In this document: piece after piece, positions 1 to 64,000 of the stretch
Layout: each line of letters begins with the position of its first letter
Position numbering within the stretch: the stretch's first letter is position 1
Assembly (NCBI GenBank): GCA_964645975.1
Contig: CAZYAF010000011.1
Coordinates: 11,057 to 75,056, forward strand
Reading direction: 5' to 3'
Source of the DNA: an uncultured Acidobacteriota bacterium
GTDB taxonomy: Bacteria; Acidobacteriota; B3-B38; Guanabaribacteriales; CAZYAF01
Length of the DNA stretch: 64,000 nucleotides
Notes under the pieces: model-generated
What the model saw: the letters and a program-made list of their open reading frames with translations, nothing else
Told to the model about the DNA's origin: nothing
Databases searched by the model: none
Program-made: the position numbers and the translations under genes

Positions 1-59
1 AATTAATTGCTTTTATATTTCAAAGTTACCAATTAAGCATAAATTTTGCCATCATTATA

Positions 60-105
60 ACAGAGAGGCCACGCCTCCCCTGTCCGATGCAGCTTTAGCT
101 GCTTA
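60..105. repeat. 46-bp REP-like composite repeat (copy 1; copy 2 at 22618-22663)
   Basis: acagagaggccacgcctcccctgtccgatgcagctttagctgctta differs from 22618-22663 by one base; ends in the hairpin gcagc-ttta-gctgc. Confidence 0.85.
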
Positions 106-180
106 GATATTACCACCCGTTATCAATTTTCTCATCAAAATATTAAGCATTGTATTTTAATAAGGAGACTATGTCTCCTT

Positions 181-340
181 CGGACAACCACAAGGGATTA
201 TCCCTACGTCACTTCGTTCCAAAGAAAGCGGCACAGCCGCCTGGTAATATGCGCATTTGCATATAAATTTATGTTCATGAGCTATAATGAAATGTTTTAG
301 ATATGATAAATTACAGAGAAGCCACGCCTCTCCTGTCCGC
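181..340. repeat. Cluster of GTAG-type REP-like palindromes
   Basis: 181-207 reads on the minus strand gtagggataatcccttgtggttgtccg; hairpin gcggcacagccgc at 228-240; ttacagagaagccacgcctctcctgtccgc at 311-340; the same modules recur at 19.8, 22.3-22.7 and 27.6-27.7 kb. Confidence 0.75.
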
Positions 341-436
341 ATGTGCCGGAGCCGCATTGTAACTTCCCCTTTCTGCAGGGTCTCCTAAATCATTCGATTT
401 AGGATAAAAAGTTAGCAAAACTTAAACCTGTTTGGT

Positions 437-465
437 TTGATTTTTGCTTGTGCTTATGCTACAAT
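437..465 (+). promoter_or_regulatory. sigma70-type promoter of the isocitrate dehydrogenase gene
   Basis: TTGATT-N17-TACAAT with TG extension; RBS AGGAGG before ATG 512. Confidence 0.55.
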
Positions 466-511
466 TTGAGGTTCGTTATCCACGACAATTTAATGTATAG
501 GAGGTCTTAAT

Positions 512-1714
512 ATGAGTAATGAGGCTATTGAAAACGCAAAAGCCCATTTTGAAAAGATTATCCGCGAGCAAATGGAGCGGATTGAGAGGATGAAAGCCGA
601 GCCGGATTGGATCGACTACGCCAAGACAAAGCCCATCATTATTGGGATCATTGGCGGTGATGGCATCGGACCTTTTATTGCAGAAGAGTCCGAGCGAATC
701 CTCAAGTACTTGCTAAAAGAAGAAGAGCAGAGCGGTAAGGTTGAGTTACGAACCATAGAGGGTCTTACCATTGAGAATCGAGCCAAGCATAGCAAGGCGG
801 TTCCTGATGATGTCCTGGAGGAGATTAAGAAGTGCCATGTTACGCTCAAAGGCCCCACCACTACCCCGCGAAAAGGCGATCCCTGGCCTAATATAGAGAG
901 TGCTAATGTAGCCATGCGCCGCTATCTCGACCTCTTTGCCAATGTTCGTCCGGTAAAAGTACCCAAAGAAGGGATTGACTGGATGTTCTTCCGAGAAAAT
1001 ACTGAGGGCGCTTATGTTTTGGGCAGCAGTGGAATCAATGTCAATGATGATATGGCCATTGACTTTAAAGTCATTACTACCCAGGGTACCGAGAGGATTG
1101 CCAGATTAGCCTTTGAGTACGCCAAAAAGAACAACATTAACAAGGTTACCATCGTAACCAAGGCTAATGTGGTAAAAACCACAGATGGTAAATTCCTGGA
1201 CATTGGCTACAAGATTGCCAAAGAATACCCCGGCATAGAGTGCGATGATTGGTATATTGATATTATGACAGCTAAGCTGGTAGACCCCAAGCGCCGCACC
1301 CAGTTCAGAGTTATGGTATTACCTAACCTCTATGGCGACATCCTCACTGACGAGGCCGCTGAATTCCAGGGTGGTGTGGGAACTGCTGGTAGTGCCAACA
1401 TTGGCAAACAATATGCTATGTTCGAAGCCATTCATGGTTCAGCTCCTCGCATGGTCCGAGAGGGAAGAGCCAAATATGCTGATCCCTGCAGCATGATCAG
1501 GGCAGGTGCCATGCTTATTTCCCATATCGGTTATCCAGATAGAGGAAAGAAACTGGAGATGGCTATGGATATCTGTGGTCAGTACGAGAAAAAGATGGTT
1601 GTCACCGGAAGAGATACTGGATGCACGGGTGCTGAAGTGGCAAATTACATAATGGAAACCCTGGAAGACCCCAAATTAGAAGAGCGCTGGAAAGCATATC
1701 AGGAGAGCGCTTAA
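512..1714 (+). CDS. icd: Isocitrate/isopropylmalate-family dehydrogenase, isocitrate type
   Basis: GDGIGP, KGPTTTP, SANVAMRRYLDLFANVRP (Ser/Asn isocitrate signature), PNLYGDILTD, FEAIHGSAP; clustered with mdh and fumarase. Confidence 0.8.
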   Translation: MSNEAIENAKAHFEKIIREQMERIERMKAEPDWIDYAKTKPIIIGIIGGDGIGPFIAEESERILKYLLKEEEQSGKVELRTIEGLTIENRAKHSKAVPDDVLEEIKKCHVTLKGPTTTPRKGDPWPNIESANVAMRRYLDLFANVRPVKVPKEGIDWMFFRENTEGAYVLGSSGINVNDDMAIDFKVITTQGTERIARLAFEYAKKNNINKVTIVTKANVVKTTDGKFLDIGYKIAKEYPGIECDDWYIDIMTAKLVDPKRRTQFRVMVLPNLYGDILTDEAAEFQGGVGTAGSANIGKQYAMFEAIHGSAPRMVREGRAKYADPCSMIRAGAMLISHIGYPDRGKKLEMAMDICGQYEKKMVVTGRDTGCTGAEVANYIMETLEDPKLEERWKAYQESA

Positions 1715-1761
1715 TACATAATTAAGCCTTTCCCATAATAATAAGGATAGAAGGATGTTAG

Positions 1762-1868
1762 CGAGGGGTAAATCTACCTTGACATTAATCTTGTTGTATG
1801 ATAAATTACACTGCTAAGAATATTTTCAGAAACATATCAATATCTGCCGAGGGGTTTATTCACCCTTG
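1762..1868. promoter_or_regulatory. sigma70 promoter flanked by two related imperfect palindromes (candidate operators)
   Basis: TTGACA(1779)-N17-TAAATT(1802) with TG extension; cgaggggtaaatctaccttg (1762-1781, overlapping the -35) and cgaggggtttattcacccttg (1848-1868). Confidence 0.5.
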
Positions 1869-1930
1869 CCTTATAAATATAACAATATATTATTATTATC
1901 AGAAGCCCTAATAAATTAAGGAGGCCTTTT

Positions 1931-3190
1931 ATGGGAAAGACATTAGCTGAAAAGATAATAGGGGCGCACGCTGGTAAAGAGGTAAAGGCTGGGGAGATAG
2001 TAGTTGCAAATGTAGATGTCTGTTTAGGTCAGGATGGTACCAGTCCTCTTGCTATAAGGCAACTGCAAAAGATAAACCTGGAAAAAGCAGCTCATCCAAA
2101 AAGGAGTGTGCTCTTTATCGATCACGCATCGCCTGCACCGCGCAAAGAGCTTGCAAATGACCATATGCTCATGAGGTCCTTTTGTGAGAAAACCGGCTGT
2201 CAGCTCTCGGATGTGGGCAGTGGTATTTGCCATCAGGTGATAAACGAATCGTACGTAAAACCCTGGGATATCCTCATTGGTGCCGATTCTCATACCTGTA
2301 CCGGTGGTGCTCTGGGAGCTTTTTCCACAGGTATGGGTTCTACCGATGTAGCCATAGGTATTGCCACGGGCAAAACCTGGCTGCGTGTACCCGAGACTTT
2401 CAAATTTGTGGTTAGTGGTAAATTCCAGAAGGGTGTCTTTTCTAAAGACCTCATTCTTCATATTATTGGCATGATCGGAGCTGATGGAGCTACTTATAAA
2501 TCCATGGAATTTCATGGTGAAACAATTGAGAATATGGAGATGCACGAGCGGCTAACGCTCAGCAATATGGCAGTAGAAGCAGGAGCTAAATGCGGCTTAA
2601 TATTCTGCGATGAAAGAACAAAAGCCTTTCTTAAAGCTCATGGAAGAGAGGGAGATTACAAGCCAATCTCAGCAGATGAAGATGCTGAATATGAGAAGGT
2701 TTATGAGATAGACGCCTCACAGATTGTTCCCACTATTTCTTTTCCTCATACTGTTGATAATACTCGAACGGTAGACCACAAAGATTGTAAGGATGTAAAA
2801 ATCGATCAGGTATACATTGGCACCTGTACAAATGGTAGATTAGAAGATATAAGGGTAGCATCTCAGATTCTGAAAGGGAAGAAGAAACATGCTAAAACCA
2901 GGCTTATAGTCATCCCGGCTTCGCGCAGAATCTATGAACAAGCAGCGGCTGAGGGATTGCTTAACACCTTAGTAGAGGCAGGAGCAGCAATTGATTCACC
3001 TGGATGTGGTCCATGCGTTGGAATTCACTTAGGAGTACTGGGTGATGGAGAAGCCTGTCTCTCTACCCAAAACAGAAACTTTAAAGGACGCATGGGTAAT
3101 CCTAATGGCTTTATTTATCTTTCTTCCCCGGCAACAGCAGCAGCTACCGCTTTAAAGGGGAAGATTGCCGATCCCAGAGAGGTGTTATGA
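1931..3190 (+). CDS. leuC: Aconitase-family hydratase large subunit (LeuC/HacA type); probable aconitase by context
   Basis: QDGT, IDH, GICHQV, GADSHTCT, GTCTNGR, SPGCGPCVG (three Fe-S Cys), STQNRNFKGRMG; the symbol denotes the family only. Confidence 0.85.
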   Translation: MGKTLAEKIIGAHAGKEVKAGEIVVANVDVCLGQDGTSPLAIRQLQKINLEKAAHPKRSVLFIDHASPAPRKELANDHMLMRSFCEKTGCQLSDVGSGICHQVINESYVKPWDILIGADSHTCTGGALGAFSTGMGSTDVAIGIATGKTWLRVPETFKFVVSGKFQKGVFSKDLILHIIGMIGADGATYKSMEFHGETIENMEMHERLTLSNMAVEAGAKCGLIFCDERTKAFLKAHGREGDYKPISADEDAEYEKVYEIDASQIVPTISFPHTVDNTRTVDHKDCKDVKIDQVYIGTCTNGRLEDIRVASQILKGKKKHAKTRLIVIPASRRIYEQAAAEGLLNTLVEAGAAIDSPGCGPCVGIHLGVLGDGEACLSTQNRNFKGRMGNPNGFIYLSSPATAAATALKGKIADPREVL

Positions 3191-3693
3191 TGGAGAAATT
3201 AAAGGGAAAAGCCTGGAAATTTGGTGATGACATTAGCACAGACCATATTGCACCGGGAAGGTTATTCCATCTGCGCTCCAATCTACCTGAGCTGGCCAAG
3301 CATGTACTGGAGGATGCTCGTGAAGAATTTGCCAGTCAGATGTCTAAAGGTGATTTTGTTGTTGGCCGTAATAATTTTGGTCTCGGTTCAAGCAGAGAAC
3401 ATGCACCCACCATCATTAAATTGGCCGGTGTTAGTGCTGTATTAGCCAAATCCTTTGCCCGTATATTCTTCCGCAATTCAATTAATGTGGGCTTACCAGT
3501 TATTATCTGTGATACTGATAAAATAGATGAGGGAGATGAATTGGAGGTTGATTTAAATGCAGGTAAGGTTTTTAATCGCACAAAAGGGATTGAGCTGTTC
3601 TTTCCTCCATTACCAAAGGTAATGACAAACATTCTGGCTGATGGTGGATTGGCTAATCATATAAAGAAGCATGGCAAAATGGTGCTCGATTAA
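3187..3693 (+). CDS. leuD: Aconitase-family hydratase small subunit (LeuD/HacB type)
   Basis: GDDISTDHIAP, NFGLGSSREHAP, SFARIFFRN; 4-bp overlap with the large subunit; loop reads FHLRS. Confidence 0.85.
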   Translation: MMEKLKGKAWKFGDDISTDHIAPGRLFHLRSNLPELAKHVLEDAREEFASQMSKGDFVVGRNNFGLGSSREHAPTIIKLAGVSAVLAKSFARIFFRNSINVGLPVIICDTDKIDEGDELEVDLNAGKVFNRTKGIELFFPPLPKVMTNILADGGLANHIKKHGKMVLD

Positions 3694-3804
3694 GATTAGC
3701 GTTCAGCTTCTTGCTTTTTGTTCAGATTGAGAGCATACAGCATAGAACATAAGTTAAGTATAGAGCAAAAATTGAAGAAACCTTTGCAATTGTGAGATTT
3801 TTAA

Positions 3805-4755
<951 letters not shown>

Positions 4756-4885
4756 ATTTATCTGGAAGGGCATAAAAGCCCTGCATTACTAAAATAATAA
4801 CCAAAGCAATGCTTTTATGCCCGTACCCCTTTTTTGGGAATATCAACATAGTGCATTAATAAATCATTTAATAAAAGGCAAAACT

Positions 4886-5728
4886 ATGAGAGAAATAAAT
4901 AGTGACACAATCGTGAAGGAAGTCAAAAGACTCTTCATCGAAGCAAATTATCATCTAAATGAGGAGATGATTAAAGCCTTTAAAGAGTCTAAAGAAACGG
5001 AGGAATCTCCTACCGGGAGAGATATTCTTGACCAGTTAATGGAAAATGCTGAAATAGCAAGGGAGGGGCAATTTCCACTTTGCCAGGATACTGGTTTTGC
5101 CGTCGTCTTCGTAGAATTAGGGTCGGATGTAATAATTAAAGGAGCTACACTCCCCGATGCTATTAATGAAGGCGTGAGACAAGCTTATAAGGATGGATAC
5201 TTACGCAAATCTATTTTGGGCGATCCGCTAATAAGAAAAAATACTGGAGATAATACACCTGCTATTATTCATATTGAAATCGTTCCTGGAGATAAACTCA
5301 AGATTAAAGCTCTTCCCAAAGGCGGTGGCAGCGAAAACATGAGTATGGTTAAAATGCTGAAACCAGCAGATGGTGCTGAGGGAATAAAAGAATTTGTATT
5401 ACAACGGGTGAAAGAGGCCGGCCCGAATCCTTGTCCTCCAATTGTTGTAGGAGTTGGCATAGGCGGTACCTTTGAGAAGGCGGCTATGATTGCTAAAAAG
5501 GCGTTATTGAGGCCCTTTGGTAGCCATAATTCGGAGCCTCACTTTGCCGAAATGGAGAAAGAGCTATTTGAGGAGATAAATAAAATAGGAATTGGTCCCC
5601 AGGGCCTGGGAGGTAGAACAACTGCTCTTGCAGTACACGTGGAAGCTCATCCTTGTCATATTGCCAGCCTCCCGGTTGCTATTAATATTGAGTGCCATGC
5701 TCACAGGCATAAGGAAGTAGTCATCTAA
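4886..5728 (+). CDS. fumA: Class I fumarate hydratase, alpha subunit (Fe-S)
   Basis: PLCQDTG, KGGGSEN, AGPNPCPP, GIGGT, GPQGLGG, HPCHIASLPV, CHAHRH; start moved from ORF-track 4817 to ATG 4886. Confidence 0.9.
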   Translation: MREINSDTIVKEVKRLFIEANYHLNEEMIKAFKESKETEESPTGRDILDQLMENAEIAREGQFPLCQDTGFAVVFVELGSDVIIKGATLPDAINEGVRQAYKDGYLRKSILGDPLIRKNTGDNTPAIIHIEIVPGDKLKIKALPKGGGSENMSMVKMLKPADGAEGIKEFVLQRVKEAGPNPCPPIVVGVGIGGTFEKAAMIAKKALLRPFGSHNSEPHFAEMEKELFEEINKIGIGPQGLGGRTTALAVHVEAHPCHIASLPVAINIECHAHRHKEVVI

Positions 5729-5784
5729 TCTCCTTATACCTCATATTATAAATTTTTTAAAAAGCAAATAAGAGGATATTAAAA

Positions 5785-6336
5785 ATGGCAGAAATAAAAC
5801 TTACTACCCCGATATCAAATGAGGATTTAGAAAAGCTTAAAGCGGGGGATAAAGTTCTTATAAGTGGTACTATTTTCACAGGAAGGGATGCAGCTCACAA
5901 AAAGCTTATCGAGCTATTAGATGCTGGAAAAGAGCTGCCCATTGATGTTAGAGGACAGGCTATATATTATGTTGGCCCCTCCCCAGCTCGACCGGGAAAA
6001 GCTGTGGGCTCTGCTGGACCCACTACAAGCTATCGTATGGATCCTTACACACCGAAACTTATAGCTCTTGGCTTAAAGGCTATGATTGGTAAAGGCTCTC
6101 GTTCTGCCGAAGTTATTGATGCTATGAAAAAGCACAAAGCAGTTTATTTAGCCGCGGTAGGTGGTGCAGCAGCCTTGATAGCGCGCAGCATAGAGAAGGC
6201 AGAAATAGTAGCTTATGAGGACTTGGGTTCAGAAGCAATTCGGAAGATGGAGGTGAAAGATTTCCCTGCTATAGTAGTTAACGATACTAAAGGCAATGAC
6301 CTTTATAAATTAGGAACAGATCAATATAAAAAATAG
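5785..6336 (+). CDS. fumB: Class I fumarate hydratase, beta subunit
   Basis: GRDAAHK, YYVGPSP, GPTTSYRMD, MIGKG, GGAAAL. Confidence 0.9.
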   Translation: MAEIKLTTPISNEDLEKLKAGDKVLISGTIFTGRDAAHKKLIELLDAGKELPIDVRGQAIYYVGPSPARPGKAVGSAGPTTSYRMDPYTPKLIALGLKAMIGKGSRSAEVIDAMKKHKAVYLAAVGGAAALIARSIEKAEIVAYEDLGSEAIRKMEVKDFPAIVVNDTKGNDLYKLGTDQYKK

Positions 6337-6467
6337 CTTCCAAATCAATAGTTTTATAGCTTCATTGCTTAATCCCCTAATTAACTATTTAAAAAAAGTC
6401 AGGGTGAAAGGAGCACTCCTTTCGAATATCATGTATCGATTTCGCTTTCAATAAAGAGGAGATAACA

Positions 6468-6893
6468 GTGGAGAGAACTCTTTGTATCATTAAACCTGAT
6501 GCCGTTGAAAGAAACTTAATTGGAAAAATTATATCGCGGCTTGAGGAGGAAGGATTTAACATAACGGGCATAAGAATGCTAAAAATGACAAAGGAGCAGG
6601 CAGAAGGATTCTATCAGGTACATGAGGGGAAGCCCTTTTTTTCGCCCCTCACCGATTATATGTCATCCGGACCATCAGTGATAATAGCTCTCGAAGCGGA
6701 TAATGCTATTGTAAAGCTTCGTAATTTAATGGGAGCTACGGACCCGGCAAAAGCTGAAGAGGGTACTATCAGAAAGGAGCTTGCGATCTCTTTACAAAAA
6801 AATTCAATTCACGGTTCCGATTCGCCACAAACAGCCACTGATGAAATAGCTTATTTCGAAAATATTTTAAGAGTAGAAGAAGATTTTAGATAA
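6468..6893 (+). CDS. ndk: Nucleoside diphosphate kinase
   Basis: [30 protein letters not shown]. Confidence 0.95.
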
Positions 6894-6926
6894 ATTAATT
6901 TTGTAATTATTTATAAGGTAAGAACT

Positions 6927-8054
6927 ATGCAGAATATCATAGATTTTTTAATGCAAAAAGGAGATGAAATAATAGATTTAACCCGTAAACTGGCAGAGAT
7001 GGAGTCTCCCAGTAATGATAAGCAGGCGGTAGATCGTTTTGCAGATTTTTTAGCTAAAGAATTGAGACCACTGGGAGCTAAAACGAAGATTATTGAGCAG
7101 AAAAAAGTAGGCAATTGTCTTAGGGCAGAATGGGAAGGAAATGAGGGGCAGCTTCTGCTGCTTTGCCATATGGACACGGTGTGGCCGATTGGAGAAGTAG
7201 CAAAGCGTCCTGTACGACGAGAAGGGGATAAATTGAATGGTCCTGGTGTTCTTGATATGAAAGCTAGTATTGCTATATTGATGAGTGCTTTTAAAGCTAT
7301 GAAAGAGATTGGACTAAAGCCAAAAAAGAGAGTGGTTGCACTGCTAAATTCAGATGAAGAGATAGGGAGTATTGCTTCAAGAAAACTCATAGAAGAAGAA
7401 GCAAGTTGCTCTCATGCTGTTCTTTGTCTGGAGCCGTCGATGTTAGGTGGTGCTCTCAAAACACAGCGAAAAGGTGTGGGAGTATTTCAAATTAAAATAA
7501 AGGGAAAAGCGGCGCATGCTGGCTCCGGACATCAAAAAGGTATAAGTGCTATTGAAGAAATGGCACAGCAGATTATAGCTATTCATAAGTTAACGGATTA
7601 TGAGAAAGGCGTAACTCTTAATGTGGGAGTAGTTAAGGGTGGTTCCCGTTCTAATGTCATAGCTGAAGAAGCAGAGGCTGAGATCGATTTGCGCTTTTTA
7701 AATATGCAAGATGGACAGAAAGTTACAGATACTATCTTGAATCTAAAGCCTCAACTTCCCGGAGCTGAACTCAAGATAAACGGTGGTATCAATCGACCCC
7801 CTTTAAGCAAAACCCCTCAGAATCAAAAGCTCTATAAGAGAATAAAGGAAATAGGGAAATCAATGGGGCTCAACATCGAAGAAGGTCTCTCAGGAGGTGG
7901 GAGTGATGCCAGTTTTACCTCTGCTCTGGGCATTGCGACTATTGATGGATTAGGGGCCGATGGTGATGGTTGTCATGCCCTGGAAGAATATGCTGTCACA
8001 AGCAGTTTACCACAGAAAGCAGCTCTTTTAGCCGCATTGCTAATAAATTTATAA
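6927..8054 (+). CDS. M20 metallopeptidase (carboxypeptidase G2-like)
   Basis: HMDTVW, GPGVLDMK, SDEEIGS, GKAAHAG, GGGSDA, GCHALEE. Confidence 0.85.
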   Translation: MQNIIDFLMQKGDEIIDLTRKLAEMESPSNDKQAVDRFADFLAKELRPLGAKTKIIEQKKVGNCLRAEWEGNEGQLLLLCHMDTVWPIGEVAKRPVRREGDKLNGPGVLDMKASIAILMSAFKAMKEIGLKPKKRVVALLNSDEEIGSIASRKLIEEEASCSHAVLCLEPSMLGGALKTQRKGVGVFQIKIKGKAAHAGSGHQKGISAIEEMAQQIIAIHKLTDYEKGVTLNVGVVKGGSRSNVIAEEAEAEIDLRFLNMQDGQKVTDTILNLKPQLPGAELKINGGINRPPLSKTPQNQKLYKRIKEIGKSMGLNIEEGLSGGGSDASFTSALGIATIDGLGADGDGCHALEEYAVTSSLPQKAALLAALLINL

Positions 8055-8174
8055 GACCAGAAAAAAGCTTGCCCGTTTCGTTTCTACAATGTTGCTCAGT
8101 TTTGCAGCAAAGAAGTATTTTTATATCCTGAAAGACAAGCTTATAATAGTATCCTATGTATTAATAAAGAGCTA

Positions 8175-8615
8175 TTATTTAACCAGAGCGCCAATAATCA
8201 GACCCCCAATTAGATATAGGATGAGCCCTTCTACCATCCACGTAATGTTAAACATATCTGAAATATCCATCAGGATATACAGACTAAGAAATCTCGGTAT
8301 GCTAGCAACTAAAAAAAGTATAAAATCATAAAAAAGCCCTTTGGCGACACCGCTTTTACCTTTAAGGCCTTCCCTAATCAAAGCATAGACTAAGACAACC
8401 AATATTTCTACGATAAGCGAAAAGACCAAAGAACTTTTAATAAAAGAAGGTAGTATTGGTCTTTCAACGGGCATCGTGAGTTTGCACTAGACTTCATAAT
8501 ATGTGAAGTCATGATAGTCGCTCCACATGAAAAAAGCACCCAGGCTGTGGATTACCTGGCCAACAATAGCGAAAAGGATGCCAGCTACTAAAATTTTCCA
8601 GAATGAGACTTTCAT
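8175..8615 (-). pseudogene. Small multi-TM membrane protein gene interrupted by an in-frame TAG (8487-8489)
   Basis: GGGAGGGA RBS and ATG at 8615; frame reads MKVSFWKILVAGILFAIVGQVIHSLGAFF...YYEV*CKLTMPVERP and continues in frame into ORF 8175-8474. Confidence 0.7.
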
Positions 8616-8835
8616 TTGGAATTCCCTCCCGGTTAAATTAGTCAGGTAATTATTAAATCACGCTTGCCCTGTTTCATTTTTATTATAATTTAATTTATAC
8701 ATAAGGTAATTAAAAAAGTAAAGAAATGATTAGATGCAGCATTTTATCATGGAAGCTCAAATAATATAAAAAAATTTCTCCCTTTAGTATATATGTATAA
8801 GGTATGTGATATCAGGAATACTCGACTATGCTCGT

Positions 8836-8864
8836 TTGCTTTTTTACTAAAAAGGAACTATAAT
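8836..8864 (+). promoter_or_regulatory. sigma70 promoter of the hyp operon
   Basis: TTGCTT-N17-TATAAT about 50 nt before hypA. Confidence 0.55.
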
Positions 8865-8913
8865 TGAAATGGAAAAAATAGTAACTATTACTATTTAAAA
8901 GGGTAAAAATAAC

Positions 8914-9270
8914 GTGCATGAGATGTCTATCGCCAGTAACCTGAAGGAGATAATCGAAGAAGCTCTTCAAGGTCGATCAGTAAATAAAATATTGTCCTTC
9001 AAGCTCAGAATTGGTGAACTAAGAGCAGTGGAGCCAGAGGCTTTGCGCTTTTGTTTTGAGGTTTTGAGCAAAGGAACTCCTTTAGAAGAAACCATCATGA
9101 TAATAGAGGACGTTCCTGCAAAAGCGCTTTGCAATAAATGCAGAAAAGAATTTTTAATAAAAGACCTCACGTTTTTCTGTCCCCATTGTGGTTCAGCTGA
9201 AATTGAACCACTTTCGGGAAATGAGCTCGATCTTGTTTCCATTGAGGTAGATGAAGATGAAAGAAATTAA
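8914..9270 (+). CDS. hypA: Hydrogenase maturation nickel metallochaperone HypA
   Basis: N-terminal MHE; CNKC...CPHC zinc site; GNEL. Confidence 0.93.
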   Translation: MHEMSIASNLKEIIEEALQGRSVNKILSFKLRIGELRAVEPEALRFCFEVLSKGTPLEETIMIIEDVPAKALCNKCRKEFLIKDLTFFCPHCGSAEIEPLSGNELDLVSIEVDEDERN

Positions 9271-9916
9271 AGTTAACAAAAATCTCTTAAGTGCCAACGA
9301 TCAAATAGCAGCCGAGATAAGAGAAAAATTTCGCACTCATAATATTTTTAGCATTAATATGATGAGCTCCCCCGGCTCAGGTAAAACTACTCTCATAGAG
9401 CGGACATTAGAAAATCTTAAGAATTCCTTATCAATTGGTGTAATTGTTGGAGATGTTCAGACAGAGCGGGATGCTCAAAGAATAGCTCGTTTTCAAATCC
9501 CGGTAAAACAGATTGTTACCAGGGGAAGCTGTCATTTAAATGCGCAGATGGTAAAGGATGCCCTTCCCCATTTTACTATCGAAGACCTTGATTTTATGAT
9601 AATCGAGAATGTAGGTAATCTGGTCTGTCCCTCTAATTATGATCTGGGCGAGGATTTAAAAGTCACCTTCATCAGCGTTACCGAGGGAGATGATAAGCCC
9701 CTTAAATATCCTGCCATGTTTCGCGTTTCCAGTGTGTTTATTATAAATAAGTTAGATCTGCTTCCTTATACTGATTTCGATATGGAACAGTGTAAGAAGT
9801 ATGCCCTGAGCATTAATCCAAAGCTCACCATATTTACCACCTCCTGCATTTCAGGAGAGGGATTGGATGCGTGGTACCAATGGCTTCAGAAGGAGATCCA
9901 GCGGAGAAAGAAGTGA
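9251..9916 (+). CDS. hypB: Hydrogenase nickel incorporation GTPase HypB (short form)
   Basis: SSPGSGKTT, GSCHLNA, IENVGNLVCP, EGDDKPLKYP, NKLDL. Confidence 0.95.
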   Translation: MKMKEIKVNKNLLSANDQIAAEIREKFRTHNIFSINMMSSPGSGKTTLIERTLENLKNSLSIGVIVGDVQTERDAQRIARFQIPVKQIVTRGSCHLNAQMVKDALPHFTIEDLDFMIIENVGNLVCPSNYDLGEDLKVTFISVTEGDDKPLKYPAMFRVSSVFIINKLDLLPYTDFDMEQCKKYALSINPKLTIFTTSCISGEGLDAWYQWLQKEIQRRKK

Positions 9917-12189
9917 TGAAGATCAGGGCGAAGATCTTGGTATCGGGTATCGTCCAGGGAGTGGGATTCAGACCTTTCATCTATCAATTAGCTCATAGCC
10001 TTCATTTGCATGGTTATGTAGCCAATACTTCAAAAGGGGTGGATATAGAAGTCGAAGGAAGCCGAAGCCATATCGAGGATTTCATTAGTAAAATTCGTAG
10101 CCAGAAGCCGCCTTTAGCTCAGATTACGGACATTAATGTGTCATATCTACCTCTTAATTCCTATAAAAGTTTTACCATAAAGAAAAGCGCAAAGGAGCAA
10201 TTACGCACAGCATTAGTATCGCCTGATGTATCCATCTGTCAGGATTGTCTAAAGGAGCTTTTTAGCCCCGATGACAGACGATACAGGTATCCTTTCATCA
10301 ATTGTACGAACTGCGGTCCGCGATACACAATCATTAATAATATTCCTTACGACCGGAAATACACCTCTATGGATACGTTTAAGATGTGTCCTCAGTGTCA
10401 GGCTGAATATGAAGATCCCTTAAACCGGCGCTTCCATGCCCAACCAAATGCCTGTTGGGATTGTGGCCCACAGGTTAATCTTTTAGATGCATCAGGTAGA
10501 GCAATAATTTGTGATGACCCTATCAAAAAAACTGTCAAACTCCTTCATCAAGGCTCGATAGTTGCCATCAAAGGATTGGGCGGTTATCATTTAGCAGTTG
10601 ATGCCACCAATTCAGCTGCAGTAGAGCGACTGCGACAGAGAAAATTACGCGAAGAGAAGCCTTTGGCCATAATGTCACATGATTTAGAAACCATCTCCCG
10701 GTATGCAATCTTTGATGCTGCCGAGTCTGAGTTGTTAAGCTCTTATAGAAGACCAATCGTTCTATTGAAGAAAAGGATGCCAAACAAGATAGCTCCTGAG
10801 GTAGCTCCTCGAAATAACTATTTTGGCGTTATGCTCCCCTATACTCCACTTCATTACCTTATTTTAGAGGGAGGTTTTCTCGCTTTGGTAATGACCAGTG
10901 GAAATCTTAGCGAAGAGCCCATCGCTATTGAGAACCAGGAAGCATTGCAAAGATTGAAGGATATAGCCGACTGTTTTCTTACACATAATCGGGATATTTA
11001 TTTGAGAAGTGACGATTCACTCACCAGGATAATTAATAAAAAACCTTTCTTGTTGCGCCGTTCAAGGGGGTACACTCCTCAACCCATAATCCTCAATAAA
11101 GATATGAAGCAAATCCTTGGCTGCGGAGCTGAGGATAAAAATGCCATATGCCTTACCAAAGGAAAAAATGCTTTTATCAGCCAGCACATTGGTGATATGG
11201 AGAATCTGGAAACCTACAAATTTTTTCAGATGACCATAGAACATCTTAAAAAATTGATGGAGATTGAACCCGAAATAATAGCGCATGATTTACATCCAGA
11301 CTATCTCAGCACCCAATATGCCCTCAAACAAAAAGGATATAGATTAGAAGGCATCCAGCATCATCATGCTCATATCGCCAGTTGCATGGCGGAGAATAAA
11401 ACAGAAGATAAGGTTATAGGCCTTGCGCTGGATGGAACAGGTTATGGACTCGATGGACATATTTGGGGTGGTGAGGTTCTTATTGCAGATTATATGAATG
11501 CGGAAAGAATTGCCCATTTTCAGTACATTCCCATGCCTGGAGGCGCTGCTGCAGTAAAAGAGCCCTGGAGAATGGCTGCCAGTTATCTTTCCAAAACCTT
11601 TGGTACGGATGTTTATTCTTTAGATATTGAATTTATCAGAAGAATAGGAGAGGAAAAGTTAAATATAATGAGTCAAATTATTTCAAAGGGAATTAATAGC
11701 CCTCTTGCTTCCAGTTGTGGTCGGCTCTTTGACGGAATAGCATCATTAATAGGCATCAGAGATAAAAATACTTATTCAGGGCAAGCTGCCATGGAGCTGG
11801 AGATGGCAATTGAACATGAGCGCTCCCATCAGGCATATCATATTAAGACAACCGAAGAGCATGATACGACTATCATTTTAATTGATTCCCTTATTCCTCA
11901 GATAATAAAGGATATAAAGGAAGAGACATCTCCGGGTATTATCAGTCTCAGATTTCACAATGCGCTGGTGGATGTTTTTACCCAGCTCTGCCTGGATATA
12001 AGAGAGCGAATGGGATTAAATGAAGTTGCCTTCGGCGGTGGAGTTTTCCAGAATCGCTTTCTTTCTATAAGACTGCAAAAAAGTTTGGAGAGTAAAGACT
12101 TTACTGTTTATACTCACAGCCTGGTGCCCACTAATGACGGAGGGATATCTCTTGGCCAGGTTTTAATTGCTGATAGGAGGTGCGCATAA
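9916..12189 (+). CDS. hypF: Carbamoyltransferase HypF
   Basis: GIVQGVGFRP acylphosphatase domain, two CxxC zinc fingers, RRFHAQP, KGLGGYHL, HDLHPDY, QHHHAH, DGTGYG, PTNDGGISLGQ; ATG overlaps the hypB stop. Confidence 0.95.
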   Translation: MKIRAKILVSGIVQGVGFRPFIYQLAHSLHLHGYVANTSKGVDIEVEGSRSHIEDFISKIRSQKPPLAQITDINVSYLPLNSYKSFTIKKSAKEQLRTALVSPDVSICQDCLKELFSPDDRRYRYPFINCTNCGPRYTIINNIPYDRKYTSMDTFKMCPQCQAEYEDPLNRRFHAQPNACWDCGPQVNLLDASGRAIICDDPIKKTVKLLHQGSIVAIKGLGGYHLAVDATNSAAVERLRQRKLREEKPLAIMSHDLETISRYAIFDAAESELLSSYRRPIVLLKKRMPNKIAPEVAPRNNYFGVMLPYTPLHYLILEGGFLALVMTSGNLSEEPIAIENQEALQRLKDIADCFLTHNRDIYLRSDDSLTRIINKKPFLLRRSRGYTPQPIILNKDMKQILGCGAEDKNAICLTKGKNAFISQHIGDMENLETYKFFQMTIEHLKKLMEIEPEIIAHDLHPDYLSTQYALKQKGYRLEGIQHHHAHIASCMAENKTEDKVIGLALDGTGYGLDGHIWGGEVLIADYMNAERIAHFQYIPMPGGAAAVKEPWRMAASYLSKTFGTDVYSLDIEFIRRIGEEKLNIMSQIISKGINSPLASSCGRLFDGIASLIGIRDKNTYSGQAAMELEMAIEHERSHQAYHIKTTEEHDTTIILIDSLIPQIIKDIKEETSPGIISLRFHNALVDVFTQLCLDIRERMGLNEVAFGGGVFQNRFLSIRLQKSLESKDFTVYTHSLVPTNDGGISLGQVLIADRRCA

Positions 12190-12431
12190 TGTGTTTGGGA
12201 ATTCCGATGAAAGTTGTCGAAGTGCATGGTGATAGGGGTATAGTAGAGATTGGAGGAGTAAAACGAGAAGCCAGCTTTCAGCTATTAGAGAATGTCAAAG
12301 TGGGTGAGTATGTATTAGTACACGCTGGTTATGCAATAAATAAGATCGATGAAGAAGAAGCTCAGGAAACATTAGATTTGTTACGGGAAATTGCAATCGA
12401 AATGGAGAAAGATGATGAAGTTCATAGATGA
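12189..12431 (+). CDS. hypC: Hydrogenase chaperone HypC
   Basis: MCLGIP start, VLVHAGYAI; TAATG coupling to hypF. Confidence 0.93.
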   Translation: MCLGIPMKVVEVHGDRGIVEIGGVKREASFQLLENVKVGEYVLVHAGYAINKIDEEEAQETLDLLREIAIEMEKDDEVHR

Positions 12432-13506
12432 GTTCCATCAACCCGAATTGGCACGCAGTTTAGTATCTAAAATCAAGCACCTGATGAAAGGACAAAATAC
12501 TATCACTTTGATGGAAGTATGTGGCACTCATACTATGTCCATTTTTCGATTTGGTATCAGATCTCTTCTTCCTGATAATATAAAGCTCCTCTCCGGGCCA
12601 GGTTGCCCTGTATGTGTTACCCCCAATCATTATCTTGACCAGGCTATTGCCTATTCTCGTCTACCCGACGTGATAATCACTACTTTCGGGGATATGATGC
12701 GCGTGCCCGGCTCCTCCTCCAGTTTGGAAAAAGAGAAGTCTCAGGGACGCGATATCAGAATCGTTTATTCCACACTGGATGCTTTGAAGGTGGCGGCACA
12801 GAATCAGGATAAAAAGGTTATTTTCCTCGGTGTAGGCTTTGAAACCACGTCACCCACCATTGCCTCCTCCATGCTGCAAGCACAAAAGGATGGTTTAGAA
12901 AATTATTTCATCCTTTGCGCGCATAAGCTCATACCCCCAGCTATGGAGGCCTTGGTTACGGAGGGAGAGGTTAAAGTTGATGGTTTCATATGTCCAGCAC
13001 ATGTAAGCACAATAATAGGTATGGAACCTTATCGTCCTTTAGCAGAAAAGTTCACTATACCATGTGTAATAACTGGCTTTGAGCCTTTGGATATACTTCA
13101 GGGTATTTATATGTTGATAAGGCAAATGGAGGAAAGTAATCCTCGAGTTGAAAATCAGTACAGCCGAGCGGTGAAACCTGAGGGAAATCTCAAGGCCAAA
13201 AAGCTGCTGGATGAAGTGTTTGAATCAGTAGACTCTGAGTGGCGCGGTTTAGGCATCATTCCCCAAAGTGGCTATAGAATTAGAGAGCACTATAAAGATT
13301 ATGATGCAGAAGAAAGAATATCGGTCGAAGTGGAGCCCACAAAAGAACATAAGGGCTGCATCTGTGGTAATATTCTCAAAGGAGTTAATATTCCCCCTGA
13401 TTGCTCTCTTTTCGCCAAGGTTTGCACTCCTGAGACTCCTGTAGGTACATGCATGGTCTCCTCTGAAGGGACCTGTGCTGCCTACTACAAATATGGTAAA
13501 ATATAA
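12412..13506 (+). CDS. hypD: Hydrogenase maturation protein HypD
   Basis: MEVCGTHT, GPGCPVCVT, GFETT, GFEP, C-terminal Cys cluster, CMVSSEGTCAAYY. Confidence 0.95.
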   Translation: MMKFIDEFHQPELARSLVSKIKHLMKGQNTITLMEVCGTHTMSIFRFGIRSLLPDNIKLLSGPGCPVCVTPNHYLDQAIAYSRLPDVIITTFGDMMRVPGSSSSLEKEKSQGRDIRIVYSTLDALKVAAQNQDKKVIFLGVGFETTSPTIASSMLQAQKDGLENYFILCAHKLIPPAMEALVTEGEVKVDGFICPAHVSTIIGMEPYRPLAEKFTIPCVITGFEPLDILQGIYMLIRQMEESNPRVENQYSRAVKPEGNLKAKKLLDEVFESVDSEWRGLGIIPQSGYRIREHYKDYDAEERISVEVEPTKEHKGCICGNILKGVNIPPDCSLFAKVCTPETPVGTCMVSSEGTCAAYYKYGKI

Positions 13507-13523
13507 TCTTTAATTAAACAGAG

Positions 13524-14543
13524 ATGCTGAATATGAAGAAAGAAACTGTAATTCTCGCTCACGGTAGTGGAGGAAAAGCCTGGCAAAATTTGCTGGAAGA
13601 ATTTTTCTTACCTCGATTAGCAAATCCCATTCTCTCACAGCTTTCCGATTCTGCTGTGCTTGAAATGCCTGGTTCACGGGTAGCTTTCACTACTGATTCT
13701 TATGTAGTGGAGCCGCTTTTCTTTCCCGGTGGAAATATCGGAAGCCTGGCGATTTATGGCACGGTTAATGACCTGGCCATGAGCGGTGCGCAGCCCCTCT
13801 ATATAAGCGCTGGTTTTATACTTGAGGAGGGTTATTCCCTTGAAGAACTGGGCAAGATTGCTGATTCCATGCGCGATGCAGCAGAGTTCTGTGGGATTAC
13901 CCTGGCTACTGCAGATACCAAGGTTGTCACCCAGGGCAAAGCCGATAAGATATTTATAAACACTGCTGGTATAGGCGCTGTACCTAACGGGGTTGATATC
14001 TCGGCAGATAAGATAGCATTAGGAGATGCAGTACTCCTCAGCGGCACTTTAGGTGATCATGGTATATCTGTGCTTGCTCGCCGTGAAGGTCTGGAGCTGG
14101 GTACTGAGCTAAAAAGCGATGCCGCACCTCTTCATCGGTTGGTGGCTGATATGATGAAAGCGAGTCCTCATATTCACTGTATGCGTGATCCCACGAGAGG
14201 TGGCTTGGCTTCCAGTCTCAATGAAATTGCTTCTCAGCGCAAACTGGGCATTGAGTTGCAGGAAGATAAGATACCTATTCGTTCAGAAGTGTCAGGGGCT
14301 TGCGCGCTTCTGGGTTTTGATCCTTTCTATGTTGCTAATGAGGGTAAGCTGGTGGCTTTTTGCCCACCGGAGGAATGTGAGAAAGTGCTTGACGCCATGC
14401 ACAAGAATCCCTTAGGCAAGCAAGCCAGTATTATTGGTAGATGCATTGAGGAACACCCCGGAATAGTAACCATAAAGACCAGGGTAGGTGGCTCCAGAAT
14501 TGTTGATATGCTAACCGGAGAGCAGCTCCCACGAATCTGCTGA
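13524..14543 (+). CDS. hypE: Carbamoyl dehydratase HypE
   Basis: AHGSGG, FTTDSY, GTVNDLAM, DTKV, MRDPTRGG, ANEG, C-terminal PRIC. Confidence 0.95.
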   Translation: MLNMKKETVILAHGSGGKAWQNLLEEFFLPRLANPILSQLSDSAVLEMPGSRVAFTTDSYVVEPLFFPGGNIGSLAIYGTVNDLAMSGAQPLYISAGFILEEGYSLEELGKIADSMRDAAEFCGITLATADTKVVTQGKADKIFINTAGIGAVPNGVDISADKIALGDAVLLSGTLGDHGISVLARREGLELGTELKSDAAPLHRLVADMMKASPHIHCMRDPTRGGLASSLNEIASQRKLGIELQEDKIPIRSEVSGACALLGFDPFYVANEGKLVAFCPPEECEKVLDAMHKNPLGKQASIIGRCIEEHPGIVTIKTRVGGSRIVDMLTGEQLPRIC

Positions 14544-14562
14544 GAAGGGAAGGAGACTGTTA

Positions 14563-14976
14563 ATGACCGAAAAATATTTGGATGTGGAAATTAGAGTGCG
14601 TTACTTTGAGACCGACAGGATGGGCAGAGTCCACCACACCCACTATCTTACGTATTTTGAGGTGGGACGCTCAGCTTTTTGCCGCCGTACCGGCATGTCC
14701 TATGATTACATTGAAAGTGCAGGATATTATCTGGTAGTCTCCGAAGCCCACGTTCGTTATCGCTCCTCGGTGTCCTATGACGAATTAGTTAAAGTGCGAA
14801 CCCACCTTGTACAGGCAGACAAAAGGAAATTTATATTCGGTTATCAATTATTAGAAGCCTCAGAAGAAAAAATCCTTGCTGAAGGTGAAACTCACCACAT
14901 TGTTACTGATTCAGAAGGAAAACCTCGAACCCTGCCTGATGAGCTTTTGAATTATTATAAGCCTTTTATTCCTTGA
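14563..14976 (+). CDS. Hotdog-fold acyl-CoA thioesterase (YbgC/4HBT-like)
   Basis: VRYFETDRMGRVHHTHYLTYFEVGR motif. Confidence 0.85.
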   Translation: MTEKYLDVEIRVRYFETDRMGRVHHTHYLTYFEVGRSAFCRRTGMSYDYIESAGYYLVVSEAHVRYRSSVSYDELVKVRTHLVQADKRKFIFGYQLLEASEEKILAEGETHHIVTDSEGKPRTLPDELLNYYKPFIP

Positions 14977-15155
14977 GAAGAAACTATTCTTTTAGCCTCC
15001 TCGAAATACTATATAATTTTGTGAGAATCCAGAATTCTTTTCTAAAATTGCCTCCTGCAAAATTGATGGGCAATTATGATTTCAAAAAGTAGATATGTAG
15101 CTGTTCCAAGTATACTTAAGTTTTAGCTAATGAAGACATCTGAGAAAATATCTGC
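14810..15155. repeat. 346-bp direct repeat, copy 1 (thioesterase 3' end plus HD-GYP 3' end)
   Basis: Near-identical to 17328-17673, with only a few substitutions. Confidence 0.9.
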
Positions 15156-15845
15156 TGATTCATCTTTAGAATCATATACATTACTTAATAATGAACGGAG
15201 CGGCTGATTTTGGATTTTTTCCAGTGTTTCTTTAGGTATTTCAAAAAAAGTTCTAATAATATCAGGATCAAATTGGCTTTCAGAGCACCTTATAAGTTCT
15301 TCAAAGGCTATTTCTTTTGGCCGAGCTTTTCTATAAGGTCTATTGGACGTAATAGCATCAAAGGTGTCGCATACTTGCATGATTCGAGCACCCAGGGATA
15401 TTTCTTCCCCCTTTATGCCATCGGGATATCCATTCCCATCCCAGCTTTCATGATGATGTCTGATCATCTCTAAAATATCTTCATCTGTTATCACTGGACG
15501 CAATATCTTAACAGCAAGAAGCGGATGAGTTTTTATCTGCTCATATTGCTCAGGTGTCAATTTACCTGGCTTATTGAGGACTTCCTCCTTAACTCCAATT
15601 TTACCGATGTCATGGAGCAAGCCAGCTAAATGAAGCTGTTTCTTTTTATCATTGGGTAATGATAGATGCTCCGCCACTGACAATGAATATTGAGTAACTC
15701 GAAGCGAGTGACCTTGTGTATAGCTGTCTCTCGCTTCAAGCGCAAGTGCTAACGATTTGATGGAGTTTAAATATTGTTGGCGAACCTGAGTAATAAGTTC
15801 TTCGACTTTTTTTCTTAAATCTTGTTGTACACCCTTTTTCTTTAT
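15123..15845 (-). CDS. HD-GYP c-di-GMP phosphodiesterase (stand-alone), start apparently non-canonical ATA
   Basis: LHDIGK, HP, HHE, GNGYP, DTFDAITSNRPYR; the frame stays open upstream of 15683 through LEARDSYTQGHSLRV to a TGA at 15852-15854 with no ATG/GTG/TTG; AGGAGG lies 9 nt before ATA 15845. Confidence 0.8.
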   Translation of the reverse strand: MKKKGVQQDLRKKVEELITQVRQQYLNSIKSLALALEARDSYTQGHSLRVTQYSLSVAEHLSLPNDKKKQLHLAGLLHDIGKIGVKEEVLNKPGKLTPEQYEQIKTHPLLAVKILRPVITDEDILEMIRHHHESWDGNGYPDGIKGEEISLGARIMQVCDTFDAITSNRPYRKARPKEIAFEELIRCSESQFDPDIIRTFFEIPKETLEKIQNQPLRSLLSNVYDSKDESADIFSDVFIS

Positions 15846-15997
15846 TACAAATCACCTCCTTCAAAGAGCTCTTATTAAACATAAATAGCACATGTATAGC
15901 AAAGGATTTGGGTTTTACAATCGTGCTATTAGGCACTTATTTCTTTTATGGTAAGAAGCGTATAATTCAGGTGCTTAATAAATATACCCTCATATAG

Positions 15998-16029
15998 TAT
16001 ATAACGACATTTAGTGTCAAAATATTACA
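15998..16029 (-). promoter_or_regulatory. ECF-sigma-like promoter upstream of HD-GYP
   Basis: Minus strand TGTAAT-N17-CGTTATA, same -35/-10 class as the repeats at 24976, 25896 and 27493. Confidence 0.5.
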
Positions 16030-16205
16030 TTTCTTATTAAATTTTTTTTATTTTTTATTAAATAATTTTTAAAAGATTGTGCTGCTTATAGCAAGCTGCA
16101 GCTTATCTAATTAAGAGTTCAAGTGCTTTGGAGTATTGATACTGTTTAGACCTATAGATATAGTTTTATTACTTTAATTCCTATCTTTTTAAAATAAGAG
16201 GGGGA

Positions 16206-17183
16206 TTATTTAGCTTTTAAAAAGAAGGGCTGTGTACAGGCAAATTCTCCCGAGGAGGCAAATATTCGAGCTCTGACATATAATTCGTCCCCTTTAAAGC
16301 TATAAACCGCTCTGGTTCCATAGACTTCTTCCAGTATGGTACCATCCTTGCCGATAAAGTAAGTTGTGTATTTCCTGTCGTTATATTGTTCGATTTCAAT
16401 TATGTACTCATTTTCAGTGATGATCACATCCTTTAAGAGAACTCCGATAGTCATATAAAAATTACCATTTTCAAGAGCTTGCACAATAGCCTGAGGTGAT
16501 AATTCTTTTGCTTTCACCATTATCCAGCCTGTCCCAGGATGGGCCTTCCCTGGTCTAAATTCACTAATATAATAGTGTGAATCATCAGAAGCAACACCAT
16601 ATAGTAGAAATCCACCTGAAAGCAATCGATCCCATATTTCTTCCATCCCAAGAGCTCCCCCGGCACTGAAATTATTGCTGGCATAGGTAAAATTATACAC
16701 TTCCAATAGTCGAGCATTTTTTATCTGAGAAATCTCTGCATCGGTAAAAGACCATTCCCGATTCGGATGATTGATTTGTGCAATCCCACCGGCGTTTACA
16801 ATTGCATCCACATTATTTTGTAGCGTCTCCACTATGCTATTGCCGCGCTGGGGCTCAATGCATTCTGTTATATTTATAGCATTAACATGGACCCGAGCAT
16901 CGTTAAACCAATCCGTTACTTCTTCGCCAGGGATAAGAATAAAATCATCATTTTTATCGGTGTCTAAATATTTGATCTCGGTGATATAGTCATGGTCTGT
17001 TATTAAAAGAAAATTATACCCATGGTCCCGATACCATCTCACTACTCTGCGGGGAAGTTCATCGCCGTCGGAATTAGTGGTGTGACAGTGTGTATTTCCC
17101 TTATACCAATGATATTCTTGTGCATGGGCACTAAAGGAAATGAATAAGAACAAAGCTATTATTAAGCAGATAAATCTTCTCAT
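16206..17183 (-). CDS. Secreted PHP-domain metallohydrolase (CehA/McbA-like), copy 1
   Basis: Signal peptide; KGNTHCHT, SDG, ITDH, PGEE, HVNA, INHP, EVYN, ASDDSH. Confidence 0.8.
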   Translation of the reverse strand: MRRFICLIIALFLFISFSAHAQEYHWYKGNTHCHTTNSDGDELPRRVVRWYRDHGYNFLLITDHDYITEIKYLDTDKNDDFILIPGEEVTDWFNDARVHVNAINITECIEPQRGNSIVETLQNNVDAIVNAGGIAQINHPNREWSFTDAEISQIKNARLLEVYNFTYASNNFSAGGALGMEEIWDRLLSGGFLLYGVASDDSHYYISEFRPGKAHPGTGWIMVKAKELSPQAIVQALENGNFYMTIGVLLKDVIITENEYIIEIEQYNDRKYTTYFIGKDGTILEEVYGTRAVYSFKGDELYVRARIFASSGEFACTQPFFLKAK

Positions 17184-17258
17184 TGTAACCTCCTATAAAT
17201 ACGAGAAATTAAAAACAATCGCAAAAAGAATTATTAGCAATAAAATTATACACAATGA

Positions 17259-17296
17259 GGAAACTATTTAGAAGAGATATATTAATTTTAGTTTCC
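17259..17296. promoter_or_regulatory. Inverted repeat GGAAACTA-N22-TAGTTTCC upstream of PHP copy 1
   Basis: Arms conserved in the homologous upstream region at 18798-18835 while the spacer has diverged. Confidence 0.5.
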
Positions 17297-17327
17297 CTTA
17301 AAATTTTAATAAAAAAATTTTTCCATA

Positions 17328-17673
17328 TACAGGCAGACAAGCGGAAATTTATATTTGGTTATCAATTATTAGAAGCCTCAGAAGAAAAAATCCTTGCTGA
17401 AGGTGAAACTCACCACATTGTTACTGATTCAGAAGGAAAACCTCGAACCCTGCCTGATGAGCTTTTGAATTATTATAAGCCTTTTATTCCTTGAGAAGAA
17501 ACTATTCTTTTAGCCTCCTCGAAATACTATATAATTTTGTGAGAATCCAGAATTCTTTTCTAAAATTGCCTCCTGCAAAATTGATGGGCAATTATGATTT
17601 CAAAAAGTAGATATGTAGCTGTTCCAAATATACTTAAGTTTTAGCTAATGAAGACATCTGAGAAAATATCTGC
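17328..17673. repeat. 346-bp direct repeat, copy 2 (orphan thioesterase and HD-GYP 3' fragments)
   Basis: Matches 14810-15155; explains ORF 17255-17494, whose C-terminus equals that of the thioesterase. Confidence 0.9.
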
Positions 17674-17747
17674 ATTTCTTGCACAATTATTATTACCCTA
17701 TATATTGCCTTACTTTAATAAATTATTAAAGTCCCATAGGCAAAGAA

Positions 17748-18722
17748 TTATTTATTAATAAAAACAGGCTGTGTACAGGCGAATTCACCGGAAGTGGCGA
17801 ATATTCGAGCTCTGACATATAATTCGTCCCCTTTAAAGGTATAAACCGCTCTTGTTCCATATACTTCTTCCAGTACGGTTCCATCCTTGCCGATAAAGCT
17901 TGTGGTATATTTTTTGTCGCTATTCTGCTCTATTTCAACTATGTATTCTTTTTCTGTGATAATCACATCTTTTAAGCATACCCCAATGGTCAGGTAAAAT
18001 TCGCCCTGCTCAAGCGCCTGAACAATTGCCTCAAGTGTTAATTCTTTTGCTTTCACCATTATCCAGCCTGTCCCTGGGTTTGCCTTTAAGGGGCTGAATT
18101 CGCCAATATAATTATGAGCATCATCAGAAGCAACACCATATAGTAGAAATCCACCTGAAAGCAATCGATCCCATATTTCTTCCATCCCAAGAGCTCCCCC
18201 GGCACTGAAATTATTGCTGGCATAGGTAAAATTATACACTTCCAATAGTCGAGCATTTTTTATCTGAGAAATCTCTGCATCGGTAAAAGACCATTCCCGA
18301 TTCGGATGATTGATTTGTGCAATCCCACCGGCGTTTACAATTGCATCCACATTATTTTGTAGCGTCTCCACTATGCTATTGCCGCGCTGGGGCTCAATGC
18401 ATTCTGTTATATTTATAGCATTAACATGGACCCGAGCATCGTTAAACCAATCCGTTACTTCTTCGCCAGGGATAAGAATAAAATCATCATTTTTATCGGT
18501 GTCTAAATATTTGATCTCGGTGATATAGTCATGGTCTGTTATTAAAAGAAAATTATACCCATGGTCCCGATACCATCTCACTACTCTGCGGGGAAGTTCA
18601 TCGCCGTCGGAATTAGTGGTGTGACAGTGTGTATTTCCCTTATACCAATGATATTCTTGTGCATAGGTACTAAAGGAAATAAAAAGGAACAAAGCTATTA
18701 TTAAGTAGCTAAATCTTCTCAT
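17748..18722 (-). CDS. Secreted PHP-domain metallohydrolase (CehA/McbA-like), copy 2
   Basis: Same motifs as copy 1; core 18120-18664 appears identical to 16581-17125, ends diverged. Confidence 0.8.
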   Translation of the reverse strand: MRRFSYLIIALFLFISFSTYAQEYHWYKGNTHCHTTNSDGDELPRRVVRWYRDHGYNFLLITDHDYITEIKYLDTDKNDDFILIPGEEVTDWFNDARVHVNAINITECIEPQRGNSIVETLQNNVDAIVNAGGIAQINHPNREWSFTDAEISQIKNARLLEVYNFTYASNNFSAGGALGMEEIWDRLLSGGFLLYGVASDDAHNYIGEFSPLKANPGTGWIMVKAKELTLEAIVQALEQGEFYLTIGVCLKDVIITEKEYIVEIEQNSDKKYTTSFIGKDGTVLEEVYGTRAVYTFKGDELYVRARIFATSGEFACTQPVFINK

Positions 18723-18797
18723 TGTAACCTCCTATAAATACGAAAAATAAAAAATAATCGTAAAAAGAACTATTAGCAATAAAATTATAAACAATGA

Positions 18798-18835
18798 GGA
18801 AACTATTTAAAAGATATATATTAATTGTAGTTTCC
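18798..18835. promoter_or_regulatory. Inverted repeat GGAAACTA-N22-TAGTTTCC upstream of PHP copy 2
   Basis: Same arms and spacing as 17259-17296. Confidence 0.5.
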
Positions 18836-18922
18836 CTTGAATTTTTAGGAAAAAAATTTATACATTTAAATGTATGAATAACCTTGGAGCCCTCCACAAA
18901 GAATTTTATTGAAACGAAGTAA

Positions 18923-18950
18923 GAACCTTTTATATAATAATTTCGTTCTA
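18923..18950 (+). promoter_or_regulatory. Possible sigmaE-like ECF promoter
   Basis: GAACC-N16-CGTTCTA upstream of ORF 18990. Confidence 0.35.
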
Positions 18951-18989
18951 TTATATGGAGACATAAACATTATGAGAGATAAACTATAA

Positions 18990-19202
18990 ATGAAGAGGCG
19001 AACATTGACCAATTTCTTGCTTTGGCTTATTTTGCTGGTGCTGTGCTGGCCCCTGGCTCTCCTGGCGCTTATTGCATATCCCTTTGTCTGGCTGCTGCTC
19101 CTTCCCTTCCGACTTTTGGGGATTGCCGTTGGTGGAGTTCTTGAACTATTTAAAGCCATCATCACCCTTCCGGCAAGAGTCTTAGCCGGCCCAACGAGAT
19201 AG
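18990..19202 (+). CDS. Small hydrophobic membrane protein
   Basis: 70 aa, two or three hydrophobic helices, LLWLILLVLCWPLALLALIAYPFVWLLLLPFRL. Confidence 0.65.
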   Translation: MKRRTLTNFLLWLILLVLCWPLALLALIAYPFVWLLLLPFRLLGIAVGGVLELFKAIITLPARVLAGPTR

Positions 19203-19250
19203 TGGGTTTTTTTTAAAAAATCTCCATAAGAGAGACCGTGCTATTTCTTT

Positions 19251-19421
19251 ATGCTTTTCTATGTATTTGATTATCCATCTATTTTCCCTGCGGATTTTGA
19301 CATTCTGGTCGATCCCTTGCTGGAGAGTCAATTGCTCATAAAAGAAGATGATCAGTTTATATTGACCAAAGAAGGCAAGAAACGAGTTGACAAAATTTTC
19401 CCAGACCTAAGATATCATTAG
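19251..19421 (+). CDS. Short ORF with winged-helix-like C-terminal wing (possible gene remnant)
   Basis: Read manually, below the ORF-track cutoff: MLFYVFDYPSIFPADFDILVDPLLESQLLIKEDDQFILTKEGKKRVDKIFPDLRYH. Confidence 0.3.
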   Translation: MLFYVFDYPSIFPADFDILVDPLLESQLLIKEDDQFILTKEGKKRVDKIFPDLRYH

Positions 19422-19506
19422 AAAAAGATATTTTCTCAATAACCATATATAAGAAAAAGGCCGTTTTATTTATTATGGCCTATTTTTTTCTCAGAAAGTG
19501 ATTATT

Positions 19507-19671
19507 TTATTTTTCAGCCAGTCGTTTTAATACTGGCTCATACTTCTTAGCAATAGCTTTAACTGCTTCCCGAAATTCGGGCGACACTTTCGCTTCGTAT
19601 TCTGCTCTCTTTTTCGCAATGATTGCTCTATATTCTTTATCACTAATTTTACCAGAAGTAGCCTTCTTCAC
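19507..19671 (-). CDS. Small basic protein resembling the C-terminal helix of Doc-partner antidotes
   Basis: GTG start at 19671 after a purine-rich RBS; SPEFREAVKAIAKKYEPVLKRLAEK. Confidence 0.45.
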   Translation of the reverse strand: MKKATSGKISDKEYRAIIAKKRAEYEAKVSPEFREAVKAIAKKYEPVLKRLAEK

Positions 19672-19736
19672 TTTTCCACCCCTTTTTCTAAAGTTTAATT
19701 CCATTTTGTATGAATGTCAAAGTAATGTTTTTTCGA

Positions 19737-19905
19737 AGCCAGCACAGCTGGTTTGGCAGCAATGCTGCTCCGTTATTTTTCTCCAATGGACTCCCGTGTA
19801 GGGACAGGCGGCACAGCCGCTTTGCCAGCACTGCTGGTTAGTTATTACCATCAACGGCAATCCGTGTAGGGAAAGGCCTTGTGTCTGTCCGCCCAGCAAC
19901 GCTGG
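19737..19905. repeat. REP-like palindrome cluster
   Basis: gtagggacaggcggcacagccgc (19798-19820), gtagggaaaggccttgtgtctgtccgc (19866-19892), hairpins gcagcaatgctgc, ccagcactgctgg, ccagcaacgctgg. Confidence 0.8.
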
Positions 19906-20174
19906 TTTGTTATAAAAAATTCTTAGATTTAATAATGTCTATATATGAATATCAGTTACAAACGGGGATTATAACAAAGAAGCAACGCTTCTGTCAGAAA
20001 AAGCGAAGCTTTTTATTGATCTAAAAGAATACCGAAAGTAGATAGTATAAGCTAAAATTTCATTATAGGTAAGGTTATTAATAGGCTGGATTTAGAGAAG
20101 AATAGATATAATTTATGTTCGTTTGGAAAGAAAGGATGCTTTTTCATAAAAAATTGTGGTATTTCTTAAACTAA

Positions 20175-20801
20175 CTAATCCGTACCTTTCGGGCGGAAGA
20201 AATATATGTAGTGATTAGGTTCTGGTAAAATATTTTCAATCTTGATTAGCTTAAAGCCAGCCTGTTCAACTTTCTTGAGAAGTTTTTCCTTTGATAATAA
20301 AAATGAATCGTATTCTACGATAACTAAGATACCATTCGACTTCAAGGTAGGAATAATATTTCTTACGAGTTCAACTGGTTTTGTGAGGTCATGGTATACA
20401 CTAATCATAAAGGCTATGTCCAACACCCCCTTGGGAATGTTAGTCTCGGTAACCTCTCCGAGAACGGTTACAACATTTTTAAAGCCGTGTTGTTTACAGC
20501 GTCTTTCAAGGTGCTGAAGCGCAGACTTGTCAATGTCATTGGCATACACCTTGCCAGTTTCTCCTACTCTATCCGCGAACCAGAAAGTAAAGCGTCCCCT
20601 GCCAGCACCAATATCGCCAATCACCATCACCGGTTTTAAATCCATGGCGTCCATAATTTTTTCCGGCGGGTGAAGTCTGTTAAGCTTTTTTTCCAAGGAA
20701 GTTTCGGTAAATTCTTTCTTTTGCTGAGTAAGGGATATGGACATGATTATAAAAGATAAAATGATGAATAAGAATAAAGAGTTTTTTGCATATTTTTTCA
20801 T
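20175..20801 (-). CDS. Class I SAM-dependent methyltransferase-fold protein with N-terminal signal/TM segment
   Basis: DIGAGRG motif I, VYANDID, LKSNGILVIVE. Confidence 0.8.
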   Translation of the reverse strand: MKKYAKNSLFLFIILSFIIMSISLTQQKKEFTETSLEKKLNRLHPPEKIMDAMDLKPVMVIGDIGAGRGRFTFWFADRVGETGKVYANDIDKSALQHLERRCKQHGFKNVVTVLGEVTETNIPKGVLDIAFMISVYHDLTKPVELVRNIIPTLKSNGILVIVEYDSFLLSKEKLLKKVEQAGFKLIKIENILPEPNHYIYFFRPKGTD

Positions 20802-20815
20802 GGTAAAATCTTTTC

Positions 20816-21457
20816 TTAGTTTTTCTTTTTAGGACGGAAGTAGTAGATGTAATCTCTTTCCAGAAAGTCATCAATTTTAATCAATTCATAGCCGGCCTGG
20901 TCTACTTGATTGATGAGCTTTTCCTTTGCCGTTGACTCATGGGATCTATAACCCGATTTTATCGGGTCGTGCTCCACGATCACCAGTATGCCATCGGGTT
21001 TCAGCGTGGGAATTATGCTCCTTATCAGCTCCACTGGCTTATCCAGGTGGTGATACACATTAATCATGAAGGCAATGTCCAGCACTCCCTCGGGGATGTT
21101 GGTCTCAACCACCTCACCCAGCACAATGATGATATTTTTAAATCCATGTCCCTTGCAGCGCCGTTCCAGGTGGCGAAGCGACCGCTCGCTTATATCATTG
21201 GCATATACCCTGCCGCTTTCTCCTACTCTATCGGCAAACCACACTGCAAAGCGGCCGGTGCCAGCACCTATGTCTCCAATCACCATACCCGGCTTCAGGC
21301 CCATGGTATCCATAATCTGTACCGGCGGCTGTATGCGATTGAGCCACCTCTCCCAGCTCTCGGCATAGTCTTTGTTCTGCTGAGTGCAGGCAGTGCTCAT
21401 TTCCGTGAGAGAGAGGAAGAGCGTGAGCAGCAGGATTGCCTTCAGCAGCTTTTTCAT
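20816..21457 (-). CDS. Class I SAM-dependent methyltransferase-fold protein with signal peptide (paralog)
   Basis: DIGAGTG, VYANDIS, NVYHH, LKPDGILVIVE; visibly more GC-rich than its neighbour. Confidence 0.8.
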   Translation of the reverse strand: MKKLLKAILLLTLFLSLTEMSTACTQQNKDYAESWERWLNRIQPPVQIMDTMGLKPGMVIGDIGAGTGRFAVWFADRVGESGRVYANDISERSLRHLERRCKGHGFKNIIIVLGEVVETNIPEGVLDIAFMINVYHHLDKPVELIRSIIPTLKPDGILVIVEHDPIKSGYRSHESTAKEKLINQVDQAGYELIKIDDFLERDYIYYFRPKKKN

Positions 21458-21676
21458 GGGAGCCTCTCTCCCGCTTGAATATACCGGGTTGTAGTGATGT
21501 TTACTTTTAGAAGAGTTACCCTCATCGGATTTGATTAATAATTATTAAGTTTTGTCTGGTTACTATCAGTCTCATGCTGTTATTGCTATGCTCATAGTGA
21601 CCGTTAATGTTAACGTCACCCCTTTTTATAGAGGACTATCCTTTTTTGTTGTAGACCATGGTATGAGGTTCGTAGC

Positions 21677-22069
21677 TTAGGAATGCGTCCGGGGCACACG
21701 GAACAGATAGAATTCGCCCTTCTTGCCGGCATGCTTCACACAGCCAGAAATAGTAACCTCGCCGCACTGTCCGTCAAAATAGAGCGTCCCGCTGCCATTG
21801 AGCACAATGAACTCCATGTTGGTGTGATTGAGGTTGACCGGAATCTGAGTGAGTTCGGTCTCATCCTCGAATGGAAAGCCGATGGTCGCTTTCATCATAC
21901 CCATGTTATTATTCTCAAAGTGAGCATTCATGTATATCCATTTGTCGCCCAACTTATAGCCGCCTATCCACTGTCCCTCGATATCCGTGGTTTTGATCTT
22001 AGCTCCCGCACAGAAAGTAGCAAAGAGAAACATGGTGGCTAACAATAAGGTTGTTACTGTGGTCTTCAT
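21677..22069 (-). CDS. Exported hypothetical protein
   Basis: MKTTVTTLLLATMFLFATFCAG signal; IEGQWIG beta-rich domain; RBS gaaaggag. Confidence 0.65.
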   Translation of the reverse strand: MKTTVTTLLLATMFLFATFCAGAKIKTTDIEGQWIGGYKLGDKWIYMNAHFENNNMGMMKATIGFPFEDETELTQIPVNLNHTNMEFIVLNGSGTLYFDGQCGEVTISGCVKHAGKKGEFYLFRVPRTHS

Positions 22070-22162
22070 TATCCTTTCTCCTTTCAAAATAGGTGATGAT
22101 TTAGTTTCTTTCGCTGTGAATCATGGTGACTAACCAATCCACTTATCATCGACCCTCCACTG

Positions 22163-22195
22163 TATATAGACGAACTTAGAGCTGAAAAAGTTTAC
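22163..22195 (-). promoter_or_regulatory. ECF-sigma-like promoter
   Basis: Minus strand GTAAAC-N17-CGTCTATA upstream of the 22069 gene. Confidence 0.5.
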
Positions 22196-22311
22196 TTTTT
22201 TATGAATTTTTTAATATTTTTTAGCGGATATTTAATTTTTCGCTGATTTTATGCTGTAATACAACGCTGGATAAATCATTATTCTTGCTGGTTTCTACGA
22301 AGGAATACCGT

Positions 22312-22716
22312 GTAGGGACAGGGCTTGCCCCTGTCCGGCGGCCCATCTTGTCTTCAATGTTTTTATGTTAATAAAGTTGAATAGTCATCGAATGGATAAA
22401 TAACGAGGAGGCTGTGCCTCTGTAGGGACAGGCCTTGCGTCTGTCCGGCGGCACAGCCGCTTGGTTATTATGTACATTCCAATCCTGGCATATTGTTATA
22501 CAAATATTATTTTGTTAATTATAGAGACGTAGGGACAGGCAGCAATGCTGCTTTGCTATTAAATAATTGGAATATTTATTTTTGTCCCTTTAAAAATATG
22601 ATTTTGAATATAGTATTACAGAGAGGCCATGCCTCCCCTGTCCGATGCAGCTTTAGCTGCTTATATTTTTTCATTCAACGATAGGCAGTATAGGGACAGC
22701 CTATTTGGCTGTCCGC
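22312..22716. repeat. Dense REP-like (GTAG family) cluster
   Basis: gtagggacagggcttgcccctgtccg (22312), gtagggacaggccttgcgtctgtccg plus gcggcacagccgc (22422-22460), gtagggacaggcagcaatgctgc (22529), 46-bp copy (22618-22663), tagggacagcctatttggctgtccgc (22691). Confidence 0.85.
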
Positions 22717-22762
22717 AAAAAGCTTTATATTGTAGATTTATATTATTAAGTGTTTTTTTATT

Positions 22763-24004
22763 CTAAATATTTTCCTTTTTAGGTACATTAAAAGCCATAA
22801 TAGTAAGATAAACCTCTTTGTTAGCATCTTCTGGTTGATGGAATATATATTTAGATATTGTTTCACTTTTTTTCTCAAGCTCACATTTAAAACATTTATG
22901 TTGTGTTACAGCTTCGGGGATTTTTATTAATACTTCACTGAAATTTTTCCTTCTGTTAAATACTAATATTGCAGTTTTTGTATCTCTCCAACTTAAGTAA
23001 CTTAGGAGTTGATCGATTTTATCTAACAAACTTTTTTTACCTTCCCAAAACATGCATTCAGCAATGAATACATTTTTACCTTCATATCGAATTAAGATGT
23101 CGGTTTTGCCTTCATAATTAAAAGTTTCTCCAGTAGCTAATCCTTCATAATGTCCATTAAGATGTACTAAGAAATGCATTCGTAAATCTTCTTCCTTCAT
23201 ATTTGCAAAAGAGCTTGGACTTCTTTCCATAACAAGAACCATATTCTGTAATATTTTTAAAATATGTTCATAATTTTTCATATCAAGAGTTGGTTCAGGC
23301 TTAAATTGTTCAGTTGTGGCTTCTGGTAACTTAATTTGTGGCTTTCTTTTTATTTCTGGAATCACATAAGTTTCAGGAAGGTTATTTCTCTGTTCAATAG
23401 GTATTCCTAAAGATTTGACAAGATTTAAATCTTTAAGTAATTTTTCCTTTCTCCAATTTATAATTTCTTTTATACTTTGCTCTAAAGAGTTGTTAAAGTT
23501 TTCTGCATCTTTTTTTATCCATTGAGAATATTTGTTAATCTTATTCATATCATTTAATATCAGCTCTTTAAGCTTATTAGAATCATGTTCAACCATTTCA
23601 TAAGTTAAATGTATTTTTTGTTCTCTTATTTCCCCACGAGGTGGATTGAAGCTACGAGTTGAAGGTATATATTGAAAAAGCCAGCCATCACCTTCATAGG
23701 GTATAGCGATATTTATTGATATTCCTTTTATATAAACAGGTTTTTCATCATTCATAATCATTCTTTCTGGATCATTGCTTACATCAATATCTACTTCTGT
23801 ATCGTTATGAATATATTTATTTTCTTCATTAATTATAATAGGTTTGATTGTATATTTATTTAATAAAGAATCTATTAGATCAGTTTCGCTTACATTAAGT
23901 AGATAATTTCGATCTAAATTTACAATTTCAGATTTTATTTCATACTTTATGCTATCCAATTTATCAATTAGATTACCATTTCTGTAAAATAATAAATTTT
24001 GCAT
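22763..24004 (-). CDS. Protein with C-terminal PD-(D/E)XK restriction-endonuclease-like domain (putative defence)
   Basis: EEDLRMH...GETFNYEGKTDILIR...FIAECMFW...IDQLLSYLSWRD; strongly AT-rich. Confidence 0.6.
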   Translation of the reverse strand: MQNLLFYRNGNLIDKLDSIKYEIKSEIVNLDRNYLLNVSETDLIDSLLNKYTIKPIIINEENKYIHNDTEVDIDVSNDPERMIMNDEKPVYIKGISINIAIPYEGDGWLFQYIPSTRSFNPPRGEIREQKIHLTYEMVEHDSNKLKELILNDMNKINKYSQWIKKDAENFNNSLEQSIKEIINWRKEKLLKDLNLVKSLGIPIEQRNNLPETYVIPEIKRKPQIKLPEATTEQFKPEPTLDMKNYEHILKILQNMVLVMERSPSSFANMKEEDLRMHFLVHLNGHYEGLATGETFNYEGKTDILIRYEGKNVFIAECMFWEGKKSLLDKIDQLLSYLSWRDTKTAILVFNRRKNFSEVLIKIPEAVTQHKCFKCELEKKSETISKYIFHQPEDANKEVYLTIMAFNVPKKENI

Positions 24005-24055
24005 TTTTAAATCATATAATATACATTTAAAGTTTTAATATAATAACGTAGTTAT

Positions 24056-24931
24056 TTAAAAAATCCTAGATTTTAATGCTTTTTCAATTAGGTAGTTAAT
24101 GAAAGCAGAGCAGGAGACGAGCATATACTTTGCATCTTCGAAATAAATCTTCGCTTCATCAAGCATAGCATGTCGTATGCCTTCTTCATCACTAGTATAT
24201 CCATAGATTTTTTCAAATCCATCCTTTAGCGCTTTATGTATAGTAATTTTACCTTTCTTCTCTATTGATTTCAAAGCGTTACCAAGAGTAGCTTTATCAT
24301 CTCCTGAAATAATTTTACATATAGATTCAACAGCACTTATTGATTCTTTAATAGAATTCCTATAATCAGGATTTTTTCTATCAGATAATTTAGATAATGA
24401 ATCCTCAATATGCTTGGTTACTCCGGTTAATTTAAACTCCTTGCTTCTATCAATAGCTTCTTCTATTTCATTTATCTCACTTTCATTGGTAATTGGAGTT
24501 ATTAGATTACCAACAAATCGGTAACCTGAGCATTCTCGCTCCAATATAATATTACATTCTTTTTTGTATTCATCACTAAAAAAGGGGAATTCGAGATTAG
24601 CAATAAATTGTATAAAACTATAAACTTCATGCCATTCACACTTTAAAAACCATTCCCTAATGCCACGATAAATTGGTGAAACATCATTAGTTAAGTTATC
24701 AATTGGTGTCTTGAAAAAGTCACTCCATATTTTTCTAGAAAATTGTATTAAATAATAATCTTTTCTATTGTTTCTTTTTATGTTAATTAAATGAATGAAC
24801 CTTAAATAAAATATATTTAACAAAGAATTTCTTAAATCATCATCCATCGAATCAATCTGAAGTTTTGTTTTAATAGGTTTTTTTCCTATTCTTTGAGAGA
24901 ATGTAAGATTTTTTTTCTTTCCTTTATGCAT
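24056..24931 (-). CDS. AbiJ-N-terminal-like domain plus HEPN-like C-terminal domain (putative abortive infection)
   Basis: FSQRIG...LQIDSMDDDLRN N-terminus; SIKESISAVES and YGYTSDEEGIRHAM C-terminus; AT-rich. Confidence 0.65.
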   Translation of the reverse strand: MHKGKKKNLTFSQRIGKKPIKTKLQIDSMDDDLRNSLLNIFYLRFIHLINIKRNNRKDYYLIQFSRKIWSDFFKTPIDNLTNDVSPIYRGIREWFLKCEWHEVYSFIQFIANLEFPFFSDEYKKECNIILERECSGYRFVGNLITPITNESEINEIEEAIDRSKEFKLTGVTKHIEDSLSKLSDRKNPDYRNSIKESISAVESICKIISGDDKATLGNALKSIEKKGKITIHKALKDGFEKIYGYTSDEEGIRHAMLDEAKIYFEDAKYMLVSCSAFINYLIEKALKSRIF

Positions 24932-24975
24932 TTTTCTTTCATTTTAAAGATTTCTATTAATATAATTATACCATC

Positions 24976-25023
24976 ATTATATATAAACGACAAAAAGGGG
25001 GGTGTATTACAGGTTTTTAAAAA
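24976..25023 (-). promoter_or_regulatory. Conserved promoter-bearing repeat, copy A
   Basis: Minus strand tttttaaaaacc-TGTAAT-acacccccctttttgt-CGTTTA-tata; near-identical at 25896 and 27493. Confidence 0.75.
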
Positions 25024-25194
25024 TAATAGTGATGTATTTAGTCATCTTTCCTCTAACCATAATTACCTTTCAGTGTTATAGCTGTGGGATTACTATCGTG
25101 GGATATCTTTCAGGAATGCAGCATGGACATACCATTATCATTGGACTTAATAACTAAATCCTTTTCTGATTGGCTATTGTCTGAGCTATTTGCG

Positions 25195-25746
25195 CTATTC
25201 AGGAATTAGATAGCCGCGCAGAATCAGGTGTTGAAGCCCAAAGGGAGGTCCTTGAGGACCGGGAAAAAGATCGGGACATATCCTTGCCTTCGATGACACG
25301 ACAAACCCGCTGGTCATGCTCTCACTTATTCCCCCTTCTCCGAACTGGTTGAGAATTACGGTGGACTCAAATACCCTCCGCATATTAGGATGAGGATGAG
25401 GCCCCGGGTGATCTGTTACCTCCGCTAAATTGTAAATCATTAAGCGCAGTATCATCATTTTGTAAGCCTGCTCTTCATAATGGTATTGCCAGTCTACGTC
25501 TGTAATGACAAGCATCTTCCCCTGGGGAATCCTGAAGAAACTGCTCGCTCTTGTGCCATCGGGCAGAGTTCTTATAAAATCCCACTTAGCCACACCACAG
25601 CCTTCTACTGCACCACCAACGACTTCCAGCACCACATGCTCACTTGGTGGTACTCCCATATGAGTGGTATTTGTTGGGGGCGCAGGACAAGCAACCAGCC
25701 ACAGAATGGCTGAAAAGATAATGAAGCTTTTTATTATTTTATCCAT
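25195..25746 (-). CDS. Hypothetical lipoprotein
   Basis: Lipobox LVAC after a hydrophobic signal; beta-rich domain. Confidence 0.7.
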   Translation of the reverse strand: MDKIIKSFIIFSAILWLVACPAPPTNTTHMGVPPSEHVVLEVVGGAVEGCGVAKWDFIRTLPDGTRASSFFRIPQGKMLVITDVDWQYHYEEQAYKMMILRLMIYNLAEVTDHPGPHPHPNMRRVFESTVILNQFGEGGISESMTSGFVVSSKARICPDLFPGPQGPPFGLQHLILRGYLIPE

Positions 25747-25895
25747 AATCAAACCTCCACATATATGTTATGGATACACTCTCTCTTCTAAAAAATGTTA
25801 AGTCTTATAAATTATTATTATTAATGAAGATATAAATAAGCTCTTCTTTATTAAAGATGTCTTTTATTATGTAGATAAAAGGCCCTCTACTATGT

Positions 25896-25937
25896 TAAAC
25901 GACAAAAAGGGGGGTTATATTACAGGTTTTTAAAAAA
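25896..25937 (-). promoter_or_regulatory. Conserved promoter-bearing repeat, copy B
   Basis: taaacgacaaaaaggggggttatattacaggtttttaaaaaa on the plus strand. Confidence 0.75.
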
Positions 25938-25999
25938 AGTGGCTTTGTTTTATCAGCATATTTTTATAAAAAGCTTATTCCCCTCTTGGATAAAACTTT

Positions 26000-26614
26000 T
26001 TATTCAGCGAAGATGGCTGCTATCAGGTTATTGCCGAAGGTGTAGACGGTGTCTTCGAAGTGTTCCAGGTGTTTCTGGCAGGTTTGGAATTCGCGGGTTA
26101 ATGCACTTGATTTATCCTTCACGCTATATCTGGTGGCCAGGTTGCCGATATGCTGGTGCAGGGCCTGCGATTCGTCCATCAACTTGCACCATTGCTCCTC
26201 TATGCTGGAGAGAGCTGCTGAAGACTCTTGGTCGATAAAGAGCAATCGTAACTGGCTGCGGATGACGATGGCGTTTTTGAACCAATCGTTGGACACCCGG
26301 TTGTAGTCATCTATAATCAGCTTTTGCTGCTGCACATTGGAGATGGAATATTCATAGATGGAGATGACCCGCTGCACCGCCACAATGTATTCCGAGGTCT
26401 GGTCGAATATCCTGTTATACAGGCTCTCCCAGGCCTTTTGATGCGCTTGTATGCGGGCGTATTCCTGCTCCAGCCTGGCTTGGTAGGTATATTCCTTCTT
26501 ATGCCAGTAGTAGGTCAGGAAGCTGCCGATTACGCCGGTCAGCAAAAAACCGATGACCGTTACCATAAGGGCCGAATCGTACCATAGGGTGGTTTTCTCA
26601 CTTGATTTTGCCAT
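26000..26614 (-). CDS. Hypothetical single-TM protein with helical soluble domain
   Basis: N-terminal TM VTVIGFLLTGVIGSFLTYYW; visibly GC-richer than its flanks. Confidence 0.7.
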   Translation of the reverse strand: MAKSSEKTTLWYDSALMVTVIGFLLTGVIGSFLTYYWHKKEYTYQARLEQEYARIQAHQKAWESLYNRIFDQTSEYIVAVQRVISIYEYSISNVQQQKLIIDDYNRVSNDWFKNAIVIRSQLRLLFIDQESSAALSSIEEQWCKLMDESQALHQHIGNLATRYSVKDKSSALTREFQTCQKHLEHFEDTVYTFGNNLIAAIFAE

Positions 26615-26636
26615 TGCCTTTACTCTCCCTTAGTTA

Positions 26637-27425
26637 TCATTCTTTCTTAAGGTGATAGACAATCTTCACTTCTTCTCCCGGCTTGAATGATTTCACTCTG
26701 ATTTCCGCATGGATATCGTCATGATACGACTCGTAGATATACACATGATTTTTCACAATCAGGGAGCAGTCACAATAGCCACTGAGGGGGTAATTAATAT
26801 CGCATAAGCTTTTGTTACCCTGCTCCCCGACTGAGGATATCCCTCCTTTACCTCTTCGAGAATAGAGATGTTCGTCCTGGAAATATATATCCGCTGCCTC
26901 CTTCTCAACTACATCACCGCTGCTGAATGCCAGTCCCTGCGCGTTTTTCAAAACAATTTCTCTTGTTTCGCATTGTTCCTCTTCTTCAACCGCTCCTTCG
27001 GTATCCGCTTCCTCATCTGGAGGCCAGGGGAGATCAGGGTCAGCTTCTGCGGAACGGAGGTCCAATTGATAAGAGCTTACTGCAAAGCCCTCTAATACCA
27101 GCCTTAGATCGATTATCCCTGATGGGGCTTGTTCTTTTCGAAGAGACATGCGGAAATGACCAGTCTCCGTAGTAGTTAACGAATAGGGTATGCCTGATTT
27201 ATCAACAAAGGAAATAGTTACTCCGGGTATGGGTTTGCCTTCAGAATCGGTAACCTCTCCTTTTATTTCCGCCTTATTTCCCTTTATGTTTATATCAGTA
27301 ATATTTACATTTAAAGGTTTGCTTTCTTCTGGCTGTTGTTGGCAACCGAAGAGCAGGAAAAAACTGAGAGAAGAGATGAGGAGCGATATTATTATGGATA
27401 CAAATATATCTCTTTTTATATTCAT
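26637..27425 (-). CDS. Lipoprotein with carboxypeptidase-regulatory-like domain
   Basis: Lipobox LFGC; IKGEVTDSEGKPIPGVTI...TTETGHF; acidic linker; RBS gagga before ATG 27425. Confidence 0.7.
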   Translation of the reverse strand: MNIKRDIFVSIIISLLISSLSFFLLFGCQQQPEESKPLNVNITDINIKGNKAEIKGEVTDSEGKPIPGVTISFVDKSGIPYSLTTTETGHFRMSLRKEQAPSGIIDLRLVLEGFAVSSYQLDLRSAEADPDLPWPPDEEADTEGAVEEEEQCETREIVLKNAQGLAFSSGDVVEKEAADIYFQDEHLYSRRGKGGISSVGEQGNKSLCDINYPLSGYCDCSLIVKNHVYIYESYHDDIHAEIRVKSFKPGEEVKIVYHLKKE

Positions 27426-27492
27426 GATGAAACTCCTCAATTTATAGTAGTTAGCTAAGTTAAAAGAATGCTTTTCTTATTATAGCTTATCT

Positions 27493-27529
27493 ATTATATA
27501 TAAACGACAAAAAGAGGGGGTGTATTACA
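27493..27529 (-). promoter_or_regulatory. Conserved promoter-bearing repeat, copy C
   Basis: attatatataaacgacaaaaagagggggtgtattaca on the plus strand. Confidence 0.75.
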
Positions 27530-27626
27530 ATTTGGTGTGATTTTTTTTGTGGGGAGGGATTAATTCAGTTTATGTGTGGATGGTTTTTGTTGAGGGGCAA
27601 AGTGGTGTCGTTCGGTTGAATGTTAT

Positions 27627-27735
27627 CGTGGCTTCTTTGTAATTTATTGTATATAAAGCATTTCAGTTTAGCTAAGGAAGCTGGATTTGTATGGGGATGC
27701 ACATATAACCAGGCGGCTGTGCCGCCTGTCTCTGC
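27627..27735. repeat. REP-like modules (reverse orientation)
   Basis: aggcggctgtgccgcctgtctctgc (27711-27735) is the reverse of the gtagggacaggcggcacagccgc type; cgtggcttctttgtaat (27627-27643) is the reverse of the module near 311. Confidence 0.65.
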
Positions 27736-27750
27736 TGCAGATTATATGGA

Positions 27751-28122
27751 TTAAAATTTGTTGCTGCTGATTTTGATGAATTCGCCGTTCTGGCAGATAA
27801 TGTCATCCTTGGTATTAATGAGTCCGTCCGGCCCCTTGGAGATTAGTTGATAGCCCTGATTTCCCCGAAGTTTGTATATTATTTTATTATCCCAGGCATC
27901 CTTAAGCTCTGTTGAAGGAATGTAATCCGGCTCCAGTGTTTTGATGTTCTCCGGATAGCTGCCCTTCTCCACATTATAAACCTCAAGAGCGGCCAGGAGC
28001 TTAGTCATGGCAGTCTTCGTTTGGCTAATCTCCGCCAGTTTCCGAACCTCTTCTTTATCTGGAAAGCATGACAGAAACACCGCCAGAATTAGCATCAGCA
28101 GTATGGTTGCTAACCTTCTCAT
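27751..28122 (-). CDS. Lipoprotein carrying a GspG/pseudopilin C-terminal domain
   Basis: Lipobox FLSC; ALEVYNVEKGSYP, KDAWDNKIIY, LISKGPDG, DDI. Confidence 0.7.
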   Translation of the reverse strand: MRRLATILLMLILAVFLSCFPDKEEVRKLAEISQTKTAMTKLLAALEVYNVEKGSYPENIKTLEPDYIPSTELKDAWDNKIIYKLRGNQGYQLISKGPDGLINTKDDIICQNGEFIKISSNKF

Positions 28123-28147
28123 TTTTTTTGTTTAACAGGTTGAGCAG

Positions 28148-28636
28148 CTATTTTTCAAAGACTGTCGGGTCGGCAACTCTCAGTGATTTTGTATCAATTT
28201 GAATAAAGCCTTTATCCCCCGGTTTAGCTGCGTAGCTTATGGTTATCTTGCCGAATTTTTCTGTATCAAATGTCTTTCTCCAGATTTTAGCTCCATAATC
28301 ATATTCTGTCGCTTTAAATCCCTGACCTCCCTCCTCAGTCAGCCCTAATTCTTTAAAATGCACTGCTGGACGTATAGTGATGACGATACTCCTCAGCCAT
28401 TTCTTTTTATGAAAAAAGATTGAAAAACTGGAGCCATCTTCGAGTTTGTAATAATATAAGAGATCTTGCTTTTGGTCAGTTGTACGCTTGGGTTCTCCCA
28501 GGATTTTGACCACTTCTTCCGGGCTCATTCCGGCATCGACACCTTTGTAATGCATAGGGCTTTTCTCTTTTTCCTGAGCAAGAGCAAAGCCCATAAAAAA
28601 TAGTGCCACTATCAATAATATAAATAGTTTTTTCAT
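28148..28636 (-). CDS. Exported hypothetical protein (SmpA/BLIP-like GMS-EEV--LG-P motif)
   Basis: MKKLFILLIVALFFMGFALA signal; GMSPEEVVKILGEP. Confidence 0.65.
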   Translation of the reverse strand: MKKLFILLIVALFFMGFALAQEKEKSPMHYKGVDAGMSPEEVVKILGEPKRTTDQKQDLLYYYKLEDGSSFSIFFHKKKWLRSIVITIRPAVHFKELGLTEEGGQGFKATEYDYGAKIWRKTFDTEKFGKITISYAAKPGDKGFIQIDTKSLRVADPTVFEK

Positions 28637-28797
28637 GGCTTTTTCCTCCCGTGATAGTTGGTTTAAGCACAAGGGTGGTAAATATAAAATTCCTCAGATG
28701 GATTACTTAGTGTTGCCCATAAATTTTGCATTTATTTTACGATAAATGAGTCCGAAAATGGAGCCCCATTTTTGCTAAGTACAAATTTGCAATTTTC

Positions 28798-30561
28798 CTA
28801 TGGCGTATTGACACGATAGAAATCGACTCCGGAGAAATTAGCGCGCTGTGCTTTGCCGTTGATTATGGTGTCGAAGCGAAGTCTCTCGGCTGTTTCCTCC
28901 TTACCTATTTTAAAAAGTCCCTGCTTAATCTCAGTGAGAATCTCCTCTCCTTCCTGGCTTTCCGTAGCATCGGAGGTTGCCAGTATCAACTGACCTTTGC
29001 GCAGGAGGACACGAAAATTATTGAACCAGGGATTTTGTGTACGATAGTGACCGGTATAAGCCTCCCATTTCTTCGGGTATTTGAATTTAACCGGTCCCGA
29101 GTAGTTGCTATTGATATACCAGTAGTTCCCATAGGTGAGCTCTACTACTTTATTATCTTTATCACGACCAAATCTTACCAGGAAGAGGTTAAACTCAGGG
29201 TGATTAAGAAAAAATTCATCTTTGCCTCGTTGTTCCAGTATAGTCTTTTTGGTGTCCTTGAAGAGGATTAGGTGCTCCCCTTCAACCACTAATGTTATTT
29301 GCTTGCCATCGTGAGCAGTATAGGTTGTGGTATATTCAGAGGCATTTTTTATTTTTGTTCGGTCCTTGGGTTTTGGAATCTTCGGCATATCTTTGTTATG
29401 CAGGGCGGCCTGCAGGGCTTTAAGGGCAAACCAGGCTACCTGTGATGGATTACCTGGGCCATTAACGAAAGTGGCGACACCAAGCCCGTCATCAAGGTCT
29501 GCTAAAATATATGTTCTATAGCCTACCATGCCACCGCCGTGGCCCAGATAGGTATGACCATCTATCCTGGCAACATCAATACCATATCCATAGTAAAATT
29601 TACCCCTTTCCAAAACATAAGGGGTGGAGAAAGTCTCAAAGCTTTTTTCCGAAAGTACGCGTTTTTTCGCGCCTTTGCCTCGATTCAGGAGCATACGTAC
29701 GTATGCTGCCATGTCCTTCGGAGTAGATGCAATGCAGCCATCTCCCACATCATATTCCACCCAGGTGGCCTCAACCAGAGGATGGGAAAAATGATGGGGG
29801 CGATCGTCATAAAAGTATTGGTAGCCAACAGCTAATCGTTTGCGTGTATCATGGGTAATAGCGGCCACGCTGGAATTCATCTCTAAGGGCTCAAAGATGC
29901 CTTTCAGGATCACATCAGCATAACGCCCACCGCTCACCGCTTCCAGGATAAAGTGTAGGGTCTGGTATCCTATGTTCGAGTAATAAAATTTTTTCCCTGG
30001 AGGATAGGCGGTTGATTGGTAACGCAGAGCCCAGGATTGATACAATGAAGGAAGAATGTCATCACGGTTAACCGGAATTCCTGCCGAATGGGTGAGTAAA
30101 TGATGACAGGTGATGGGCTCATATTTAGTTTTGACCTGGAACCAGGGGAGGTAGGTTGTTACAGGCTTGTTAGGTGCAAATTCCCCTTTTTCCTGCATCT
30201 GCAGCAGCGCAATGGCTGTGAAAGATTTGCTTATAGAACCGATCTCGAAGAGTGTTGCCGGAGTAACCGGGTCTTTGGTTTTAATGTCGGCATAACCATA
30301 TGTAGCTTCATGGAGCAATCCTACCCGGCTTGTTAGTGCTATAGCAAAGCCAGGTGCCTTGGTTTCTTTCAAATGCTGTTTAATGTACTGGTCAATAATT
30401 TCATAAGCGCGCTTATATTGCAGAGCTTTATCTTGCGCTTTGACCTTCATTCCACAAGAGTAAAAGGCGAGGATGATAATCAAGATACACAAGAGATATT
30501 TTTTTATACTATTTATTGCTTTGAGATTATTCACTAATTTTTGCTTATTTTTATTCATCAT
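28798..30561 (-). CDS. Serine hydrolase, beta-lactamase/class C (AmpC-like) family, with C-terminal extensions
   Basis: GSISK (SxxK), FYYSN, LLTHSAG, HGGG. Confidence 0.85.
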   Translation of the reverse strand: MMNKNKQKLVNNLKAINSIKKYLLCILIIILAFYSCGMKVKAQDKALQYKRAYEIIDQYIKQHLKETKAPGFAIALTSRVGLLHEATYGYADIKTKDPVTPATLFEIGSISKSFTAIALLQMQEKGEFAPNKPVTTYLPWFQVKTKYEPITCHHLLTHSAGIPVNRDDILPSLYQSWALRYQSTAYPPGKKFYYSNIGYQTLHFILEAVSGGRYADVILKGIFEPLEMNSSVAAITHDTRKRLAVGYQYFYDDRPHHFSHPLVEATWVEYDVGDGCIASTPKDMAAYVRMLLNRGKGAKKRVLSEKSFETFSTPYVLERGKFYYGYGIDVARIDGHTYLGHGGGMVGYRTYILADLDDGLGVATFVNGPGNPSQVAWFALKALQAALHNKDMPKIPKPKDRTKIKNASEYTTTYTAHDGKQITLVVEGEHLILFKDTKKTILEQRGKDEFFLNHPEFNLFLVRFGRDKDNKVVELTYGNYWYINSNYSGPVKFKYPKKWEAYTGHYRTQNPWFNNFRVLLRKGQLILATSDATESQEGEEILTEIKQGLFKIGKEETAERLRFDTIINGKAQRANFSGVDFYRVNTP

Positions 30562-30619
30562 CTTTTCCTCGCTTATTTTTGTTATGAGTTAATAAAATAC
30601 TCTTAAAGAGCGACAGATA

Positions 30620-31519
30620 TTATTTTAAAGATTTTTTCTGTTGAATCTGCCCAAGGATTTCGAAGATGATGCTCACACCGGCAAAGGAGGTTATGTCAGA
30701 GAAATCCACAGGTGGGGATATCTCTACCAGATCGGCGGATGCGATGGGAAGATTTTTAAAGAGGAGCTTTAATAAGTCGAGCAAAAATCTGGTACTCACG
30801 CCTCCGCCTTTGGGAATGCCGGTGCCTGGTGCAAAAGCAGGGTCTAACATGTCGATATCAAGAGAGAGATAAACCCGGCTCACATCGGTCAATCTTTCTG
30901 TTGCCTGTCTGGCGGTTTCTTCCACTGGTTGATGGGCGCACTGGGCGGATGTAATTATTTTTATTTCCTTCTCGGCAATAAACTGCAGTTCACCAGGGCT
31001 ATAGCAGCGCATTCCAACACCCACAATTTTATCAGCTTTCAGATTAGGAAGCTCAAAGGCCCGTCGCATGGGACAGGCGTGGGAATAAGGGGAATTATCG
31101 TATATATCCCAGAGGTCGAGATGAGCATCTAACCAAATGAGGCCAAAGTCAGAAGAATCCTTTTCTGCGAAAGCCTGAATAAGGGGGATAGTAACGGAAT
31201 GGTCACCACCGAGAGAAAGGAGAAAGACGTCTTTGGGTAAACCTGCTACTTTTTTTCTTATGGTATCAAAAAAATCGGAGACTTCAAGGGATATATCCAC
31301 ATCGCCGATGTCCATAACACTCAGTTTGTTGAGCAAGATACCGTCTTCAGTGACAGCAGAGGATTTACGGGAAAGTTCTCGTAGTTTAGCTGGAGCAAAA
31401 GCAGCACCTTTGCGATAGCAGGCGGAACTATCATAGGGAATACCCATTATGATGACATCCGGTTGAGGAACATGCTCACCTTCTTCGTAAAGGTCGCCCC
31501 ACAGTTTTCTTTTAATCAT
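30620..31519 (-). CDS. speB: Ureohydrolase (agmatinase-like)
   Basis: GGDHSVT, DAHLD, SHAC, SLDIDMLDP, PGTGIP, LVEISP. Confidence 0.8.
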   Translation of the reverse strand: MIKRKLWGDLYEEGEHVPQPDVIIMGIPYDSSACYRKGAAFAPAKLRELSRKSSAVTEDGILLNKLSVMDIGDVDISLEVSDFFDTIRKKVAGLPKDVFLLSLGGDHSVTIPLIQAFAEKDSSDFGLIWLDAHLDLWDIYDNSPYSHACPMRRAFELPNLKADKIVGVGMRCYSPGELQFIAEKEIKIITSAQCAHQPVEETARQATERLTDVSRVYLSLDIDMLDPAFAPGTGIPKGGGVSTRFLLDLLKLLFKNLPIASADLVEISPPVDFSDITSFAGVSIIFEILGQIQQKKSLK

Positions 31520-32751
31520 CTTTTTTCATCCTCCTCATCGAACAGATTTAATTGACCGTTGCGGTTTAGTTTAGAGAGGTAAATGGAATAGCTCTTTTCT
31601 ATTCTGGCATATTCTTTGACTTTTTCAATTAATTCTGGACTCCAGTGCTCTTTTATTAAAACTTTATTAATTGCAGAAGTACTTAGCTGCGAGACCTCCA
31701 TCCATTTTCCTTCAGTCTGAAGGAGTTCTTCCAATTCCTGGCGCTGTGTTTGCTGACTTTTATCGGGGAACTTCAGCTTATCTTCTATTTTAATGCTCAG
31801 CTTGTTGTCTTTACCGACTAATACCTCAAGTTTCTCTTTGCGTGCATAAGCGATAATCGCATCCTTGAGTTTTTCCAGCTCTTTACCTATTCGGTTTATT
31901 TCATTTTTTAATCTGGCATATTTCTCTACTAACATTACACCGTCATCTTTTAGATATTCGTTCTCTTTAAGTGGTGTGATCTTTGCCAGGTGCTTTCTCT
32001 TTGGGCATAAATAGTCATATTCGCACCATTCGCAGAGAATGCTCTCCCGGGAGGGGAATTGACGACAGCTTTCAATTCGTTGTATGAGCTCGATGGTTTC
32101 CTCTTGAAGCTGTTGGAGTTCTTCGGAGGTACGTTTTGAACGAAGTTCTTTATTAAAGATAAGATAATGCCAGATGAGTTCTACATCATTGTTATCGACA
32201 TTCCATTCGCGTTCACCAGCAAGTTGGTAGAGGGCAAGTTGGCGGTCAGTATCAATTTTGCTCTGCGTTGGTAGTGTTCTTGATGTTTTGTAATCATGAA
32301 TTTCATAGGTACCATCAGGCCGTTGAGCCAGACGGTCGATTATTCCTCTGAATTTATAGCTGCGGTAGTCACCCAGATCAGTTGCTACAGTAGCTTCCAA
32401 CGCCAGTGTTTTTTCGCTATCAAAAGGGGTATAGTACTTGTAATAGTTTTTAATACATTTTTCTCCCATTTTTTTGTAGTTTTCTGGGGAGTATTCTTGT
32501 TTTACGATGCGGATATTGTGATGCCAGCGTTGTTGCCAGAGGTGGTGATAGTAATCGAGGAGCTCAGATAAATCGTTCAATCTGGAATAGAGCAGGTCAG
32601 CATAGAGTTTTTGCAAAACACAGTGGACTAAATTGCCCGTGAATGCTTCAATGTTCTCTGTTTCTGTGCGGATTCCATCGATGTATTGAAACTTATATTT
32701 TAAAGGGCACTGCTCAAATGTGGTGAGCCGGCTATGAGAATAAATAGTCAT
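31516..32751 (-). CDS. RecB/Cas4-like PD-(D/E)XK nuclease with probable Fe-S cluster and C-terminal helical extension
   Basis: SHSRL...QCP, GNLVH, GIIDRL, IHDYKTS, QLALY, CEWCEYDYLCP. Confidence 0.85.
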   Translation of the reverse strand: MTIYSHSRLTTFEQCPLKYKFQYIDGIRTETENIEAFTGNLVHCVLQKLYADLLYSRLNDLSELLDYYHHLWQQRWHHNIRIVKQEYSPENYKKMGEKCIKNYYKYYTPFDSEKTLALEATVATDLGDYRSYKFRGIIDRLAQRPDGTYEIHDYKTSRTLPTQSKIDTDRQLALYQLAGEREWNVDNNDVELIWHYLIFNKELRSKRTSEELQQLQEETIELIQRIESCRQFPSRESILCEWCEYDYLCPKRKHLAKITPLKENEYLKDDGVMLVEKYARLKNEINRIGKELEKLKDAIIAYARKEKLEVLVGKDNKLSIKIEDKLKFPDKSQQTQRQELEELLQTEGKWMEVSQLSTSAINKVLIKEHWSPELIEKVKEYARIEKSYSIYLSKLNRNGQLNLFDEEDEKR

Positions 32752-33263
32752 TATTCGGTTTTTTTTCTAAGCAGGGAGCCAAGGTTTTCTATAGCTTTTA
32801 GCTTTTGCTCTTCATTAAGAGACTTAACGATCTCTATTATCTTAATATCTTCTTTGGATAGTATGATTTTTTCTTCAACATATCCACATTTGGGGCATAC
32901 TGTTGCTAAAGCTTTTTGGTTTGAGTAATTTTCCCATACCATCTTGAACTGTTGTTGGTCTGCATTCACAAGTTCGACGAATTGCCCGCCAATCCTGTAG
33001 AGACTGTTAGGAATTATCTCCTTACTTCGTACTACTTTTAATACGCCGCGAACAGGTGCGCCAAAACTTGGGAGAAAGAATCTGACACCCAATTTCCTGC
33101 CTTCTTTATATGTGCTTTTAGATTCGAACAAGATTCCCTTTTGACTGATATTAATGATATTACATCTTTCCCGGTAAGGTTCGCCAACGTCAGGTTCTAT
33201 TTCGAGCCAGACAGGAATATTTAACTCATAGCGAAAAAATTCTCTATCTTTACTATTATCCAT
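32751..33263 (-). CDS. PilZ-domain protein (c-di-GMP receptor) with CPKC tail
   Basis: RxxxR (REFFR) and NxSxxG (NISQKG); C-terminal CPKCG followed by a helical segment. Confidence 0.75.
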   Translation of the reverse strand: MDNSKDREFFRYELNIPVWLEIEPDVGEPYRERCNIINISQKGILFESKSTYKEGRKLGVRFFLPSFGAPVRGVLKVVRSKEIIPNSLYRIGGQFVELVNADQQQFKMVWENYSNQKALATVCPKCGYVEEKIILSKEDIKIIEIVKSLNEEQKLKAIENLGSLLRKKTE

Positions 33264-33327
33264 TTTTTTCTAAATTCAAAATTTGTATATTCCTAAGCAA
33301 ACGCTTTATTATATAATTTATTTTAAT

Positions 33328-34848
33328 TTAATGAGTTTCAGTCGCTGAACCCTTGGAGGCTTTGATTGCCCTATCATGAGCCCAGCTTTTTATCTGCTTA
33401 ATTTGTTCAATCATAGTTGTGGAGAGTGGTACAATTTTGGCAATAGCTCTATAAAGGTCGTTATCATTGAGCTGCCTATTTTCATTGAAAGCGTCGACCA
33501 TAGCAGAAATTACACAGCTTTCAATCTCAGCTCCATTCCATTCTTTAGTCACCTTGGCTAACTGTTTCAGGTTAAAATTATTTACAGGGTTATTACGCTT
33601 TTCCAAATGCACTTTAAAGATTTGTGCTCGTTCACTTTCAGTGGGTAGATCTAAGAAGAAAATCTGGTCAAATCTTCCCTTACGTAAAACCTCAGCAGGC
33701 AAGAGGTCAATTCTGTTTGCGGTTGCAGCAACAAATACCAATGCCTCTTTTTCTTGCATCCATGTTAAAAAGGAAGCAAATATTCGTGAGGTCTCGTTGC
33801 CACTGCTATTGGTATATCCTGCTACACACATCTCGATTTCATCAATCCAGAAGATAGCAGGAGCAACTGATTCCATAGTCTTCAAGGCACGATTAAAAGC
33901 TTCCTCGGGTGAGCCAGTAGCGCGAGAGAATACGGCGTTCATATCCAGTCTAAATAGAGGTAAATCCCATAAAGCGGAGATAGCTTTTACTGATAGACTT
34001 TTTCCGCAGCCAGAGATACCCATCATAAGCAATCCTCTGGGGGGCGATATGCCAAATTTTTTAGCGTCTTCGCTAAAGGCTTTTTGTCGTTTTAAAAGCC
34101 ATTCCTTTAAGTTATCTAACCCGCCTACATCTTGTAAGTTTACACTCTGGGGAACAAATTCTATTAGACCCTCCTTTCTGGTTAGCAGTCGTTTTTCCTC
34201 ATAAAGCAAGGGCAGAAGGTTATTATCTATAATTTTTCTTCCGAATAATATTTTATTAAGTGCTTGCTGAGCTTCATCCAATGTTAATCCTTGTAAGGCC
34301 CTAATAAACTTATGGATCTTATCTGGTGTAATATTAATAGCTACATCGCCTTTTGCTTTATAACCATTGATAGCAGTATTAAATAGCTGTTGCAGCTCAC
34401 CATAACTTGGCAGAGCAAACTCGAAAAGTGTCACTTCCTTTTTAAGTTCATCAGGTATTATTAAAAGAGGTGATAGAAGAAAAATATATTTGTAGCTGTT
34501 TTTTAGATTGTAGTAACTATCGCGTAATTTACGCACTATTTTTGGATCTTTAAGAAAAGGATGAAAATCTTTTAAAAGAAACAGGGCATTCTCTTGAGCA
34601 CGGATGATATGGTCTAAAAGTTCTAAAGGATTCTGGGTATTGCTCAAAAGTTGACCATTCAAAGTTAGCCCTATAGTGGAGGTCCAGGAATAGAATTTAA
34701 ATTTCTGAGCGGCAAAACTTGAGGCCACAGTTTTAAGTGTTTGTTCTACTCTATCCTCTTCCCATGAAGTGATGTATATAATTGGATAACGGGCTATTAC
34801 GAATCTTTGGATTTCACCTACAGGATTTTTTCCAGATTCTTTATTCAA
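33328..34848 (-). CDS. AAA+ ATPase (Ycf46-like)
   Basis: Degenerate N-terminal AAA (LLKDFH), VGGLDNLK, Walker A GISGCGKS, Walker B WIDEIE, RKGRFD. Confidence 0.85.
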   Translation of the reverse strand: MNKESGKNPVGEIQRFVIARYPIIYITSWEEDRVEQTLKTVASSFAAQKFKFYSWTSTIGLTLNGQLLSNTQNPLELLDHIIRAQENALFLLKDFHPFLKDPKIVRKLRDSYYNLKNSYKYIFLLSPLLIIPDELKKEVTLFEFALPSYGELQQLFNTAINGYKAKGDVAINITPDKIHKFIRALQGLTLDEAQQALNKILFGRKIIDNNLLPLLYEEKRLLTRKEGLIEFVPQSVNLQDVGGLDNLKEWLLKRQKAFSEDAKKFGISPPRGLLMMGISGCGKSLSVKAISALWDLPLFRLDMNAVFSRATGSPEEAFNRALKTMESVAPAIFWIDEIEMCVAGYTNSSGNETSRIFASFLTWMQEKEALVFVAATANRIDLLPAEVLRKGRFDQIFFLDLPTESERAQIFKVHLEKRNNPVNNFNLKQLAKVTKEWNGAEIESCVISAMVDAFNENRQLNDNDLYRAIAKIVPLSTTMIEQIKQIKSWAHDRAIKASKGSATETH

Positions 34849-35130
34849 AATAAATTTCCTTATATGAAAACGATAAATTTATCATTGACTTTTTATATAA
34901 TTTTGATACTATAATTTCCATAGTAAATATATGTTAATCATTAATTTATAATTATAATGTACTAAATTTATCGGTTTATGTAAAGCTTTTTTTAAGGCTA
35001 CAAATCAGTTTAATTTTGTATGACCATTCAATCTAAAGCAGAATTTTATTTACTATAGAAGTTAGCTTTATTACAGATTTATGAGCTTATTTTTAGTATA
35101 TTTTTAGCAGAGAATTTTTTAAGAATTTTT

Positions 35131-35871
35131 ATGATGGATATAATAATGAAGGGTAAAAGCGATATTCCAGCGAATAATTCGATAGGATATGGTTATTTAT
35201 TCGATAGTTCCACAGAAAAGAACAAAGTACTAAAGGTATCGATTATTATATCTATCATTATCCATTTGCTGCTATTATGGGTAGTCTTCCCTGAGCCTAA
35301 GACTAAGGATCTCGAAGATGAGGTTTTCAGAAGTCGTATAGTTCATTTAAATTCCTATAAGATTTATAAACCTCCTAAACCGCCCAAAAAGGGCTCTCCA
35401 GTAGTAAAAAAGAGAGATAAAAATATTCTTCCCATTCCGGATCCAACTCCAGACGAACCAGAACCTGCTACCGAAGCGCTTCCGGATATTCCTCCTTGGG
35501 CGATTGAGTCTGATGACGTAGGGGATTATGAGTTTGGCTATCCTGATGCTCCTCCTGGAGGTACTGGTTGGGGTCCAGTTTATAAACCAGGTGGTGATGT
35601 TACACCACCGGTGGTGATAAAGGAAGTGTTACCCCATTATCCAGAAGATGCCAAAAAGGCAAACATTCAGGGTAAAGTATTTTTAGAGGCTATTGTAGAT
35701 ACTAAGGGCATTCCGCGGAGAATCAAAGTGCTTTATTCACCTGATGAGCGTTTTGGATTCGCCCAGGCAGCTATCGATGCACTGAAAAAGTGGCGATTCC
35801 GCCCGGGTACAAAAAACGGAAAGCCGGTAGCGGTTATCATTCAGTTAGAGGTAGATTTCCATCTTCTATAA
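35131..35871 (+). CDS. tonB: Energy transducer TonB family protein
   Basis: N-terminal TM SIIIHLLLL, Pro-rich linker, YPEDAKKANIQGKV, WRFRPG. Confidence 0.8.
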   Translation: MMDIIMKGKSDIPANNSIGYGYLFDSSTEKNKVLKVSIIISIIIHLLLLWVVFPEPKTKDLEDEVFRSRIVHLNSYKIYKPPKPPKKGSPVVKKRDKNILPIPDPTPDEPEPATEALPDIPPWAIESDDVGDYEFGYPDAPPGGTGWGPVYKPGGDVTPPVVIKEVLPHYPEDAKKANIQGKVFLEAIVDTKGIPRRIKVLYSPDERFGFAQAAIDALKKWRFRPGTKNGKPVAVIIQLEVDFHLL

Positions 35872-35983
35872 GAGGTTACTTTTCAATTCCACTCGCAATA
35901 TATCAACGTGATGCAAGCAGTTTTATAATAAGTATTTATTAGAAGAGCTTTATTAATTGCATATTTGTTATTAAGATCGCCAT

Positions 35984-36946
35984 TTAGCGTTCGTCTTCAG
36001 GCTCTTGTTTCAATTGCTTAAGAAATTCTTTTGCAATAGATGCATCCTGACCTTCTGGCGCAACTTCTAAATATTTTTCAAAATACTCTATAGCTTTCTC
36101 GATCCTGTTAAAATTCATATAGGCATAAGCTAACTTAATTATTGGTTTCTCCCAATCTGGCCTCAAAGATAGGGCTTTTTGGTAATGTTCTATAGCGTTT
36201 TCTACTTTTCCTGCACCAAAGTATATTTCGCCTATATCATAGTATGGTCCTGCATCCTCGGGATTTTTTTCTAATATTTTTTGAAAATATGGGAGAGCGT
36301 TCTCTAGATCTCCTTTTTTCACAAAAGCTTCAGCAATTCTTCTGTTGATGGACATTTCTTCAGGATCTTTTTCCAGGAATTTTTCATAATGTTCTATGGC
36401 TTTATCATAGTTTTCTTTTTTTAAATAGCATTCTCCAATATTATAATAAATTTGATAAGCATTTGGATTTTTTTCTAAAAAGCTCTGAAACTTAGCAATG
36501 GCCCCATCATAATTGCCTTGTTCATAGAGCTCTGTTCCAGTAGCGAGCATTTGTCTGCTTTCGCTGTCGGCAACGATTCCACCTTGTTCTGATGTTTTCA
36601 TTCTAATTTCCAATAATGGATTCTTAGACAATTGACTTATTTTTGCATCAACATAACCAGGTAGATAACCCTCTTTTTCTGCGGTGAATCTCCATAGACC
36701 ACTTGCCATTCCTAAGATGAACCATTCACCTTTCTTGTCTGTAGTAGCAGTAAAGGTTTTAGAATATTTTTGGTGAGTTGCAGTAATTTTTACTCCTGGG
36801 ACTATTTCCTCATTTTCGTTCAAAACTATGCCTTTAACCCTTCCTTTACCCATTCCTTCTTGACAGAAAGAAATGTTATATAAAAGTATAATAAAGGTGA
36901 AGGCAAAAAATGTTGAGATCCATTTGTTAATTATTCTATTATTCAT
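35984..36946 (-). CDS. Exported carboxypeptidase-regulatory-like plus TPR-repeat protein
   Basis: Signal peptide, GRVKGIVLNE...TDKKGEW, multiple TPR repeats. Confidence 0.8.
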   Translation of the reverse strand: MNNRIINKWISTFFAFTFIILLYNISFCQEGMGKGRVKGIVLNENEEIVPGVKITATHQKYSKTFTATTDKKGEWFILGMASGLWRFTAEKEGYLPGYVDAKISQLSKNPLLEIRMKTSEQGGIVADSESRQMLATGTELYEQGNYDGAIAKFQSFLEKNPNAYQIYYNIGECYLKKENYDKAIEHYEKFLEKDPEEMSINRRIAEAFVKKGDLENALPYFQKILEKNPEDAGPYYDIGEIYFGAGKVENAIEHYQKALSLRPDWEKPIIKLAYAYMNFNRIEKAIEYFEKYLEVAPEGQDASIAKEFLKQLKQEPEDER

Positions 36947-37287
36947 ATTGCCTCCTTTACTATTTATAATCTTTCTAAGTGATATTATAATCCTTTTCTC
37001 AACTGATGAGAAGATAAAGTTTTAAATGTATTAAATTATATTTTAGTTTTAGTGATTAAAATATTAGGTTTCAAAGATCAGACAAAAATTACTAATTGCT
37101 TAGATAATTGATGAAAAATAGACTATTTTTGTATATTTTTAGGAGAAAATCTTGTAACTATAGGATAAAAAGAGTATAATATTTTAATAGAATTTTATTT
37201 CAATTTTCGTAAAGTAACGTTTTTAAAGGTCTTAATACTATTGATTTTTAAAGTTAGATAAAGAGCAAAATAAATACAAATTTTTGA

Positions 37288-38250
37288 ATGAAAAAAATGT
37301 TGATACTATTAGCTGAAGATAATATAGATCATGCTGAGCTTACTAAAACAAAGCTTGAGCAGGTAAAGGGTTATAAAGTAGAAATAGCTCATGATGGGTA
37401 TGAATGCATTAATAAAGCAAGGGAGAAGCAGTATGATATTATTCTCACCGATTTTGCTATGCCAAAGATGAATGGTTTGGAGTTGCTGGAAAAGTTGAAG
37501 GAGGAAGGAATGGATATACCAGTGGTTATGCTTACCGGTCATGGAGATGAAAAGGTGGTTGTAAAGGTCATGAAGTCGGGTGGTTATGATTATGTAATAA
37601 AAGAGCCTGATTTCAGCTATCTTGATATACTACCTTTTGTTATAGAAGATGCTAAATTAACCCACCAATTAAAGAAAGAGAATGTAAGACTAACGCAGGA
37701 GCTCATGAAGAAAAATAAAGAACTTCAGGAAGCCAATCTTAATTTACGGGAGTTATCAATAACAGATGGATTAACCAAGATATATAACTACCGTTTCTTC
37801 CAAGAGGCATTGGCTTTAGAGTACAGAAGGTCTAAGCGTTATAATCAAGCACTTTCTTGTATTATTTTTGATATAGATGATTTTAAAAAGATAAATGATA
37901 TTCATGGTCATAGAGCGGGCGATTTTATCCTCGTCGAATTAGTTACGCTCATCAAGAGTAATATTAGGGAAAGTGATCTCTTCGCTCGTTATGGAGGAGA
38001 GGAATTTGTTATTCTACTACCAGACATTAGTCTAAAGTCCTCCATTAAAATAGCAGCAAAGATCAGGGAATTAGTTGAGCTTTACGATTTTATGTGGAAA
38101 AAAGTAGTTCTAAAGATAACCATAAGCTTGGGTGTTGCTTCTACAGAAAAAGAAGGCGTAAATTCAAATGAAGTACTTTTGGAAGAAGCTGATCACAATC
38201 TTTTAAAGGCGAAAAGAAAGGGGAAAAATTGTATCTATGCAGGATTTTAA
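37288..38250 (+). CDS. Response-regulator diguanylate cyclase (REC-GGDEF)
   Basis: EDN, TDFAMP (phospho-Asp), TG, DY; DGLT, DIDDFK, RYGGEEF. Confidence 0.9.
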   Translation: MKKMLILLAEDNIDHAELTKTKLEQVKGYKVEIAHDGYECINKAREKQYDIILTDFAMPKMNGLELLEKLKEEGMDIPVVMLTGHGDEKVVVKVMKSGGYDYVIKEPDFSYLDILPFVIEDAKLTHQLKKENVRLTQELMKKNKELQEANLNLRELSITDGLTKIYNYRFFQEALALEYRRSKRYNQALSCIIFDIDDFKKINDIHGHRAGDFILVELVTLIKSNIRESDLFARYGGEEFVILLPDISLKSSIKIAAKIRELVELYDFMWKKVVLKITISLGVASTEKEGVNSNEVLLEEADHNLLKAKRKGKNCIYAGF

Positions 38251-38323
38251 GGCTATCCAGCCAATTCCATTTAAAATTCTTTCGATTTAACCCCAGTTGA
38301 AATGCCCTCCGAAAAAAAGTAAA

Positions 38324-40417
38324 ATGCGAAATCAAAGCAATAAGGCTACAATTTTTAATAATATAATTGCAGTATTAAATGCTCTTATTTTAATAATACT
38401 TCTTTTGTTCTTTGGATTACCTAAGGTAAATATAACTCTTTTGGCAATTTTATTGGTAGCTCAAATTTTCTTTCGCCTTTATCCTGTTCCTCTTATGCGA
38501 TCCTCATATCTTTCTTTAGCATTTATTCCATTTGTAATTCTATTTATTATGGATGGTTATCTGTCTGGAGCTCTCTTTGCTTTAATATCAATTATAATAG
38601 CCGATGGATTATTCAAAAGAAAAGGTTTTATTATCGGTCTAAAATTAGGTTCTTACTTTTCCTTCGCTCTGCTTGTTAGTGGCATATTATATGACTTTTT
38701 AGGTGGGTACCATGGAGAAAAAGCGCTCTATGCAGAGAATTATTTGAATTTAGCCATATTCCTAGTTTTGTATTATATTATTCAACTTGTTTTCTTTTAT
38801 GTAGCTTTAATATTAGATAAAAAAATTGAGATTTCCGAAATGCCCTCTATCTTAAAATGGGAAACTACGGTCTTTTTTATCTATAACATAGGAAGTATTT
38901 CTTTGTTGTGGTTTTACTACAACAAAGGAATTTCATCATTACTTTACTATATACCTCTAATAGTTTTGGCAGGATTTATTGTCAGACAAATAATTGAGAA
39001 GGCTATTCTGGCAGAAGAGTTGAGTAGAATAATTAATATCGGTGCTTTTATTGCCGGTAATTTAAACTTAAAAAATACCATGGATCAGACAGAAAAATTA
39101 TTAAGAAAAGTAATAGAATATGAGAATTTCTATCTTGCAGTAGCTAATAAAGAAAATGATGAATTAAGTCTCATTTATAGCTCCCTTAAAGGCTTCTTGG
39201 ATGAGCCGAAAGTGACGAGTTTGCAAGCGGGTCTTAGTGGGAAGGTCATTCGGGAAGGAAAACCGCTCATAATCAAAGATACCAGAAATATACAGGATAG
39301 AATAGAAATGGCGAAGGGAATGCTTTCGGAATTAATCAGTCCCATTCGATTTGGCAAAGAGATTGTTGGCATTATTGATTTAGAACATTCAGAGGCATAT
39401 CATTTTACAAGCAGGGATATGGCCATGTTGAATTATATGGTTAACTACATAGCTATTGCCATCTATTTTTATAACATGATTCAACCTTTAGTAAAGATTT
39501 CTCGTGAAGCCAGAGTCTTCATGGATGAACTCACTTCAACATTACAGCAGATAAATACGAGTGCCCAGAAAATCTCCCTAACCCTGGACCAAATGTCTCA
39601 GGAGATTAATAGGCAATCAGATATGCTTATCCAGGAAACTTTATCTATTGATGCTGTTTATAATTCCGCCCAGTCTATTGCAGAACATTCCGGTATTGCA
39701 GATGAAAAGAACAAGATAGCGAGCGAGATCGTTTACACCAATCGGTCTTATATTGAGGAAACAGCTCAATCGTTGTTAGATGCTCAAAAGATAATTCAGG
39801 CTATCTCCTCAAATATAAAAGAATTTCATACTTCTTTTGATAAAATTGAGGACTTTATAGATGTTATTATGGGAATAGCACGGCAAACGGCACTATTATC
39901 TCTTAATGCTTCTATAGAAGCAGCGAAAGCAGGGGAATATGGCAAAGGTTTTTCAGTGGTAGCAAGTGAAATAAGCACTTTGGCTGAAGAAAGTGCCAAA
40001 GCTTCGGAACAGATTAAGGTTTCTGCTCAGAATATCAAAGGACAATTAGAACAGATTATAAAACAGGCACTTGCGGGAGAAGAAAAAGCTCGCGGGGCAA
40101 GTTCAATTACTGAAAGATTCTATGCATCTTTATCCAGAATATTCGATGCAACTTCAGAGTCAAATCAAATAGTAAAACAGATTGCAAAAAAAACCGTAAA
40201 TCAGCGAGATGAAATTGCCAGAATAACTGAGAATACAGGTAAGCTCGACCAAATAAATCGGGAAAATGTGGTGAATACAGAAAAAATTGCTTCATCAATG
40301 GCTCAACAAACTAATTCATTACAAAATATTTTAACAAAAGCATCGGAATTAGAGGATTTATTAAATAATATCAATAGACTTATTATTAGTCTTTCAGGTG
40401 AAGAAGTTTTAGACTAA
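38324..40417 (+). CDS. Multi-TM GAF-domain methyl-accepting chemotaxis protein
   Basis: About 7-8 TM helices, GAF (GLSGKVI...[12 protein letters not shown]...FTSRD), MCP signalling motif [33 protein letters not shown]. Confidence 0.8.
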
Positions 40418-41427
40418 GCGTGCTTTTTCCCAAAGTGTTGCACATTTTTAGCCATTTCTACTGCAAGTTTAATAGCCTCCTTTAAGCTTGAAGGGTCTGC
40501 TATTCCTTTTGCAGCAATATCAAATGCGGTTCCATGGTCTACTGATGTTCGGATAATAGGAAGACCCAGGGTAACATTTACAGCTCCTTTTGACGCAGCC
40601 ATTTTGATGGGGATAAGGCCTTGATCGTGATAGAGGGACAAAATGACATCAAACCTGCTCCTTACTCGTTGTGTGAAAAGGGTATCAGCCGGGAAGGGTC
40701 CCTCTACTTTTATACCGTTTTTCTGGCATTCTTTTATCGCTGGTATGATTTCTTTTTCCTCTTCATTACCAAAAAGCCCTCTTTCGCTGCAATGAGGATT
40801 TAATCCTGCAACTGCAATTCTTGCATTCACTAAGCCAAATTTCCACATTTCTTTTTTTAGCAAGTTGATTAATCGGATAATATTTTCTTTTTTGACCTTT
40901 TTGATGGCATCCTGAAGGCTCAGATGTGTGGAAAGGAGCACCACTCTAAAGCAGTCATATACAAACATCATGGCATATTCTTCGGTGTTTGTTCTTTTTG
41001 CAAAAAACTCTGTATGTCCAGCGTAATCATATCCCGCAAGATTAAACGCTTCTTTATTAATAGGTGCAGTTACTATCGCATCAATAGAGCCATTTAAAGC
41101 TAATTCAAGAGCTTTCTCTAAATATTCTCCTGCTGCTTTTCCATAAGAGCGGTGTAATGTACCTATCTTTACCTTAGCCATGAGGTTGGTTACATTATAT
41201 ATTACAGGGCCTTTGGCAGAAGATGTCTTTTCTTTTACTGGCATAGAGTAAAAAGTAAAGGGTATGCCCAATCTGTTTGCTCGTTGCAAAAGCACATTTC
41301 TATTCCCGATGAGCACGGGGCAGCACAAATCAACAATTTCTTTATCTTGAGAGACCTTAAGGGATATCTCAGGACCTATACCAGCAGGATCTCCGATTGT
41401 TATCCCTATTAATTTTTTGTTGTGCAT
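40414..41427 (-). CDS. pdxA: 4-hydroxythreonine-4-phosphate dehydrogenase
   Basis: [45 protein letters not shown]. Confidence 0.93.
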
Positions 41428-41571
41428 AAGAGGAAAATGTATTTAAATTGACGCTATAAGCATATTGTAAACGAAAAATATACGTTCATAAGTATAACAT
41501 TTTTATACGTAGAGGATATAGTGCTATTAATTTCCCTCAGAGACGAAGAGGTAAGTAGGCTTATCCCCGGA

Positions 41572-41892
41572 CTAAGCTGAGCTTTCCTCTCTTTTTTCTT
41601 GCTTTTTATGCATATATTTTATATTCCGTTTGGGGACAAGGAGATTTGGAGCATTAATTCGGTTTATCTTGATACAATGTCTATCGTACCATTCGATTAC
41701 ACCCTCCAAAATATCGCCATCAGTCATTACTATTACCATTGTTGTTTTATTGCTCATCTGTTTGAGATAGTAGAAGACCTCAGCATTAGTCTGTTCCGGC
41801 GGACTTTGCTTTTTTTTAGAACTCCGGGTTTGATTATACATTTGGCTCTTAATCTCTGAGAGATTCGGACGAATAAGCTTTCTATTGCTCAT
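41572..41892 (-). CDS. Sm/Hfq-like RNA chaperone
   Basis: EQTNAEVFYYLKQM helix followed by Sm-like strands (VIVMTDGDILEGVIEWYD...LLVPKRNIKYM). Confidence 0.65.
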   Translation of the reverse strand: MSNRKLIRPNLSEIKSQMYNQTRSSKKKQSPPEQTNAEVFYYLKQMSNKTTMVIVMTDGDILEGVIEWYDRHCIKINRINAPNLLVPKRNIKYMHKKQEKREESSA

Positions 41893-42179
41893 TAACCTGC
41901 CTCCATATTATCTTGTCACTTATGATTTACTATTCGGTTCCTTTTTATTTTAAAAAGCTTGCGTAAGAAAAAAGGTTGCTTGTTTTTCTGCTCGTTTACT
42001 TACGAGATTTTTATGTTAATAATATGTGTAGTACGTTTACCATAAAGATGAGAAAATTAGCGGGTATATATTTAAGCTTGACCCTATATTTGGATTATTT
42101 TTTTATTTAAATACAATATTATTTCGTTACCACTTTTTTATTATTATAATCTTTATAAATGTAAAATGCAAGAAAAAAA

Positions 42180-42911
42180 TTATTCAGTTTTGTTTTCTTC
42201 TTCGTTATACTCAAATGCCAAGCAGCACATCAAGCGGCCACATAATCCAGATATTTTCGCTGGATTTAATGTCAGATTTTGAGCCTTTGCCATTTTAATT
42301 GATACGGGCTCAAAATTTTTGAGAAATTGGCTGCAGCACAGAGGACGTCCGCAGAGCCCGTAGCCACAAAGTAATTTAGCCTCATCTCTGACTCCTATTT
42401 GCTTCAGCTCTATTCTTACACGGAATTTTCTTGCTAAATCTTTTACTAATTCTCTAAAATCAATTCTCTCTTCAGCCCGAAAGTAGAAAACAGCCTTCTT
42501 GCCTTTATCTAAAAACTCCATCCATATAAGCTTCATGGGAAGCTTTAAATGAGCTATTCTTTCAGAGCAAAACTTGCAAGCTTCTTCTTCTTTATCGCGA
42601 ATTTTTGAGAAAATCCTTTTTTCCTCAGGTGTCGCTAAACGGAGCACACGGCCATTTTGCTCTATGGAGGGTGCACCATGTAGGCATTTGTTAACCTGCA
42701 CAACCAAAGCGATTTTCTCTTCTCCTTTATGGCGAATTAGACAGCAATCGTCCTTTTTTAATTTTAATCCTTTTGATAGCAGGTAGCTTATCGGACCTCC
42801 TTTATTTAATTGGATTCCTATAATTTCTATATCTTGCTTTTCCCTTGGATGATCCTCTTCCTTATTTATATTATATTGTTCATTTCTTCTCATCATCATT
42901 TTCTTTTCCAA
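42180..42911 (-). CDS. ricT: PSP1/RicT (YaaT) family protein
   Basis: RIDFRELVKDL, QIGVRDEAK, CGRPLCC, KISGLCGRLMCCL. Confidence 0.88.
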   Translation of the reverse strand: MEKKMMMRRNEQYNINKEEDHPREKQDIEIIGIQLNKGGPISYLLSKGLKLKKDDCCLIRHKGEEKIALVVQVNKCLHGAPSIEQNGRVLRLATPEEKRIFSKIRDKEEEACKFCSERIAHLKLPMKLIWMEFLDKGKKAVFYFRAEERIDFRELVKDLARKFRVRIELKQIGVRDEAKLLCGYGLCGRPLCCSQFLKNFEPVSIKMAKAQNLTLNPAKISGLCGRLMCCLAFEYNEEENKTE

Positions 42912-43887
42912 AAAAATTAATTATACGAAAAAACAAAGCCTCTATTGCCACTTTACGATTAGCATTTTCTTCTATTGCCTTCATAGTATAATGGATTTCT
43001 GACATAATACTCAATACTATTTCTAATGTAAATCTATTTAAGAAAGTTTTCAAATTTTCTTCTAAATCTATATTTATTAATAAAGATTTATCTCTTGTTA
43101 AGCTTAAGACCAATAAATCTCTTGTCATGGAATATAATATTTGCAATAGTTCATCTATGCTTTGCTTGTCCTTTAGTTCATCTATCCTTTCTAAAATGAT
43201 ACCAAGTTCGTCTCCGCTGGATAGTGATTGGAGAAAAAAGAGCTCTCTTTTGCGTTTTTCATAGCTCTCGCCTAAATTAATATTTAAGGCTCGGCCTAAA
43301 CTTCCAGCAGAAAGATGAGATAGTGATTGAGCTTCTTTCGATTTAAATTGGTACTTTTCTATCAAAATGCGCTCCAATTCTCTGCTGGATATAGTTGAAA
43401 AATGCAATAGTTGGCATCGTGATCGAATAGTAGGTAATAGAGCAGATAAAAGTGTGGTAATAAGAATTATTAGAGAATTAGCTGGTGGCTCTTCAAGGGT
43501 TTTTAAGACTGCATTTGCTGCCTCTACAGACATCTGTTCTGCTGGGTCAATAATAAAGATTTTAAACTTACCCTCGAATGGTTTGAGATTAATCTGGTTA
43601 GATAAATATCTCATTTGCTCTATACTGATTTCCTTCCCTTCCGGATGGAAAATTTGTACATCTGGATGAATTCGCTTCTCTATCTTATAACAGGAGCTGC
43701 ACTTATCACAAATATCTCCATTAAAACTACTACAGTTCAGAGCTTTTGCAAGCAATAAAGCCATGCTCGCTTTTCCAATCCCTTCAGGTCCGTAGAAGAT
43801 ATAAGCTTTAGGCAATCTATTGCTTTTAAGAGTAGTGGATAGGTGCTCTTTTATTCTTTGGTTTCCTATAAAGCTCTCGAAGTTCAT
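42880..43887 (-). CDS. holB: DNA polymerase III delta' subunit
   Basis: GPEGIGK, CDKCSSC, HPD, AANAVLKTLEEP, TIRSRC; tmk-holB-ricT synteny. Confidence 0.92.
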   Translation of the reverse strand: MNFESFIGNQRIKEHLSTTLKSNRLPKAYIFYGPEGIGKASMALLLAKALNCSSFNGDICDKCSSCYKIEKRIHPDVQIFHPEGKEISIEQMRYLSNQINLKPFEGKFKIFIIDPAEQMSVEAANAVLKTLEEPPANSLIILITTLLSALLPTIRSRCQLLHFSTISSRELERILIEKYQFKSKEAQSLSHLSAGSLGRALNINLGESYEKRKRELFFLQSLSSGDELGIILERIDELKDKQSIDELLQILYSMTRDLLVLSLTRDKSLLINIDLEENLKTFLNRFTLEIVLSIMSEIHYTMKAIEENANRKVAIEALFFRIINFFGKENDDEKK

Positions 43888-43888
43888 A

Positions 43889-44542
43889 TCATATCTCTAA
43901 ATACGTTTTTACAATTCCGATTATTTCTTTATTTATCTCATTTATACTGCCAGTAGCTGATATTACTCTAAATCGCTCAGGCTCAAGACGAGATAATGCT
44001 AAATAACCTTCTTTTACTTTTTTGTGAAAGGAGATTTCCTCTTCTTCAATCCTTCCACCATCATTTTTGTCTGATGCTTTAGCTCTATTAGCTTTTGCCC
44101 GCTGTAAACCTATTTCAGCATCAAGGTCGAGAAGTATTGTTAGATCAGGATTCAACACGATACCCATTGTCTTATGAATGCGGTTTATTAACTCTAATCC
44201 CAACCCTCGACCATAACCCTGATAAGCAACTGAGGAATCTTTATATCTGTCGCATAGTACTATTGTTCCTTCTTGCAAGGCGGGCAAAATGCGTTCCTCT
44301 ATGACTTGAGCCCGGGAAGCAGCAAAGAGGAGAAATTCTGTAAGTGGTTTCAATCCTATGCTGTTTAAATCGAGGAGAATCGTCCTTATCTTCTCGCTAA
44401 TAGCGGTACCACCTGGTTCTCTAAGGTGCAGTACCTCTATGCCTTTAAAGCTTAGATATTCTTCCAGAAGCTTGCACTGGGTTGATTTACCACTTCCCTC
44501 AATTCCCTCAAAGCTTATTAGTTTTCCTTTAATTTTTGGCAC
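43889..44542 (-). CDS. tmk: Thymidylate kinase
   Basis: FEGIEGSGKSTQ, REPGG, DRYKDSSVAYQG. Confidence 0.95.
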   Translation of the reverse strand: MPKIKGKLISFEGIEGSGKSTQCKLLEEYLSFKGIEVLHLREPGGTAISEKIRTILLDLNSIGLKPLTEFLLFAASRAQVIEERILPALQEGTIVLCDRYKDSSVAYQGYGRGLGLELINRIHKTMGIVLNPDLTILLDLDAEIGLQRAKANRAKASDKNDGGRIEEEEISFHKKVKEGYLALSRLEPERFRVISATGSINEINKEIIGIVKTYLEI

Positions 44543-44622
44543 TACTTCTCTCCTCGATTACATAAAGCTTAAGCACCATGTCTGTTAATCCGTACTATAA
44601 GTATGTTTATAATACTTTTGGT

Positions 44623-45426
44623 TTATCTTATAACCAGGCCAGCATAACCTACAACACTGGAAAAATCTCGACTGACCATCCCCGATGTGGAGTACTTGAT
44701 AAGCTCAGCTTCACGAGCACCAAGCTGCTTGGCCGCTTGTATTACTGCTACTGTAGGTGCTACACCACACATAGTTATATGATTTGCTATTACTGTTTCA
44801 TGTAGCCCGTCAGTGTCAAGAGCTATTATTTTATCGATCGCCATTCTGTCCTTGCGTTCAGCAGAACTCTGGTTTTCAAAATGGGTCATATCAGTACTGG
44901 ATATAAGCAGTACTTTCTCATCGTATTCCTTAATGGCTTGAGCTATGGCTGAGCCTAATTCTTTGAGTATTGATAGTTGATTGAATCCCAAGCATATAGG
45001 AACAAAGGTTAAATCAGGTACCAGATATTGAATAAAAGGTATTTGTACTTCCAGTGAATGCTCATGGAAATGAGCAAGAGGGTCTTCCGTAAGATGAGAA
45101 CTTTTTTCCAATATACTCAGCGCTAATTTTTTGTTGATGGTAGCAACTCCCAAAGGTGTTTCCCAGCCAGTTTCAGTCATAATCGCTCCTTCAGCGCCTG
45201 CACCTGTGTGGTTAGGGCTCAGTATTACGAATGTCTTGGGTAGATTTACACAAGAGTATACTGCCCCTGCTACTTTGCCCGAATACATATAGCCAGCATG
45301 AGGAGACACAATTGCAAATGCATCTTTCTTGGGTAGGTTAGGATCGAGGCATCTTTCGAGTTCTTCCTTTAAACTTTGCTCGCTGCCTGGATAAAATTGG
45401 CCAGCAACAGCAGGTTTTCTTATCAT
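44623..45426 (-). CDS. amrB: AmmeMemoRadiSam protein B (MEMO1 family)
   Basis: RKPAVAGQFYP, PHAGY, PNHTG, EHSLEVQ, SSTDMTH, MCG, VVGY. Confidence 0.9.
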   Translation of the reverse strand: MIRKPAVAGQFYPGSEQSLKEELERCLDPNLPKKDAFAIVSPHAGYMYSGKVAGAVYSCVNLPKTFVILSPNHTGAGAEGAIMTETGWETPLGVATINKKLALSILEKSSHLTEDPLAHFHEHSLEVQIPFIQYLVPDLTFVPICLGFNQLSILKELGSAIAQAIKEYDEKVLLISSTDMTHFENQSSAERKDRMAIDKIIALDTDGLHETVIANHITMCGVAPTVAVIQAAKQLGAREAELIKYSTSGMVSRDFSSVVGYAGLVIR

Positions 45427-45658
45427 GATGTCTCCTTAATTGTTTATTTAAATAATGTTATGAAAGCGAAAATTTGCTGCTCCAAAGGAAATCCTTTTAA
45501 TATGCTTCTCTTAAAAGCTTTTGCTCTTTTATATTATTTGTCTGAAAAAATAATTTATGAGTTGGGAAAGAAGGATGACCTTTTATTATTTCGATATTTT
45601 TAAATTAGCATTCCATAATATGCATAATAAAATAAGCAGTAAGATAGTTAAATCCATA

Positions 45659-46159
45659 TTATTCTATTACCACCAGGACCTCACCTGATTCAACAGCTTT
45701 TCCCTGTGACACCCTGATTTCGCTAATTTTTCCGTCTTTAGGTGATTTCAGCTCATTCTCCATCTTCATAGCTTCTACGACAATAACACCTTCCCCTTCT
45801 TTTACTGGATCATTGGGGCCCTTGAGAATTTTGATAACTTTTCCAGGCATGGGAGTTGTTACAGACGCTTTTCCTAATATATTTGAGCTTTCGGTTTGTA
45901 AACTTGCACTAACTGTAGGAGAACTCATAAGCTCAATATGATAGTTGAAGGGTCCGACGAGCACATCGTGGTTCCGCGAATTTCCGTTTATCATTATATC
46001 GAAGACTTTTCCTTTGATATTGATCGACAATTCTCCTTCTCCTATTTTTCTACTATCTACTCGGTAGGAATTGCCATCAATTTTAACCAGATATTCATCC
46101 TCCTGTTTTTTGATTTCTATCTTATAATTTTTTCCTCCCAGGTTGCTATGAAAAATCAT
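45659..46159 (-). CDS. Biotin carboxyl carrier protein
   Basis: PMPG, EAMKMENE biotinylation motif. Confidence 0.9.
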   Translation of the reverse strand: MIFHSNLGGKNYKIEIKKQEDEYLVKIDGNSYRVDSRKIGEGELSINIKGKVFDIMINGNSRNHDVLVGPFNYHIELMSSPTVSASLQTESSNILGKASVTTPMPGKVIKILKGPNDPVKEGEGVIVVEAMKMENELKSPKDGKISEIRVSQGKAVESGEVLVVIE

Positions 46160-46210
46160 TGATTTTACCCTTCTTTTCCCTCCTGTTTTTTCAAATTTTC
46201 AAGAGCATTT

Positions 46211-47716
46211 TTATTTCCTTTGAGAAAAAACTCTTTGTCTGCCGGCTAATTTCCATTTGCTTTTCCCAGATATTTTTGTTCTATTATTCGAGTTGATATT
46301 TTTAGTTTCGTAGGCGAAAATAGAAGCTCCAATAAGAGCTACTTCATTTAGTGAGGTATCAACTTTAAATCTAATAGGCATAAAATGTTTGTCTACATAT
46401 GAAGTATCATATATACCATTTAAAAAATCATCAACTTCCATGACACTCAAATGGGCAGAAATATTAGATTTAATTCCGCTGATACGATATTCATTAAGAG
46501 CTCGCCTTATTCTATCAATAGCTTCTTTTCTATTTATTCCCCATGCGACAAGTTTAGCAAGTAGAGGATCGTATTGTACAGGCACTTCATATCCTTCAAA
46601 AATCCCGCTATCCAGGCGGATACCTGGTCCGCTTGGTTCTCTTAATCCCATTATTTTCCCGGGTGAAGGGAGAAAGGAATTAGCTGTGTCTTCAGCGTAG
46701 ATTCGGCATTCAATAGCAGCTCCTTTACTTATTATATCTTTCTGTTTATATTCTAATGGCAGACCGGCGGCAATTTTAATCTGGTTTTTAACCAGATCTA
46801 TTCCAGTTACCATTTCGGTAATAGGATGCTCCACCTGAAGTCTTGTATTCATTTCTAAAAAGTAGAAATGTTTATGTTTGTCAACCATAAATTCCACTGT
46901 ACCAGCATTTACATAATCAACTGCTTGAGCAGCGTGAATAGCTTGTACTGCCATCTTCTGACGCAGTTCTTCATCAATAAAGGGAGATGGCGTTTCCTCG
47001 ATAACTTTTTGATGACGCCTCTGAATTGAACATTCCCGCTCACCGAGATGAATAATATTTCCATGGCTATCTGCTAAAATCTGAAATTCAATATGGTGAG
47101 GAGACTCCAGATATTTTTCTATGTAAACAGTGGCATTTCCGAAGGAAGAAAGGGCTTCGGACTGCGTAGCCCGAAAAGCACTCGCCAGCTCCGATTTGTT
47201 CTTTACTAACCGCATTCCTTTTCCTCCCCCACCGGCAGATGCCTTTAATAAGATTGGGAATCCCACTTTGTTAGCTTGTTCTTTTAAATCTTCGAGGGAT
47301 TCAATTGCTTCAAAAGTTCCGCGTATGATAGGTACACCAGCTTCAGATATTATTTTACGCGATACTATTTTACTCCCCATGGCTTCTATTGCTTCTGCAG
47401 ATGGTCCAATAAATACCAATCCTTCCTTCAGGCAACGTCGGGCAAAATCAGCATTTTCAGCCAGGAAGCCATACCCTGGGTGAATTGCATCCGCACCTGA
47501 TTTTTTAGCAGTTGAGATGATATTGTCTATATTTAGATAGCTCTTTGCTGGTTGGGCAGTACCTATACAATAAGCTTCATCTGCCAACCTTACATGGAGT
47601 GCTTCTCTGTCTATCTCAGAATAGACCGAAGCAGAGGGAATACCCATTTCCCTGCAGCAGCGCATGATACGAATGGCTATTTCCCCTCTATTTGCAATCA
47701 GAATTTTTTTAAACAT
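46211..47716 (-). CDS. accC: Biotin carboxylase subunit of an acetyl/propionyl-CoA carboxylase
   Basis: ANRGEIA, HPGYGFLAEN, GGGGKGMR, RECSIQRRHQK, EMNTRLQVEH. Confidence 0.92.
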   Translation of the reverse strand: MFKKILIANRGEIAIRIMRCCREMGIPSASVYSEIDREALHVRLADEAYCIGTAQPAKSYLNIDNIISTAKKSGADAIHPGYGFLAENADFARRCLKEGLVFIGPSAEAIEAMGSKIVSRKIISEAGVPIIRGTFEAIESLEDLKEQANKVGFPILLKASAGGGGKGMRLVKNKSELASAFRATQSEALSSFGNATVYIEKYLESPHHIEFQILADSHGNIIHLGERECSIQRRHQKVIEETPSPFIDEELRQKMAVQAIHAAQAVDYVNAGTVEFMVDKHKHFYFLEMNTRLQVEHPITEMVTGIDLVKNQIKIAAGLPLEYKQKDIISKGAAIECRIYAEDTANSFLPSPGKIMGLREPSGPGIRLDSGIFEGYEVPVQYDPLLAKLVAWGINRKEAIDRIRRALNEYRISGIKSNISAHLSVMEVDDFLNGIYDTSYVDKHFMPIRFKVDTSLNEVALIGASIFAYETKNINSNNRTKISGKSKWKLAGRQRVFSQRK

Positions 47717-47743
47717 AAGAACACATCAGAGATTAATATCCAA

Positions 47744-49294
47744 TTATAAAGGAATGTTACCATGTTTTTTAGGAGGGTTATGGTCAATTTTATTTTCCAG
47801 CATTTTGAGAGCTGAAATTAATTTTGGTCTGGTATATTTAGGTTCTATAATCTCATCAATATAACCTTTTTCTGATGCCACATATGGGTTAGCAAATTTG
47901 CTTCTGAACTCTTCAACTATTTTTTTCTCCAGCTCTGATGCATTTTTTGTTTTGCTTAGCTCTTTTTTATAAAGAATCTTTACTGCTCCCTCCGGTCCCA
48001 TGACAGCAATTTCTGCAGTTGGATAAGCAAAATTAATATCAGTTCGGATATGTTTGCTTGCCATAACACAATAAGCGCCGCCGTAGGATTTGCGTGTAAT
48101 TACCGTTATTTTCGGAACGGTTGCTTCAGCTAAAGCGTAAAGCAACTTAGCACCCTGTTTAATTATGCCACCATATTCCTGTTCAGTGCCGGGCAAGAAT
48201 CCCGGTACATCTTCGAAAATAATCAGTGGTATATTAAAAGCATCACAAAATCGGACAAAACGTGCACCTTTTATCGAAGCATTAATATCCAGGCATCCTG
48301 CCAGATAATCGGGTTGGTTGGCCACAATTCCAACCGGTTTTCCATCCAGCCGGGCAAAGCCAACTACTATATTAGGACCAAAATGAGCATGTACTTCTAA
48401 TAAATGATGATCATCTACAACCAATTTTATTATTTTTCGAATATCATAAGGGAGATTTGGATTGTCAGGAACTATTGTATTGAGCTCATCATCAACTCGA
48501 TCTATTGGATCAGTACAAGGGATTTGTGGCGGATCTTCATGATTATTATCAGGCATATAAGACAGGAGTTCTTTGATAAGATTAAGACAGGCTCTATCGT
48601 CATCAACTGCGAAATGAGCAACTCCACTGACGGTATTGTGGGTCTCGGCACCACCTAATTTCTGTTTGGTTACTTTTTCATGAGTTACTGCTTCAATCAC
48701 ATCGGGTCCAGTAATAAACATATAACTGGTATCCTGCACCATTATTATGAAGTCTGTAATAGCAGGGGAATAGACGGCACCACCAGCACAGGGACCCATT
48801 ATAGCTGAGATCTGTGGAATAACTCCCGAGGCCAGGGTGTTTCTCAGAAAAATATCAGCATAGCCAGCAAGGCTAACAACACCCTCTTGAATCCGGGCAC
48901 CTCCTGAGTCATTGAGTCCAATAACAGGAGCTCCCATTTTCATTGCTAAATCCATGATTTTGCATATTTTCTCCGCATAGGTTTCGCTCAGTGAGCCACC
49001 AAAAACAGTGAAATCCTGAGCAAAGATGAATACTAACCTTCCCTCTATCCTGCCATAGCCGGTAATAACTCCATCGCCAAGAAATTTTTTCTTCTCCATT
49101 CCGAAGTCGATGCATCGATGAGTAACCAATTTGTCAAGCTCCTGAAAACTTCCCTCATCTAATAGAAGTTCAACTCGCTCTCTGGCAGTGAGTTTTCCTT
49201 GTTGATGTTGTCGTTGTACCCTTTCTAAACCGCCTCCTTGTTCTGCCTCAAGATTTTTGCGCCTCAGTTCGGCAAATTTTTTCTCTATACCCAT
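47744..49294 (-). CDS. pccB: Acyl-CoA carboxylase carboxyltransferase (PccB/MmdA type)
   Basis: [60 protein letters not shown]. Confidence 0.9.
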
Positions 49295-49528
49295 ACCCCT
49301 CCTTTTTAGCTTAAATTATGTGCATTAATTATAATGAAAGCCTATAGATAAATCAAGCTAATTATCTTGGACGAGCCGAGCTTGCTTATCCGCTTATTAG
49401 TGAATTCGTATGCTATTTTAATGATTTCAATTTATCAAAGTTGGTGAATAGGTTATTATTGGGTGGCTTCTTGGCATGATTAAGTAAAACTCGATTATGA
49501 AATTTAATACATTCATGCCCAACATACC

Positions 49529-49557
49529 TTGATTCACAGAAGAAAAAAGCTTATAAT
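49529..49557 (+). promoter_or_regulatory. sigma70 promoter of the envelope cluster
   Basis: TTGATT-N17-TATAAT. Confidence 0.55.
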
Positions 49558-49614
49558 GTGGTGTTTTTTCAGCTCGAATATTTTGGTTTTTAAAATAGTA
49601 TAAATAATTCCTTA

Positions 49615-50802
49615 ATGATCAAATTTGTTTATATAAAGAAAAATATTAAAGATATATATTTGGAATTCAGCCGCTTTATTTTAAAGAATTATCCTCATTT
49701 TGTTACCAGTAGCTATTCTGACAGCTTAAGAGATTATATGCCAGTTTTTTGTTTCCATTCCGTAACATATAGCAATTTCAAGGAAAAGCTTGTTTATCTA
49801 AAAGAAAATGGATACGATTCTTTAAGCACTGCGGAATTTTTATCAATTCTAAAAGGAGAAAGTTCACCTCCCCCAAAACCAGTTCTACTCACTTTTGATG
49901 ATGGGCATATCAGCTTGTGGTCAGTTGTTTTTCCTTTATTGAAAAAATTCAGTTTTAAGGCAACCGCATTTATAATTCCTGGCTATATAGAAGAACCTTG
50001 TCAAATTCATAATAAACATAATCAAGGTGATAGTCAATTTGAGCCTATTCCTTATTCAATGATAACCTGGCGCCAGGCTCAAGAAATGCAGAACAGTGGC
50101 TTAGTAGATATCCAGTCCCATACCCTTTTTCATCAAAGCCACTTCATAGGATCTATGATAGTTAATTTTTTTTCCGCAGCAGAAAGGCATAGCAGCCAGT
50201 GGCTTGAGCTGCCGGTATGGAGATGGGAAGGTAAGGATATAGAGGGGTGTATTCCTCCCCCGGGCTTACCTCTTTATAAATCCGCACCCAGAATGAGCGG
50301 AATATCTCGATATTTTGAAGATGAAGAGCTCACCTATAGATGTGTGGAATTTGTGAATAAAAGAGACGGGCTCAATTTTTTTAAGCATAAAGGATGGAAG
50401 AGAAGATTAGCATTATTAATTAGTGATTATAAGAAAAAAAATAAAAGTAAAGGCCGCTTTGAGTTGCCAGAAGAAACCATTCATGCCATTAGAAACGATC
50501 TGCTTCATTCAAAAGAGCTCATAGAAGAGCATATTCCTAATCATAGGGTTATGTTTCTCGCTTATCCCTGGGGAATTGGAAGCCAGCGTTCTGTGGAACT
50601 GTCTAAGAAAGTCGGCTTCAAAGGGAATTTTTGGGTTGTTGGACCTTATAAGAGGGCAAACCTTGTTGGAGGTGATCCTTTCTATATAAACAGAATTAAA
50701 GATGATTATATATTTAGGCTTCCGGGTAAAGATAGAAAGTCACTTTGGGAAATTTTCAAAATGAAGCTAGCAAGGCGAATGAGTGGAGAGGACATTTATT
50801 AA
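49615..50802 (+). CDS. Polysaccharide deacetylase family protein with internal insertion
   Basis: FCFH, LLTFDDG, IQSHT, FLAYPWG. Confidence 0.8.
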   Translation: MIKFVYIKKNIKDIYLEFSRFILKNYPHFVTSSYSDSLRDYMPVFCFHSVTYSNFKEKLVYLKENGYDSLSTAEFLSILKGESSPPPKPVLLTFDDGHISLWSVVFPLLKKFSFKATAFIIPGYIEEPCQIHNKHNQGDSQFEPIPYSMITWRQAQEMQNSGLVDIQSHTLFHQSHFIGSMIVNFFSAAERHSSQWLELPVWRWEGKDIEGCIPPPGLPLYKSAPRMSGISRYFEDEELTYRCVEFVNKRDGLNFFKHKGWKRRLALLISDYKKKNKSKGRFELPEETIHAIRNDLLHSKELIEEHIPNHRVMFLAYPWGIGSQRSVELSKKVGFKGNFWVVGPYKRANLVGGDPFYINRIKDDYIFRLPGKDRKSLWEIFKMKLARRMSGEDIY

Positions 50803-50846
50803 AATAATAATATGTTAAGTGAGGTTTTTACAAAAGGAGCGATTAA

Positions 50847-51851
50847 ATGAAAAAAGAGTTTCTTCCTGGGTGGAGTTTAATGCTCGTTGTGGGAATAGCA
50901 GCTACTTTTATTTCTAAACTCGTCGTAGTCGGAGGAAAAAATCCTATAGAAGCAGCTGCTCTGGCAATAATATTTGGCATTATTATTAGAAATGCCGGTA
51001 TCTTACCCAAAATCTTTTACCCTGGGATTAAGGCCTTTGAAAAGATTTTAATTGTGGGCATCGTTCTTATTGGTGCTTCTCTTAATTTCAGAAATATAGG
51101 TTCACAGGGTTTAAGTATTTTGGCTATCATTTTAATAACAATGTTCATAAGTTTTTTTGTGATATATTTTTTGGGAAAAGTTTTCAGATTACCGACAGCT
51201 TTAGCTGTTCTTCTATCAGTTGGAACAACTATTTGTGGTGGATCAGCAATTGCGGTTACTGCACCGCTTATCAAAGCAAAAGAGGAAGAGACAAGCTATG
51301 CTGTTGGCACCATTGCCCTATGGGGTCTTATTGCCATCCTTGTTTATCCTAAAATAGCTCAATTTATCGGAGTTACTGATGTGAATTTTGGTGTTTTCGC
51401 TGGAACAGCTATTCATTCTACACCCCAGGTAGTTGGGGCCGGATTTATCTTTTCGGATATTGCTGGAAAAACTGCTACTGCTGTCAAATTAGTTCGTAAC
51501 TGCTTCATGGTTCCATTAGCGTTTTTGATAGCTCTTTGGTATACCAAAAAAACCTTGATAAGCCAGAGAGAAAAAGAAGCTAAGATAGATATAGCCAGAG
51601 CATTTCCCTGGTTTTTATTCGGATATTTCATTATGGCTGGACTTAATACTCAGGGATATTTTTCTGCTGCTGGGGTGAATGGCTTCAATACCGCAGGTAG
51701 ATTTCTCATATTAATTGGATTAGCAGGAATAGGTCTTAATACAGATATCATGTCTTTTAGAAAGATAGGATTGAAACCTTTATTTATTGGATTATTAGGT
51801 TCCCTGGTAGTTGTGGTATGCAGTATAGTAATGATATCCATCATACTGTAG
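50847..51851 (+). CDS. YeiH/UPF0324 putative sulfate exporter
   Basis: ICGGSAI, AIHSTPQVVGA, VKLVR, GLNT; multi-TM. Confidence 0.85.
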   Translation: MKKEFLPGWSLMLVVGIAATFISKLVVVGGKNPIEAAALAIIFGIIIRNAGILPKIFYPGIKAFEKILIVGIVLIGASLNFRNIGSQGLSILAIILITMFISFFVIYFLGKVFRLPTALAVLLSVGTTICGGSAIAVTAPLIKAKEEETSYAVGTIALWGLIAILVYPKIAQFIGVTDVNFGVFAGTAIHSTPQVVGAGFIFSDIAGKTATAVKLVRNCFMVPLAFLIALWYTKKTLISQREKEAKIDIARAFPWFLFGYFIMAGLNTQGYFSAAGVNGFNTAGRFLILIGLAGIGLNTDIMSFRKIGLKPLFIGLLGSLVVVVCSIVMISIIL

Positions 51852-51896
51852 ACCTTTTAAGGTTTTACTCAAGTAGGCATTAAGTAGAGAAATAAC

Positions 51897-52955
51897 ATGG
51901 AGAAGATAAGCGTTGCCGTTATTAACTACAACGGAGAGCAGTATCTGCAGGAATGTTTAAGCTCAATACAAGCTTCCGATTATCCGATAGAAGAGATAAT
52001 TTTAGTTGATAATAATTCGCAGGATAATAGCTTAAAATTTGTAAGAGAGAATTTTCCCCAGGTAAAGATTTTTTCTCTGGAGAAAAACCTGGGACCAGGA
52101 GCAGCACGAAATATTGCCCTTAAAAAAGTCTCCTTTAATTATGTTCTTTTGGTTGATCCAGATGGTGTAATGGAGCCATCAGCATTGCGTCATCTGGTTG
52201 CTGCACTTAAGCTCAGCCCTCAGGCTGCTGCTGCCCATCCTCGGGTTTTATTTTATAATCAGAAGCAGCAAATTCAATATGATGGTAGCTATATCCATTA
52301 TCTTGGTGTAGCAGTGCAGCGCCATCGCAATGAGCAAGTTTCAGACCATCCTCCAGGTGATCCAGAACCAATCGATTGCCTGGGAGGTATTCCATTGGTG
52401 AAGAAGGACATAGCTCTCAGTATTGGAGGGTATGATGAGGCTTATTTTTATGGATTTGAGGATGCAGATTTCATATATAGGCTTACGATGGCAGGTTATA
52501 CATGCTATAATGTACCTTTAGCCGTGGTATATCATAAAGAAGGAACGAGTTCGCTTTCTATGCGCAAGGGTAAGCAATATCAGCCGAAAAGAGCTTTTAT
52601 GGTCGTCCGCAATAGATGGTTTTTTATATTGAAAATGTACGAATGGAGCAGTATCATTTTCTTAGTACCAGCATTTCTGCTCTATGAATTTATCACCTTT
52701 GCATATCTGCTGATTAAAGGTGCTTCTGTTGAACATATAAAGGGTTTATGGGCGGTTTTGGTTAGTTTTAGAGAAATAATGGCAAAAAGAAAAGTAATTC
52801 AACGTATGAGAGTTAAGAGGGATAGAGACCTATTGAATACAGGAGACCTTACATTCGCTGTAGGCGTAATTAAGCCAGGTATTCAGGAACGAGCTAAACG
52901 TCTAATGGATGCAATATTTAAATTTTATTGGAAAGTAATATATCATTTTATCTGA
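51897..52955 (+). CDS. GT2 family glycosyltransferase
   Basis: VINYNG, LVDNNSQD, GAARN, DPD, FEDADF. Confidence 0.85.
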   Translation: MEKISVAVINYNGEQYLQECLSSIQASDYPIEEIILVDNNSQDNSLKFVRENFPQVKIFSLEKNLGPGAARNIALKKVSFNYVLLVDPDGVMEPSALRHLVAALKLSPQAAAAHPRVLFYNQKQQIQYDGSYIHYLGVAVQRHRNEQVSDHPPGDPEPIDCLGGIPLVKKDIALSIGGYDEAYFYGFEDADFIYRLTMAGYTCYNVPLAVVYHKEGTSSLSMRKGKQYQPKRAFMVVRNRWFFILKMYEWSSIIFLVPAFLLYEFITFAYLLIKGASVEHIKGLWAVLVSFREIMAKRKVIQRMRVKRDRDLLNTGDLTFAVGVIKPGIQERAKRLMDAIFKFYWKVIYHFI

Positions 52956-53024
52956 TATTTAATACATATAAAATAGGTCCTTATTGCAAATGTATTTAAA
53001 GATAGGTTTTATATAGGCAAGGAA

Positions 53025-54014
53025 ATGGTGGAAAAGGAACAAGCGGAACAAGAAGAAGGAAGAAAATGGGTATGGGTATGGTTGAGAGCTGGAATAAGCA
53101 TAGCCATTATTTGTATATTATTATGGCGTATTGATATAAAACAGCTCTTTCAGGCATTCTTGCAGGCAAAAGTGAGCCTGTGGGGAGTAGCATTTCTTTT
53201 TATGGTATTAGAGCAAGCACTAATGGCTCTGGCCTGGAATGTGCTCCTGCAGGCGAAGGGGTATAAAATACCGTTTATTCGTATGTTCGACATATTTTTA
53301 ATGGGGAACTTTTTCGGCTTAGCGCTCCCTTCCAGCGCAGGTGCAGACGCGGTTAAGGGATACGCGGTATTCAAGCACATTGACGATGGTGTCAATACTG
53401 TTAGCTCTCTGATTCTTTTTCGCGTGTTGGGAGTAGGGCTGCTTATTACCATTGCTACTATATGCGTATTAACATTTGGTAGTTTATTTGGAGATGATAA
53501 GATAGTCTTTATCGTATTAGGACTAATGTTTTTCTTTATACTCTTTTTTGTATTCTTATCTCTTCGAATTGTTCGTGAATTGCTAAAAAAGACGCTCAAC
53601 TACAAATATTTAAGAAAAATCGGTGATTTTGCATTAAGATTATATGACTCAATTATCGAATACAAAAAATACCGTTCAGCTTTGGGCAAGGTACTCCTTA
53701 TTTCTTTGGGGATTCAGGCCAGTCGTATTCTGGGAATATATGTTATCGGACTTTCCATAGGTATAACCTTGTCTTTTAAATATTATATGATTATTGTGCC
53801 AATTGTCATTGTGGTAACCCTTATTCCCATAACTGTTGCTGGATTAGGTTTGAGGGAGGTCTCATTTATTTACCTTTTCGAGCAGATAGGTTTTTCGAGC
53901 ACTGCCGCTTTTACTCTTTCGATTCTTACTGATTTGATAATACTACTTATTAGTCTTATTGGAGGTGCTATCTACCTCATCAAGGGTTTTTCTCCTTCAA
54001 AAGAAAAAGGCTAA
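53025..54014 (+). CDS. UPF0104 flippase-like (lysylphosphatidylglycerol synthase TM-like) protein
   Basis: LPSSAGADAVK, PITVAGLGLRE; multi-TM. Confidence 0.85.
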   Translation: MVEKEQAEQEEGRKWVWVWLRAGISIAIICILLWRIDIKQLFQAFLQAKVSLWGVAFLFMVLEQALMALAWNVLLQAKGYKIPFIRMFDIFLMGNFFGLALPSSAGADAVKGYAVFKHIDDGVNTVSSLILFRVLGVGLLITIATICVLTFGSLFGDDKIVFIVLGLMFFFILFFVFLSLRIVRELLKKTLNYKYLRKIGDFALRLYDSIIEYKKYRSALGKVLLISLGIQASRILGIYVIGLSIGITLSFKYYMIIVPIVIVVTLIPITVAGLGLREVSFIYLFEQIGFSSTAAFTLSILTDLIILLISLIGGAIYLIKGFSPSKEKG

Positions 54015-54062
54015 TATGTTACAATTACCAAAAATGACTTTTCCAACTTTTTGTAGGAGGAT

Positions 54063-55682
54063 ATGAATATGAAGTATAAAGCAAAAATTATAATTATTGC
54101 TGGTCTTCTCCTATGTTTATTCTTTTTAATGGCTTATAGCCAAAAGACTCAGGAAGGCTACTTTAAGAAACCTGAAATAAAAGAAGCCTTAGATGGAATT
54201 TGCATACGTGATCTACACTCCCATATAGGCTTTCTGGCATCAGATGAGCTGCAGGGTCGTGGTACACCCAGCATTTATCTTGATATTGCAGGACGTTATA
54301 TTCAAGCAGAGTTTGAAAAATACGGGATTACTCCAGGGGGTGATGAAGGTCGGTTTAACCAGATTTATGATATTAATATGTACCCTTATGAAAAAGAAAA
54401 TTTGAATGTTTCGATTTCAATTAACAATAAAGAAAGAAAATTGAGTGAGGAAGAGATGATTCCTCTTCTCATGGCACTTGTTGGAACTTCGGTGGAGGTT
54501 AGCGGTGATATTGTATTTGCTGGTTATGGTATTACTGCTCCCGAAAAAGAATGGGATGATTATAAGGATTTAGATGTTCCTGGTAAGGTAGTTTTGGTGG
54601 CAGAGGGAGCACCCTGGGAGCTGGATTTGGATGTTCCCTTTGGCTATGATAAATTGCTCGGCAAATGGATAAATGCAGCCCAACATGGAGCAGTTGGTTT
54701 TATCTATGCCACCCCATTACTTGGAAAAGAGGAACCGATGAGCGTTGCTTTCGTGAAAAGCCTTACAGGTAAAGTGCTGATGCAGAGAAAAAGTGAGAGT
54801 CCTCAAATTCTCTGGTGTGTTCCCGGAGTAGTCACGTCCTTTGAAATCGCAAATGAGATAATAAGACCTGCAAATCAAGGTGATTTAAGTTCTATAAAAG
54901 AACTGATTAACAGAGAGAAAAAGCCCCTTTGTTTTCACGTGAAACAATCTACCTTTTCATTCAAATTAGACGCTGTACCTAAAGAAGCCCATGCAAGTAA
55001 TGTCATTGGTATAGTTAAAGGCTCTGATCCCAAACTGGCAGATGAATATATTGCTCTTACCGCTCACTACGATCATTTAGGCGTCGGTCATCCAGTAGGT
55101 GAAGATTCTATATATAACGGCGCAGACGATAATGCTTCAGGCACAGCCGGAATTTTGGAAATTGCTCAAGCTTTTAGCTCGCTGCCAGAAGGTATGCGGC
55201 CACGGCGTTCCCTCATTTTCATACTGGTATCGGGAGAAGAATCTGGCCTTTATGGCTCTGCTCATTATGCTGAGAATCCCACGGTACCAATGAATAGTAT
55301 TCAAGCTAATATTAATCTCGATATGATTGGACGGTGTCCAGAAAAAGGAGTAGAAATTATCGCACCGGGGAGTGATGAATTAGCGAATATGATGATTGAG
55401 CATGCTGAAATGCTCGAGCTGAAGACTCAACCTGATCAGCATCCAGAAATGCGCCTGATATATCTCTCGGATCAATTTCCTTTTGTTTATAATAATATCC
55501 CAGCAGTTTTCTGCTTTACCGGTCTTCACCCTGATTACCATCAACCTTCAGATCACATTGATAAGCTTAATTTCAAAGATATGGAGAAGATTGTTCGAGC
55601 AGTTTTCTTGACGGCCTTACAGTTATCCAACCAGGAGGAGATTCCATCTTTTAAAGCACCGGCTTATTTTGTTCAACATTAG
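54063..55682 (+). CDS. M28 metallopeptidase with PA domain (paralog 1)
   Basis: SDELQGR, FAGYG, TAHYDHLG, NGADDNASG, GEESGL, NLDMIG, SDQFPF, DYHQPSD. Confidence 0.88.
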   Translation: MNMKYKAKIIIIAGLLLCLFFLMAYSQKTQEGYFKKPEIKEALDGICIRDLHSHIGFLASDELQGRGTPSIYLDIAGRYIQAEFEKYGITPGGDEGRFNQIYDINMYPYEKENLNVSISINNKERKLSEEEMIPLLMALVGTSVEVSGDIVFAGYGITAPEKEWDDYKDLDVPGKVVLVAEGAPWELDLDVPFGYDKLLGKWINAAQHGAVGFIYATPLLGKEEPMSVAFVKSLTGKVLMQRKSESPQILWCVPGVVTSFEIANEIIRPANQGDLSSIKELINREKKPLCFHVKQSTFSFKLDAVPKEAHASNVIGIVKGSDPKLADEYIALTAHYDHLGVGHPVGEDSIYNGADDNASGTAGILEIAQAFSSLPEGMRPRRSLIFILVSGEESGLYGSAHYAENPTVPMNSIQANINLDMIGRCPEKGVEIIAPGSDELANMMIEHAEMLELKTQPDQHPEMRLIYLSDQFPFVYNNIPAVFCFTGLHPDYHQPSDHIDKLNFKDMEKIVRAVFLTALQLSNQEEIPSFKAPAYFVQH

Positions 55683-55823
55683 AAAAATGTATATGTAGAC
55701 ACCTTAAATGAGACCGTAGAAGGGATTAACGAAGATTAAGAATAAAGGTTTTCTCTGAAATTAGACAGTACAGTAGGCTGTCTAAAGAGGGAAAGGCCTT
55801 TAGCCTTGAGGGAGGCTTGCAGC

Positions 55824-57437
55824 ATGAAACAGAAAATAAAATTTGTATTTATGCTCAGCTTACTTTTTAGCCTGATACTGGTAGTCGGATATAGCAAGAA
55901 AACTCAACCGAGCTTTCTTGTGACTCCTGAAATAGATGAAACGCTGGAAGGGATTTGTCTTGATGATTTATATTCTCATATCCTCTATCTGGCGTCAGAT
56001 GAACTCCAGGGTCGACCTACTCCCAGTATTTATTGTGACATCGCAGGTAGATACATAGAAGATGAATTCTGGGAATATAGTTTAAGACCTGGAGGTGGTA
56101 ATGGGACATTTCAACAGTTTTACACCATAAATATATATCCTAATAATGCAGAAAATCTGAAGGTTTCTTATTCCTTTGGAGATTTTGAATGGAAACTGAA
56201 TGCGGATGAGATATACCCCTTTCTCCATGCTACAGCAGGGACTTCTATAAATGCACAAGGAACTATAGTTTTTGTTGGTTATGGAATCACAGCTCCTGAA
56301 AGAGGCCGGGATGACTATGAAAACCTGGACGTACGCGGAAAAATAGTATTAATTATGGATGGAGCTCCTTGGCCTATAAACGAGGATGATTTAATTGCTT
56401 ATGATAAGTCATGGCAAAAAATAGTAAATGCCGCTCAACGCGGTGCGGTCGGATTTATCTATGGTGCTTATTCACCAAGAAGTCAGCAGCGTCGAAGTGC
56501 TGCTTTTCTTAAAAACCTTACCAATGGCTATCTTCTTCAAAGGAGAAGTTTAAATCCACGAATAGTTCATTATATTCCAGGTATATTTATTCCCATGACT
56601 GTAGCACGTCAAATTGCCAATTCAGCTAACAACGGCACTATGAGCTCTTTTCTAAGTGTATCAAGCGAAGAGAGGAAAAGCCTTGAGATTCTTTCGGGAG
56701 GATTAAAATTCTCGTTGACATTAGAAGTTGAACCGCAACAGGCGCAAACTTTTAATGTTATAGGTGTATTAAGAGGTTCTGACCCACAGCTTGCTAATGA
56801 ATATATATCCATTACGGCTCATTACGATCATGTGGGCGTTGGTACTCCTGTACATGGGGATTCGATCTATAACGGAGCAGACGATAATGCCTCCGGTACT
56901 GCTGGAGTGCTTGAACTGGCTGAAGCTTTTAGCTCGCTTCCGAATGCATTACGTCCACGCCGCTCAATACTGTTTCTTCTTGTTTCCGGAGAAGAACGAG
57001 GTCTATTCGGTTCGTGTCATTTTGCAGAAAACCCAACCGTACTCACGAACAGAATTAAAGCCAATATTAATCTGGATATGATAGGCAGATATTCTGGAGA
57101 TGGCTTGGAGGTAATTGCTCCGGGCAGCAATTGGCTGAGCAATGCTATGATTAGAAATGCTCAAAGTTATGGATTAAAAGCTCATCCGGATCGGCACCCG
57201 GAGGCGCGTTTGATATATCGCAGCGATAGTTTTCCTTTCGCTTATTGTAATGTTCCAGCAGCTCATTGCTTTACCGGAATTCATGATGATTATCATCAAC
57301 CATCGGATGAAATTGATAAGATTAATTTTGCTGATATGGAAAAAATTGTACGTGCAGTTTTTTTAACTGCCTTAGAGATAGCTAATAGAGAGAAAATACC
57401 CCCTTTCAATCCTCCAGCTTATTTCAAACGACCATAA
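55824..57437 (+). CDS. M28 metallopeptidase with PA domain (paralog 2)
   Basis: Same motif set: TAHYDHVG, NGADDNASG, GEERGL, NLDMIG, DYHQPSD. Confidence 0.88.
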   Translation: MKQKIKFVFMLSLLFSLILVVGYSKKTQPSFLVTPEIDETLEGICLDDLYSHILYLASDELQGRPTPSIYCDIAGRYIEDEFWEYSLRPGGGNGTFQQFYTINIYPNNAENLKVSYSFGDFEWKLNADEIYPFLHATAGTSINAQGTIVFVGYGITAPERGRDDYENLDVRGKIVLIMDGAPWPINEDDLIAYDKSWQKIVNAAQRGAVGFIYGAYSPRSQQRRSAAFLKNLTNGYLLQRRSLNPRIVHYIPGIFIPMTVARQIANSANNGTMSSFLSVSSEERKSLEILSGGLKFSLTLEVEPQQAQTFNVIGVLRGSDPQLANEYISITAHYDHVGVGTPVHGDSIYNGADDNASGTAGVLELAEAFSSLPNALRPRRSILFLLVSGEERGLFGSCHFAENPTVLTNRIKANINLDMIGRYSGDGLEVIAPGSNWLSNAMIRNAQSYGLKAHPDRHPEARLIYRSDSFPFAYCNVPAAHCFTGIHDDYHQPSDEIDKINFADMEKIVRAVFLTALEIANREKIPPFNPPAYFKRP

Positions 57438-57540
57438 AGGGATCTAATTAAGAATATACAGATTTAACGCATTAATTAAAGATTATAATGAGGAGAATTG
57501 CGGTTTACCAATACGAAACATAACAGCAATAGAGGGATCA

Positions 57541-58512
57541 GTGATTTTGAAGAATAAGCAGATACTATTTTTTGTGGCTTTTGTGCTTTTTTTAATTTTA
57601 ATTTTAAATCCATGGAGCTGCCAAAAAAAGGAATCACCTATAATAGAGGAGAAAAAACAAGAGAGAGAAATTAGTGATAAGTTATCAGATATTCCCGCGG
57701 GCACAATAGTATTTGTTAGTCAGATTAAGGGTCGTTATCAAATTTTTAAAATGCAATCTGATGGAAGCAGACTAAAAAATTTATCTAATAACAAATATAA
57801 TGATGAAAATCCACGTTGGTCACCAGATGGAAGCTGGATAGCTTTTGATTCTGATCGAGGTGGTGATAAAAATATCTTCATAATGAAACCCGATGGCAAT
57901 GAACATGTTAAGATTACAGCTAATAGAGCTACAGATATGCAGCCCACCTGGATGCCGGATAGCAGGCGTTTGGTCTTCGAATCCAATCGCACCGAGAGAG
58001 GTGATTTATATTTGATCGACATAGATGAGAGGAAGCCAAAAGTTCTCTTTGCCACAAATAAAGCGGGCCATAATGGTGGAGCTGACGTCTCACCAGATGG
58101 AAGCAAAGTAGTATACATGAGCAATCGCTTCATAGGGTGGGACATCTTTTTAGGCGATATAAGAGGAGATGCTGGTAAACCAGTGGCCACCGAAGGGGGT
58201 AATTGTAAGCCAGCATGGTCGCCAGATGGAAACTTAATCGCCTGGGTGAACCACAGCCGTTTTAATCCGGTTACCGATATTTGGTTGATGAAGGCGGATG
58301 GAAGCGAGAAAAGAAATCTCACTGACAATAATCCTTATTGGGCTTTTTATCCTACCTGGTCACCTGATGGCAAATGGATAGCCTTTGCCAGCGGTGAAGA
58401 TAAGTTTTCTGCTGATTGGGAGATATATGTCCTGGAGATAGTCACAGGAAAATTGAAAAGGTTAACCTCTAATCGTTATCTTGATTATCAACCAGATTGG
58501 AGTCCGCATTAG
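57541..58512 (+). CDS. TolB-like beta-propeller (PD40 repeats), probable lipoprotein
   Basis: PWSC after a hydrophobic signal; repeated P-WSPDG--IAF. Confidence 0.85.
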   Translation: MILKNKQILFFVAFVLFLILILNPWSCQKKESPIIEEKKQEREISDKLSDIPAGTIVFVSQIKGRYQIFKMQSDGSRLKNLSNNKYNDENPRWSPDGSWIAFDSDRGGDKNIFIMKPDGNEHVKITANRATDMQPTWMPDSRRLVFESNRTERGDLYLIDIDERKPKVLFATNKAGHNGGADVSPDGSKVVYMSNRFIGWDIFLGDIRGDAGKPVATEGGNCKPAWSPDGNLIAWVNHSRFNPVTDIWLMKADGSEKRNLTDNNPYWAFYPTWSPDGKWIAFASGEDKFSADWEIYVLEIVTGKLKRLTSNRYLDYQPDWSPH

Positions 58513-58561
58513 CTTGAGAGTTAGAAAATAATAATGAGTATTTAATGAAGAGTGAGGGAAA

Positions 58562-60334
58562 ATGTTGAGCCAGAAGAATGGGTTTTGGTTTATCTTGGTA
58601 ATTTTTATTTTCTTCATGGGATTTTCTTTAGCTATTGATTATCCTTCTTTATGCAGAGGTTCTTTCTTTAGTGATGGAGCCACCTACTACTCCATGGCTC
58701 ATAGTATTGCCTATGATGGCGATATCGAATATAACCGTATAGACCTCTTCAGAGTTTTTGAAGAGTTTCGTGGTGGTCCGATTGGCATATTTTTAAAAAA
58801 GAACGTTGAGCAGGATAAGATATTTTTCTCCAAATCTTTTATCTATCCTCTCTTTTGCTCACCTTTCGTTCGACTCCTGGGGACGAGAGGATTTTTCTTT
58901 TTCCACTCTCTTTTGCTATTGTTGGTTATGTATCTGGGCTATACTTATTTATTAAAAAGCATGAGTCCATCCTTAAGTCTTGGAATAATAGTAACATTCG
59001 TTTTTGCAGCAGTAGGAATTGTGTATTTTTTCTGGTTAACCCCGGAGATTTTTAATCTGACTCTCATATTTGCAGCATATTTTCTCTGGAGCTATAAGCA
59101 AAATAAGCCACAAGAGGATAAGAAGCATTCTTTTTGGTCAAGTTTTTTGTATTCTGCAAATAGTGATTATTTAGCTTCCCTTCTTATAGGATTAGCAACC
59201 TTTTCTAAGCCGACTAATGCTCTCTTTATTGCTCCCCTGGGATTATTTACTATGTATAAGAGAAGATGGCTTCGCACTTTAGTCATAGGATTAATATTTG
59301 TAGCGGTTGCTGTCGGACTTTTTAGCATAAATTACTACATAACAGGCGATTGGAATTATCAGGGAGGCTATCGCAAGACATTTTTACGACAATTTCCTCT
59401 GATCGATACCAGGGTGCAATTCGAAGATACCGGTCTTTCTATGACAACAAATATCGAAGGTTATGGCTGGTTTTTCGATATTGTCACCTTCTCGTATAAT
59501 ATCTTTTATTATTTCTTGGGCCGTTACTCCGGTATTATCTTCTATTATTTCCCTGCCATCTTTGGGATCGCTCTCTTTCTTTTACATCGCAAAAATTTCA
59601 TCAGCTGGCTCATTTTTGGAACAGCTATTGCAGCCATACTGGCTAATATCATTGTAATACCTGATAACTATCTGGGTGGTGGCGGTACCATTGGAAATCG
59701 ATATTTCGTCAATATCTACCCCCTCTTCTTTTTCATCATTCCTTCCTTTAAAAGAAAAAGCTCTCTCTTTATCTGCTGGATCGTTGCTGGGGTATTTCTC
59801 GCTCAGATTCTGCTCAATCCTTTGCAATCATCTCTCAATCCAGCCCAACATGGGAAGCATTATCCCTTTAAGTTGCTGCCCGCAGAATTGACCCAACTTA
59901 ACGATTTACCAATAAATACAAATCCTCGTGCCCGAAAAGTGGCTCTGAGCCAGCCCACCCGCTTCTATCTATACTTTTTGGATGACAATACCTATTTTCG
60001 AGAAGCCGGTGGATTCTGGATAAGGGGATGTTCTACCGCTGAATTGATATTGAGAAGCGAAAAGAAGTTAAATAAGATTATTGTAACGGCAAAAAATTCC
60101 AAGGTAGATAATGAGGTAAAAGCTCGGATTGGGTGGCATTCCCAAAGGATTCTTTTGAAAAGAAGAAAGAATGTTGATATAACCTTCAATGCTGGCGAGG
60201 GGCTCAAATATGCGGAAACCTATCTATACCGTATTACTATAGCTTCCAAAGAGGGCTTTATACCAAAGCACTATGTTCAAGCCAGTCCAGATAACCGCTA
60301 TCTGGGATGTTTTATTACTATAGATGTGGAATGA
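58562..60334 (+). CDS. Large polytopic membrane protein, GT-C glycosyltransferase-like
   Basis: N-terminal TM then SDGATYYSMAHSIAYDGD loop, about 11 TM helices, KP motif, GNRYF, C-terminal soluble domain. Confidence 0.55.
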   Translation: MLSQKNGFWFILVIFIFFMGFSLAIDYPSLCRGSFFSDGATYYSMAHSIAYDGDIEYNRIDLFRVFEEFRGGPIGIFLKKNVEQDKIFFSKSFIYPLFCSPFVRLLGTRGFFFFHSLLLLLVMYLGYTYLLKSMSPSLSLGIIVTFVFAAVGIVYFFWLTPEIFNLTLIFAAYFLWSYKQNKPQEDKKHSFWSSFLYSANSDYLASLLIGLATFSKPTNALFIAPLGLFTMYKRRWLRTLVIGLIFVAVAVGLFSINYYITGDWNYQGGYRKTFLRQFPLIDTRVQFEDTGLSMTTNIEGYGWFFDIVTFSYNIFYYFLGRYSGIIFYYFPAIFGIALFLLHRKNFISWLIFGTAIAAILANIIVIPDNYLGGGGTIGNRYFVNIYPLFFFIIPSFKRKSSLFICWIVAGVFLAQILLNPLQSSLNPAQHGKHYPFKLLPAELTQLNDLPINTNPRARKVALSQPTRFYLYFLDDNTYFREAGGFWIRGCSTAELILRSEKKLNKIIVTAKNSKVDNEVKARIGWHSQRILLKRRKNVDITFNAGEGLKYAETYLYRITIASKEGFIPKHYVQASPDNRYLGCFITIDVE

Positions 60335-60419
60335 TAAGATTTTATTTCTCCAATTACTCAAACTTTTGACTTAAAAAATAAAAATCCTCTATCATATGTT
60401 TTTTTCAGATATGGATAGA

Positions 60420-60446
60420 GGAAAATAGGCGACCGCCTTATCCACC
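60420..60446 (-). other. Candidate bacterial SECIS element
   Basis: After UGA: GCCUCCGGUGGAUAAGGC-GGUC-GCCUAUUUUCC; 4-bp upper stem at +15-18/+23-26, bulge at +14, GGUC loop at +19-22, lower stem +7-13/+27-33. Confidence 0.7.
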
Positions 60447-60647
60447 GGAGGCTCAGCTGAAACCACTGGGAGCACAGCTCGTGGAGCTGGATTTTCCCTT
60501 AGAAGAACTACTAAAAGAGGAGAGGAGCCTCTCGGGTTTATCCGCTTTGCACCGTGGGCAACATATCTCGCTATTATCCGCATTTATCCTTTGAATTACT
60601 TCAAAGCGATGTTTGCATTTGCGGCATTCATATTCATAAATTGGCAT
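60438..60647 (-). CDS. FmdB-family zinc-ribbon protein, probable selenoprotein (Sec at TGA 60453-60455)
   Basis: MPIYEYECRKC...CPRC zinc ribbon; tail SCAPSGFS-TGA-ASGG-TAA followed by a SECIS-like hairpin. Confidence 0.8.
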
Positions 60648-60826
60648 TTCCAACCAATCCTTTCTATCTTATTACATAAAAAATTTCTTCATTATTAATA
60701 TAACTCATCTGATTTATTTTATCAAGCAGTAAATATTTATCTAATCAGGTCTAAAGTTTCTTCTATTACATATTTTGAATAGAATATTTGAAATATACCC
60801 AGTATATAATAAAAAATATCTATATC

Positions 60827-60855
60827 TTGACAAATTTCTTTATATTAATTATAAA
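60827..60855 (+). promoter_or_regulatory. sigma70 promoter of the HTH-Panacea operon
   Basis: TTGACA-N17-TATAAA. Confidence 0.6.
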
Positions 60856-60881
60856 TAAATGTATACCATAGAGGATTTTAT

Positions 60882-61673
60882 ATGAAAGAGTTTTATCTAA
60901 AACTGGGCCAAAAAATAAAGAAAATAAGAGAAACTCTGGGGATTAGTCAGGAAAAGCTGGCAGAATTATGTGGTGTTCCCAGCTCAACCATCTCCCAAAT
61001 AGAAAATGGTGAGAGAAAAGTAACTGCAGATGAGTTAATAAAATTTGCAGATATATTGAATGTCTCCGTCGCAACTTTAACTGGGATAGAGAAAGATGCG
61101 AAGATTTTCTTAAGTAAAGCTAAAATGGATATGAAAAAATACCCTCAAATAAGAATAAATATACCGCAGAAAAATGTAGAAAAATTCAAAGAGGTGCTTC
61201 TTTATATCTTAAACCAGGTTGGCTGCAAAGCAAACCTTGGAGAAACGATAATTTATAAGCTGCTTTATTTTATTGACTTCGATTTCTACGAGAAATATGA
61301 GGAACAATTAATTGGTTTAACCTATATTAAAAATAAACATGGACCAACACCAATAAAGTTTAAAAAAGTTGTGGAAGAACTGATAAAAGAAAAAGAAATC
61401 GAGAAAATAGAGAGTCAGTATTATAACTATCCGCAGACAAAATATTTACCCTTAAGAAAGCCTGATCTTACTAAGCTGAAGGTGAATGAAGTGGAGTTAA
61501 TTGAAGATGTATTGAAAAAGCTTTCTGATATGAACGTAGCTCAAATAAATGAATATTCACATATTGATGTTCCCTGGATAACCACTGAAGATCAGGAGAT
61601 AATTGAATATGAAGCGGTTTTTTATCGAACAGCACCTTATTCAATAAGAGAATATAATGAAAATCTTTCATGA
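60882..61673 (+). CDS. XRE HTH fused to DUF4065/Panacea (SocA-like) antitoxin domain
   Basis: SQEKLAELCGVPSSTISQIENGER; KLLYFIDFDFYE...GLTYIKNKHGPTP...SHIDVPW. Confidence 0.8.
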   Translation: MKEFYLKLGQKIKKIRETLGISQEKLAELCGVPSSTISQIENGERKVTADELIKFADILNVSVATLTGIEKDAKIFLSKAKMDMKKYPQIRINIPQKNVEKFKEVLLYILNQVGCKANLGETIIYKLLYFIDFDFYEKYEEQLIGLTYIKNKHGPTPIKFKKVVEELIKEKEIEKIESQYYNYPQTKYLPLRKPDLTKLKVNEVELIEDVLKKLSDMNVAQINEYSHIDVPWITTEDQEIIEYEAVFYRTAPYSIREYNENLS

Positions 61674-62064
61674 AATTAAAATGTTACCTGAATTTGAGAA
61701 GGATATTAAAAGACTTATCAGGAGATTTATAACGTTAGAAGATGATTTGGATCTCTTTATTGCCAATCAGTTGTACCTTTACCATAAGCTAAAAATAGAT
61801 AATAAAGGAATTGTTACTATACCAGGTATACAGATAAAATATCCAGAGATATATAAAGCTATAAAGTTTGCCTGTAAATCTTTAAAAGGAACAGGTTCTT
61901 ATTCCGGCATACGAGTAGTTTATGCTTATTTTGAAGAGGTGGATAAGATTGAATTGATTGAGATATATTATGAAGAGGATAAAGTAAACGAAGATAGAGA
62001 GAGAATATTAAGATATTACATGGGAAAAGTGTTAGAAGACAAGAAAAACAGATATAAGGATTAA
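61657..62064 (+). CDS. RelE/HigB-like putative toxin
   Basis: Overlaps the antitoxin gene; FEKDIKRL, CKSLKGTGSYSGIRVVYAY, IELIEIYY. Confidence 0.6.
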   Translation: MKIFHEIKMLPEFEKDIKRLIRRFITLEDDLDLFIANQLYLYHKLKIDNKGIVTIPGIQIKYPEIYKAIKFACKSLKGTGSYSGIRVVYAYFEEVDKIELIEIYYEEDKVNEDRERILRYYMGKVLEDKKNRYKD

Positions 62065-62357
62065 TGCTGAACGTCTTCTTAACGATGTAGTTTTTATAAA
62101 TACTTATAAATATTTAGCTCATCACACTTTTGAGTAGCTGAATTGAATAGTTCAATTTAAAAATCTATCGCTCTCACCTTGCCAGATACTAATTCTTATG
62201 ATAAACCTAAAAATTTTATTAGGGATAGTTAAATAATTTAGTCTATAAGGTTTCCTTTCCTGAATAGTTTTTATTACTTATATTTAGAGATACAAAAATC
62301 CCCCTCCTTAATAAAATGTTATTTGATATGTTTATATTGTGATAATAAGAAATTGTA

Positions 62358-63164
62358 TTATTTTTTTAGATGCAGGAGCAGATCGAATCTATTCCGGCTA
62401 CTGAGTGTTTGTAAATTGCTAATTACTAATTCATTAGATGCTGCTGGAATCTGCTCTTTATCACTCACCTTTTGTATGGTAAATCGCTGACCACTGAATC
62501 CGCTTTGGTAAAAATTACCATCAATTCTATTGAAAGTCCCGTTGGGTTCAGCATTCACAATGACTGATGCATAGTAACCCGATTTGTCTTTCCACATCAT
62601 ATCAATGGTTCCGTCCGTTTTATATCTTCCGGTGATATCATCAGAATATAATCCTTGCCCCTTGTATTTCCATTGCGTTTCTCAAGTAAGGTCCCTGTCA
62701 TCCTGAATTAAATAGAGTTTTAGCTGTATGTCAACCCAACCCATATATAGATAGCCCTTCCAGCCACCGCTCAGCGATCTGACATTAATGATTTTTGTTG
62801 CGCTTGCCGTTGCACCTTTATCGTCGGTAACAGTAAGCTTTGCTGTAAATTTTCCTCCAGATCTGTAGGTATGATTAACAGTTTTGCCGCTCTTTGTTTC
62901 GCCATCACCGAAATCCCACTGGTAGCTGCTGATAGATTTACTGTGAAGAGATTGTCCCGAAAGTTGATTACCAGGATCAGTTGAGGCGCTTGCATTGAAC
63001 GTCACTTTAAAAGGGCAATTGCCAACAGAGAAGTTTACCGTGAAGGATGCAATAGGTGGCGAATTGCTTTCTGTCGGTGTTGCAGTGGAAGACCCATTGT
63101 CTTCACAAGCAATTAATGCAATGATTATAAAGAAGCTAAGTAGAGAAATTTTGAAATACCTTAT
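62358..63164 (-). pseudogene. PKD-domain lipoprotein gene with ATA in place of a start codon and an in-frame TGA (62682-62684)
   Basis: RBS aaagggag then ATC ATA AGG; lipobox LIAC; PKD motif FNASASTD...YQWDFGDG...LTVTDDKG; ORFs 62682-63005 and 62358-62600 share one frame (DDRDLT*ETQWKYKG...IDMMWKDK). Confidence 0.75.
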
Positions 63165-63428
63165 GATGTTAGCTCCCTTTAATGATTAATTATTATTAAG
63201 ACAATTGAAATATATGAATTCATTTCAATTAATTATAATAGATAGCCCAGTTAAATTGTAAAAATTAGGCTTTATATTTTCTAAATAATATCAAACTATT
63301 AAAAATATTATAAGTGGCTAATTTTTTTTATAATAAAAAATATATAGTAGTTTGTCAAGTTTTTTTGATAGGTAGCAAAGAACAATCCGCTCTTATTCTT
63401 CGCTATAAAGGTGGAGCAAGATAGATAT

Positions 63429-63455
63429 AAAAAAGCTCCTGCTTTTTGCAGAAGC
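63429..63455 (-). terminator. Intrinsic terminator after the radical SAM gene
   Basis: Minus strand gcttctgc-aaaaa-gcaggagc followed by tttttt. Confidence 0.65.
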
Positions 63456-63484
63456 AATAGTTAATGATGAGCAGAACTATGTTC

Positions 63485-64000
63485 TCATTCTTTGTTAGCT
63501 ACCAGAGCATAATAATACTCTGAGGAATCTTCAGAAGCTATCCTTCTTATCTTTTTTTCTTTTTCCAGGAGGTTAATATATTTTAGTATTTCGGTATAGT
63601 GAATACCAAGAGATGCGGCCATTTCCTGTGGCTTACAAGGGCGGCGTTCGAGCAGCTCGAGGATGGCCTCTTCGGCTTTAATGGTGGAATCATAGCGGGG
63701 TGTTTTGGAAAAATTCGCTATGATCTCAACTTCAGCATTGGTAACCTTCTGCAGGCCATCTCTTATTTCCTCCATCCTTTTCTGCGAGACAGGCATAGCT
63801 TCTGTGAGGCGGGGAGGCCGTATTACAGTATTTAACTGTATTTTATCAAGCTTAAGCTGGGGTATAAAACGAGTGAAAGCCTCTATTTCTTCAGGAGTAT
63901 CATTTATGCCCTTCACCAGCATGATCTCCAGGTAGAGCTTCCCGGGAAAAGTCCGAGAAAAATCCTTAAGTCCTTGCTTGATCCTCTCGAGATCCAGTCC
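63485..64000 (-). CDS. Radical SAM protein, C-terminal part (gene starts beyond the window)
   Basis: EIMLVKGINDT, KIQLNTVIRPP, C-terminal wHTH (LERRPC...MAASLG); the CxxxCxxC motif is not in the window. Confidence 0.6.
   Translation of the reverse strand, partial: GLDLERIKQGLKDFSRTFPGKLYLEIMLVKGINDTPEEIEAFTRFIPQLKLDKIQLNTVIRPPRLTEAMPVSQKRMEEIRDGLQKVTNAEVEIIANFSKTPRYDSTIKAEEAILELLERRPCKPQEMAASLGIHYTEILKYINLLEKEKKIRRIASEDSSEYYYALVANKE

Follow-up and report, generated by a model that had tools for sequence, protein, structure and literature searches.

The window, which is the whole stretch of 64,000 nucleotides analysed here, carries at positions 512-6336 of its + strand six genes encoding an isocitrate-type dehydrogenase, a LeuC-like and a LeuD-like protein, a malate dehydrogenase and a two-subunit class I fumarate hydratase (Table 1). 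An earlier note on this DNA had claimed these six adjacent genes and had read the LeuC/LeuD-like pair, hereafter called X, as a split minimal aconitase. All six were recovered by protein family scans (Pfam, NCBIfam/PRK models, equivalog cut-offs), and the start of the small-subunit gene of X overlaps the stop of the large-subunit gene by 4 bases. The order X-icd-mdh-fumAB-ndk-M20 recurs in genome G017 (locus L112) and in a B38 MAG (L013), and mdh occupies the same place after X and icd in loci L013, L019, L106 and L112. The ndk and M20 peptidase genes are neighbours whose order is conserved in related genomes and which probably lie outside the pathway.

Table 1. Genes and key codons in and beside the cluster
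Feature	Position	Strand	Support
Isocitrate dehydrogenase-like gene, Iso_dh family, 400 aa	512..1714	+	PF00180 226 bits
X, proposed heterodimeric aconitase: large subunit (catalytic, Fe-S), 419 aa	1931..3190	+	PF00330 346 bits, PRK00402 593 bits
Gln34 codon, motif GQDGT, large subunit of X	2030..2032	+	equivalent to pig mitochondrial aconitase Q72
X: small subunit (swivel domain, LeuD/HacB-type), 168 aa	3187..3693	+	TIGR02087 181 bits
Arg30 codon, loop HLRSNLP, small subunit of X	3274..3276	+	equivalent to aconitase R580
Malate dehydrogenase	3829..4755	+	TIGR01763 489 bits vs cut-off 352
Class I fumarate hydratase, alpha subunit	4817..5728	+	NF004885 432 bits vs cut-off 276; PF05681 match
Class I fumarate hydratase, beta subunit	5785..6336	+	NF005310 304 bits vs cut-off 238; PF05683 match
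ndk and M20 peptidase gene	6468..8054	+	family scans

The dehydrogenase has an N-terminal extension of about 40 aa and scores under every NCBIfam equivalog cut-off, the best being PRK09222 NADP-IDH at 253/509 bits. The SANV isocitrate signature attributed to it earlier can be observed within ESANVAMRR...NVRP, where S130, N132, R136 and R146 fit the isocitrate-binding pattern and the Ser-x-Asn is that of E. coli IDH. Typical IDHs adjoining X in other genomes carry the motif GGGYRSLNVTLRQ. Orthologues of the window dehydrogenase, with 70-75% identity, adjoin X in WOR-3, TA06 and other MAG loci (L032, L033, L062, L069, L076, L089).

Residues and family scores of X

Cluster ligands (C299, C359 and C362) and the catalytic D64-H65 and D119-S120-H121 are all found in the large subunit of X; the small one has the GSSRE motif at residues 67-71, with S68-S69-R70 present. 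These Cys ligands, the Asp-His and Asp-Ser-His groups and the Ser/Arg of GSSRE are superfamily-wide; they are necessary for an aconitase and non-specific. The small-subunit loop GRLFHLRS, already noticed in the earlier reading, spans residues 24-31. It belongs to a stretch, APGR[LY]FHLR[ST]NLPELAKH, that shows no variation among 120 small-subunit homologues, with R[ST][ND]LP in 120/120.

In the alignment, the column of Gln34 contains Gln in 22/22 informative X large subunits, in all three fused aconitases and in the AcnA of Methanosarcina, and in 0/23 other short LeuC-like sequences, which all have His, Arg or Asn. The fused aconitases of this alignment are of the PRK07229 type (930-969 bits vs a cut-off of 612); their TQDAT aligns with Q72 of 1aco, and it is through them that Gln34 of X is linked to Q72. 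In the same way, the HLRSNLP of X aligns with their PLRSNIP/KYRSNIP, and the Arg of PLRSNIP with R580 of 1aco. Equivalents of both Gln72 and Arg580 are therefore found in X, the loop Arg being missing from typical LeuD loops, and X is the only one of the three LeuCD-like pairs of the source genome to have both Gln34 and Arg30. Q72 of aconitase contacts the gamma-carboxylate, and R580 of the pig enzyme presumably corresponds to R604 of yeast Aco1p. The R604K substitution in Aco1p causes a strong loss of aconitase activity, and this Arg is conserved in the aconitases of the citric acid cycle (PMC3556520).

X reaches no NCBIfam aconitase equivalog cut-off, and the described enzyme types were rejected as identities for it. 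X consists of two genes, not of the one four-domain chain of AcnA, AcnB or the mitochondrial type, and its scores fall far under their cut-offs (TIGR01341 91/945, TIGR00117 123/1287 and TIGR01340 172/825 bits). The fused NF005558 (PRK07229) type of about 640 aa was discarded on account of the separate genes and of scores of 381 bits for the large subunit alone and 91 bits for the small one, against 612, although the loop and Gln motifs do match. For methanogen HacAB, the scores are 463/550 (NF040615) and 189/230 bits (NF040625), no HMGL-family gene was found in the source genome, and Methanosarcina has a separate YLRT subunit. For LeuCD (equivalogs TIGR02083/TIGR02084), they are 504/611 for the large and 172/246 bits for the small subunit, with an HLRSNLP loop, neither an HMGL-family gene nor IlvD found in the 96%-complete genome, and TCA neighbours.

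The pair at 1931-3693 is quite likely a heterodimeric [4Fe-4S] aconitase that interconverts citrate, cis-aconitate and isocitrate on an archaeal LeuC/LeuD scaffold. The large subunit would hold the cluster, the catalytic Asp-His and Asp-Ser-His, and the small subunit would give the Ser base of GSSRE and the substrate loop. Gln34 and Arg30, missing in LeuCD and HacAB, would hold the CH2-COO- arm of citrate/isocitrate, the part played by Q72 and R580 in the mitochondrial enzyme. Citrate (Si)-synthase, X and the adjacent isocitrate dehydrogenase would then supply 2-oxoglutarate, the malate dehydrogenase and fumarate hydratase of the cluster forming the other arm of a branched TCA pathway. It is from the observed gene content, residues, synteny and absent alternatives that we infer the activity of X and the roles of Gln34 and Arg30.

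Distribution and neighbours of X across phyla

By sequence, X is a tight family present in many uncultured phyla: members from KSB1, Zixibacteria, Planctomycetota, Bacillota and Methanosarcinaceae share 74-85% identity, against at most 56% for the next cluster. In about 35 of 80 loci an icd comes after X, and about 10 of the 80 have citrate synthase upstream; in L069 and L076 the citrate synthase gene even stands between the two subunit genes, and genome G109 has the order cs-X-X-icd. Nine of the ten X-carrier genomes checked contain no other aconitase (G000, G002, G003, G004/G034, G005, G017, G109, G013 and G073). In the planctomycete G002, X is the sole aconitase-family gene and no PF00285 citrate synthase was detected. 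True X is absent from G114, which has a fused 664-aa aconitase form instead. Trees conflict on X as sister to the fused aconitases, the deep phylogeny varying between them.

Methanosarcina carries, in addition to X, an AcnA flanked by two citrate synthase genes. Since AcnA co-occurs with it there, X cannot be the only aconitase of every carrier, and its role in this organism could be a different one. The small subunit of X is separate from the YLIF (LeuD-like) and YLRT (HacB-like) small subunits of Methanosarcina, and X is therefore neither LeuCD nor HacAB. G017 and Methanosarcina possess a genuine LeuCD apart from X, either beside leuA/leuB or with the YLIF loop.

These occurrences bear on the possibility that X acts as a hydro-lyase on a different tricarboxylate, for instance homoaconitate, 2-methyl-cis-aconitate or a similar acid, and that its adjacency to icd marks a pathway with no more than a resemblance to the TCA branch. 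A loop Arg is also found in methanogen homoaconitase (YLRT), X could do something else in Methanosarcina where AcnA already exists, and G002 combines X with no detectable citrate synthase. This role is nevertheless unlikely: the YLRT subunit of Methanosarcina exists besides X, the source genome yielded no gene of the homocitrate synthase type, the recurrent upstream neighbour is citrate (Si)-synthase, and the X-linked dehydrogenases have the isocitrate Ser-x-Asn, many of them with the E. coli IDH motif. Moreover, the Q72 equivalent and RSN(L/I)P are common to X and the aconitases and are not those of HacAB.

Aconitase and leucine genes of the source genome

The source genome is 96% complete, about 4% being unassembled. 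Aconitases of the AcnA, AcnB, mitochondrial and fused types were not found in this 96%; three short LeuC-like genes are all that it has of the aconitase family, the best match to the AcnA model being 91/945 bits. A citrate (Si)-synthase is present, on a contig other than that of X. The earlier proposal of a split aconitase, which called for a genome devoid of AcnA and AcnB, is supported by this missing canonical aconitase and by the putative equivalents of R580 and Q72. X is very probably the only aconitase of the source anaerobe, to judge from its gene complement.

The claim that leuA, leuB and lysine-pathway genes are missing near the cluster was borne out, and the absence of an HMGL-family gene (LeuA-type, CimA or homocitrate synthase-type) extends, like that of IlvD, to the whole 96%-complete genome. 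Neither the synthase nor IlvD was found in the relatives G034, G109 and G013 either. Because LeuA-family synthase and IlvD were not found, the source genome makes no leucine, yet it has three LeuCD-like pairs, and X lies outside leucine synthesis for the same reason. The separate leuCD with leuA/leuB that the earlier note had suggested looking for does not exist here, two further LeuCD-like pairs being located instead in an unrelated module; its view that X would be mis-annotated as a leucine enzyme holds, as nearly all homologues bear the database name 3-isopropylmalate dehydratase.

The two further pairs are found on contig 12 beside genes for citryl-CoA synthetase, citryl-CoA lyase and an Iso_dh-family protein, and make up a separate, undescribed module. 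One of them, or else a canonical aconitase encoded in the 4% of the genome that is missing from the assembly, might be the working aconitase, X then having some other role. The proximity of citrate-cleaving enzymes and of the Iso_dh-family gene favours such a view, as does a published MAG study in which ACL is clustered with 'aconitase' and IDH (PMC8542988). This possibility is slightly less probable still than that of another tricarboxylate. The Q72 column is occupied by His or Arg in the large subunits from contig 12, one of which has Asp-Cys in place of the catalytic Asp-His; the small subunits are without the loop Arg; and the dehydrogenase reads FSPIV, not Ser-x-Asn. A module of the contig-12 type is kept in G114 next to the fused aconitase and is thus not redundant with aconitase. 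A long aconitase is also missing from four near-complete relatives.

The least probable role is that of a 3-isopropylmalate/citramalate isomerase of leucine or isoleucine synthesis, as the databases name X: the two-subunit LeuC/LeuD architecture and high PRK00402, TIGR02086 and TIGR02087 subfamily scores agree with it, but the synthase, IlvD and the LeuC and LeuD cut-offs are all wanting, the loop is not of the hydrophobic YLVY/YLNT (YLNTSDP) type, a genuine LeuCD exists separately in other carriers, and the neighbours of X are TCA genes, never leuA.

Significance and comparison with known enzymes

A heterodimeric aconitase at this locus may well represent a biochemically uncharacterised class, sole aconitase in many anaerobic, mostly uncultured phyla and second one in Methanosarcinaceae, nearly always annotated as a leucine enzyme; all three LeuCD-like pairs of the source genome would then lie outside leucine synthesis, the other two in an undescribed tricarboxylate-type module with citryl-CoA synthetase/lyase genes. 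No enzyme assay of any family member was found in the searchable literature. If X is an aconitase, automated metabolic reconstructions of many anaerobic lineages err twice, by a missing aconitase (a broken TCA branch, glutamate auxotrophy) and by a leucine step that is perhaps absent. The lineages affected would be Zixibacteria, KSB1, WOR-3, TA06, Aminicenantes, many Bacillota and Planctomycetota MAGs, and Methanosarcinaceae, and re-annotation could rely on the Gln of (G/T/V)QDGT in the large subunit and the Arg of RSNLP in the small one. X would be a compact, probably oxygen-sensitive aconitase on the LeuCD scaffold, useful for tracing specificity shifts in the aconitase superfamily.

A comparable cluster is presumably the TCA operon of Dehalococcoides mccartyi, which we take to run LeuC-like, LeuD-like, icd, mdh and fumarate hydratase alpha and beta, the window having the same six kinds of gene; its putative two-subunit aconitase may belong to the same family as X. 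The IDH of that operon, DET0450, was assayed, and its gene is described as sharing an operon with further putative TCA genes, the aconitase step being unmentioned (PMC4720418).

The heterodimer architecture and fold family of X are those of M. jannaschii LeuCD (PDB 4KP1/4NQY, 3VBA) and HacAB (4KP2, 2PKP), the LeuD and HacB structures being the best PDB sequence matches of its small subunit (E 7e-43 and 1e-37). Specificity is set in both by the small-subunit loop. The loops YLRT (HacB, 2pkp) and YLVY (LeuD, 3vba), as quoted earlier, are seen in the PDB sequences, and the HLRSNLP of X is one to two residues longer. The Gln of the large subunit contrasts with the His, Arg or Asn of the aligned Methanosarcina LeuC/HacA-like proteins and of all other short LeuC-like sequences aligned with them, and the neighbours of X are citrate synthase and IDH, against LeuA/LeuB or AksA/AksF for the M. 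jannaschii enzymes.

With mitochondrial aconitase, AcnA and AcnB, X has in common the three Cys ligands, Asp-His, Asp-Ser-His, the Ser/Arg of GSSRE and the equivalents of Q72 and R580, but it is divided into a 419-aa and a 168-aa subunit where those enzymes are one four-domain chain of 750-950 aa, and sequence similarity is low. X also resembles the fused aconitate hydratase of about 640 aa (NF005558/PRK07229; TIGR01342 'putative aconitate hydratase'). Although X is split in two polypeptides, only about 35-38% identical to this type and under the model cut-off, the PRK07229-type model scores it above its LeuCD-like paralogues (small subunit 91 bits, paralogue unlisted), and the two have in common the catalytic core, a Gln within (T/G)QD(A/G)T and an RSN(I/L)P loop motif whose Arg is equivalent to R580.

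Gene cluster around the LeuCD-like pair

Six genes in the same orientation occupy positions 512-6336 of the window and include the pair considered here, a LeuC-like large and a LeuD-like small subunit referred to as family X. This gene pair is a textbook heterodimer, in which the start of the small-subunit gene overlaps the stop of the large-subunit gene by 4 bases. The earlier note's description of the six-gene cluster, of the small-subunit loop GRLFHLRS (here residues 24-31) and of the dehydrogenase loop ESANV is confirmed. In the dehydrogenase, residues S130, N132, R136 and R146 form the Ser-x-Asn/Arg pattern of isocitrate dehydrogenases (IDH); the protein reaches no NCBIfam equivalog cut-off and is extended at its N-terminus by about 40 aa. 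Its orthologues, 70-75% identical, are found together with X in WOR-3, TA06 and further MAGs, and other X loci contain an E. coli-type IDH in its place. In other genomes, IDHs located 3' of X carry GGGYRSLNVTLRQ, which is the motif of E. coli IDH.

Features of the window and of locus L008 (source genome, contig 12, 52000-71900)
Feature	Location	Coordinates	Strand	Basis
Iso_dh-family dehydrogenase	window	512-1714	+	family scan
Aconitase-family large subunit (X large)	window	1931-3190	+	family scan
LeuD/HacB-type small subunit (X small)	window	3187-3693	+	family scan
Malate dehydrogenase	window	3829-4755	+	family scan
Class I fumarate hydratase alpha	window	4817-5728	+	family scan
Class I fumarate hydratase beta	window	5785-6336	+	family scan
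Conserved module with two LeuCD-like pairs	L008	5637-16002		

A promoter and terminator scan of positions 1-8500 gave counts equal to those of shuffled sequence and hence no operon evidence, and an Rfam scan of the window returned no match. The cluster is followed by ndk and then by an M20 peptidase gene. Just downstream lie the hydrogenase maturation genes hypF, hypD and hypE (9871-14543), whose proximity fits an anaerobic, hydrogen-metabolising lifestyle. On the minus strand, a biotin carboxylase gene adjoins a carboxyltransferase gene (46211-49294); this pair is an acyl-CoA carboxylase or decarboxylase and could be linked to the succinate/propionate side of a branched TCA pathway.

Substrate-binding residues

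Three fused, single-chain proteins of about 640 aa, from genomes of the same phylum as the source genome, were used as reference; they score 930-969 bits against the NCBIfam aconitate hydratase equivalog NF005558 (cut-off 612). One of them aligns with the mitochondrial aconitase structure 1aco over 570 residues, and in this alignment the Gln of its TQDAT motif corresponds to Q72 and the Arg of PLRSNIP to R580 (pig numbering). According to the structural work of Lauble, Zheng, Beinert and Stout, these two residues reportedly hold the gamma-carboxylate of the substrate. At both sites family X matches the fused forms in the alignment, with GQDGT (Q34) in the large subunit and HLRSNLP (R30) in the small one.

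Among 50 aligned large subunits, Gln occupies the Q72 column in 22 of 22 informative X sequences (the ORF call of a 23rd X row is truncated), in all three fused aconitases and in the AcnA of Methanosarcina. In all the other short LeuC-like sequences the residue is His (13), Arg (7) or Asn (3), and this set includes genuine LeuC genes located next to leuA as well as both paralogues from contig 12 of the source genome. On the small-subunit side, the motif R[ST][ND]LP is present in 120/120 X homologues; typical LeuD loops read PARYLNTSDPEELA, HacB-like loops read YLRT, and the two contig-12 loops, GKYTYTIT and HNAHLAIT, are devoid of Arg. In yeast Aco1p, R604 is presumed here to be the equivalent of pig R580. 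Replacing this Arg, conserved in citric-acid-cycle aconitases, by Lys in Aco1p causes a strong drop in aconitase activity, and the opposite substitution in Aco2p weakens its preference for homoaconitate (PMC3556520).

Aconitase and leucine genes of the source genome

The source genome (G000; a 4.4-Mb assembly, 96% complete, with the window on contig 11) was checked for an AcnA-type aconitase and none was found. The Pfam aconitase model matches only three genes, all LeuC-like and about 415-420 aa long (one in the window, two on contig 12), and the AcnA model scores at best 91 of 945 bits. A citrate (Si)-synthase is encoded on contig 13 (PRK09569, 538 bits for a cut-off of 344). A search that matches 14 of 14 control genomes detected no member of the HMGL family (LeuA, CimA, homocitrate or Re-citrate synthase) in this genome, and the dihydroxy-acid dehydratase IlvD was likewise not found in the 96% complete assembly. 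Because of these two absences, synthesis of branched-chain amino acids seems to be lacking in the organism, which points to auxotrophy. The genome nevertheless holds three LeuCD-like pairs, and for none of them can the label "3-isopropylmalate dehydratase" fit a functioning pathway. The relative G017 possesses an HMGL-family (LeuA/CimA) gene, IlvD and a normal leuA-leuC-leuD-leuB cluster.

The other two pairs belong to a conserved module ordered as SucC-like, SucD-like, citryl-CoA lyase, HD protein, LeuC2, nSTAND NTPase, LeuD2, Iso_dh, LeuC3 and LeuD3. Its SucC-like gene gives a weak match to the citrate-binding region of ATP-citrate lyase, its citryl-CoA lyase scores 281 bits (cut-off 212), and its Iso_dh loop is FSPIV, not Ser-x-Asn. 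LeuC2 and LeuD2 span L008 9462-10721 and 12506-13000, and the LeuC3/LeuD3 pair 14173-16002. In LeuC3 the catalytic Asp-His of the family is replaced by Asp-Cys, and the Q72 column holds Arg. The module recurs in G017 and G034 and partially in G109, G114 and G085; it is not leucine synthesis, because it is present in genomes without LeuA and IlvD (G000, G034, G109 and G013). The 568-aa nSTAND1 NTPase gene (L008, 10741-12447) occurs in G000 only and looks like an insertion splitting the LeuC2/LeuD2 pair, the equivalents of which are adjacent in G017 and G034.

Distribution and synteny of family X

Small subunits of X are 74-85% identical across many bacterial and archaeal groups: KSB1, candidate division B38, Aminicenantes, Zixibacteria, Planctomycetota, Bacillota/Limnochordia, WOR-3, TA06, Ignavibacteria, Thermodesulfobacteriota, Methylomirabilis, Hydrothermarchaeota and Methanosarcinaceae. 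One full-length X representative, at 77%, is present in a library clustered at 50% identity, in which the next clusters are at 56% or less. Database names for the small subunits are 3-isopropylmalate or (R)-2-methylmalate dehydratase small subunit, and one NCBI record names an X homologue "aconitate hydratase small subunit". In a quick IQ-TREE run X and the fused aconitases fall together (SH-aLRT 97), and in a FastTree analysis with an AcnA outgroup X is placed, weakly supported, among the short forms; since the two disagree on the deep position, phylogeny was dropped as proof of ancestry and no sister group is claimed.

To survey synteny, the window proteins were compared by TBLASTN with 80 loci of named MAGs and genomes. 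In about 35 of these loci X is immediately followed by an icd gene, in about 10 it is immediately preceded by a citrate synthase gene of the contig-13 type (62-64% identity), and in a dozen mdh and fumAB are linked to it. In L069 (TA06) and L076 the citrate synthase gene even sits between the two X subunit genes, and in G109 (1.9 Mb, 100% complete) cs, X large, X small and icd are consecutive. The window gene order down to ndk and the M20 gene is repeated in the relative G017 and a B38 MAG.

No long aconitase, canonical or fused, was found in the X carriers G000, G002 (a 6-Mb planctomycete), G003 (Zixibacteria), G004/G034 (B38), G005 (Methylomirabilis), G017, G109, G013 and G073. In G002, X is the sole aconitase-family member; no PF00285 citrate synthase was found in this planctomycete, which was therefore rejected as a clean case of a genome needing an aconitase and counts against the aconitase reading. 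G114 contains a 52%-identical LeuC-like gene in place of X, together with a fused 664-aa aconitase. In a 121-genome sample of the phylum, where X carriers represent two lineages only and some fused forms fall under the threshold used, genes of the AcnA, mitochondrial or fused type occur in most of the other genomes and in none of the X carriers. The unpublished genome G028 is a single row in the phylum samples, and no conclusion depends on it.

Methanosarcina sp. Mfa9 combines X with a 934-aa AcnA, whose gene (in L100, C1:2570000-2581000) has a citrate synthase gene on either side (366 and 373 aa). X is not the sole aconitase there, and this is a point against the aconitase reading. The neighbours of X in Methanosarcina (Thi4, a radical SAM gene, transposases) were set aside as uninformative. 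Mfa9 has three small subunits, namely X, a LeuD-like YLIF form and a HacB-like YLRT form, the latter two each adjoining an Iso_dh gene; given these separate forms, X there is, judged by sequence, neither LeuCD nor HacAB.

The lack of an alternative aconitase, the Q72/R580 equivalents and the synteny lend good support to the proposal of the earlier note that the window pair is a split aconitase mis-annotated as leucine biosynthesis. X would thus quite probably act as a two-subunit aconitase supplying 2-oxoglutarate in a branched TCA pathway. The literature searched yielded no enzyme assay of any member of the family and no paper on a "heterodimeric aconitase" or "aconitase small subunit". The Dehalococcoides IDH gene shares an operon with further putative TCA genes (PMC4720418); the papers examined on this organism, including that one, make no mention of the aconitase step. 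The new points are the two-residue signature tied to Q72/R580, a source genome without the leucine pathway altogether and the three-way split of small subunits in Methanosarcina. Family X is best read, from its sequences, as a heterodimeric form of a known kind of enzyme that would be systematically misannotated.

What the first reader, a model, noticed from the sequence alone, without database searches (positions are those of the whole stretch)
24976..27529. Array of unrelated gene cassettes each headed by the same ~40-bp promoter-bearing repeat
Seen in sequence: three near-identical elements (24976, 25896, 27493) read on the minus strand (tttttaaaaacc)TGTAAT-a(c/t)a..ccccc..tttttgt-CGTTTA(tata). 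Each precedes a different one- or two-gene unit (AbiJ-like plus nuclease; lipoprotein; lipoprotein plus TM protein), and these units differ visibly in GC content. Established: TGTAAT/GTAAC-N16-17-CGT is the ECF-sigma promoter pattern. Inference: the spacer is also conserved, which independent promoters would not require, so the element may be a shared entry or recombination point of a variable cassette array that supplies each incoming gene with an ECF promoter. No integrase or attC is visible here.
Basis: partly seen in the sequence, partly recalled or inferred. Interest (0 to 1): 0.68.

Follow-up and report, generated by a model that had tools for sequence, protein, structure and literature searches.

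The report
Shared sigma-factor promoter on defence genes
The three repeats are copies of one roughly 55-base promoter found 34 times in this uncultured sediment bacterium, most likely read by an unusual sigma factor encoded beside a caspase-like (TPR-CHAT) sensor protein, and it switches on many foreign-looking genes, including several anti-phage defence genes, so it is a regulon signal and not an integron-like insertion site.

Summary
TGTAAT-N14/15-GTCGTTTA occurs on the minus strand at 24984-25011, 25896-25924 and 27501-27529, and a fourth copy lies at 16004-16029.

It is not a local cassette repeat. A matrix scan finds 34 copies on 19 contigs of the 4.4-Mb genome and none in the reversed control. 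The copies are co-oriented and clustered, lie near contig ends more often than expected, and head low-GC accessory genes. At least nine units carry defence-type genes: AbiJ/PDC-S32 with PDC-S54, GmrSD-HNH, HNH, HEPN, Shedu, TIR, and CHAT with QatC-like.

The likely reader is a divergent ECF-type sigma factor on another contig. It sits in an operon with a zinc-motif/TM/TPR protein and a TM/TPR-CHAT protein. The motif lies directly downstream of this operon in five lineages (sigma 52-84% identical), where only the motif and the ribosome site are conserved. The closest known system is Myxococcus DdvS/DdvA.

Neighbouring copies are more alike than distant ones, and most keep an unused ribosome-binding box, so the module probably spread by copying. 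No integrase, attC or strain-level cassette variation was found. In the one species-level indel of a promoter-plus-gene unit, the breakpoints lie outside the promoter.

No transcription start has been mapped. A small AraC-type regulator remains a rival reader.

The parts
24970..25023 (-). Promoter module copy 1. It comprises an A/T tract, TGTAAT (25011-25006), a 14-nt spacer, GTCGT (24991-24987), an A/T run and a purine box. It heads the AbiJ/PDC-S32 and PDC-S54 genes.
25882..25936 (-). Promoter module copy 2: TGTAAT 25924-25919, 15-nt spacer, GTCGT 25903-25899. It heads the 183-aa lipoprotein gene.
   Evidence: 25 of 27 non-core positions identical to copy 1
27487..27541 (-). Promoter module copy 3: TGTAAT 27529-27524, GTCGT 27508-27504. 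It heads the lipoprotein and TM-protein pair. Together with about 60 nt upstream it is 86% identical over 94 nt to a copy on contig C13.
15987..16041 (-). Fourth promoter copy in the window, of the 'AAAT' spacer class: TGTAAT 16029-16024, GTCGT 16008-16004. It lies upstream of an HD/HD_5-domain gene.
   Evidence: HD Pfam call
24056..24931 (-). AbiJ_NTD4 protein, PADLOC candidate defence gene PDC-S32. GC 28%.
   Evidence: Pfam 111 bits; PADLOC E 7.6e-113. Homologs are widespread in other phyla, the nearest at 59% identity.
22763..24004 (-). PADLOC candidate defence gene PDC-S54, the second gene of unit 1.
   Evidence: PADLOC E 2.7e-152
25195..25746 (-). 183-aa lipoprotein of no known family (unit 2).
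26637..27425 (-). 262-aa lipoprotein with a CarboxypepD_reg domain (unit 3, gene 1).
26000..26614 (-). 204-aa single-pass membrane protein of no known family (unit 3, gene 2).
27705..27728 (-). REP-type G+C hairpin and terminator-like site after the upstream pseudopilin-like gene. It bounds the array on its 5' side.
22292..22670 (.). REP hairpin cluster that bounds the array on its 3' side.

Best explanation
Each repeat is one copy of a promoter module of about 55 nt. The module has an A/T-rich upstream tract, an invariant TGTAAT, and a 14-15-nt spacer with a central G+C patch followed by a T5 or A4T tract. Then come an invariant GTCGT(T), 11 purely A/T positions and a purine-rich Shine-Dalgarno-like box.

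The genome holds 34 copies, so the module defines a regulon. The three units in the finding, and a fourth at 16 kb, are independent transcription units of that regulon lying in a flexible, REP-bounded island.

The most likely reader is a divergent ECF-type sigma factor encoded on contig C24 (not in the window). It sits in an operon with a 326-aa protein (HxxxCxxC zinc motif, one TM helix, TPR repeats; probably the anti-sigma) and a 948-aa membrane-anchored TPR-CHAT (caspase-like) protein.

Inferred mechanism, by analogy with Myxococcus DdvS/DdvA. An envelope signal, possibly phage attack, acts through the TPR-CHAT and TPR proteins and frees the sigma factor. The sigma factor then transcribes all motif-headed units at once, including defence genes, lipoproteins, membrane proteins and small AraC-type regulators.

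The regulon has one or two promoters in small-genome relatives and 34 here. The module appears to have spread by copying in front of acquired low-GC genes.

Shown: the motif, its copy number, geometry, clustering and gene content, and its conserved position next to the sigma/TPR-CHAT operon. Inferred: that this sigma reads it, the nature of the signal, and how copies spread.
For: Motif class:
- 34 sites score at least 22 bits, against 0 in the reversed genome.
- TGTAAT and GTCGT are invariant in about 30 of the 34, at AAT-N17-CGT spacing.
- Ten pairs lie within 5 kb, all co-oriented, against 1.2 expected (P<2e-4). Eleven of 34 lie within 4 kb of a contig end, against 3.4 expected.

Gene content:
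- First genes have median GC 33%, against 38.4% genome-wide (p=5e-8).

Sigma link:
- The layout sigma, ZAS-TM-TPR, TM-TPR-CHAT, [motif], 71-75-aa gene is conserved in G000, G004, L088, L091 and L093, with sigma identity 52-84%.
- In the intergenic DNA only TGTAAT, GTCGTT and the SD are conserved.

Sigma identity:
- It scores 42.7 bits against TIGR02937 (cut-off 42.9) and 20.8 bits against Sigma70_r2.
- NCBI and JGI name homologs as sigma-70 family proteins.
- Foldseek hits of the AF2 model are almost all sigma factors, for example sigmaE/RseA (1or7, E 5e-4), FliA, CnrH and SigW.

Partner proteins:
- The CHAT domain scores 220 bits.
- TM helices and the HxxxCxxC motif are present.

Copying:
- Neighbouring copies are more alike than distant ones (p=0.002).
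- An SD-like box lies at +8 to +16 in 19 of 34 sites, against 1-4 of 34 in other windows, and is mostly unused.

Precedents:
- ECF promoters adhere closely to consensus, and spacer T-tracts matter (PMC5758882).
- DdvS/DdvA controls a defence island (PMC11506125).
Against: - No transcription start data exist; no RNA run holds this organism.
- The sigma gene has no copy of the motif upstream, so the link rests on adjacency of a target promoter and not on autoregulation.
- Relatives G001 and G003 each have one motif site but no detectable sigma/TPR-CHAT locus. They are MAGs 93% and 80% complete.
- The -35 element ends in AAT, not the usual AAC.
- The T-tract is next to the -10 element, not next to the -35 element as in Bacillus.
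- The sigma scores just below the curated family cut-offs.
- A TAtAaT-like hexamer 5 nt after GTCGT would also allow an activator-dependent housekeeping promoter.
- Two small AraC-type genes carry the motif, and one ortholog in G001 does too.
Confidence: 0.62

Rival explanations
1. The motif is the operator-plus-promoter of a small, HTH-only, MarA/SoxS-like AraC-type activator that regulates its own gene. TGTAAT and TGTCGT would be two direct half-sites 21 bp apart, and the TAtAaT hexamer 5 nt downstream would be a -10 box read by the housekeeping sigma.
For: - Two paralogous small AraC genes (C1 32524 and C7 58873, 48% identical) are both headed by the motif, and the C1 gene has a tandem double copy.
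- Orthologs occur only in same-order relatives.
- The only site in G001 (TGTAAT-N13-GTCGTTTA) lies 378 nt upstream of its small AraC gene.
- G002, which is 100% complete, lacks both the motif and the AraC gene.
- G001 has a site but no sigma/TPR-CHAT locus.
- A TAnnnT hexamer sits at a fixed offset after GTCGT in most sites.
- Earlier AI notes describe TGTAAY-N15-TGTAAY operators with small AraC regulators in Bacteroidota. These notes are leads only.
Against: - The two blocks differ in sequence and are both invariant over about 30 sites, which is typical of sigma recognition and unusual for activator half-sites.
- TGTCGT would lie at -23 to -18, inside the spacer, an odd place for an activator site.
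- A monomeric two-HTH AraC domain spans about 20 bp, not two blocks 21 bp apart.
- The second AraC ortholog examined (G004, L042) has no motif in the 490 nt upstream.
- The motif's conserved position directly after the sigma/TPR-CHAT operon in five lineages has no explanation under this model.
- AraC genes as regulon members fit the sigma model equally well.
Confidence: 0.2
2. The repeat is a recombination or entry site of an integron-like cassette array, or a target for promoter-to-promoter homologous recombination of circular cassettes. On this reading each incoming gene lands behind, and thereby duplicates, a promoter copy.
For: - Units of unrelated, differently composed genes lie in co-oriented arrays at eight or more loci.
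- Neighbouring copies share non-core positions.
- Sites are enriched at contig ends.
- A related species carries a promoter-plus-Exo_endo_phos unit that G000 lacks.
- AbiJ-type genes are widely mobile, whereas the promoter is lineage-specific.
Against: - None of the five tyrosine recombinases lies near an array.
- No attC-like inverted repeat is present, and the repeat sits at the 5' end of each unit and is asymmetric.
- Similarity between copies is confined to 35-41 nt.
- About half of the sites are solitary.
- All same-population contigs from four or more samples have identical order and no indels in this locus. A strain that is 1.4% diverged keeps the copy 3 junction.
- In the one indel found, the breakpoints lie outside the promoter and no promoter copy remains at the empty site.
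Confidence: 0.08
3. The motif is read by one of the roughly eleven other ECF sigma factors of the genome, for example the SigZ/ECF238-type factor with a cysteine-rich tail on contig C44. Its position next to the C24 operon would then be incidental.
For: - ECF238 factors lack anti-sigma factors and are not fully autoregulated (PMC6851896, PMC7826278). That would explain why no sigma gene carries the motif.
- G001 and G003 have sites without the C24-type locus.
Against: - No positional or phyletic link of any other sigma factor to the motif was found.
- Several other ECF genes have their own distinct AAC-N16/17-CGT sites upstream.
- The conserved adjacency in five lineages favours the C24 sigma.
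Confidence: 0.1

Closest known systems
Myxococcus xanthus DdvS/DdvA (PMC11506125): an ECF sigma factor and a transmembrane anti-sigma factor with a periplasmic TPR-CHAT domain, controlling a CBASS plus type III-B CRISPR-Cas defence island
   Same: - An ECF-type sigma factor is encoded with a zinc-motif (HxxxCxxC) anti-sigma-like N-terminus, one TM helix, TPR repeats and a membrane-anchored TPR-CHAT caspase-like module.
- Several promoters of one type drive anti-phage genes.
   Different: - Here the anti-sigma-like protein (326 aa) and the TPR-CHAT protein (948 aa) are separate genes.
- The sigma is longer (230 aa) and very divergent.
- It does not carry its own promoter motif.
- The regulon is dispersed (34 promoters on 19 contigs), mostly single-gene systems, and also includes lipoproteins and regulators.
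- The lineage is Aminicenantes-type.
- Homology to DdvA could not be shown by sequence or fold.
Type III-E CRISPR Craspase accessory module: Csx29 TPR-CHAT protease, Csx30, and the ECF sigma RpoE (PMC10028731, PMC9825189)
   Same: A TPR-CHAT protease is genetically coupled to an ECF sigma factor and a sigma-binding partner in an immune context.
   Different: - No CRISPR effector is present.
- The TPR-CHAT protein here has an N-terminal membrane anchor and is probably extracytoplasmic.
- No cleavage target is known.
Bacillus subtilis ECF regulons (sigma W, M, X, V) and their spacer T-tract (PMC5758882)
   Same: - A regulon of roughly 30 promoters that adhere closely to a bipartite consensus.
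- A homopolymeric T-tract in the spacer and A/T-rich surroundings.
   Different: - The -35 element is TGTAAT, not TGAAAC.
- The tract lies next to the -10 element.
- The -10 block is unusually long (GTCGTTtATAT).
- The target genes are largely accessory or defence genes rather than envelope maintenance genes.
Putative mobile promoters / promoter reuse (Nijveen, Matus-Garcia and van Passel 2012, PMC3575422)
   Same: Near-identical upstream sequences stand in front of unrelated genes in one genome, with no known mobile element attached.
   Different: - The identity here usually spans 35-41 nt, below their criterion of 50 nt. Only one pair reaches 94 nt at 86%.
- The sequence is a defined sigma-type promoter with a candidate reader.
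Integron cassette arrays
   Same: Co-oriented arrays of short, unrelated, often defence-type gene units.
   Different: There is no IntI integrase and no attC or attI site. Each unit has its own promoter instead of sharing one Pc promoter. The repeat lies 5' of the gene.

Membership tests
ECF sigma-dependent promoter class | Bipartite -35 (AAC-type) and -10 (CGT-type) elements at 16-17 bp, close to consensus across a regulon | tested here: met
   AAT-N16/17-CGT is invariant in about 30 of 34 sites, and the reversed control gives none. The -35 element ends in AAT, not AAC.
ECF sigma-dependent promoter class | A cognate sigma gene linked to the motif, usually by autoregulation | tested here: inconclusive
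   No sigma gene has the motif upstream. The motif does lie directly downstream of one sigma/anti-sigma/TPR-CHAT operon in five lineages.
ECF sigma-dependent promoter class | Transcription starts 5-9 nt downstream of the -10 element and depends on the sigma factor | not testable with these tools
   No RNA run holds the organism.
DdvS/DdvA-type defence-controlling ECF system | ECF sigma, a ZAS-type transmembrane anti-sigma, and an extracytoplasmic TPR-CHAT module | tested here: met
   Sigma fold; HxxxCxxC motif, one TM helix and TPR repeats in the 326-aa protein; N-terminal TM helix, TPR repeats and CHAT (220 bits) in the 948-aa protein. The architecture is split over two genes.
DdvS/DdvA-type defence-controlling ECF system | Homology to DdvA or DdvS | tested here: inconclusive
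   phmmer against the PDB gives only generic TPR hits. The CHAT part of the model has pLDDT below 50, and Foldseek gives TPR proteins only.
DdvS/DdvA-type defence-controlling ECF system | The regulon consists of anti-phage systems | tested here: inconclusive
   At least 9 of 34 units carry defence-type genes: PDC-S32/S54, an NsnA-like GmrSD, HNH_5, HEPN, HSDR_N, SduA, TIR-TM, and CHAT with QatC-like. The remaining units encode lipoproteins, membrane proteins, regulators or proteins of unknown function.
Integron / cassette array | An adjacent IntI-type tyrosine recombinase and attI site | tested here: not met
   There are five Phage_integrase hits in the genome; none lies on the contig of the window array, and the nearest to any site is about 21 kb away on C1.
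Integron / cassette array | An attC imperfect palindrome at the 3' end of each promoterless cassette | tested here: not met
   The repeat is asymmetric and lies 5' of each unit. Each unit has its own promoter.
Integron / cassette array | Cassette gain or loss between strains, with junctions at the repeat | tested here: not met
   Gene order is identical in all same-population contigs. The one indel between species has its breakpoints outside the promoter. No sister strain of intermediate divergence was available for this locus.
AraC/MarA-type activator operator | A regulator gene associated with, and preceded by, the site across genomes | tested here: inconclusive
   Met in G000 (two genes) and G001. 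Not met for one G004 ortholog.
Putative mobile promoters (PMPs) | At least 80% identity over at least 50 nt upstream of non-paralogous genes | tested here: inconclusive
   Most pairs match over 35-41 nt. One pair (copy 3 and C13 111576) matches over 94 nt at 86%.

The most novel reading that the evidence does not exclude
A CRISPR-independent, split DdvA-like sensor made of an ECF-type sigma factor, a ZAS-TPR anti-sigma and a membrane-anchored TPR-CHAT caspase-like protein acts as a master switch for a dispersed anti-phage and envelope regulon. In this Aminicenantes lineage, newly acquired defence genes would be wired to that switch by receiving a portable 55-nt promoter-plus-ribosome-site module. 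The module would spread by local duplication or by promoter-to-promoter recombination. This process would have expanded the regulon from 1-2 promoters to 34.
Probability: 0.3. Interest if true: 0.8.

Novelty: new variant of a known kind. Interest (0 to 1): 0.62.

Why it matters
Anti-phage genes are usually treated as self-contained and constitutively expressed, and only a few cases of a common transcriptional switch are known. DdvS/DdvA is the best-studied case, and its signal is still unknown.

Here one promoter type ties more than 30 mostly single-gene, foreign-looking units to a sigma factor encoded with a TPR-CHAT protein, in a phylum with no genetics. These units include AbiJ-like, GmrSD, Shedu, TIR, HEPN and CHAT/QatC-like genes.

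If the link holds, three things follow:
- It gives a second, architecturally split example of TPR-CHAT-controlled sigma signalling.
- It gives a ready list of co-regulated candidate defence genes, including many of unknown family.
- It gives a clear case of how horizontally acquired genes obtain host-specific regulation through copying of a short promoter module.

If the link does not hold, the finding is an ordinary alternative-sigma regulon.

Tried and rejected
- Housekeeping-type reading (TTGTCG as -35, TATAAT 17 bp later): it fits copy 1 only and is not conserved in other copies.
- FliA/sigma-28 reading (TAAA-N15-GCCGATAA resembles TAAT-N15-GTCGTTTA): the genome has no FliA-type sigma, and the only group 2/3-like factor (C16) is RpoS/RpoD-like.
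- Known RNA element: no Rfam match at E<=0.1 in 15-29 kb.
- Motif in public genomes: a scan of 185,579 species gave 17 chance-level hits. The Tenacibaculum and Sphingobacterium hits lie in coding DNA, and one Aminicenantes MAG had a real site. The metagenome scan gave two loci: one a 98.6% strain of this organism, the other an unrelated CPR contig.
- Strain comparison of the window locus: all contigs that carry the flanking or cassette proteins are 99.8-100% identical. The only mismatches lie in two paralogous PHP-like genes. Low-coverage runs from other studies gave only short identical pieces and REP-driven joints.
- More distant relatives through the neighbouring beta-lactamase-like gene: the nearest are 65-68% identical and sit on contigs under 3 kb.
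- Contig break next to the C34 array: C34 joins C26 across a 228-bp gap with no structural variant.
- AbiJ paralog on C13: 43% identical, with no motif upstream, so it is not a duplicated cassette.
- Structure of the TPR-CHAT protein: the model is too poor in the CHAT part to compare with DdvA.
Full report
**1. The observation**

On the minus strand the window carries TGTAATACACCCCCCTTTTTGTCGTTTA (24984-25011), TGTAATATAACCCCCCTTTTTGTCGTTTA (25896-25924) and TGTAATACACCCCCTCTTTTTGTCGTTTA (27501-27529). The gapped pattern matches exactly three times, with none expected in shuffles. The repeat finder reports the copies as families D7 and D9.

Each copy precedes a different unit:
- Copy 1 precedes an AbiJ_NTD4 protein that matches PADLOC PDC-S32 (E 7.6e-113), followed by a PDC-S54 protein (E 2.7e-152).
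- Copy 2 precedes a 183-aa lipoprotein of no known family.
- Copy 3 precedes a CarboxypepD_reg lipoprotein and a 204-aa membrane protein.

GC runs from 27% to 47% across the units. REP-type hairpins bound the array at 22.3-22.7 kb and 27.7 kb.

**2. The element is a genome-wide class, not a local repeat**

The window is C11:11057-75056 of a 4.40-Mb, 56-contig, 37% GC assembly. A two-block weight matrix built from the first matches finds 34 sites of at least 22 bits and none in the reversed genome. One of these is a fourth site in the window, at 16004-16029 (minus strand), upstream of an HD-domain gene.

All sites share one architecture:
- an A/T tract;
- TGTAAT;
- a 14-15-nt spacer, A/T at its ends, with a central G+C patch and then either T5 or A4T;
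- GTCGT(T);
- 11 positions with almost only A or T;
- purines at +12 to +17.

The 'CCCCC-TTTTT' spacer of the three window copies also occurs on contigs C3, C4, C17 and C34. Similarity between copies is confined to 35-41 nt. The exceptions are one 94-nt pair (copy 3 and C13 111576, 86%) and a tandem duplication on C1.

The sites are strongly clustered. Ten pairs lie within 5 kb, all co-oriented, against 1.2 expected. Eleven of 34 lie within 4 kb of a contig end, against 3.4 expected. The first genes after the sites have a median GC of 33%, against 38.4% for genome ORFs (p=5e-8).

**3. What the units encode**

Defence-type content:
- AbiJ/PDC-S32 with PDC-S54;
- a GmrSD_N-HNH protein (NsnA-like);
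- HNH_5;
- HEPN, followed by an XRE-M78 gene;
- an HSDR_N-type nuclease-like protein with an ion channel;
- a run containing Shedu SduA (195 bits);
- a TIR/TIR-TM protein;
- a CHAT protein with a QatC-like protein;
- a second, weak CHAT protein.

Other content:
- two pentapeptide-repeat membrane proteins;
- PilZ and DUF2254 proteins;
- a large HATPase_c protein;
- an XRE-cupin regulator;
- two small AraC-type proteins;
- many lipoproteins and membrane proteins of no known family.

AbiJ homologs number in the thousands across phyla, and the nearest is 59% identical. The promoter, in contrast, is essentially confined to this lineage:
- 30 relatives have at most two sites;
- a scan of 185,579 species gave only chance-level hits plus one Aminicenantes MAG;
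- the metagenome scan added a 98.6% strain of this organism.

The genes are therefore mobile, and the promoter is host-specific and must have been attached in this lineage.

**4. Who reads the motif**

The genome has 16 Sigma70_r2 matches: RpoD, an RpoS-like factor and about twelve ECF-type factors. None has the motif upstream, and several have their own AAC-N16/17-CGT sites.

The weakest match, a 232-aa protein at C24:25509-26207, is followed by two genes. The first encodes a 326-aa protein with HxxxCxxC at residues 29-37, one TM helix near residue 115 and TPR repeats. The second encodes a 948-aa protein with an N-terminal TM helix, TPR repeats and a CHAT domain (220 bits). The motif site at C24 30246 lies immediately after, heading a 75-aa membrane and proline-rich protein.

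The same layout, with the motif in the same intergenic gap, occurs in four other sequences:
- relative G004 (sigma 52% identical);
- an ENA contig (55%);
- a Logan contig (52%);
- a JGI contig of a relative at about 80% nucleotide identity (sigma 83%, -35 variant TGTGAT).

In the alignment of the five gaps only TGTAAT, GTCGTT and the ribosome site are conserved.

The protein is a genuine sigma. It is borderline on TIGR02937 (42.7 bits against a cut-off of 42.9). NCBI and JGI call its homologs sigma-70 family proteins. The Foldseek hits of its AlphaFold model (pLDDT 69) are almost exclusively sigma factors: sigmaE/RseA, FliA, CnrH, SigW and BldN.

I therefore take this sigma as the most likely reader, by conserved adjacency of a target promoter. 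This is inference, not proof.

**5. The rival reader**

Two paralogous small HTH-only AraC proteins are headed by the motif. Orthologs exist only in the same order. In G001 the single site (spacer N13) lies 378 nt upstream of that gene. G001 and G003 show no sigma/TPR-CHAT locus.

These are incomplete MAGs, and AraC genes may simply be conserved regulon members, but an autoregulated MarA/SoxS-like activator cannot be excluded.

The points against the AraC model are:
- the invariance of both blocks over about 30 sites;
- their different sequences;
- the position of the second block inside the spacer;
- the conserved location of the motif next to the sigma operon.

**6. How the copies arose, and the cassette idea**

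Copies in the same cluster share more non-core positions than copies elsewhere (15.8 against 12.4 of 27, permutation p=0.002). Window copies 1 and 2 are the most similar pair in the genome (25 of 27).

Nineteen of 34 sites keep a Shine-Dalgarno-like pentamer at +8 to +16, against 1-4 of 34 in other windows. Only four or five of these are followed by a start codon. In the conserved promoter next to the sigma operon, that box is the real ribosome site. Both facts point to copying of a module of about 55 nt rather than independent evolution.

The integron-like reading, however, fails its tests:
- No recombinase lies near an array.
- There is no attC-like structure.
- Gene order is identical in every contig of the population and in a strain 1.4% diverged.
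- In the one clear gain or loss, no promoter copy remains at the empty site and the junctions lie 166 bp and 156 bp away from the unit. This is a 1.46-kb promoter-plus-Exo_endo_phos unit present in the 80% relative and replaced by 150 bp in G000.

Units are thus gained or lost whole. The promoter is cargo, not a demonstrated crossover point.

**7. Comparison with known systems**

The nearest described system is Myxococcus DdvS/DdvA. It has an ECF sigma and a transmembrane anti-sigma whose cytoplasmic part is a zinc-binding domain and whose periplasmic part is a TPR-CHAT module. It drives four promoters of a CBASS plus CRISPR defence island (PMC11506125).

Here the same parts are present but split over two proteins, the regulon is dispersed and much larger, and sequence or fold homology to DdvA could not be shown.

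Type III-E Craspase systems also couple a TPR-CHAT protease to an ECF sigma (PMC10028731).

Two general points from the literature fit the pattern seen here. ECF promoters adhere closely to consensus and use spacer T-tracts (PMC5758882). Promoter reuse in front of unrelated genes is documented (PMC3575422).

**8. Verdict**

The recombination-site reading is not supported, although promoter copying is.

The system is a new variant of a known kind: a sigma regulon of the DdvS/DdvA type.

The main uncertainties are the absence of any transcript data, the indirect sigma assignment, and the AraC alternative.

Noticed in passing
window 27620-27735 (and G000 C13 107291-107397, C3 225925-226027, C26 1-97, about 15 copies in all): A REP/MITE-like repeat of about 100 nt lies just upstream of promoter copy 3 and recurs near other promoter sites and at contig ends. 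Its G+C hairpins look like terminators.
   Followed up: partly
window 16206-17183 and 17748-18722: Two tandem paralogous 324/325-aa secreted PHP-like genes. Every mismatch between this assembly and the 99.8% JGI contig falls inside them, which suggests gene conversion or assembly mixing between the paralogs.
   Followed up: partly
G000 C1 32055-32520; L041 1860-2260; L042 900-1090: The small AraC gene has a long leader of about 270-470 nt. In G000 the leader begins with a tandem duplication of promoter plus about 170 nt. Part of the leader is conserved between relatives G001 and G004. It could be a cis-regulatory RNA or a small ORF.
   Followed up: no
G000 C4 61728-67739: A motif-headed operon: a 108-aa TM protein, a 1033-aa CHAT protein, a 249-aa protein, a QatC-like protein (PADLOC 95.7 bits) and a 138-aa protein. 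It may be an undescribed CHAT/QatC-type defence system.
   Followed up: partly
G000 C44 (minus strand; sigma domain at about 4043-4240): A SigZ/ECF238-type sigma factor with a cysteine-rich tail is read in frame with about 180 N-terminal residues that start with a signal peptide. This is either a fusion, a lost stop codon or an assembly artefact.
   Followed up: no
window 32751-33263 and G000 C34 30810-31319: PilZ paralogs. One sits inside the AAA-PilZ-PDDEXK-arginase operon without the motif, and the other is a solitary motif-headed gene.
   Followed up: no
L015 / G004 C128 36695-36723: In the Aminicenantes relative, one motif site heads three paralogous ABC-2-like permease genes and is divergent from an Hsp20 gene. 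G000 has no ortholog of these permeases.
   Followed up: partly
G000 C24 11404-19619: An 8.2-kb segment present in G000 but absent from the syntenic contig of the roughly 80%-identity relative (L088/L094). It shows that such relatives exist in JGI samples 3300057013 and 3300056889 and could serve for island comparisons.
   Followed up: no
L091 980-1708 and 9994-10722: In one relative, the sigma/TPR-CHAT locus is flanked by two identical-length CI/LexA-like S24 peptidase repressor genes.
   Followed up: no

What the first reader, a model, noticed from the sequence alone, without database searches (positions are those of the whole stretch)
60420..60647. Hidden selenoprotein: FmdB zinc ribbon whose UGA is followed by an fdhF-type SECIS
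Seen in sequence: the apparent stop TGA (60453-60455) is followed by four sense codons (ASGG) and a TAA. The downstream RNA folds with upper stem A15-U26, G16-C25, G17-C24, C18-G23, a GGUC loop at +19..+22, a bulged A14 and a lower stem G7..U13/A27..C33. Established: the E. coli fdhF SECIS (UGA CAC GGC CCA UCG GUU GCA GGU CUG CAC C) has the same 4-bp upper stem at 15-18/23-26, a bulge near +14 and the same GGUC loop at +19-22; the FmdB family has been reported to include Sec-containing members. Inference: the true product is 69 aa ending C-A-P-S-G-F-S-U-A-S-G-G, a flexible Cys/Sec tail on a zinc ribbon that could be a redox or metal switch. Standard annotation truncates it. An alternative reading is that the hairpin plus UUUU is a weak terminator.
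Basis: partly seen in the sequence, partly recalled or inferred. Interest (0 to 1): 0.85.

Follow-up and report, generated by a model that had tools for sequence, protein, structure and literature searches.

The report
Zinc-ribbon protein ending in selenocysteine
The apparent stop codon of this small zinc-ribbon gene is very probably read as selenocysteine, and the same overlooked signal ends almost every short relative examined, so databases cut the whole group short; the recoding mechanism is the standard bacterial one.

Summary
On the minus strand an FmdB-family zinc-ribbon ORF (ATG 60647) reaches TGA at 60455-60453. Then come GCC TCC GGT GGA, TAA, and a 4-bp hairpin with a GGUC loop. G23/U24, counted from the U of UGA, sit exactly as in E. 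coli fdhF.

The fold of this one sequence is no better than shuffles. The comparison with relatives decides the case.
- Of 82 distinct short FmdB genes from genomes and metagenomes, 77 end in TGA (37% for neighbouring genes).
- 71 have 1-7 further sense codons before a real stop.
- 65 of those 71 carry a G-containing hairpin loop starting 20-26 nt after the UGA. The rate is 4% for other genes and 2/37 for TGA stops of long FmdB genes.
- The hairpin covaries, and G+23 is at least 90% conserved.
- A sister lineage keeps the UGA and a 12/12 identical hairpin core, although the gene has 18 synonymous changes and the 3' UTR has diverged.

The published FmdB selenoproteins (GOS 2008) carry Sec in the first zinc knuckle, so this is a different, uncatalogued variant. 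The likely product is 69 aa with a disordered Cys58...Sec65 tail, probably a redox or metal/sulfur relay.

Public annotation misses the gene.

The parts
60697..60725 (-). Promoter-like site (TTGATA, 17 nt, TATATT) about 50 nt upstream of the ATG
   Evidence: Consensus scan, 10 of 12 matches. A pattern match only, not tested.
60658..60661 (-). Shine-Dalgarno-like AGGA, 10 nt before the ATG
   Evidence: Read directly from the sequence.
60438..60647 (-). Full ORF: 69-aa FmdB-family zinc-ribbon selenoprotein, MPIYEYECRKC...SCAPSGFS-U-ASGG, including the TAA stop
   Evidence: Translation with TGA=U. TIGR02605 66.1 bits and PF09723 59.4 bits. AlphaFold: ribbon core pLDDT 78-89, tail from about residue 45 pLDDT 52-57.
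60453..60455 (-). UGA read as selenocysteine (residue 65)
   Evidence: TGA stands at this aligned column in 77 of 82 distinct short FmdB genes (P = 2e-27 against 37% TGA in neighbouring genes). It is conserved in sister lineage L181/L182.
60441..60452 (-). Four sense codons after the Sec codon (Ala-Ser-Gly-Gly)
   Evidence: In the sister lineage 2 of the 3 changes here are synonymous (GCC>GCT, TCC>TCT). Across the family the extension is 1-7 codons in 71 of 77 TGA-ending genes.
60438..60440 (-). True stop codon TAA; it overlaps the base of the SECIS stem
60427..60438 (-). SECIS core: AGGC-GGUC-GCCU, loop at 60434-60431, G23/U24 counted from the U of UGA
   Evidence: Fold. Same position and loop as fdhF. 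12/12 identical in L181/L182 while the next 60 nt are 47% identical. Family hairpin: 90.6% of cells paired against 73.2% in shuffles, covariation 0.653 against 0.295, 0 of 500 shuffles as high. G+23 at least 90% conserved.
60420..60446 (-). Possible lower SECIS stem (60446-60440 with 60426-60420), uncertain
   Evidence: Present in the centroid fold but made of G-U pairs and a U-U mismatch. The 3' side is replaced in L181/L182.
60372..60422 (-). Likely intrinsic terminator: stem CCUCUAUCCAUAU...AUAUGAUAGAGG (60422-60385) followed by AUUUUUAUUUUUU (60384-60372)
   Evidence: Minimum-energy fold of the 94 nt from the UGA. The pattern scan did not list it, probably because its loop exceeds the scan's 3-8 nt limit. 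Inferred, not tested.

Best explanation
The gene at 60647-60438 (minus strand) most likely encodes a 69-residue FmdB-family zinc-ribbon selenoprotein. When the ribosome reaches UGA 60455-60453, the hairpin AGGC-GGUC-GCCU is still exposed. Its loop lies 22-25 nt from the U of UGA, as in E. coli fdhF. The hairpin would recruit SelB with Sec-tRNA(Sec), and Sec would be inserted as residue 65. Translation then runs four more codons (A-S-G-G) and ends at a UAA that sits in the base of the hairpin. The SECIS therefore straddles the true stop and the 3' UTR. A separate terminator about 20 nt further on would end the transcript.

The protein has a four-Cys zinc ribbon (C8, C11, C30, C33), a disordered Ser-rich linker and the tail C58-A-P-S-G-F-S-U65-A-S-G-G. 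I infer that Cys58 and Sec65 form a redox-active selenenylsulfide or a soft-metal/persulfide-binding pair on a flexible arm. The protein would then be a small redox or sulfur/metal relay.

Shown here: the sequence features, the family-wide UGA, the short extension, the hairpin with covariation, and conservation within this lineage. Inferred: Sec insertion in this organism, and the biochemical role of the tail.
For: 1. FmdB identity.
2. Stop codon: among 160 distinct FmdB loci, the short ones (76 aa or fewer) end TGA 77 / TAG 3 / TAA 2, the long ones 37/28/13. Other genes in the same loci use TGA 37% of the time, and the window's own ORFs 23%. P = 2e-27.
3. Short extension: 71 of 77 have a second in-frame stop within 7 codons, against an expected 32% (P = 1e-28).
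4. Hairpin with a G-containing loop starting +20..+26: 65/71 of the Sec-type genes, 2/37 TGA stops of long FmdB genes, 20/451 other ORFs, 1/64 window ORFs (Fisher P = 2e-57). The position follows the UGA, although the true stop lies 1-7 codons away.
5. RNAalifold finds the same hairpin unaided, and all 5 pairs show compensatory changes. G+23 is nearly invariant.
6. Subclades show U-x-x-C tails (USSC, USHC, USRC) with the Cys codon conserved after the UGA.
7. Sister lineage L182: 18 synonymous and 4 non-synonymous changes, UGA kept, hairpin core 12/12, downstream 47% identical.
8. Tail predicted disordered.
9. Neighbours of Sec-type FmdB genes elsewhere are redox, Fe-S, sulfur or metal genes: MinD-Fer4, NifX-like, NifU, Mrp, thioredoxin, OsmC, MsrA/B, TrxR-like, MBL-rhodanese, ArsR/HMA.
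Against: - selA, selB, selC and selD could not be searched in this genome. The window holds no tRNA gene and no other convincing selenoprotein gene.
- This hairpin alone is thermodynamically unremarkable.
- A covariance model built from 67 relatives, without the window, scores the site only 13.3 bits. That is E = 0.76 over the whole window, rank 2.
- No unambiguous homolog with Cys aligned to the Sec column was found among the 150 best representatives.
- The bulged base is A, not the U17 of fdhF.
- The window's gene has no informative neighbours, and no RNA data were found.
Confidence: 0.82

Rival explanations
1. Relic signal. The lineage once made the Sec form, but this genome has lost Sec decoding, so UGA is now a plain stop and the protein ends at ...CAPSGFS (64 aa).
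For: The Sec machinery was not verified. No second selenoprotein gene or tRNA-Sec lies in the 64-kb window. One assembly of the sister lineage (L181) has a 6-nt deletion that removes a zinc-binding Cys, which hints at relaxed constraint.
Against: The UGA and the 12-nt hairpin core are identical between two lineages that differ at 18 synonymous sites in this gene and at about half of the adjacent UTR positions. A useless hairpin should decay like its flank. L182 has the intact knuckle.
Confidence: 0.1
2. Ordinary TGA stop. The hairpin is a chance structure or a weak intrinsic terminator (stem plus AUUUU).
For: The fold z-score is about 0. The hairpin is followed by AUUUUCC. In some relatives (L016, L017, L044) the equivalent hairpin is followed by a clean U-run. 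About 2% of random TGAs in the window pass the hairpin rule.
Against: TGA in 77/82, a short in-frame extension in 71/77 and a hairpin at fixed distance from the UGA in 65/71 cannot be chance. Most family hairpins have no U-run. The terminator scan does not call this hairpin, and a stronger terminator lies at 60422-60372.
Confidence: 0.05
3. UGA is recoded, but not as Sec. For example, stop-codon readthrough by a near-cognate tRNA (Trp, Cys or Gly) stimulated by the downstream hairpin.
For: At least one database entry translates the homologous codon as W (P0161...CSTGSTWGVWGG). That shows only that some pipeline used another code.
Against: The loop (GGU with G at +23) and its spacing are those of the SelB-binding fdhF element. 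The tails have UxxC and C-x6-U motifs typical of selenoproteins. The other ORFs in these loci still end in TGA about a third of the time.
Confidence: 0.03

Closest known systems
FmdB-family selenoproteins predicted from Global Ocean Sampling reads (Zhang and Gladyshev 2008, PMC2398784; listed in the reviews PMC9312934 and PMC13188914)
   Same: Same protein family (TIGR02605 / COG2331, N-terminus MPIYEY...). Also predicted from an in-frame UGA plus a bacterial SECIS.
   Different: Their two reads carry Sec in the first zinc knuckle (MPIYEYSUQEUG, MPIYDYKCSNUG; supplement) and are of the long type. Here both knuckle positions are ordinary Cys codons, and Sec is residue 65 of 69 in the low-complexity tail. 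The reviews list no tail-Sec form and no accession.
E. coli fdhF SECIS (the SelB-binding hairpin of formate dehydrogenase H mRNA)
   Same: 4-bp upper stem, GGUC loop at +22..+25, G23/U24 in the same place, one bulged base just 5' of the upper stem.
   Different: The bulged base is A17 instead of U17. The stem letters differ (AGGC/GCCU against UGCA/UGCA). The element lies across the true stop codon and 3' UTR rather than deep inside a long ORF. Binding to a SelB was not tested.
Selenoproteins with a C-terminal Sec: the KCU-star family (NF033934, listed in PMC13188914) and, from my own knowledge, the Gly-Cys-Sec-Gly end of mammalian thioredoxin reductase, expressed in E. coli with a SECIS placed after the stop codon
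   Same: Sec within a few residues of the C-terminus on a flexible end, paired with a nearby Cys. The SECIS is wholly or partly untranslated.
   Different: Unrelated folds. Here the spacing is C-x6-U rather than adjacent C-U, on a zinc-ribbon carrier of unknown function.
Short FmdB proteins with Cys-rich tails (CxxC...CxxC; for example L144 ...GCSSCASPHCSTCSG, L019, L045, L073)
   Same: Same ribbon, same length class, a Ser/Gly linker and a C-terminal thiol-rich motif.
   Different: They end in TAA or TAG, have no SECIS-type hairpin and carry three or four Cys instead of one Cys plus one Sec. No residue-for-residue Cys/Sec alignment could be established.

Membership tests
FmdB family zinc ribbon (NCBIfam TIGR02605, Pfam PF09723 Zn_ribbon_8) | Profile match above the curated cut-off, starting at the initiator Met and containing two CxxC knuckles | tested here: met
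   66.1 bits against 31.3, and 59.4 against 34.4, over residues 1-50 and 1-41. C8/C11 and C30/C33 are present.
FmdB family zinc ribbon (NCBIfam TIGR02605, Pfam PF09723 Zn_ribbon_8) | Low-complexity C-terminal region after the ribbon | tested here: met
   Ser-rich residues 43-57. pLDDT 52-57 and no secondary structure.
Bacterial selenoprotein gene (UGA recoded through a SECIS) | In-frame UGA with an open frame continuing to a real stop | tested here: met
   TGA 60455-60453, four sense codons, TAA.
Bacterial selenoprotein gene (UGA recoded through a SECIS) | Stem-loop shortly downstream of the UGA with conserved G in the apical loop | tested here: met
   Loop GGUC at +22..+25. 65 of 71 homologs have a loop starting at +20..+26 against about 4% of controls. 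Covariation. G+23 at least 90% conserved.
Bacterial selenoprotein gene (UGA recoded through a SECIS) | UGA conserved at the same column in homologs | tested here: met
   77 of 82 distinct short FmdB genes; sister lineage L181/L182.
Bacterial selenoprotein gene (UGA recoded through a SECIS) | Homologs with Cys aligned to the Sec position | tested here: inconclusive
   Among the 150 best of 1.84 billion representatives, most end just before the column. The automatic alignment pulled the upstream Cys onto the column, an artefact. The one apparent Cys form (P0159) turned out to be Sec-type as well. Sister proteins with Cys-rich tails exist but do not align residue for residue.
Bacterial selenoprotein gene (UGA recoded through a SECIS) | selA, selB, selC (tRNA-Sec) and selD present in the same genome | not testable with these tools
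There is no tRNA gene in the window.
Bacterial selenoprotein gene (UGA recoded through a SECIS) | Selenium in the protein (75Se labelling or a Sec peptide by mass spectrometry) | not testable with these tools
   Needs an experiment.
GOS-type FmdB selenoproteins (Sec in the zinc knuckle, CxxU/UxxU) | UGA at one or both Cys positions of the first CxxC | tested here: not met
   The window has TGC at both positions. The GOS sequences read SUQEU and CSNU.
fdhF-type SECIS | G23 and U24 in a small apical loop on a short G-C-rich upper stem at the fdhF distance from the UGA | tested here: met
   Direct comparison of the window fold with the fdhF letters, verified.
fdhF-type SECIS | Bulged U17 | tested here: not met
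   The bulged base is A17. Its importance for a non-E. coli SelB is unknown.
Intrinsic terminator (rival reading of the hairpin) | G-C-rich stem of at least 5 pairs followed directly by a U-run | tested here: not met
   4-bp upper stem followed by AUUUUCC; not called by the scan. A separate long stem plus U-run lies at 60422-60372.

The most novel reading that the evidence does not exclude
The tail-Sec FmdB proteins are a large, phylum-spanning, entirely unannotated selenoprotein class. In it a zinc ribbon serves as a docking handle, and a disordered arm ending in Cys...Sec (or His/His/Sec/Cys) carries sulfur, selenium or a soft metal between partners. Candidate partners are NifU/Mrp/NifX-type cluster-assembly proteins, thioredoxin-type reductases and rhodaneses. 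In some members the SECIS hairpin also serves as the transcription terminator, so one small RNA element would set both the protein's last residues and the end of the mRNA.
Probability: 0.25. Interest if true: 0.75.

Novelty: new variant of a known kind. Interest (0 to 1): 0.6.

Why it matters
If the reading is right, most short FmdB entries in public databases lack their last 2-8 residues, including the only selenocysteine. This particular gene is not called at all: JGI annotates a wrong-frame ORF in its place.

The FmdB family is very large and has no known function. A conserved Cys...Sec arm, together with neighbours in Fe-S assembly, thiol redox, sulfur transfer and metal homeostasis, gives it a testable biochemical handle.

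It also gives many natural examples of a bacterial SECIS that straddles or follows the true stop codon. That is relevant for selenoprotein gene finders, which usually require a long ORF after the UGA, and for engineering C-terminal Sec tags.

Tried and rejected
- Earlier notes on this genome mention no selenium genes.
- Scan of the window for other UGA-interrupted genes: three candidates, none convincing.
- tRNA scan of the window: none found.
- Rfam: no SECIS family matched. The only hits were weak matches to the terminator hairpin.
- Covariance model built from 67 relatives: the window element ranks second but is not significant window-wide (13.3 bits, E = 0.76). The top hit at 58115-58159 has its TGA out of frame.
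- RNA evidence: one metatranscriptome from a related sample had nothing on the locus. The DNA runs only repeated the assembly.
- Search for Cys homologs with a profile against 1.84 billion representatives: hmmalign misplaced the upstream Cys. The best apparent Cys form, P0159, has its own TGA plus hairpin further on.
- A homolog labelled Promethearchaeota (P0007) raised the question of an archaeal-type SECIS. Its context (DUF169, FmdB, DnaJ) equals that of bacterial-looking sediment contig L001, so I treat it as the same lineage and did not pursue an archaeal reading.
- The name FmdB in PMC4807772 and PMC11227280 refers to formylmethanofuran dehydrogenase subunit B, an unrelated protein.
- First walk towards the sister-lineage ortholog hit a short contig. 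The second walk succeeded.

Full report
**What is in the sequence**

The feature lies on the minus strand. An ORF starts at ATG 60647, preceded by AGGA at 60661-60658 and a promoter-like TTGATA-17-TATATT at 60725-60697. It encodes MPIYEYECRKCKHRFEVIQRINADNSEICCPRCKADKPERLLSSFSSSSKGKSSSTSCAPSGFS and reaches TGA at 60455-60453. The frame stays open for GCC TCC GGT GGA (A-S-G-G) and closes at TAA 60440-60438.

The protein is a clear FmdB-family zinc ribbon: TIGR02605 66.1 bits against a cut-off of 31.3, and PF09723 59.4 bits against 34.4.

Numbered from the U of UGA:
- upper stem A18-U29, G19-C28, G20-C27, C21-G26;
- loop G22 G23 U24 C25;
- bulged A17;
- a weak lower stem.

The geometry is the same, except that fdhF bulges U17.

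On its own this hairpin is not special. Its energy equals that of shuffled sequence (z = 0.0 and 0.36), and 2.2% of all TGA trinucleotides in the window pass a comparable hairpin rule. It is nevertheless the only such TGA in the window that ends a credible ORF.

**Comparative test**

I collected relatives three ways: a protein search, one scan of 185,579 species genomes and one scan of metagenome contigs. I then read the DNA behind each stop. After removing duplicates there were 160 FmdB loci.

| Class | n | TGA | TAG | TAA |
|---|---|---|---|---|
| Short (76 aa or fewer to the first stop) | 82 | 77 | 3 | 2 |
| Long (more than 76 aa) | 78 | 37 | 28 | 13 |

- Other genes in the same loci use TGA 37% of the time, and the window's own ORFs 23%. 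The excess in the short class has P = 2e-27.
- In 71 of the 77 TGA-ending short genes, the TGA is followed by only 1-7 sense codons and a second in-frame stop. The chance expectation is 32% (P = 1e-28).
- The five short proteins that end in TAA or TAG include four with tails full of cysteines (CxxC...CxxC; L019, L045, L073, L144); the fifth, L152, has no Cys tail.

**The hairpin**

I looked for a stem of at least 4 pairs (at least 3 of them G-C) with a G-containing loop of 3-8 nt starting 20-26 nt from the U of the stop.

| Set | With hairpin |
|---|---|
| Sec-type short FmdB genes | 65 of 71 |
| TGA stops of long FmdB genes | 2 of 37 |
| Other ORFs of 100 aa or more in the same loci | 20 of 451 |
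| Window ORFs | 1 of 64 |

Fisher P for Sec-type against other ORFs is 2e-57. The loop keeps its distance to the UGA although the true stop lies anywhere from 1 to 7 codons later. That is what a SECIS does and what a terminator does not do.

A MAFFT alignment of 70 such regions leaves TGA invariant and one G, at +23, at least 90% conserved. RNAalifold, given no hint, places its consensus helix on the same hairpin, and all five pairs show double compensatory changes. In one search:
- 90.6% of cells are paired, against 73.2% in column shuffles and at most 55% when the 3' partner is slid;
- the covariation score is 0.653 against 0.295;
- 0 of 500 shuffles reach the observed value on either measure.

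Loops read GGUC, GGU, GUC, GUU, CGGGA or CGUGU. The motif C-GGUC-G of the window recurs in about a dozen relatives.

**Sign of translation beyond the UGA**

One subclade ends ...H-S-A-x-G-H-S-U-S-S-C, with variants USHC and USRC. The Cys codon three positions after the UGA is conserved while the middle codons change. UxxC is a classic selenoprotein redox motif.

**Conservation in the window's own lineage**

I walked along a syntenic contig of a sister lineage whose propionyl-CoA carboxylase beta subunit is 94% identical. The orthologous FmdB gene sits in the same place, between the 589-aa membrane protein gene and the HTH/SocA_Panacea gene. Against L182:
- the gene has 18 synonymous and 4 non-synonymous differences;
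- the UGA is kept;
- two of the three changes after it are synonymous (GCC>GCT, TCC>TCT), and the third is G69R;
- the TAA is kept;
- the 12-nt hairpin core is 12/12 identical;
- the next 60 nt are only 47% identical.

One assembly (L181) has a 6-nt deletion that removes E7-C8; the other (L182) is intact.

**The terminator alternative**

A long stem (60422-60385) followed by AUUUUUAUUUUUU (60384-60372) is the obvious terminator. The small hairpin is not called by the terminator scan. In a few relatives (L016, L017, L044) the SECIS-like hairpin is itself followed by a U-run, so the two roles may be merged there. That is an observation, not a test.

**What could not be done**

- The window has no tRNA gene and no other convincing selenoprotein gene.
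- A covariance model built from 67 relatives without the window ranks the window's element second in 128 kb, at only 13.3 bits (E = 0.76). It is a short, low-information motif, convincing only because it sits at the one place where it is expected.
- No RNA data covered the locus.
Its nearest named relatives, at about 75% identity for a housekeeping enzyme, are Acidobacteriota/Aminicenantaceae MAGs.

**Protein and likely function**

AlphaFold with the family alignment gives a confident ribbon (pLDDT 78-89 over residues 1-40) and a structureless tail (52-57). The tail ends C58-A-P-S-G-F-S-U65-A-S-G-G. Most relatives have one Cys 5-10 residues before the Sec, and one subclade has two His and a following Cys instead.

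The window's gene stands alone, convergent with a membrane protein gene and next to a toxin-antitoxin-like pair. Elsewhere, Sec-type FmdB genes sit beside:
- MinD/CbiA-ferredoxin ATPases (17 loci), NifX-like proteins (13), NifU/IscU (12), Mrp/NUBPL (9), a second FmdB paralog (8) and DnaJ (8);
- MsrB and MsrA;
- thioredoxin and OsmC;
- in the window-like subclade, a TrxR-like flavoprotein, an MBL-rhodanese fusion, and ArsR, HMA and efflux genes.

I therefore infer a thiol/selenol redox, or sulfur/metal relay, role for the flexible arm. This step is inference.

**Comparison with what is known**

Zhang and Gladyshev (2008, PMC2398784) listed 'putative regulatory protein, FmdB family' among new selenoproteins, with two GOS reads. 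Their supplement shows Sec in the first zinc knuckle (MPIYEYSUQEUG..., MPIYDYKCSNUG...) of long-type proteins. The 2022 and 2026 reviews repeat only that entry ('U/CxxU', 'UxxU'), without an accession.

NCBIfam release 20 has no dedicated model; only the generic TIGR02605 matches. A full-text search for 'zinc ribbon' with selenocysteine and SECIS found nothing relevant.

Public annotation truncates the relatives at the UGA (names). For the window's contig it misses the gene, calling a wrong-frame 63-aa ORF instead. Among the 150 best representatives of 1.84 billion protein clusters, the great majority end at ...G-F-[STG]...G-S-T...R-F-T and the like, that is, just before the Sec column. Their stop codons were not checked, but the class looks large.

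Earlier notes of this same scan describe the same phenomenon in other genomes. I treated them as leads and re-derived the evidence here.

**Verdict**

The mechanism is canonical bacterial Sec recoding. The new element is the position of the Sec (a C-terminal arm rather than the zinc knuckle), the SECIS that straddles the stop codon, and the breadth of an unannotated clade. Confidence that this gene makes the Sec form in its host is 0.82, limited mainly by the untested Sec machinery.

Noticed in passing
window 60392-60583 (minus); L181 10543-10764: The public (JGI) gene call on the window's own contig is a wrong-frame 63-aa ORF that overlaps the FmdB gene; the FmdB gene itself is not called. 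In the sister contig a spurious opposite-strand 73-aa ORF is called instead.
   Followed up: yes
window 60372-60446 (minus): The 5' arm of the terminator stem (UAUCCAU) can alternatively pair with the codons just after the UGA (GUGGAUA) and so extend the SECIS helix (MFE fold). The extended SECIS and the terminator would be mutually exclusive folds.
   Followed up: no
L016 4211-4240, L017 4220-4250, L044 4217-4246: In the ...SSGFG-U-A* subclade the SECIS-like hairpin is followed directly by a run of 5-7 U. It looks like a SECIS that doubles as an intrinsic terminator.
   Followed up: no
L181 10790-10811 against L182: One assembly of the sister lineage has a 6-nt deletion that removes Glu7-Cys8, the first zinc ligand, of the FmdB ortholog. 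A second assembly from another sample is intact.
   Followed up: partly
L177 540-790: The best-scoring database relative (P0159) looked like a Cys form (...HGHTCSLGGGG). Its own TGA is followed by GGA ATT AAA CAT TAA and an AGAGCA-GUU-UGCUCU hairpin, so it is probably Sec-type too. It sits between a thioredoxin gene and an OsmC gene.
   Followed up: partly
P0161: A database protein ends ...CSTGSTWGVWGG. The Sec-column TGA, and the next one, were apparently translated as Trp by a pipeline using another genetic code.
   Followed up: no
L010, L014, L024, L039, L109-L119 and others, within 2.5 kb of the FmdB gene: Recurrent cluster around Sec-type FmdB genes in Dehalococcoidia-like contigs: MinD/CbiA-ferredoxin ATPase, NifX-like (Nitro_FeMo-Co, some fused to DUF5320), NifU_N, Mrp/NUBPL, and a second FmdB paralog with a Cys-rich tail.
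   Followed up: partly
window 60882-62064 (plus): Next to the FmdB gene lies an HTH_XRE/SocA_Panacea protein (263 aa) overlapping a 135-aa ORF, a toxin-antitoxin-like pair. It is conserved in the same place in the sister lineage.
   Followed up: no
window 62358-63005 (minus): A PKD-domain-like ORF is interrupted by an in-frame TGA at 62684 (107 aa on each side) with no SECIS-like hairpin. It is probably a pseudogene or two separate ORFs.
   Followed up: partly
window 58115-58159 (plus): Best window hit of the family SECIS model (17 bits, E = 0.14) lies inside the Tricorn/PD40-like gene 57541-58512, but its TGA is out of frame. It is a chance match and shows how little information the motif carries on its own.
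   Followed up: yes
L176 (NCBI GCA_048940245.1, labelled Promethearchaeota): A 66%-identical homolog is binned as an Asgard archaeon. Its 2.9-kb contig has the same DUF169-FmdB-DnaJ order as sediment contig L001. Mis-binning or transfer was not resolved.
   Followed up: partly
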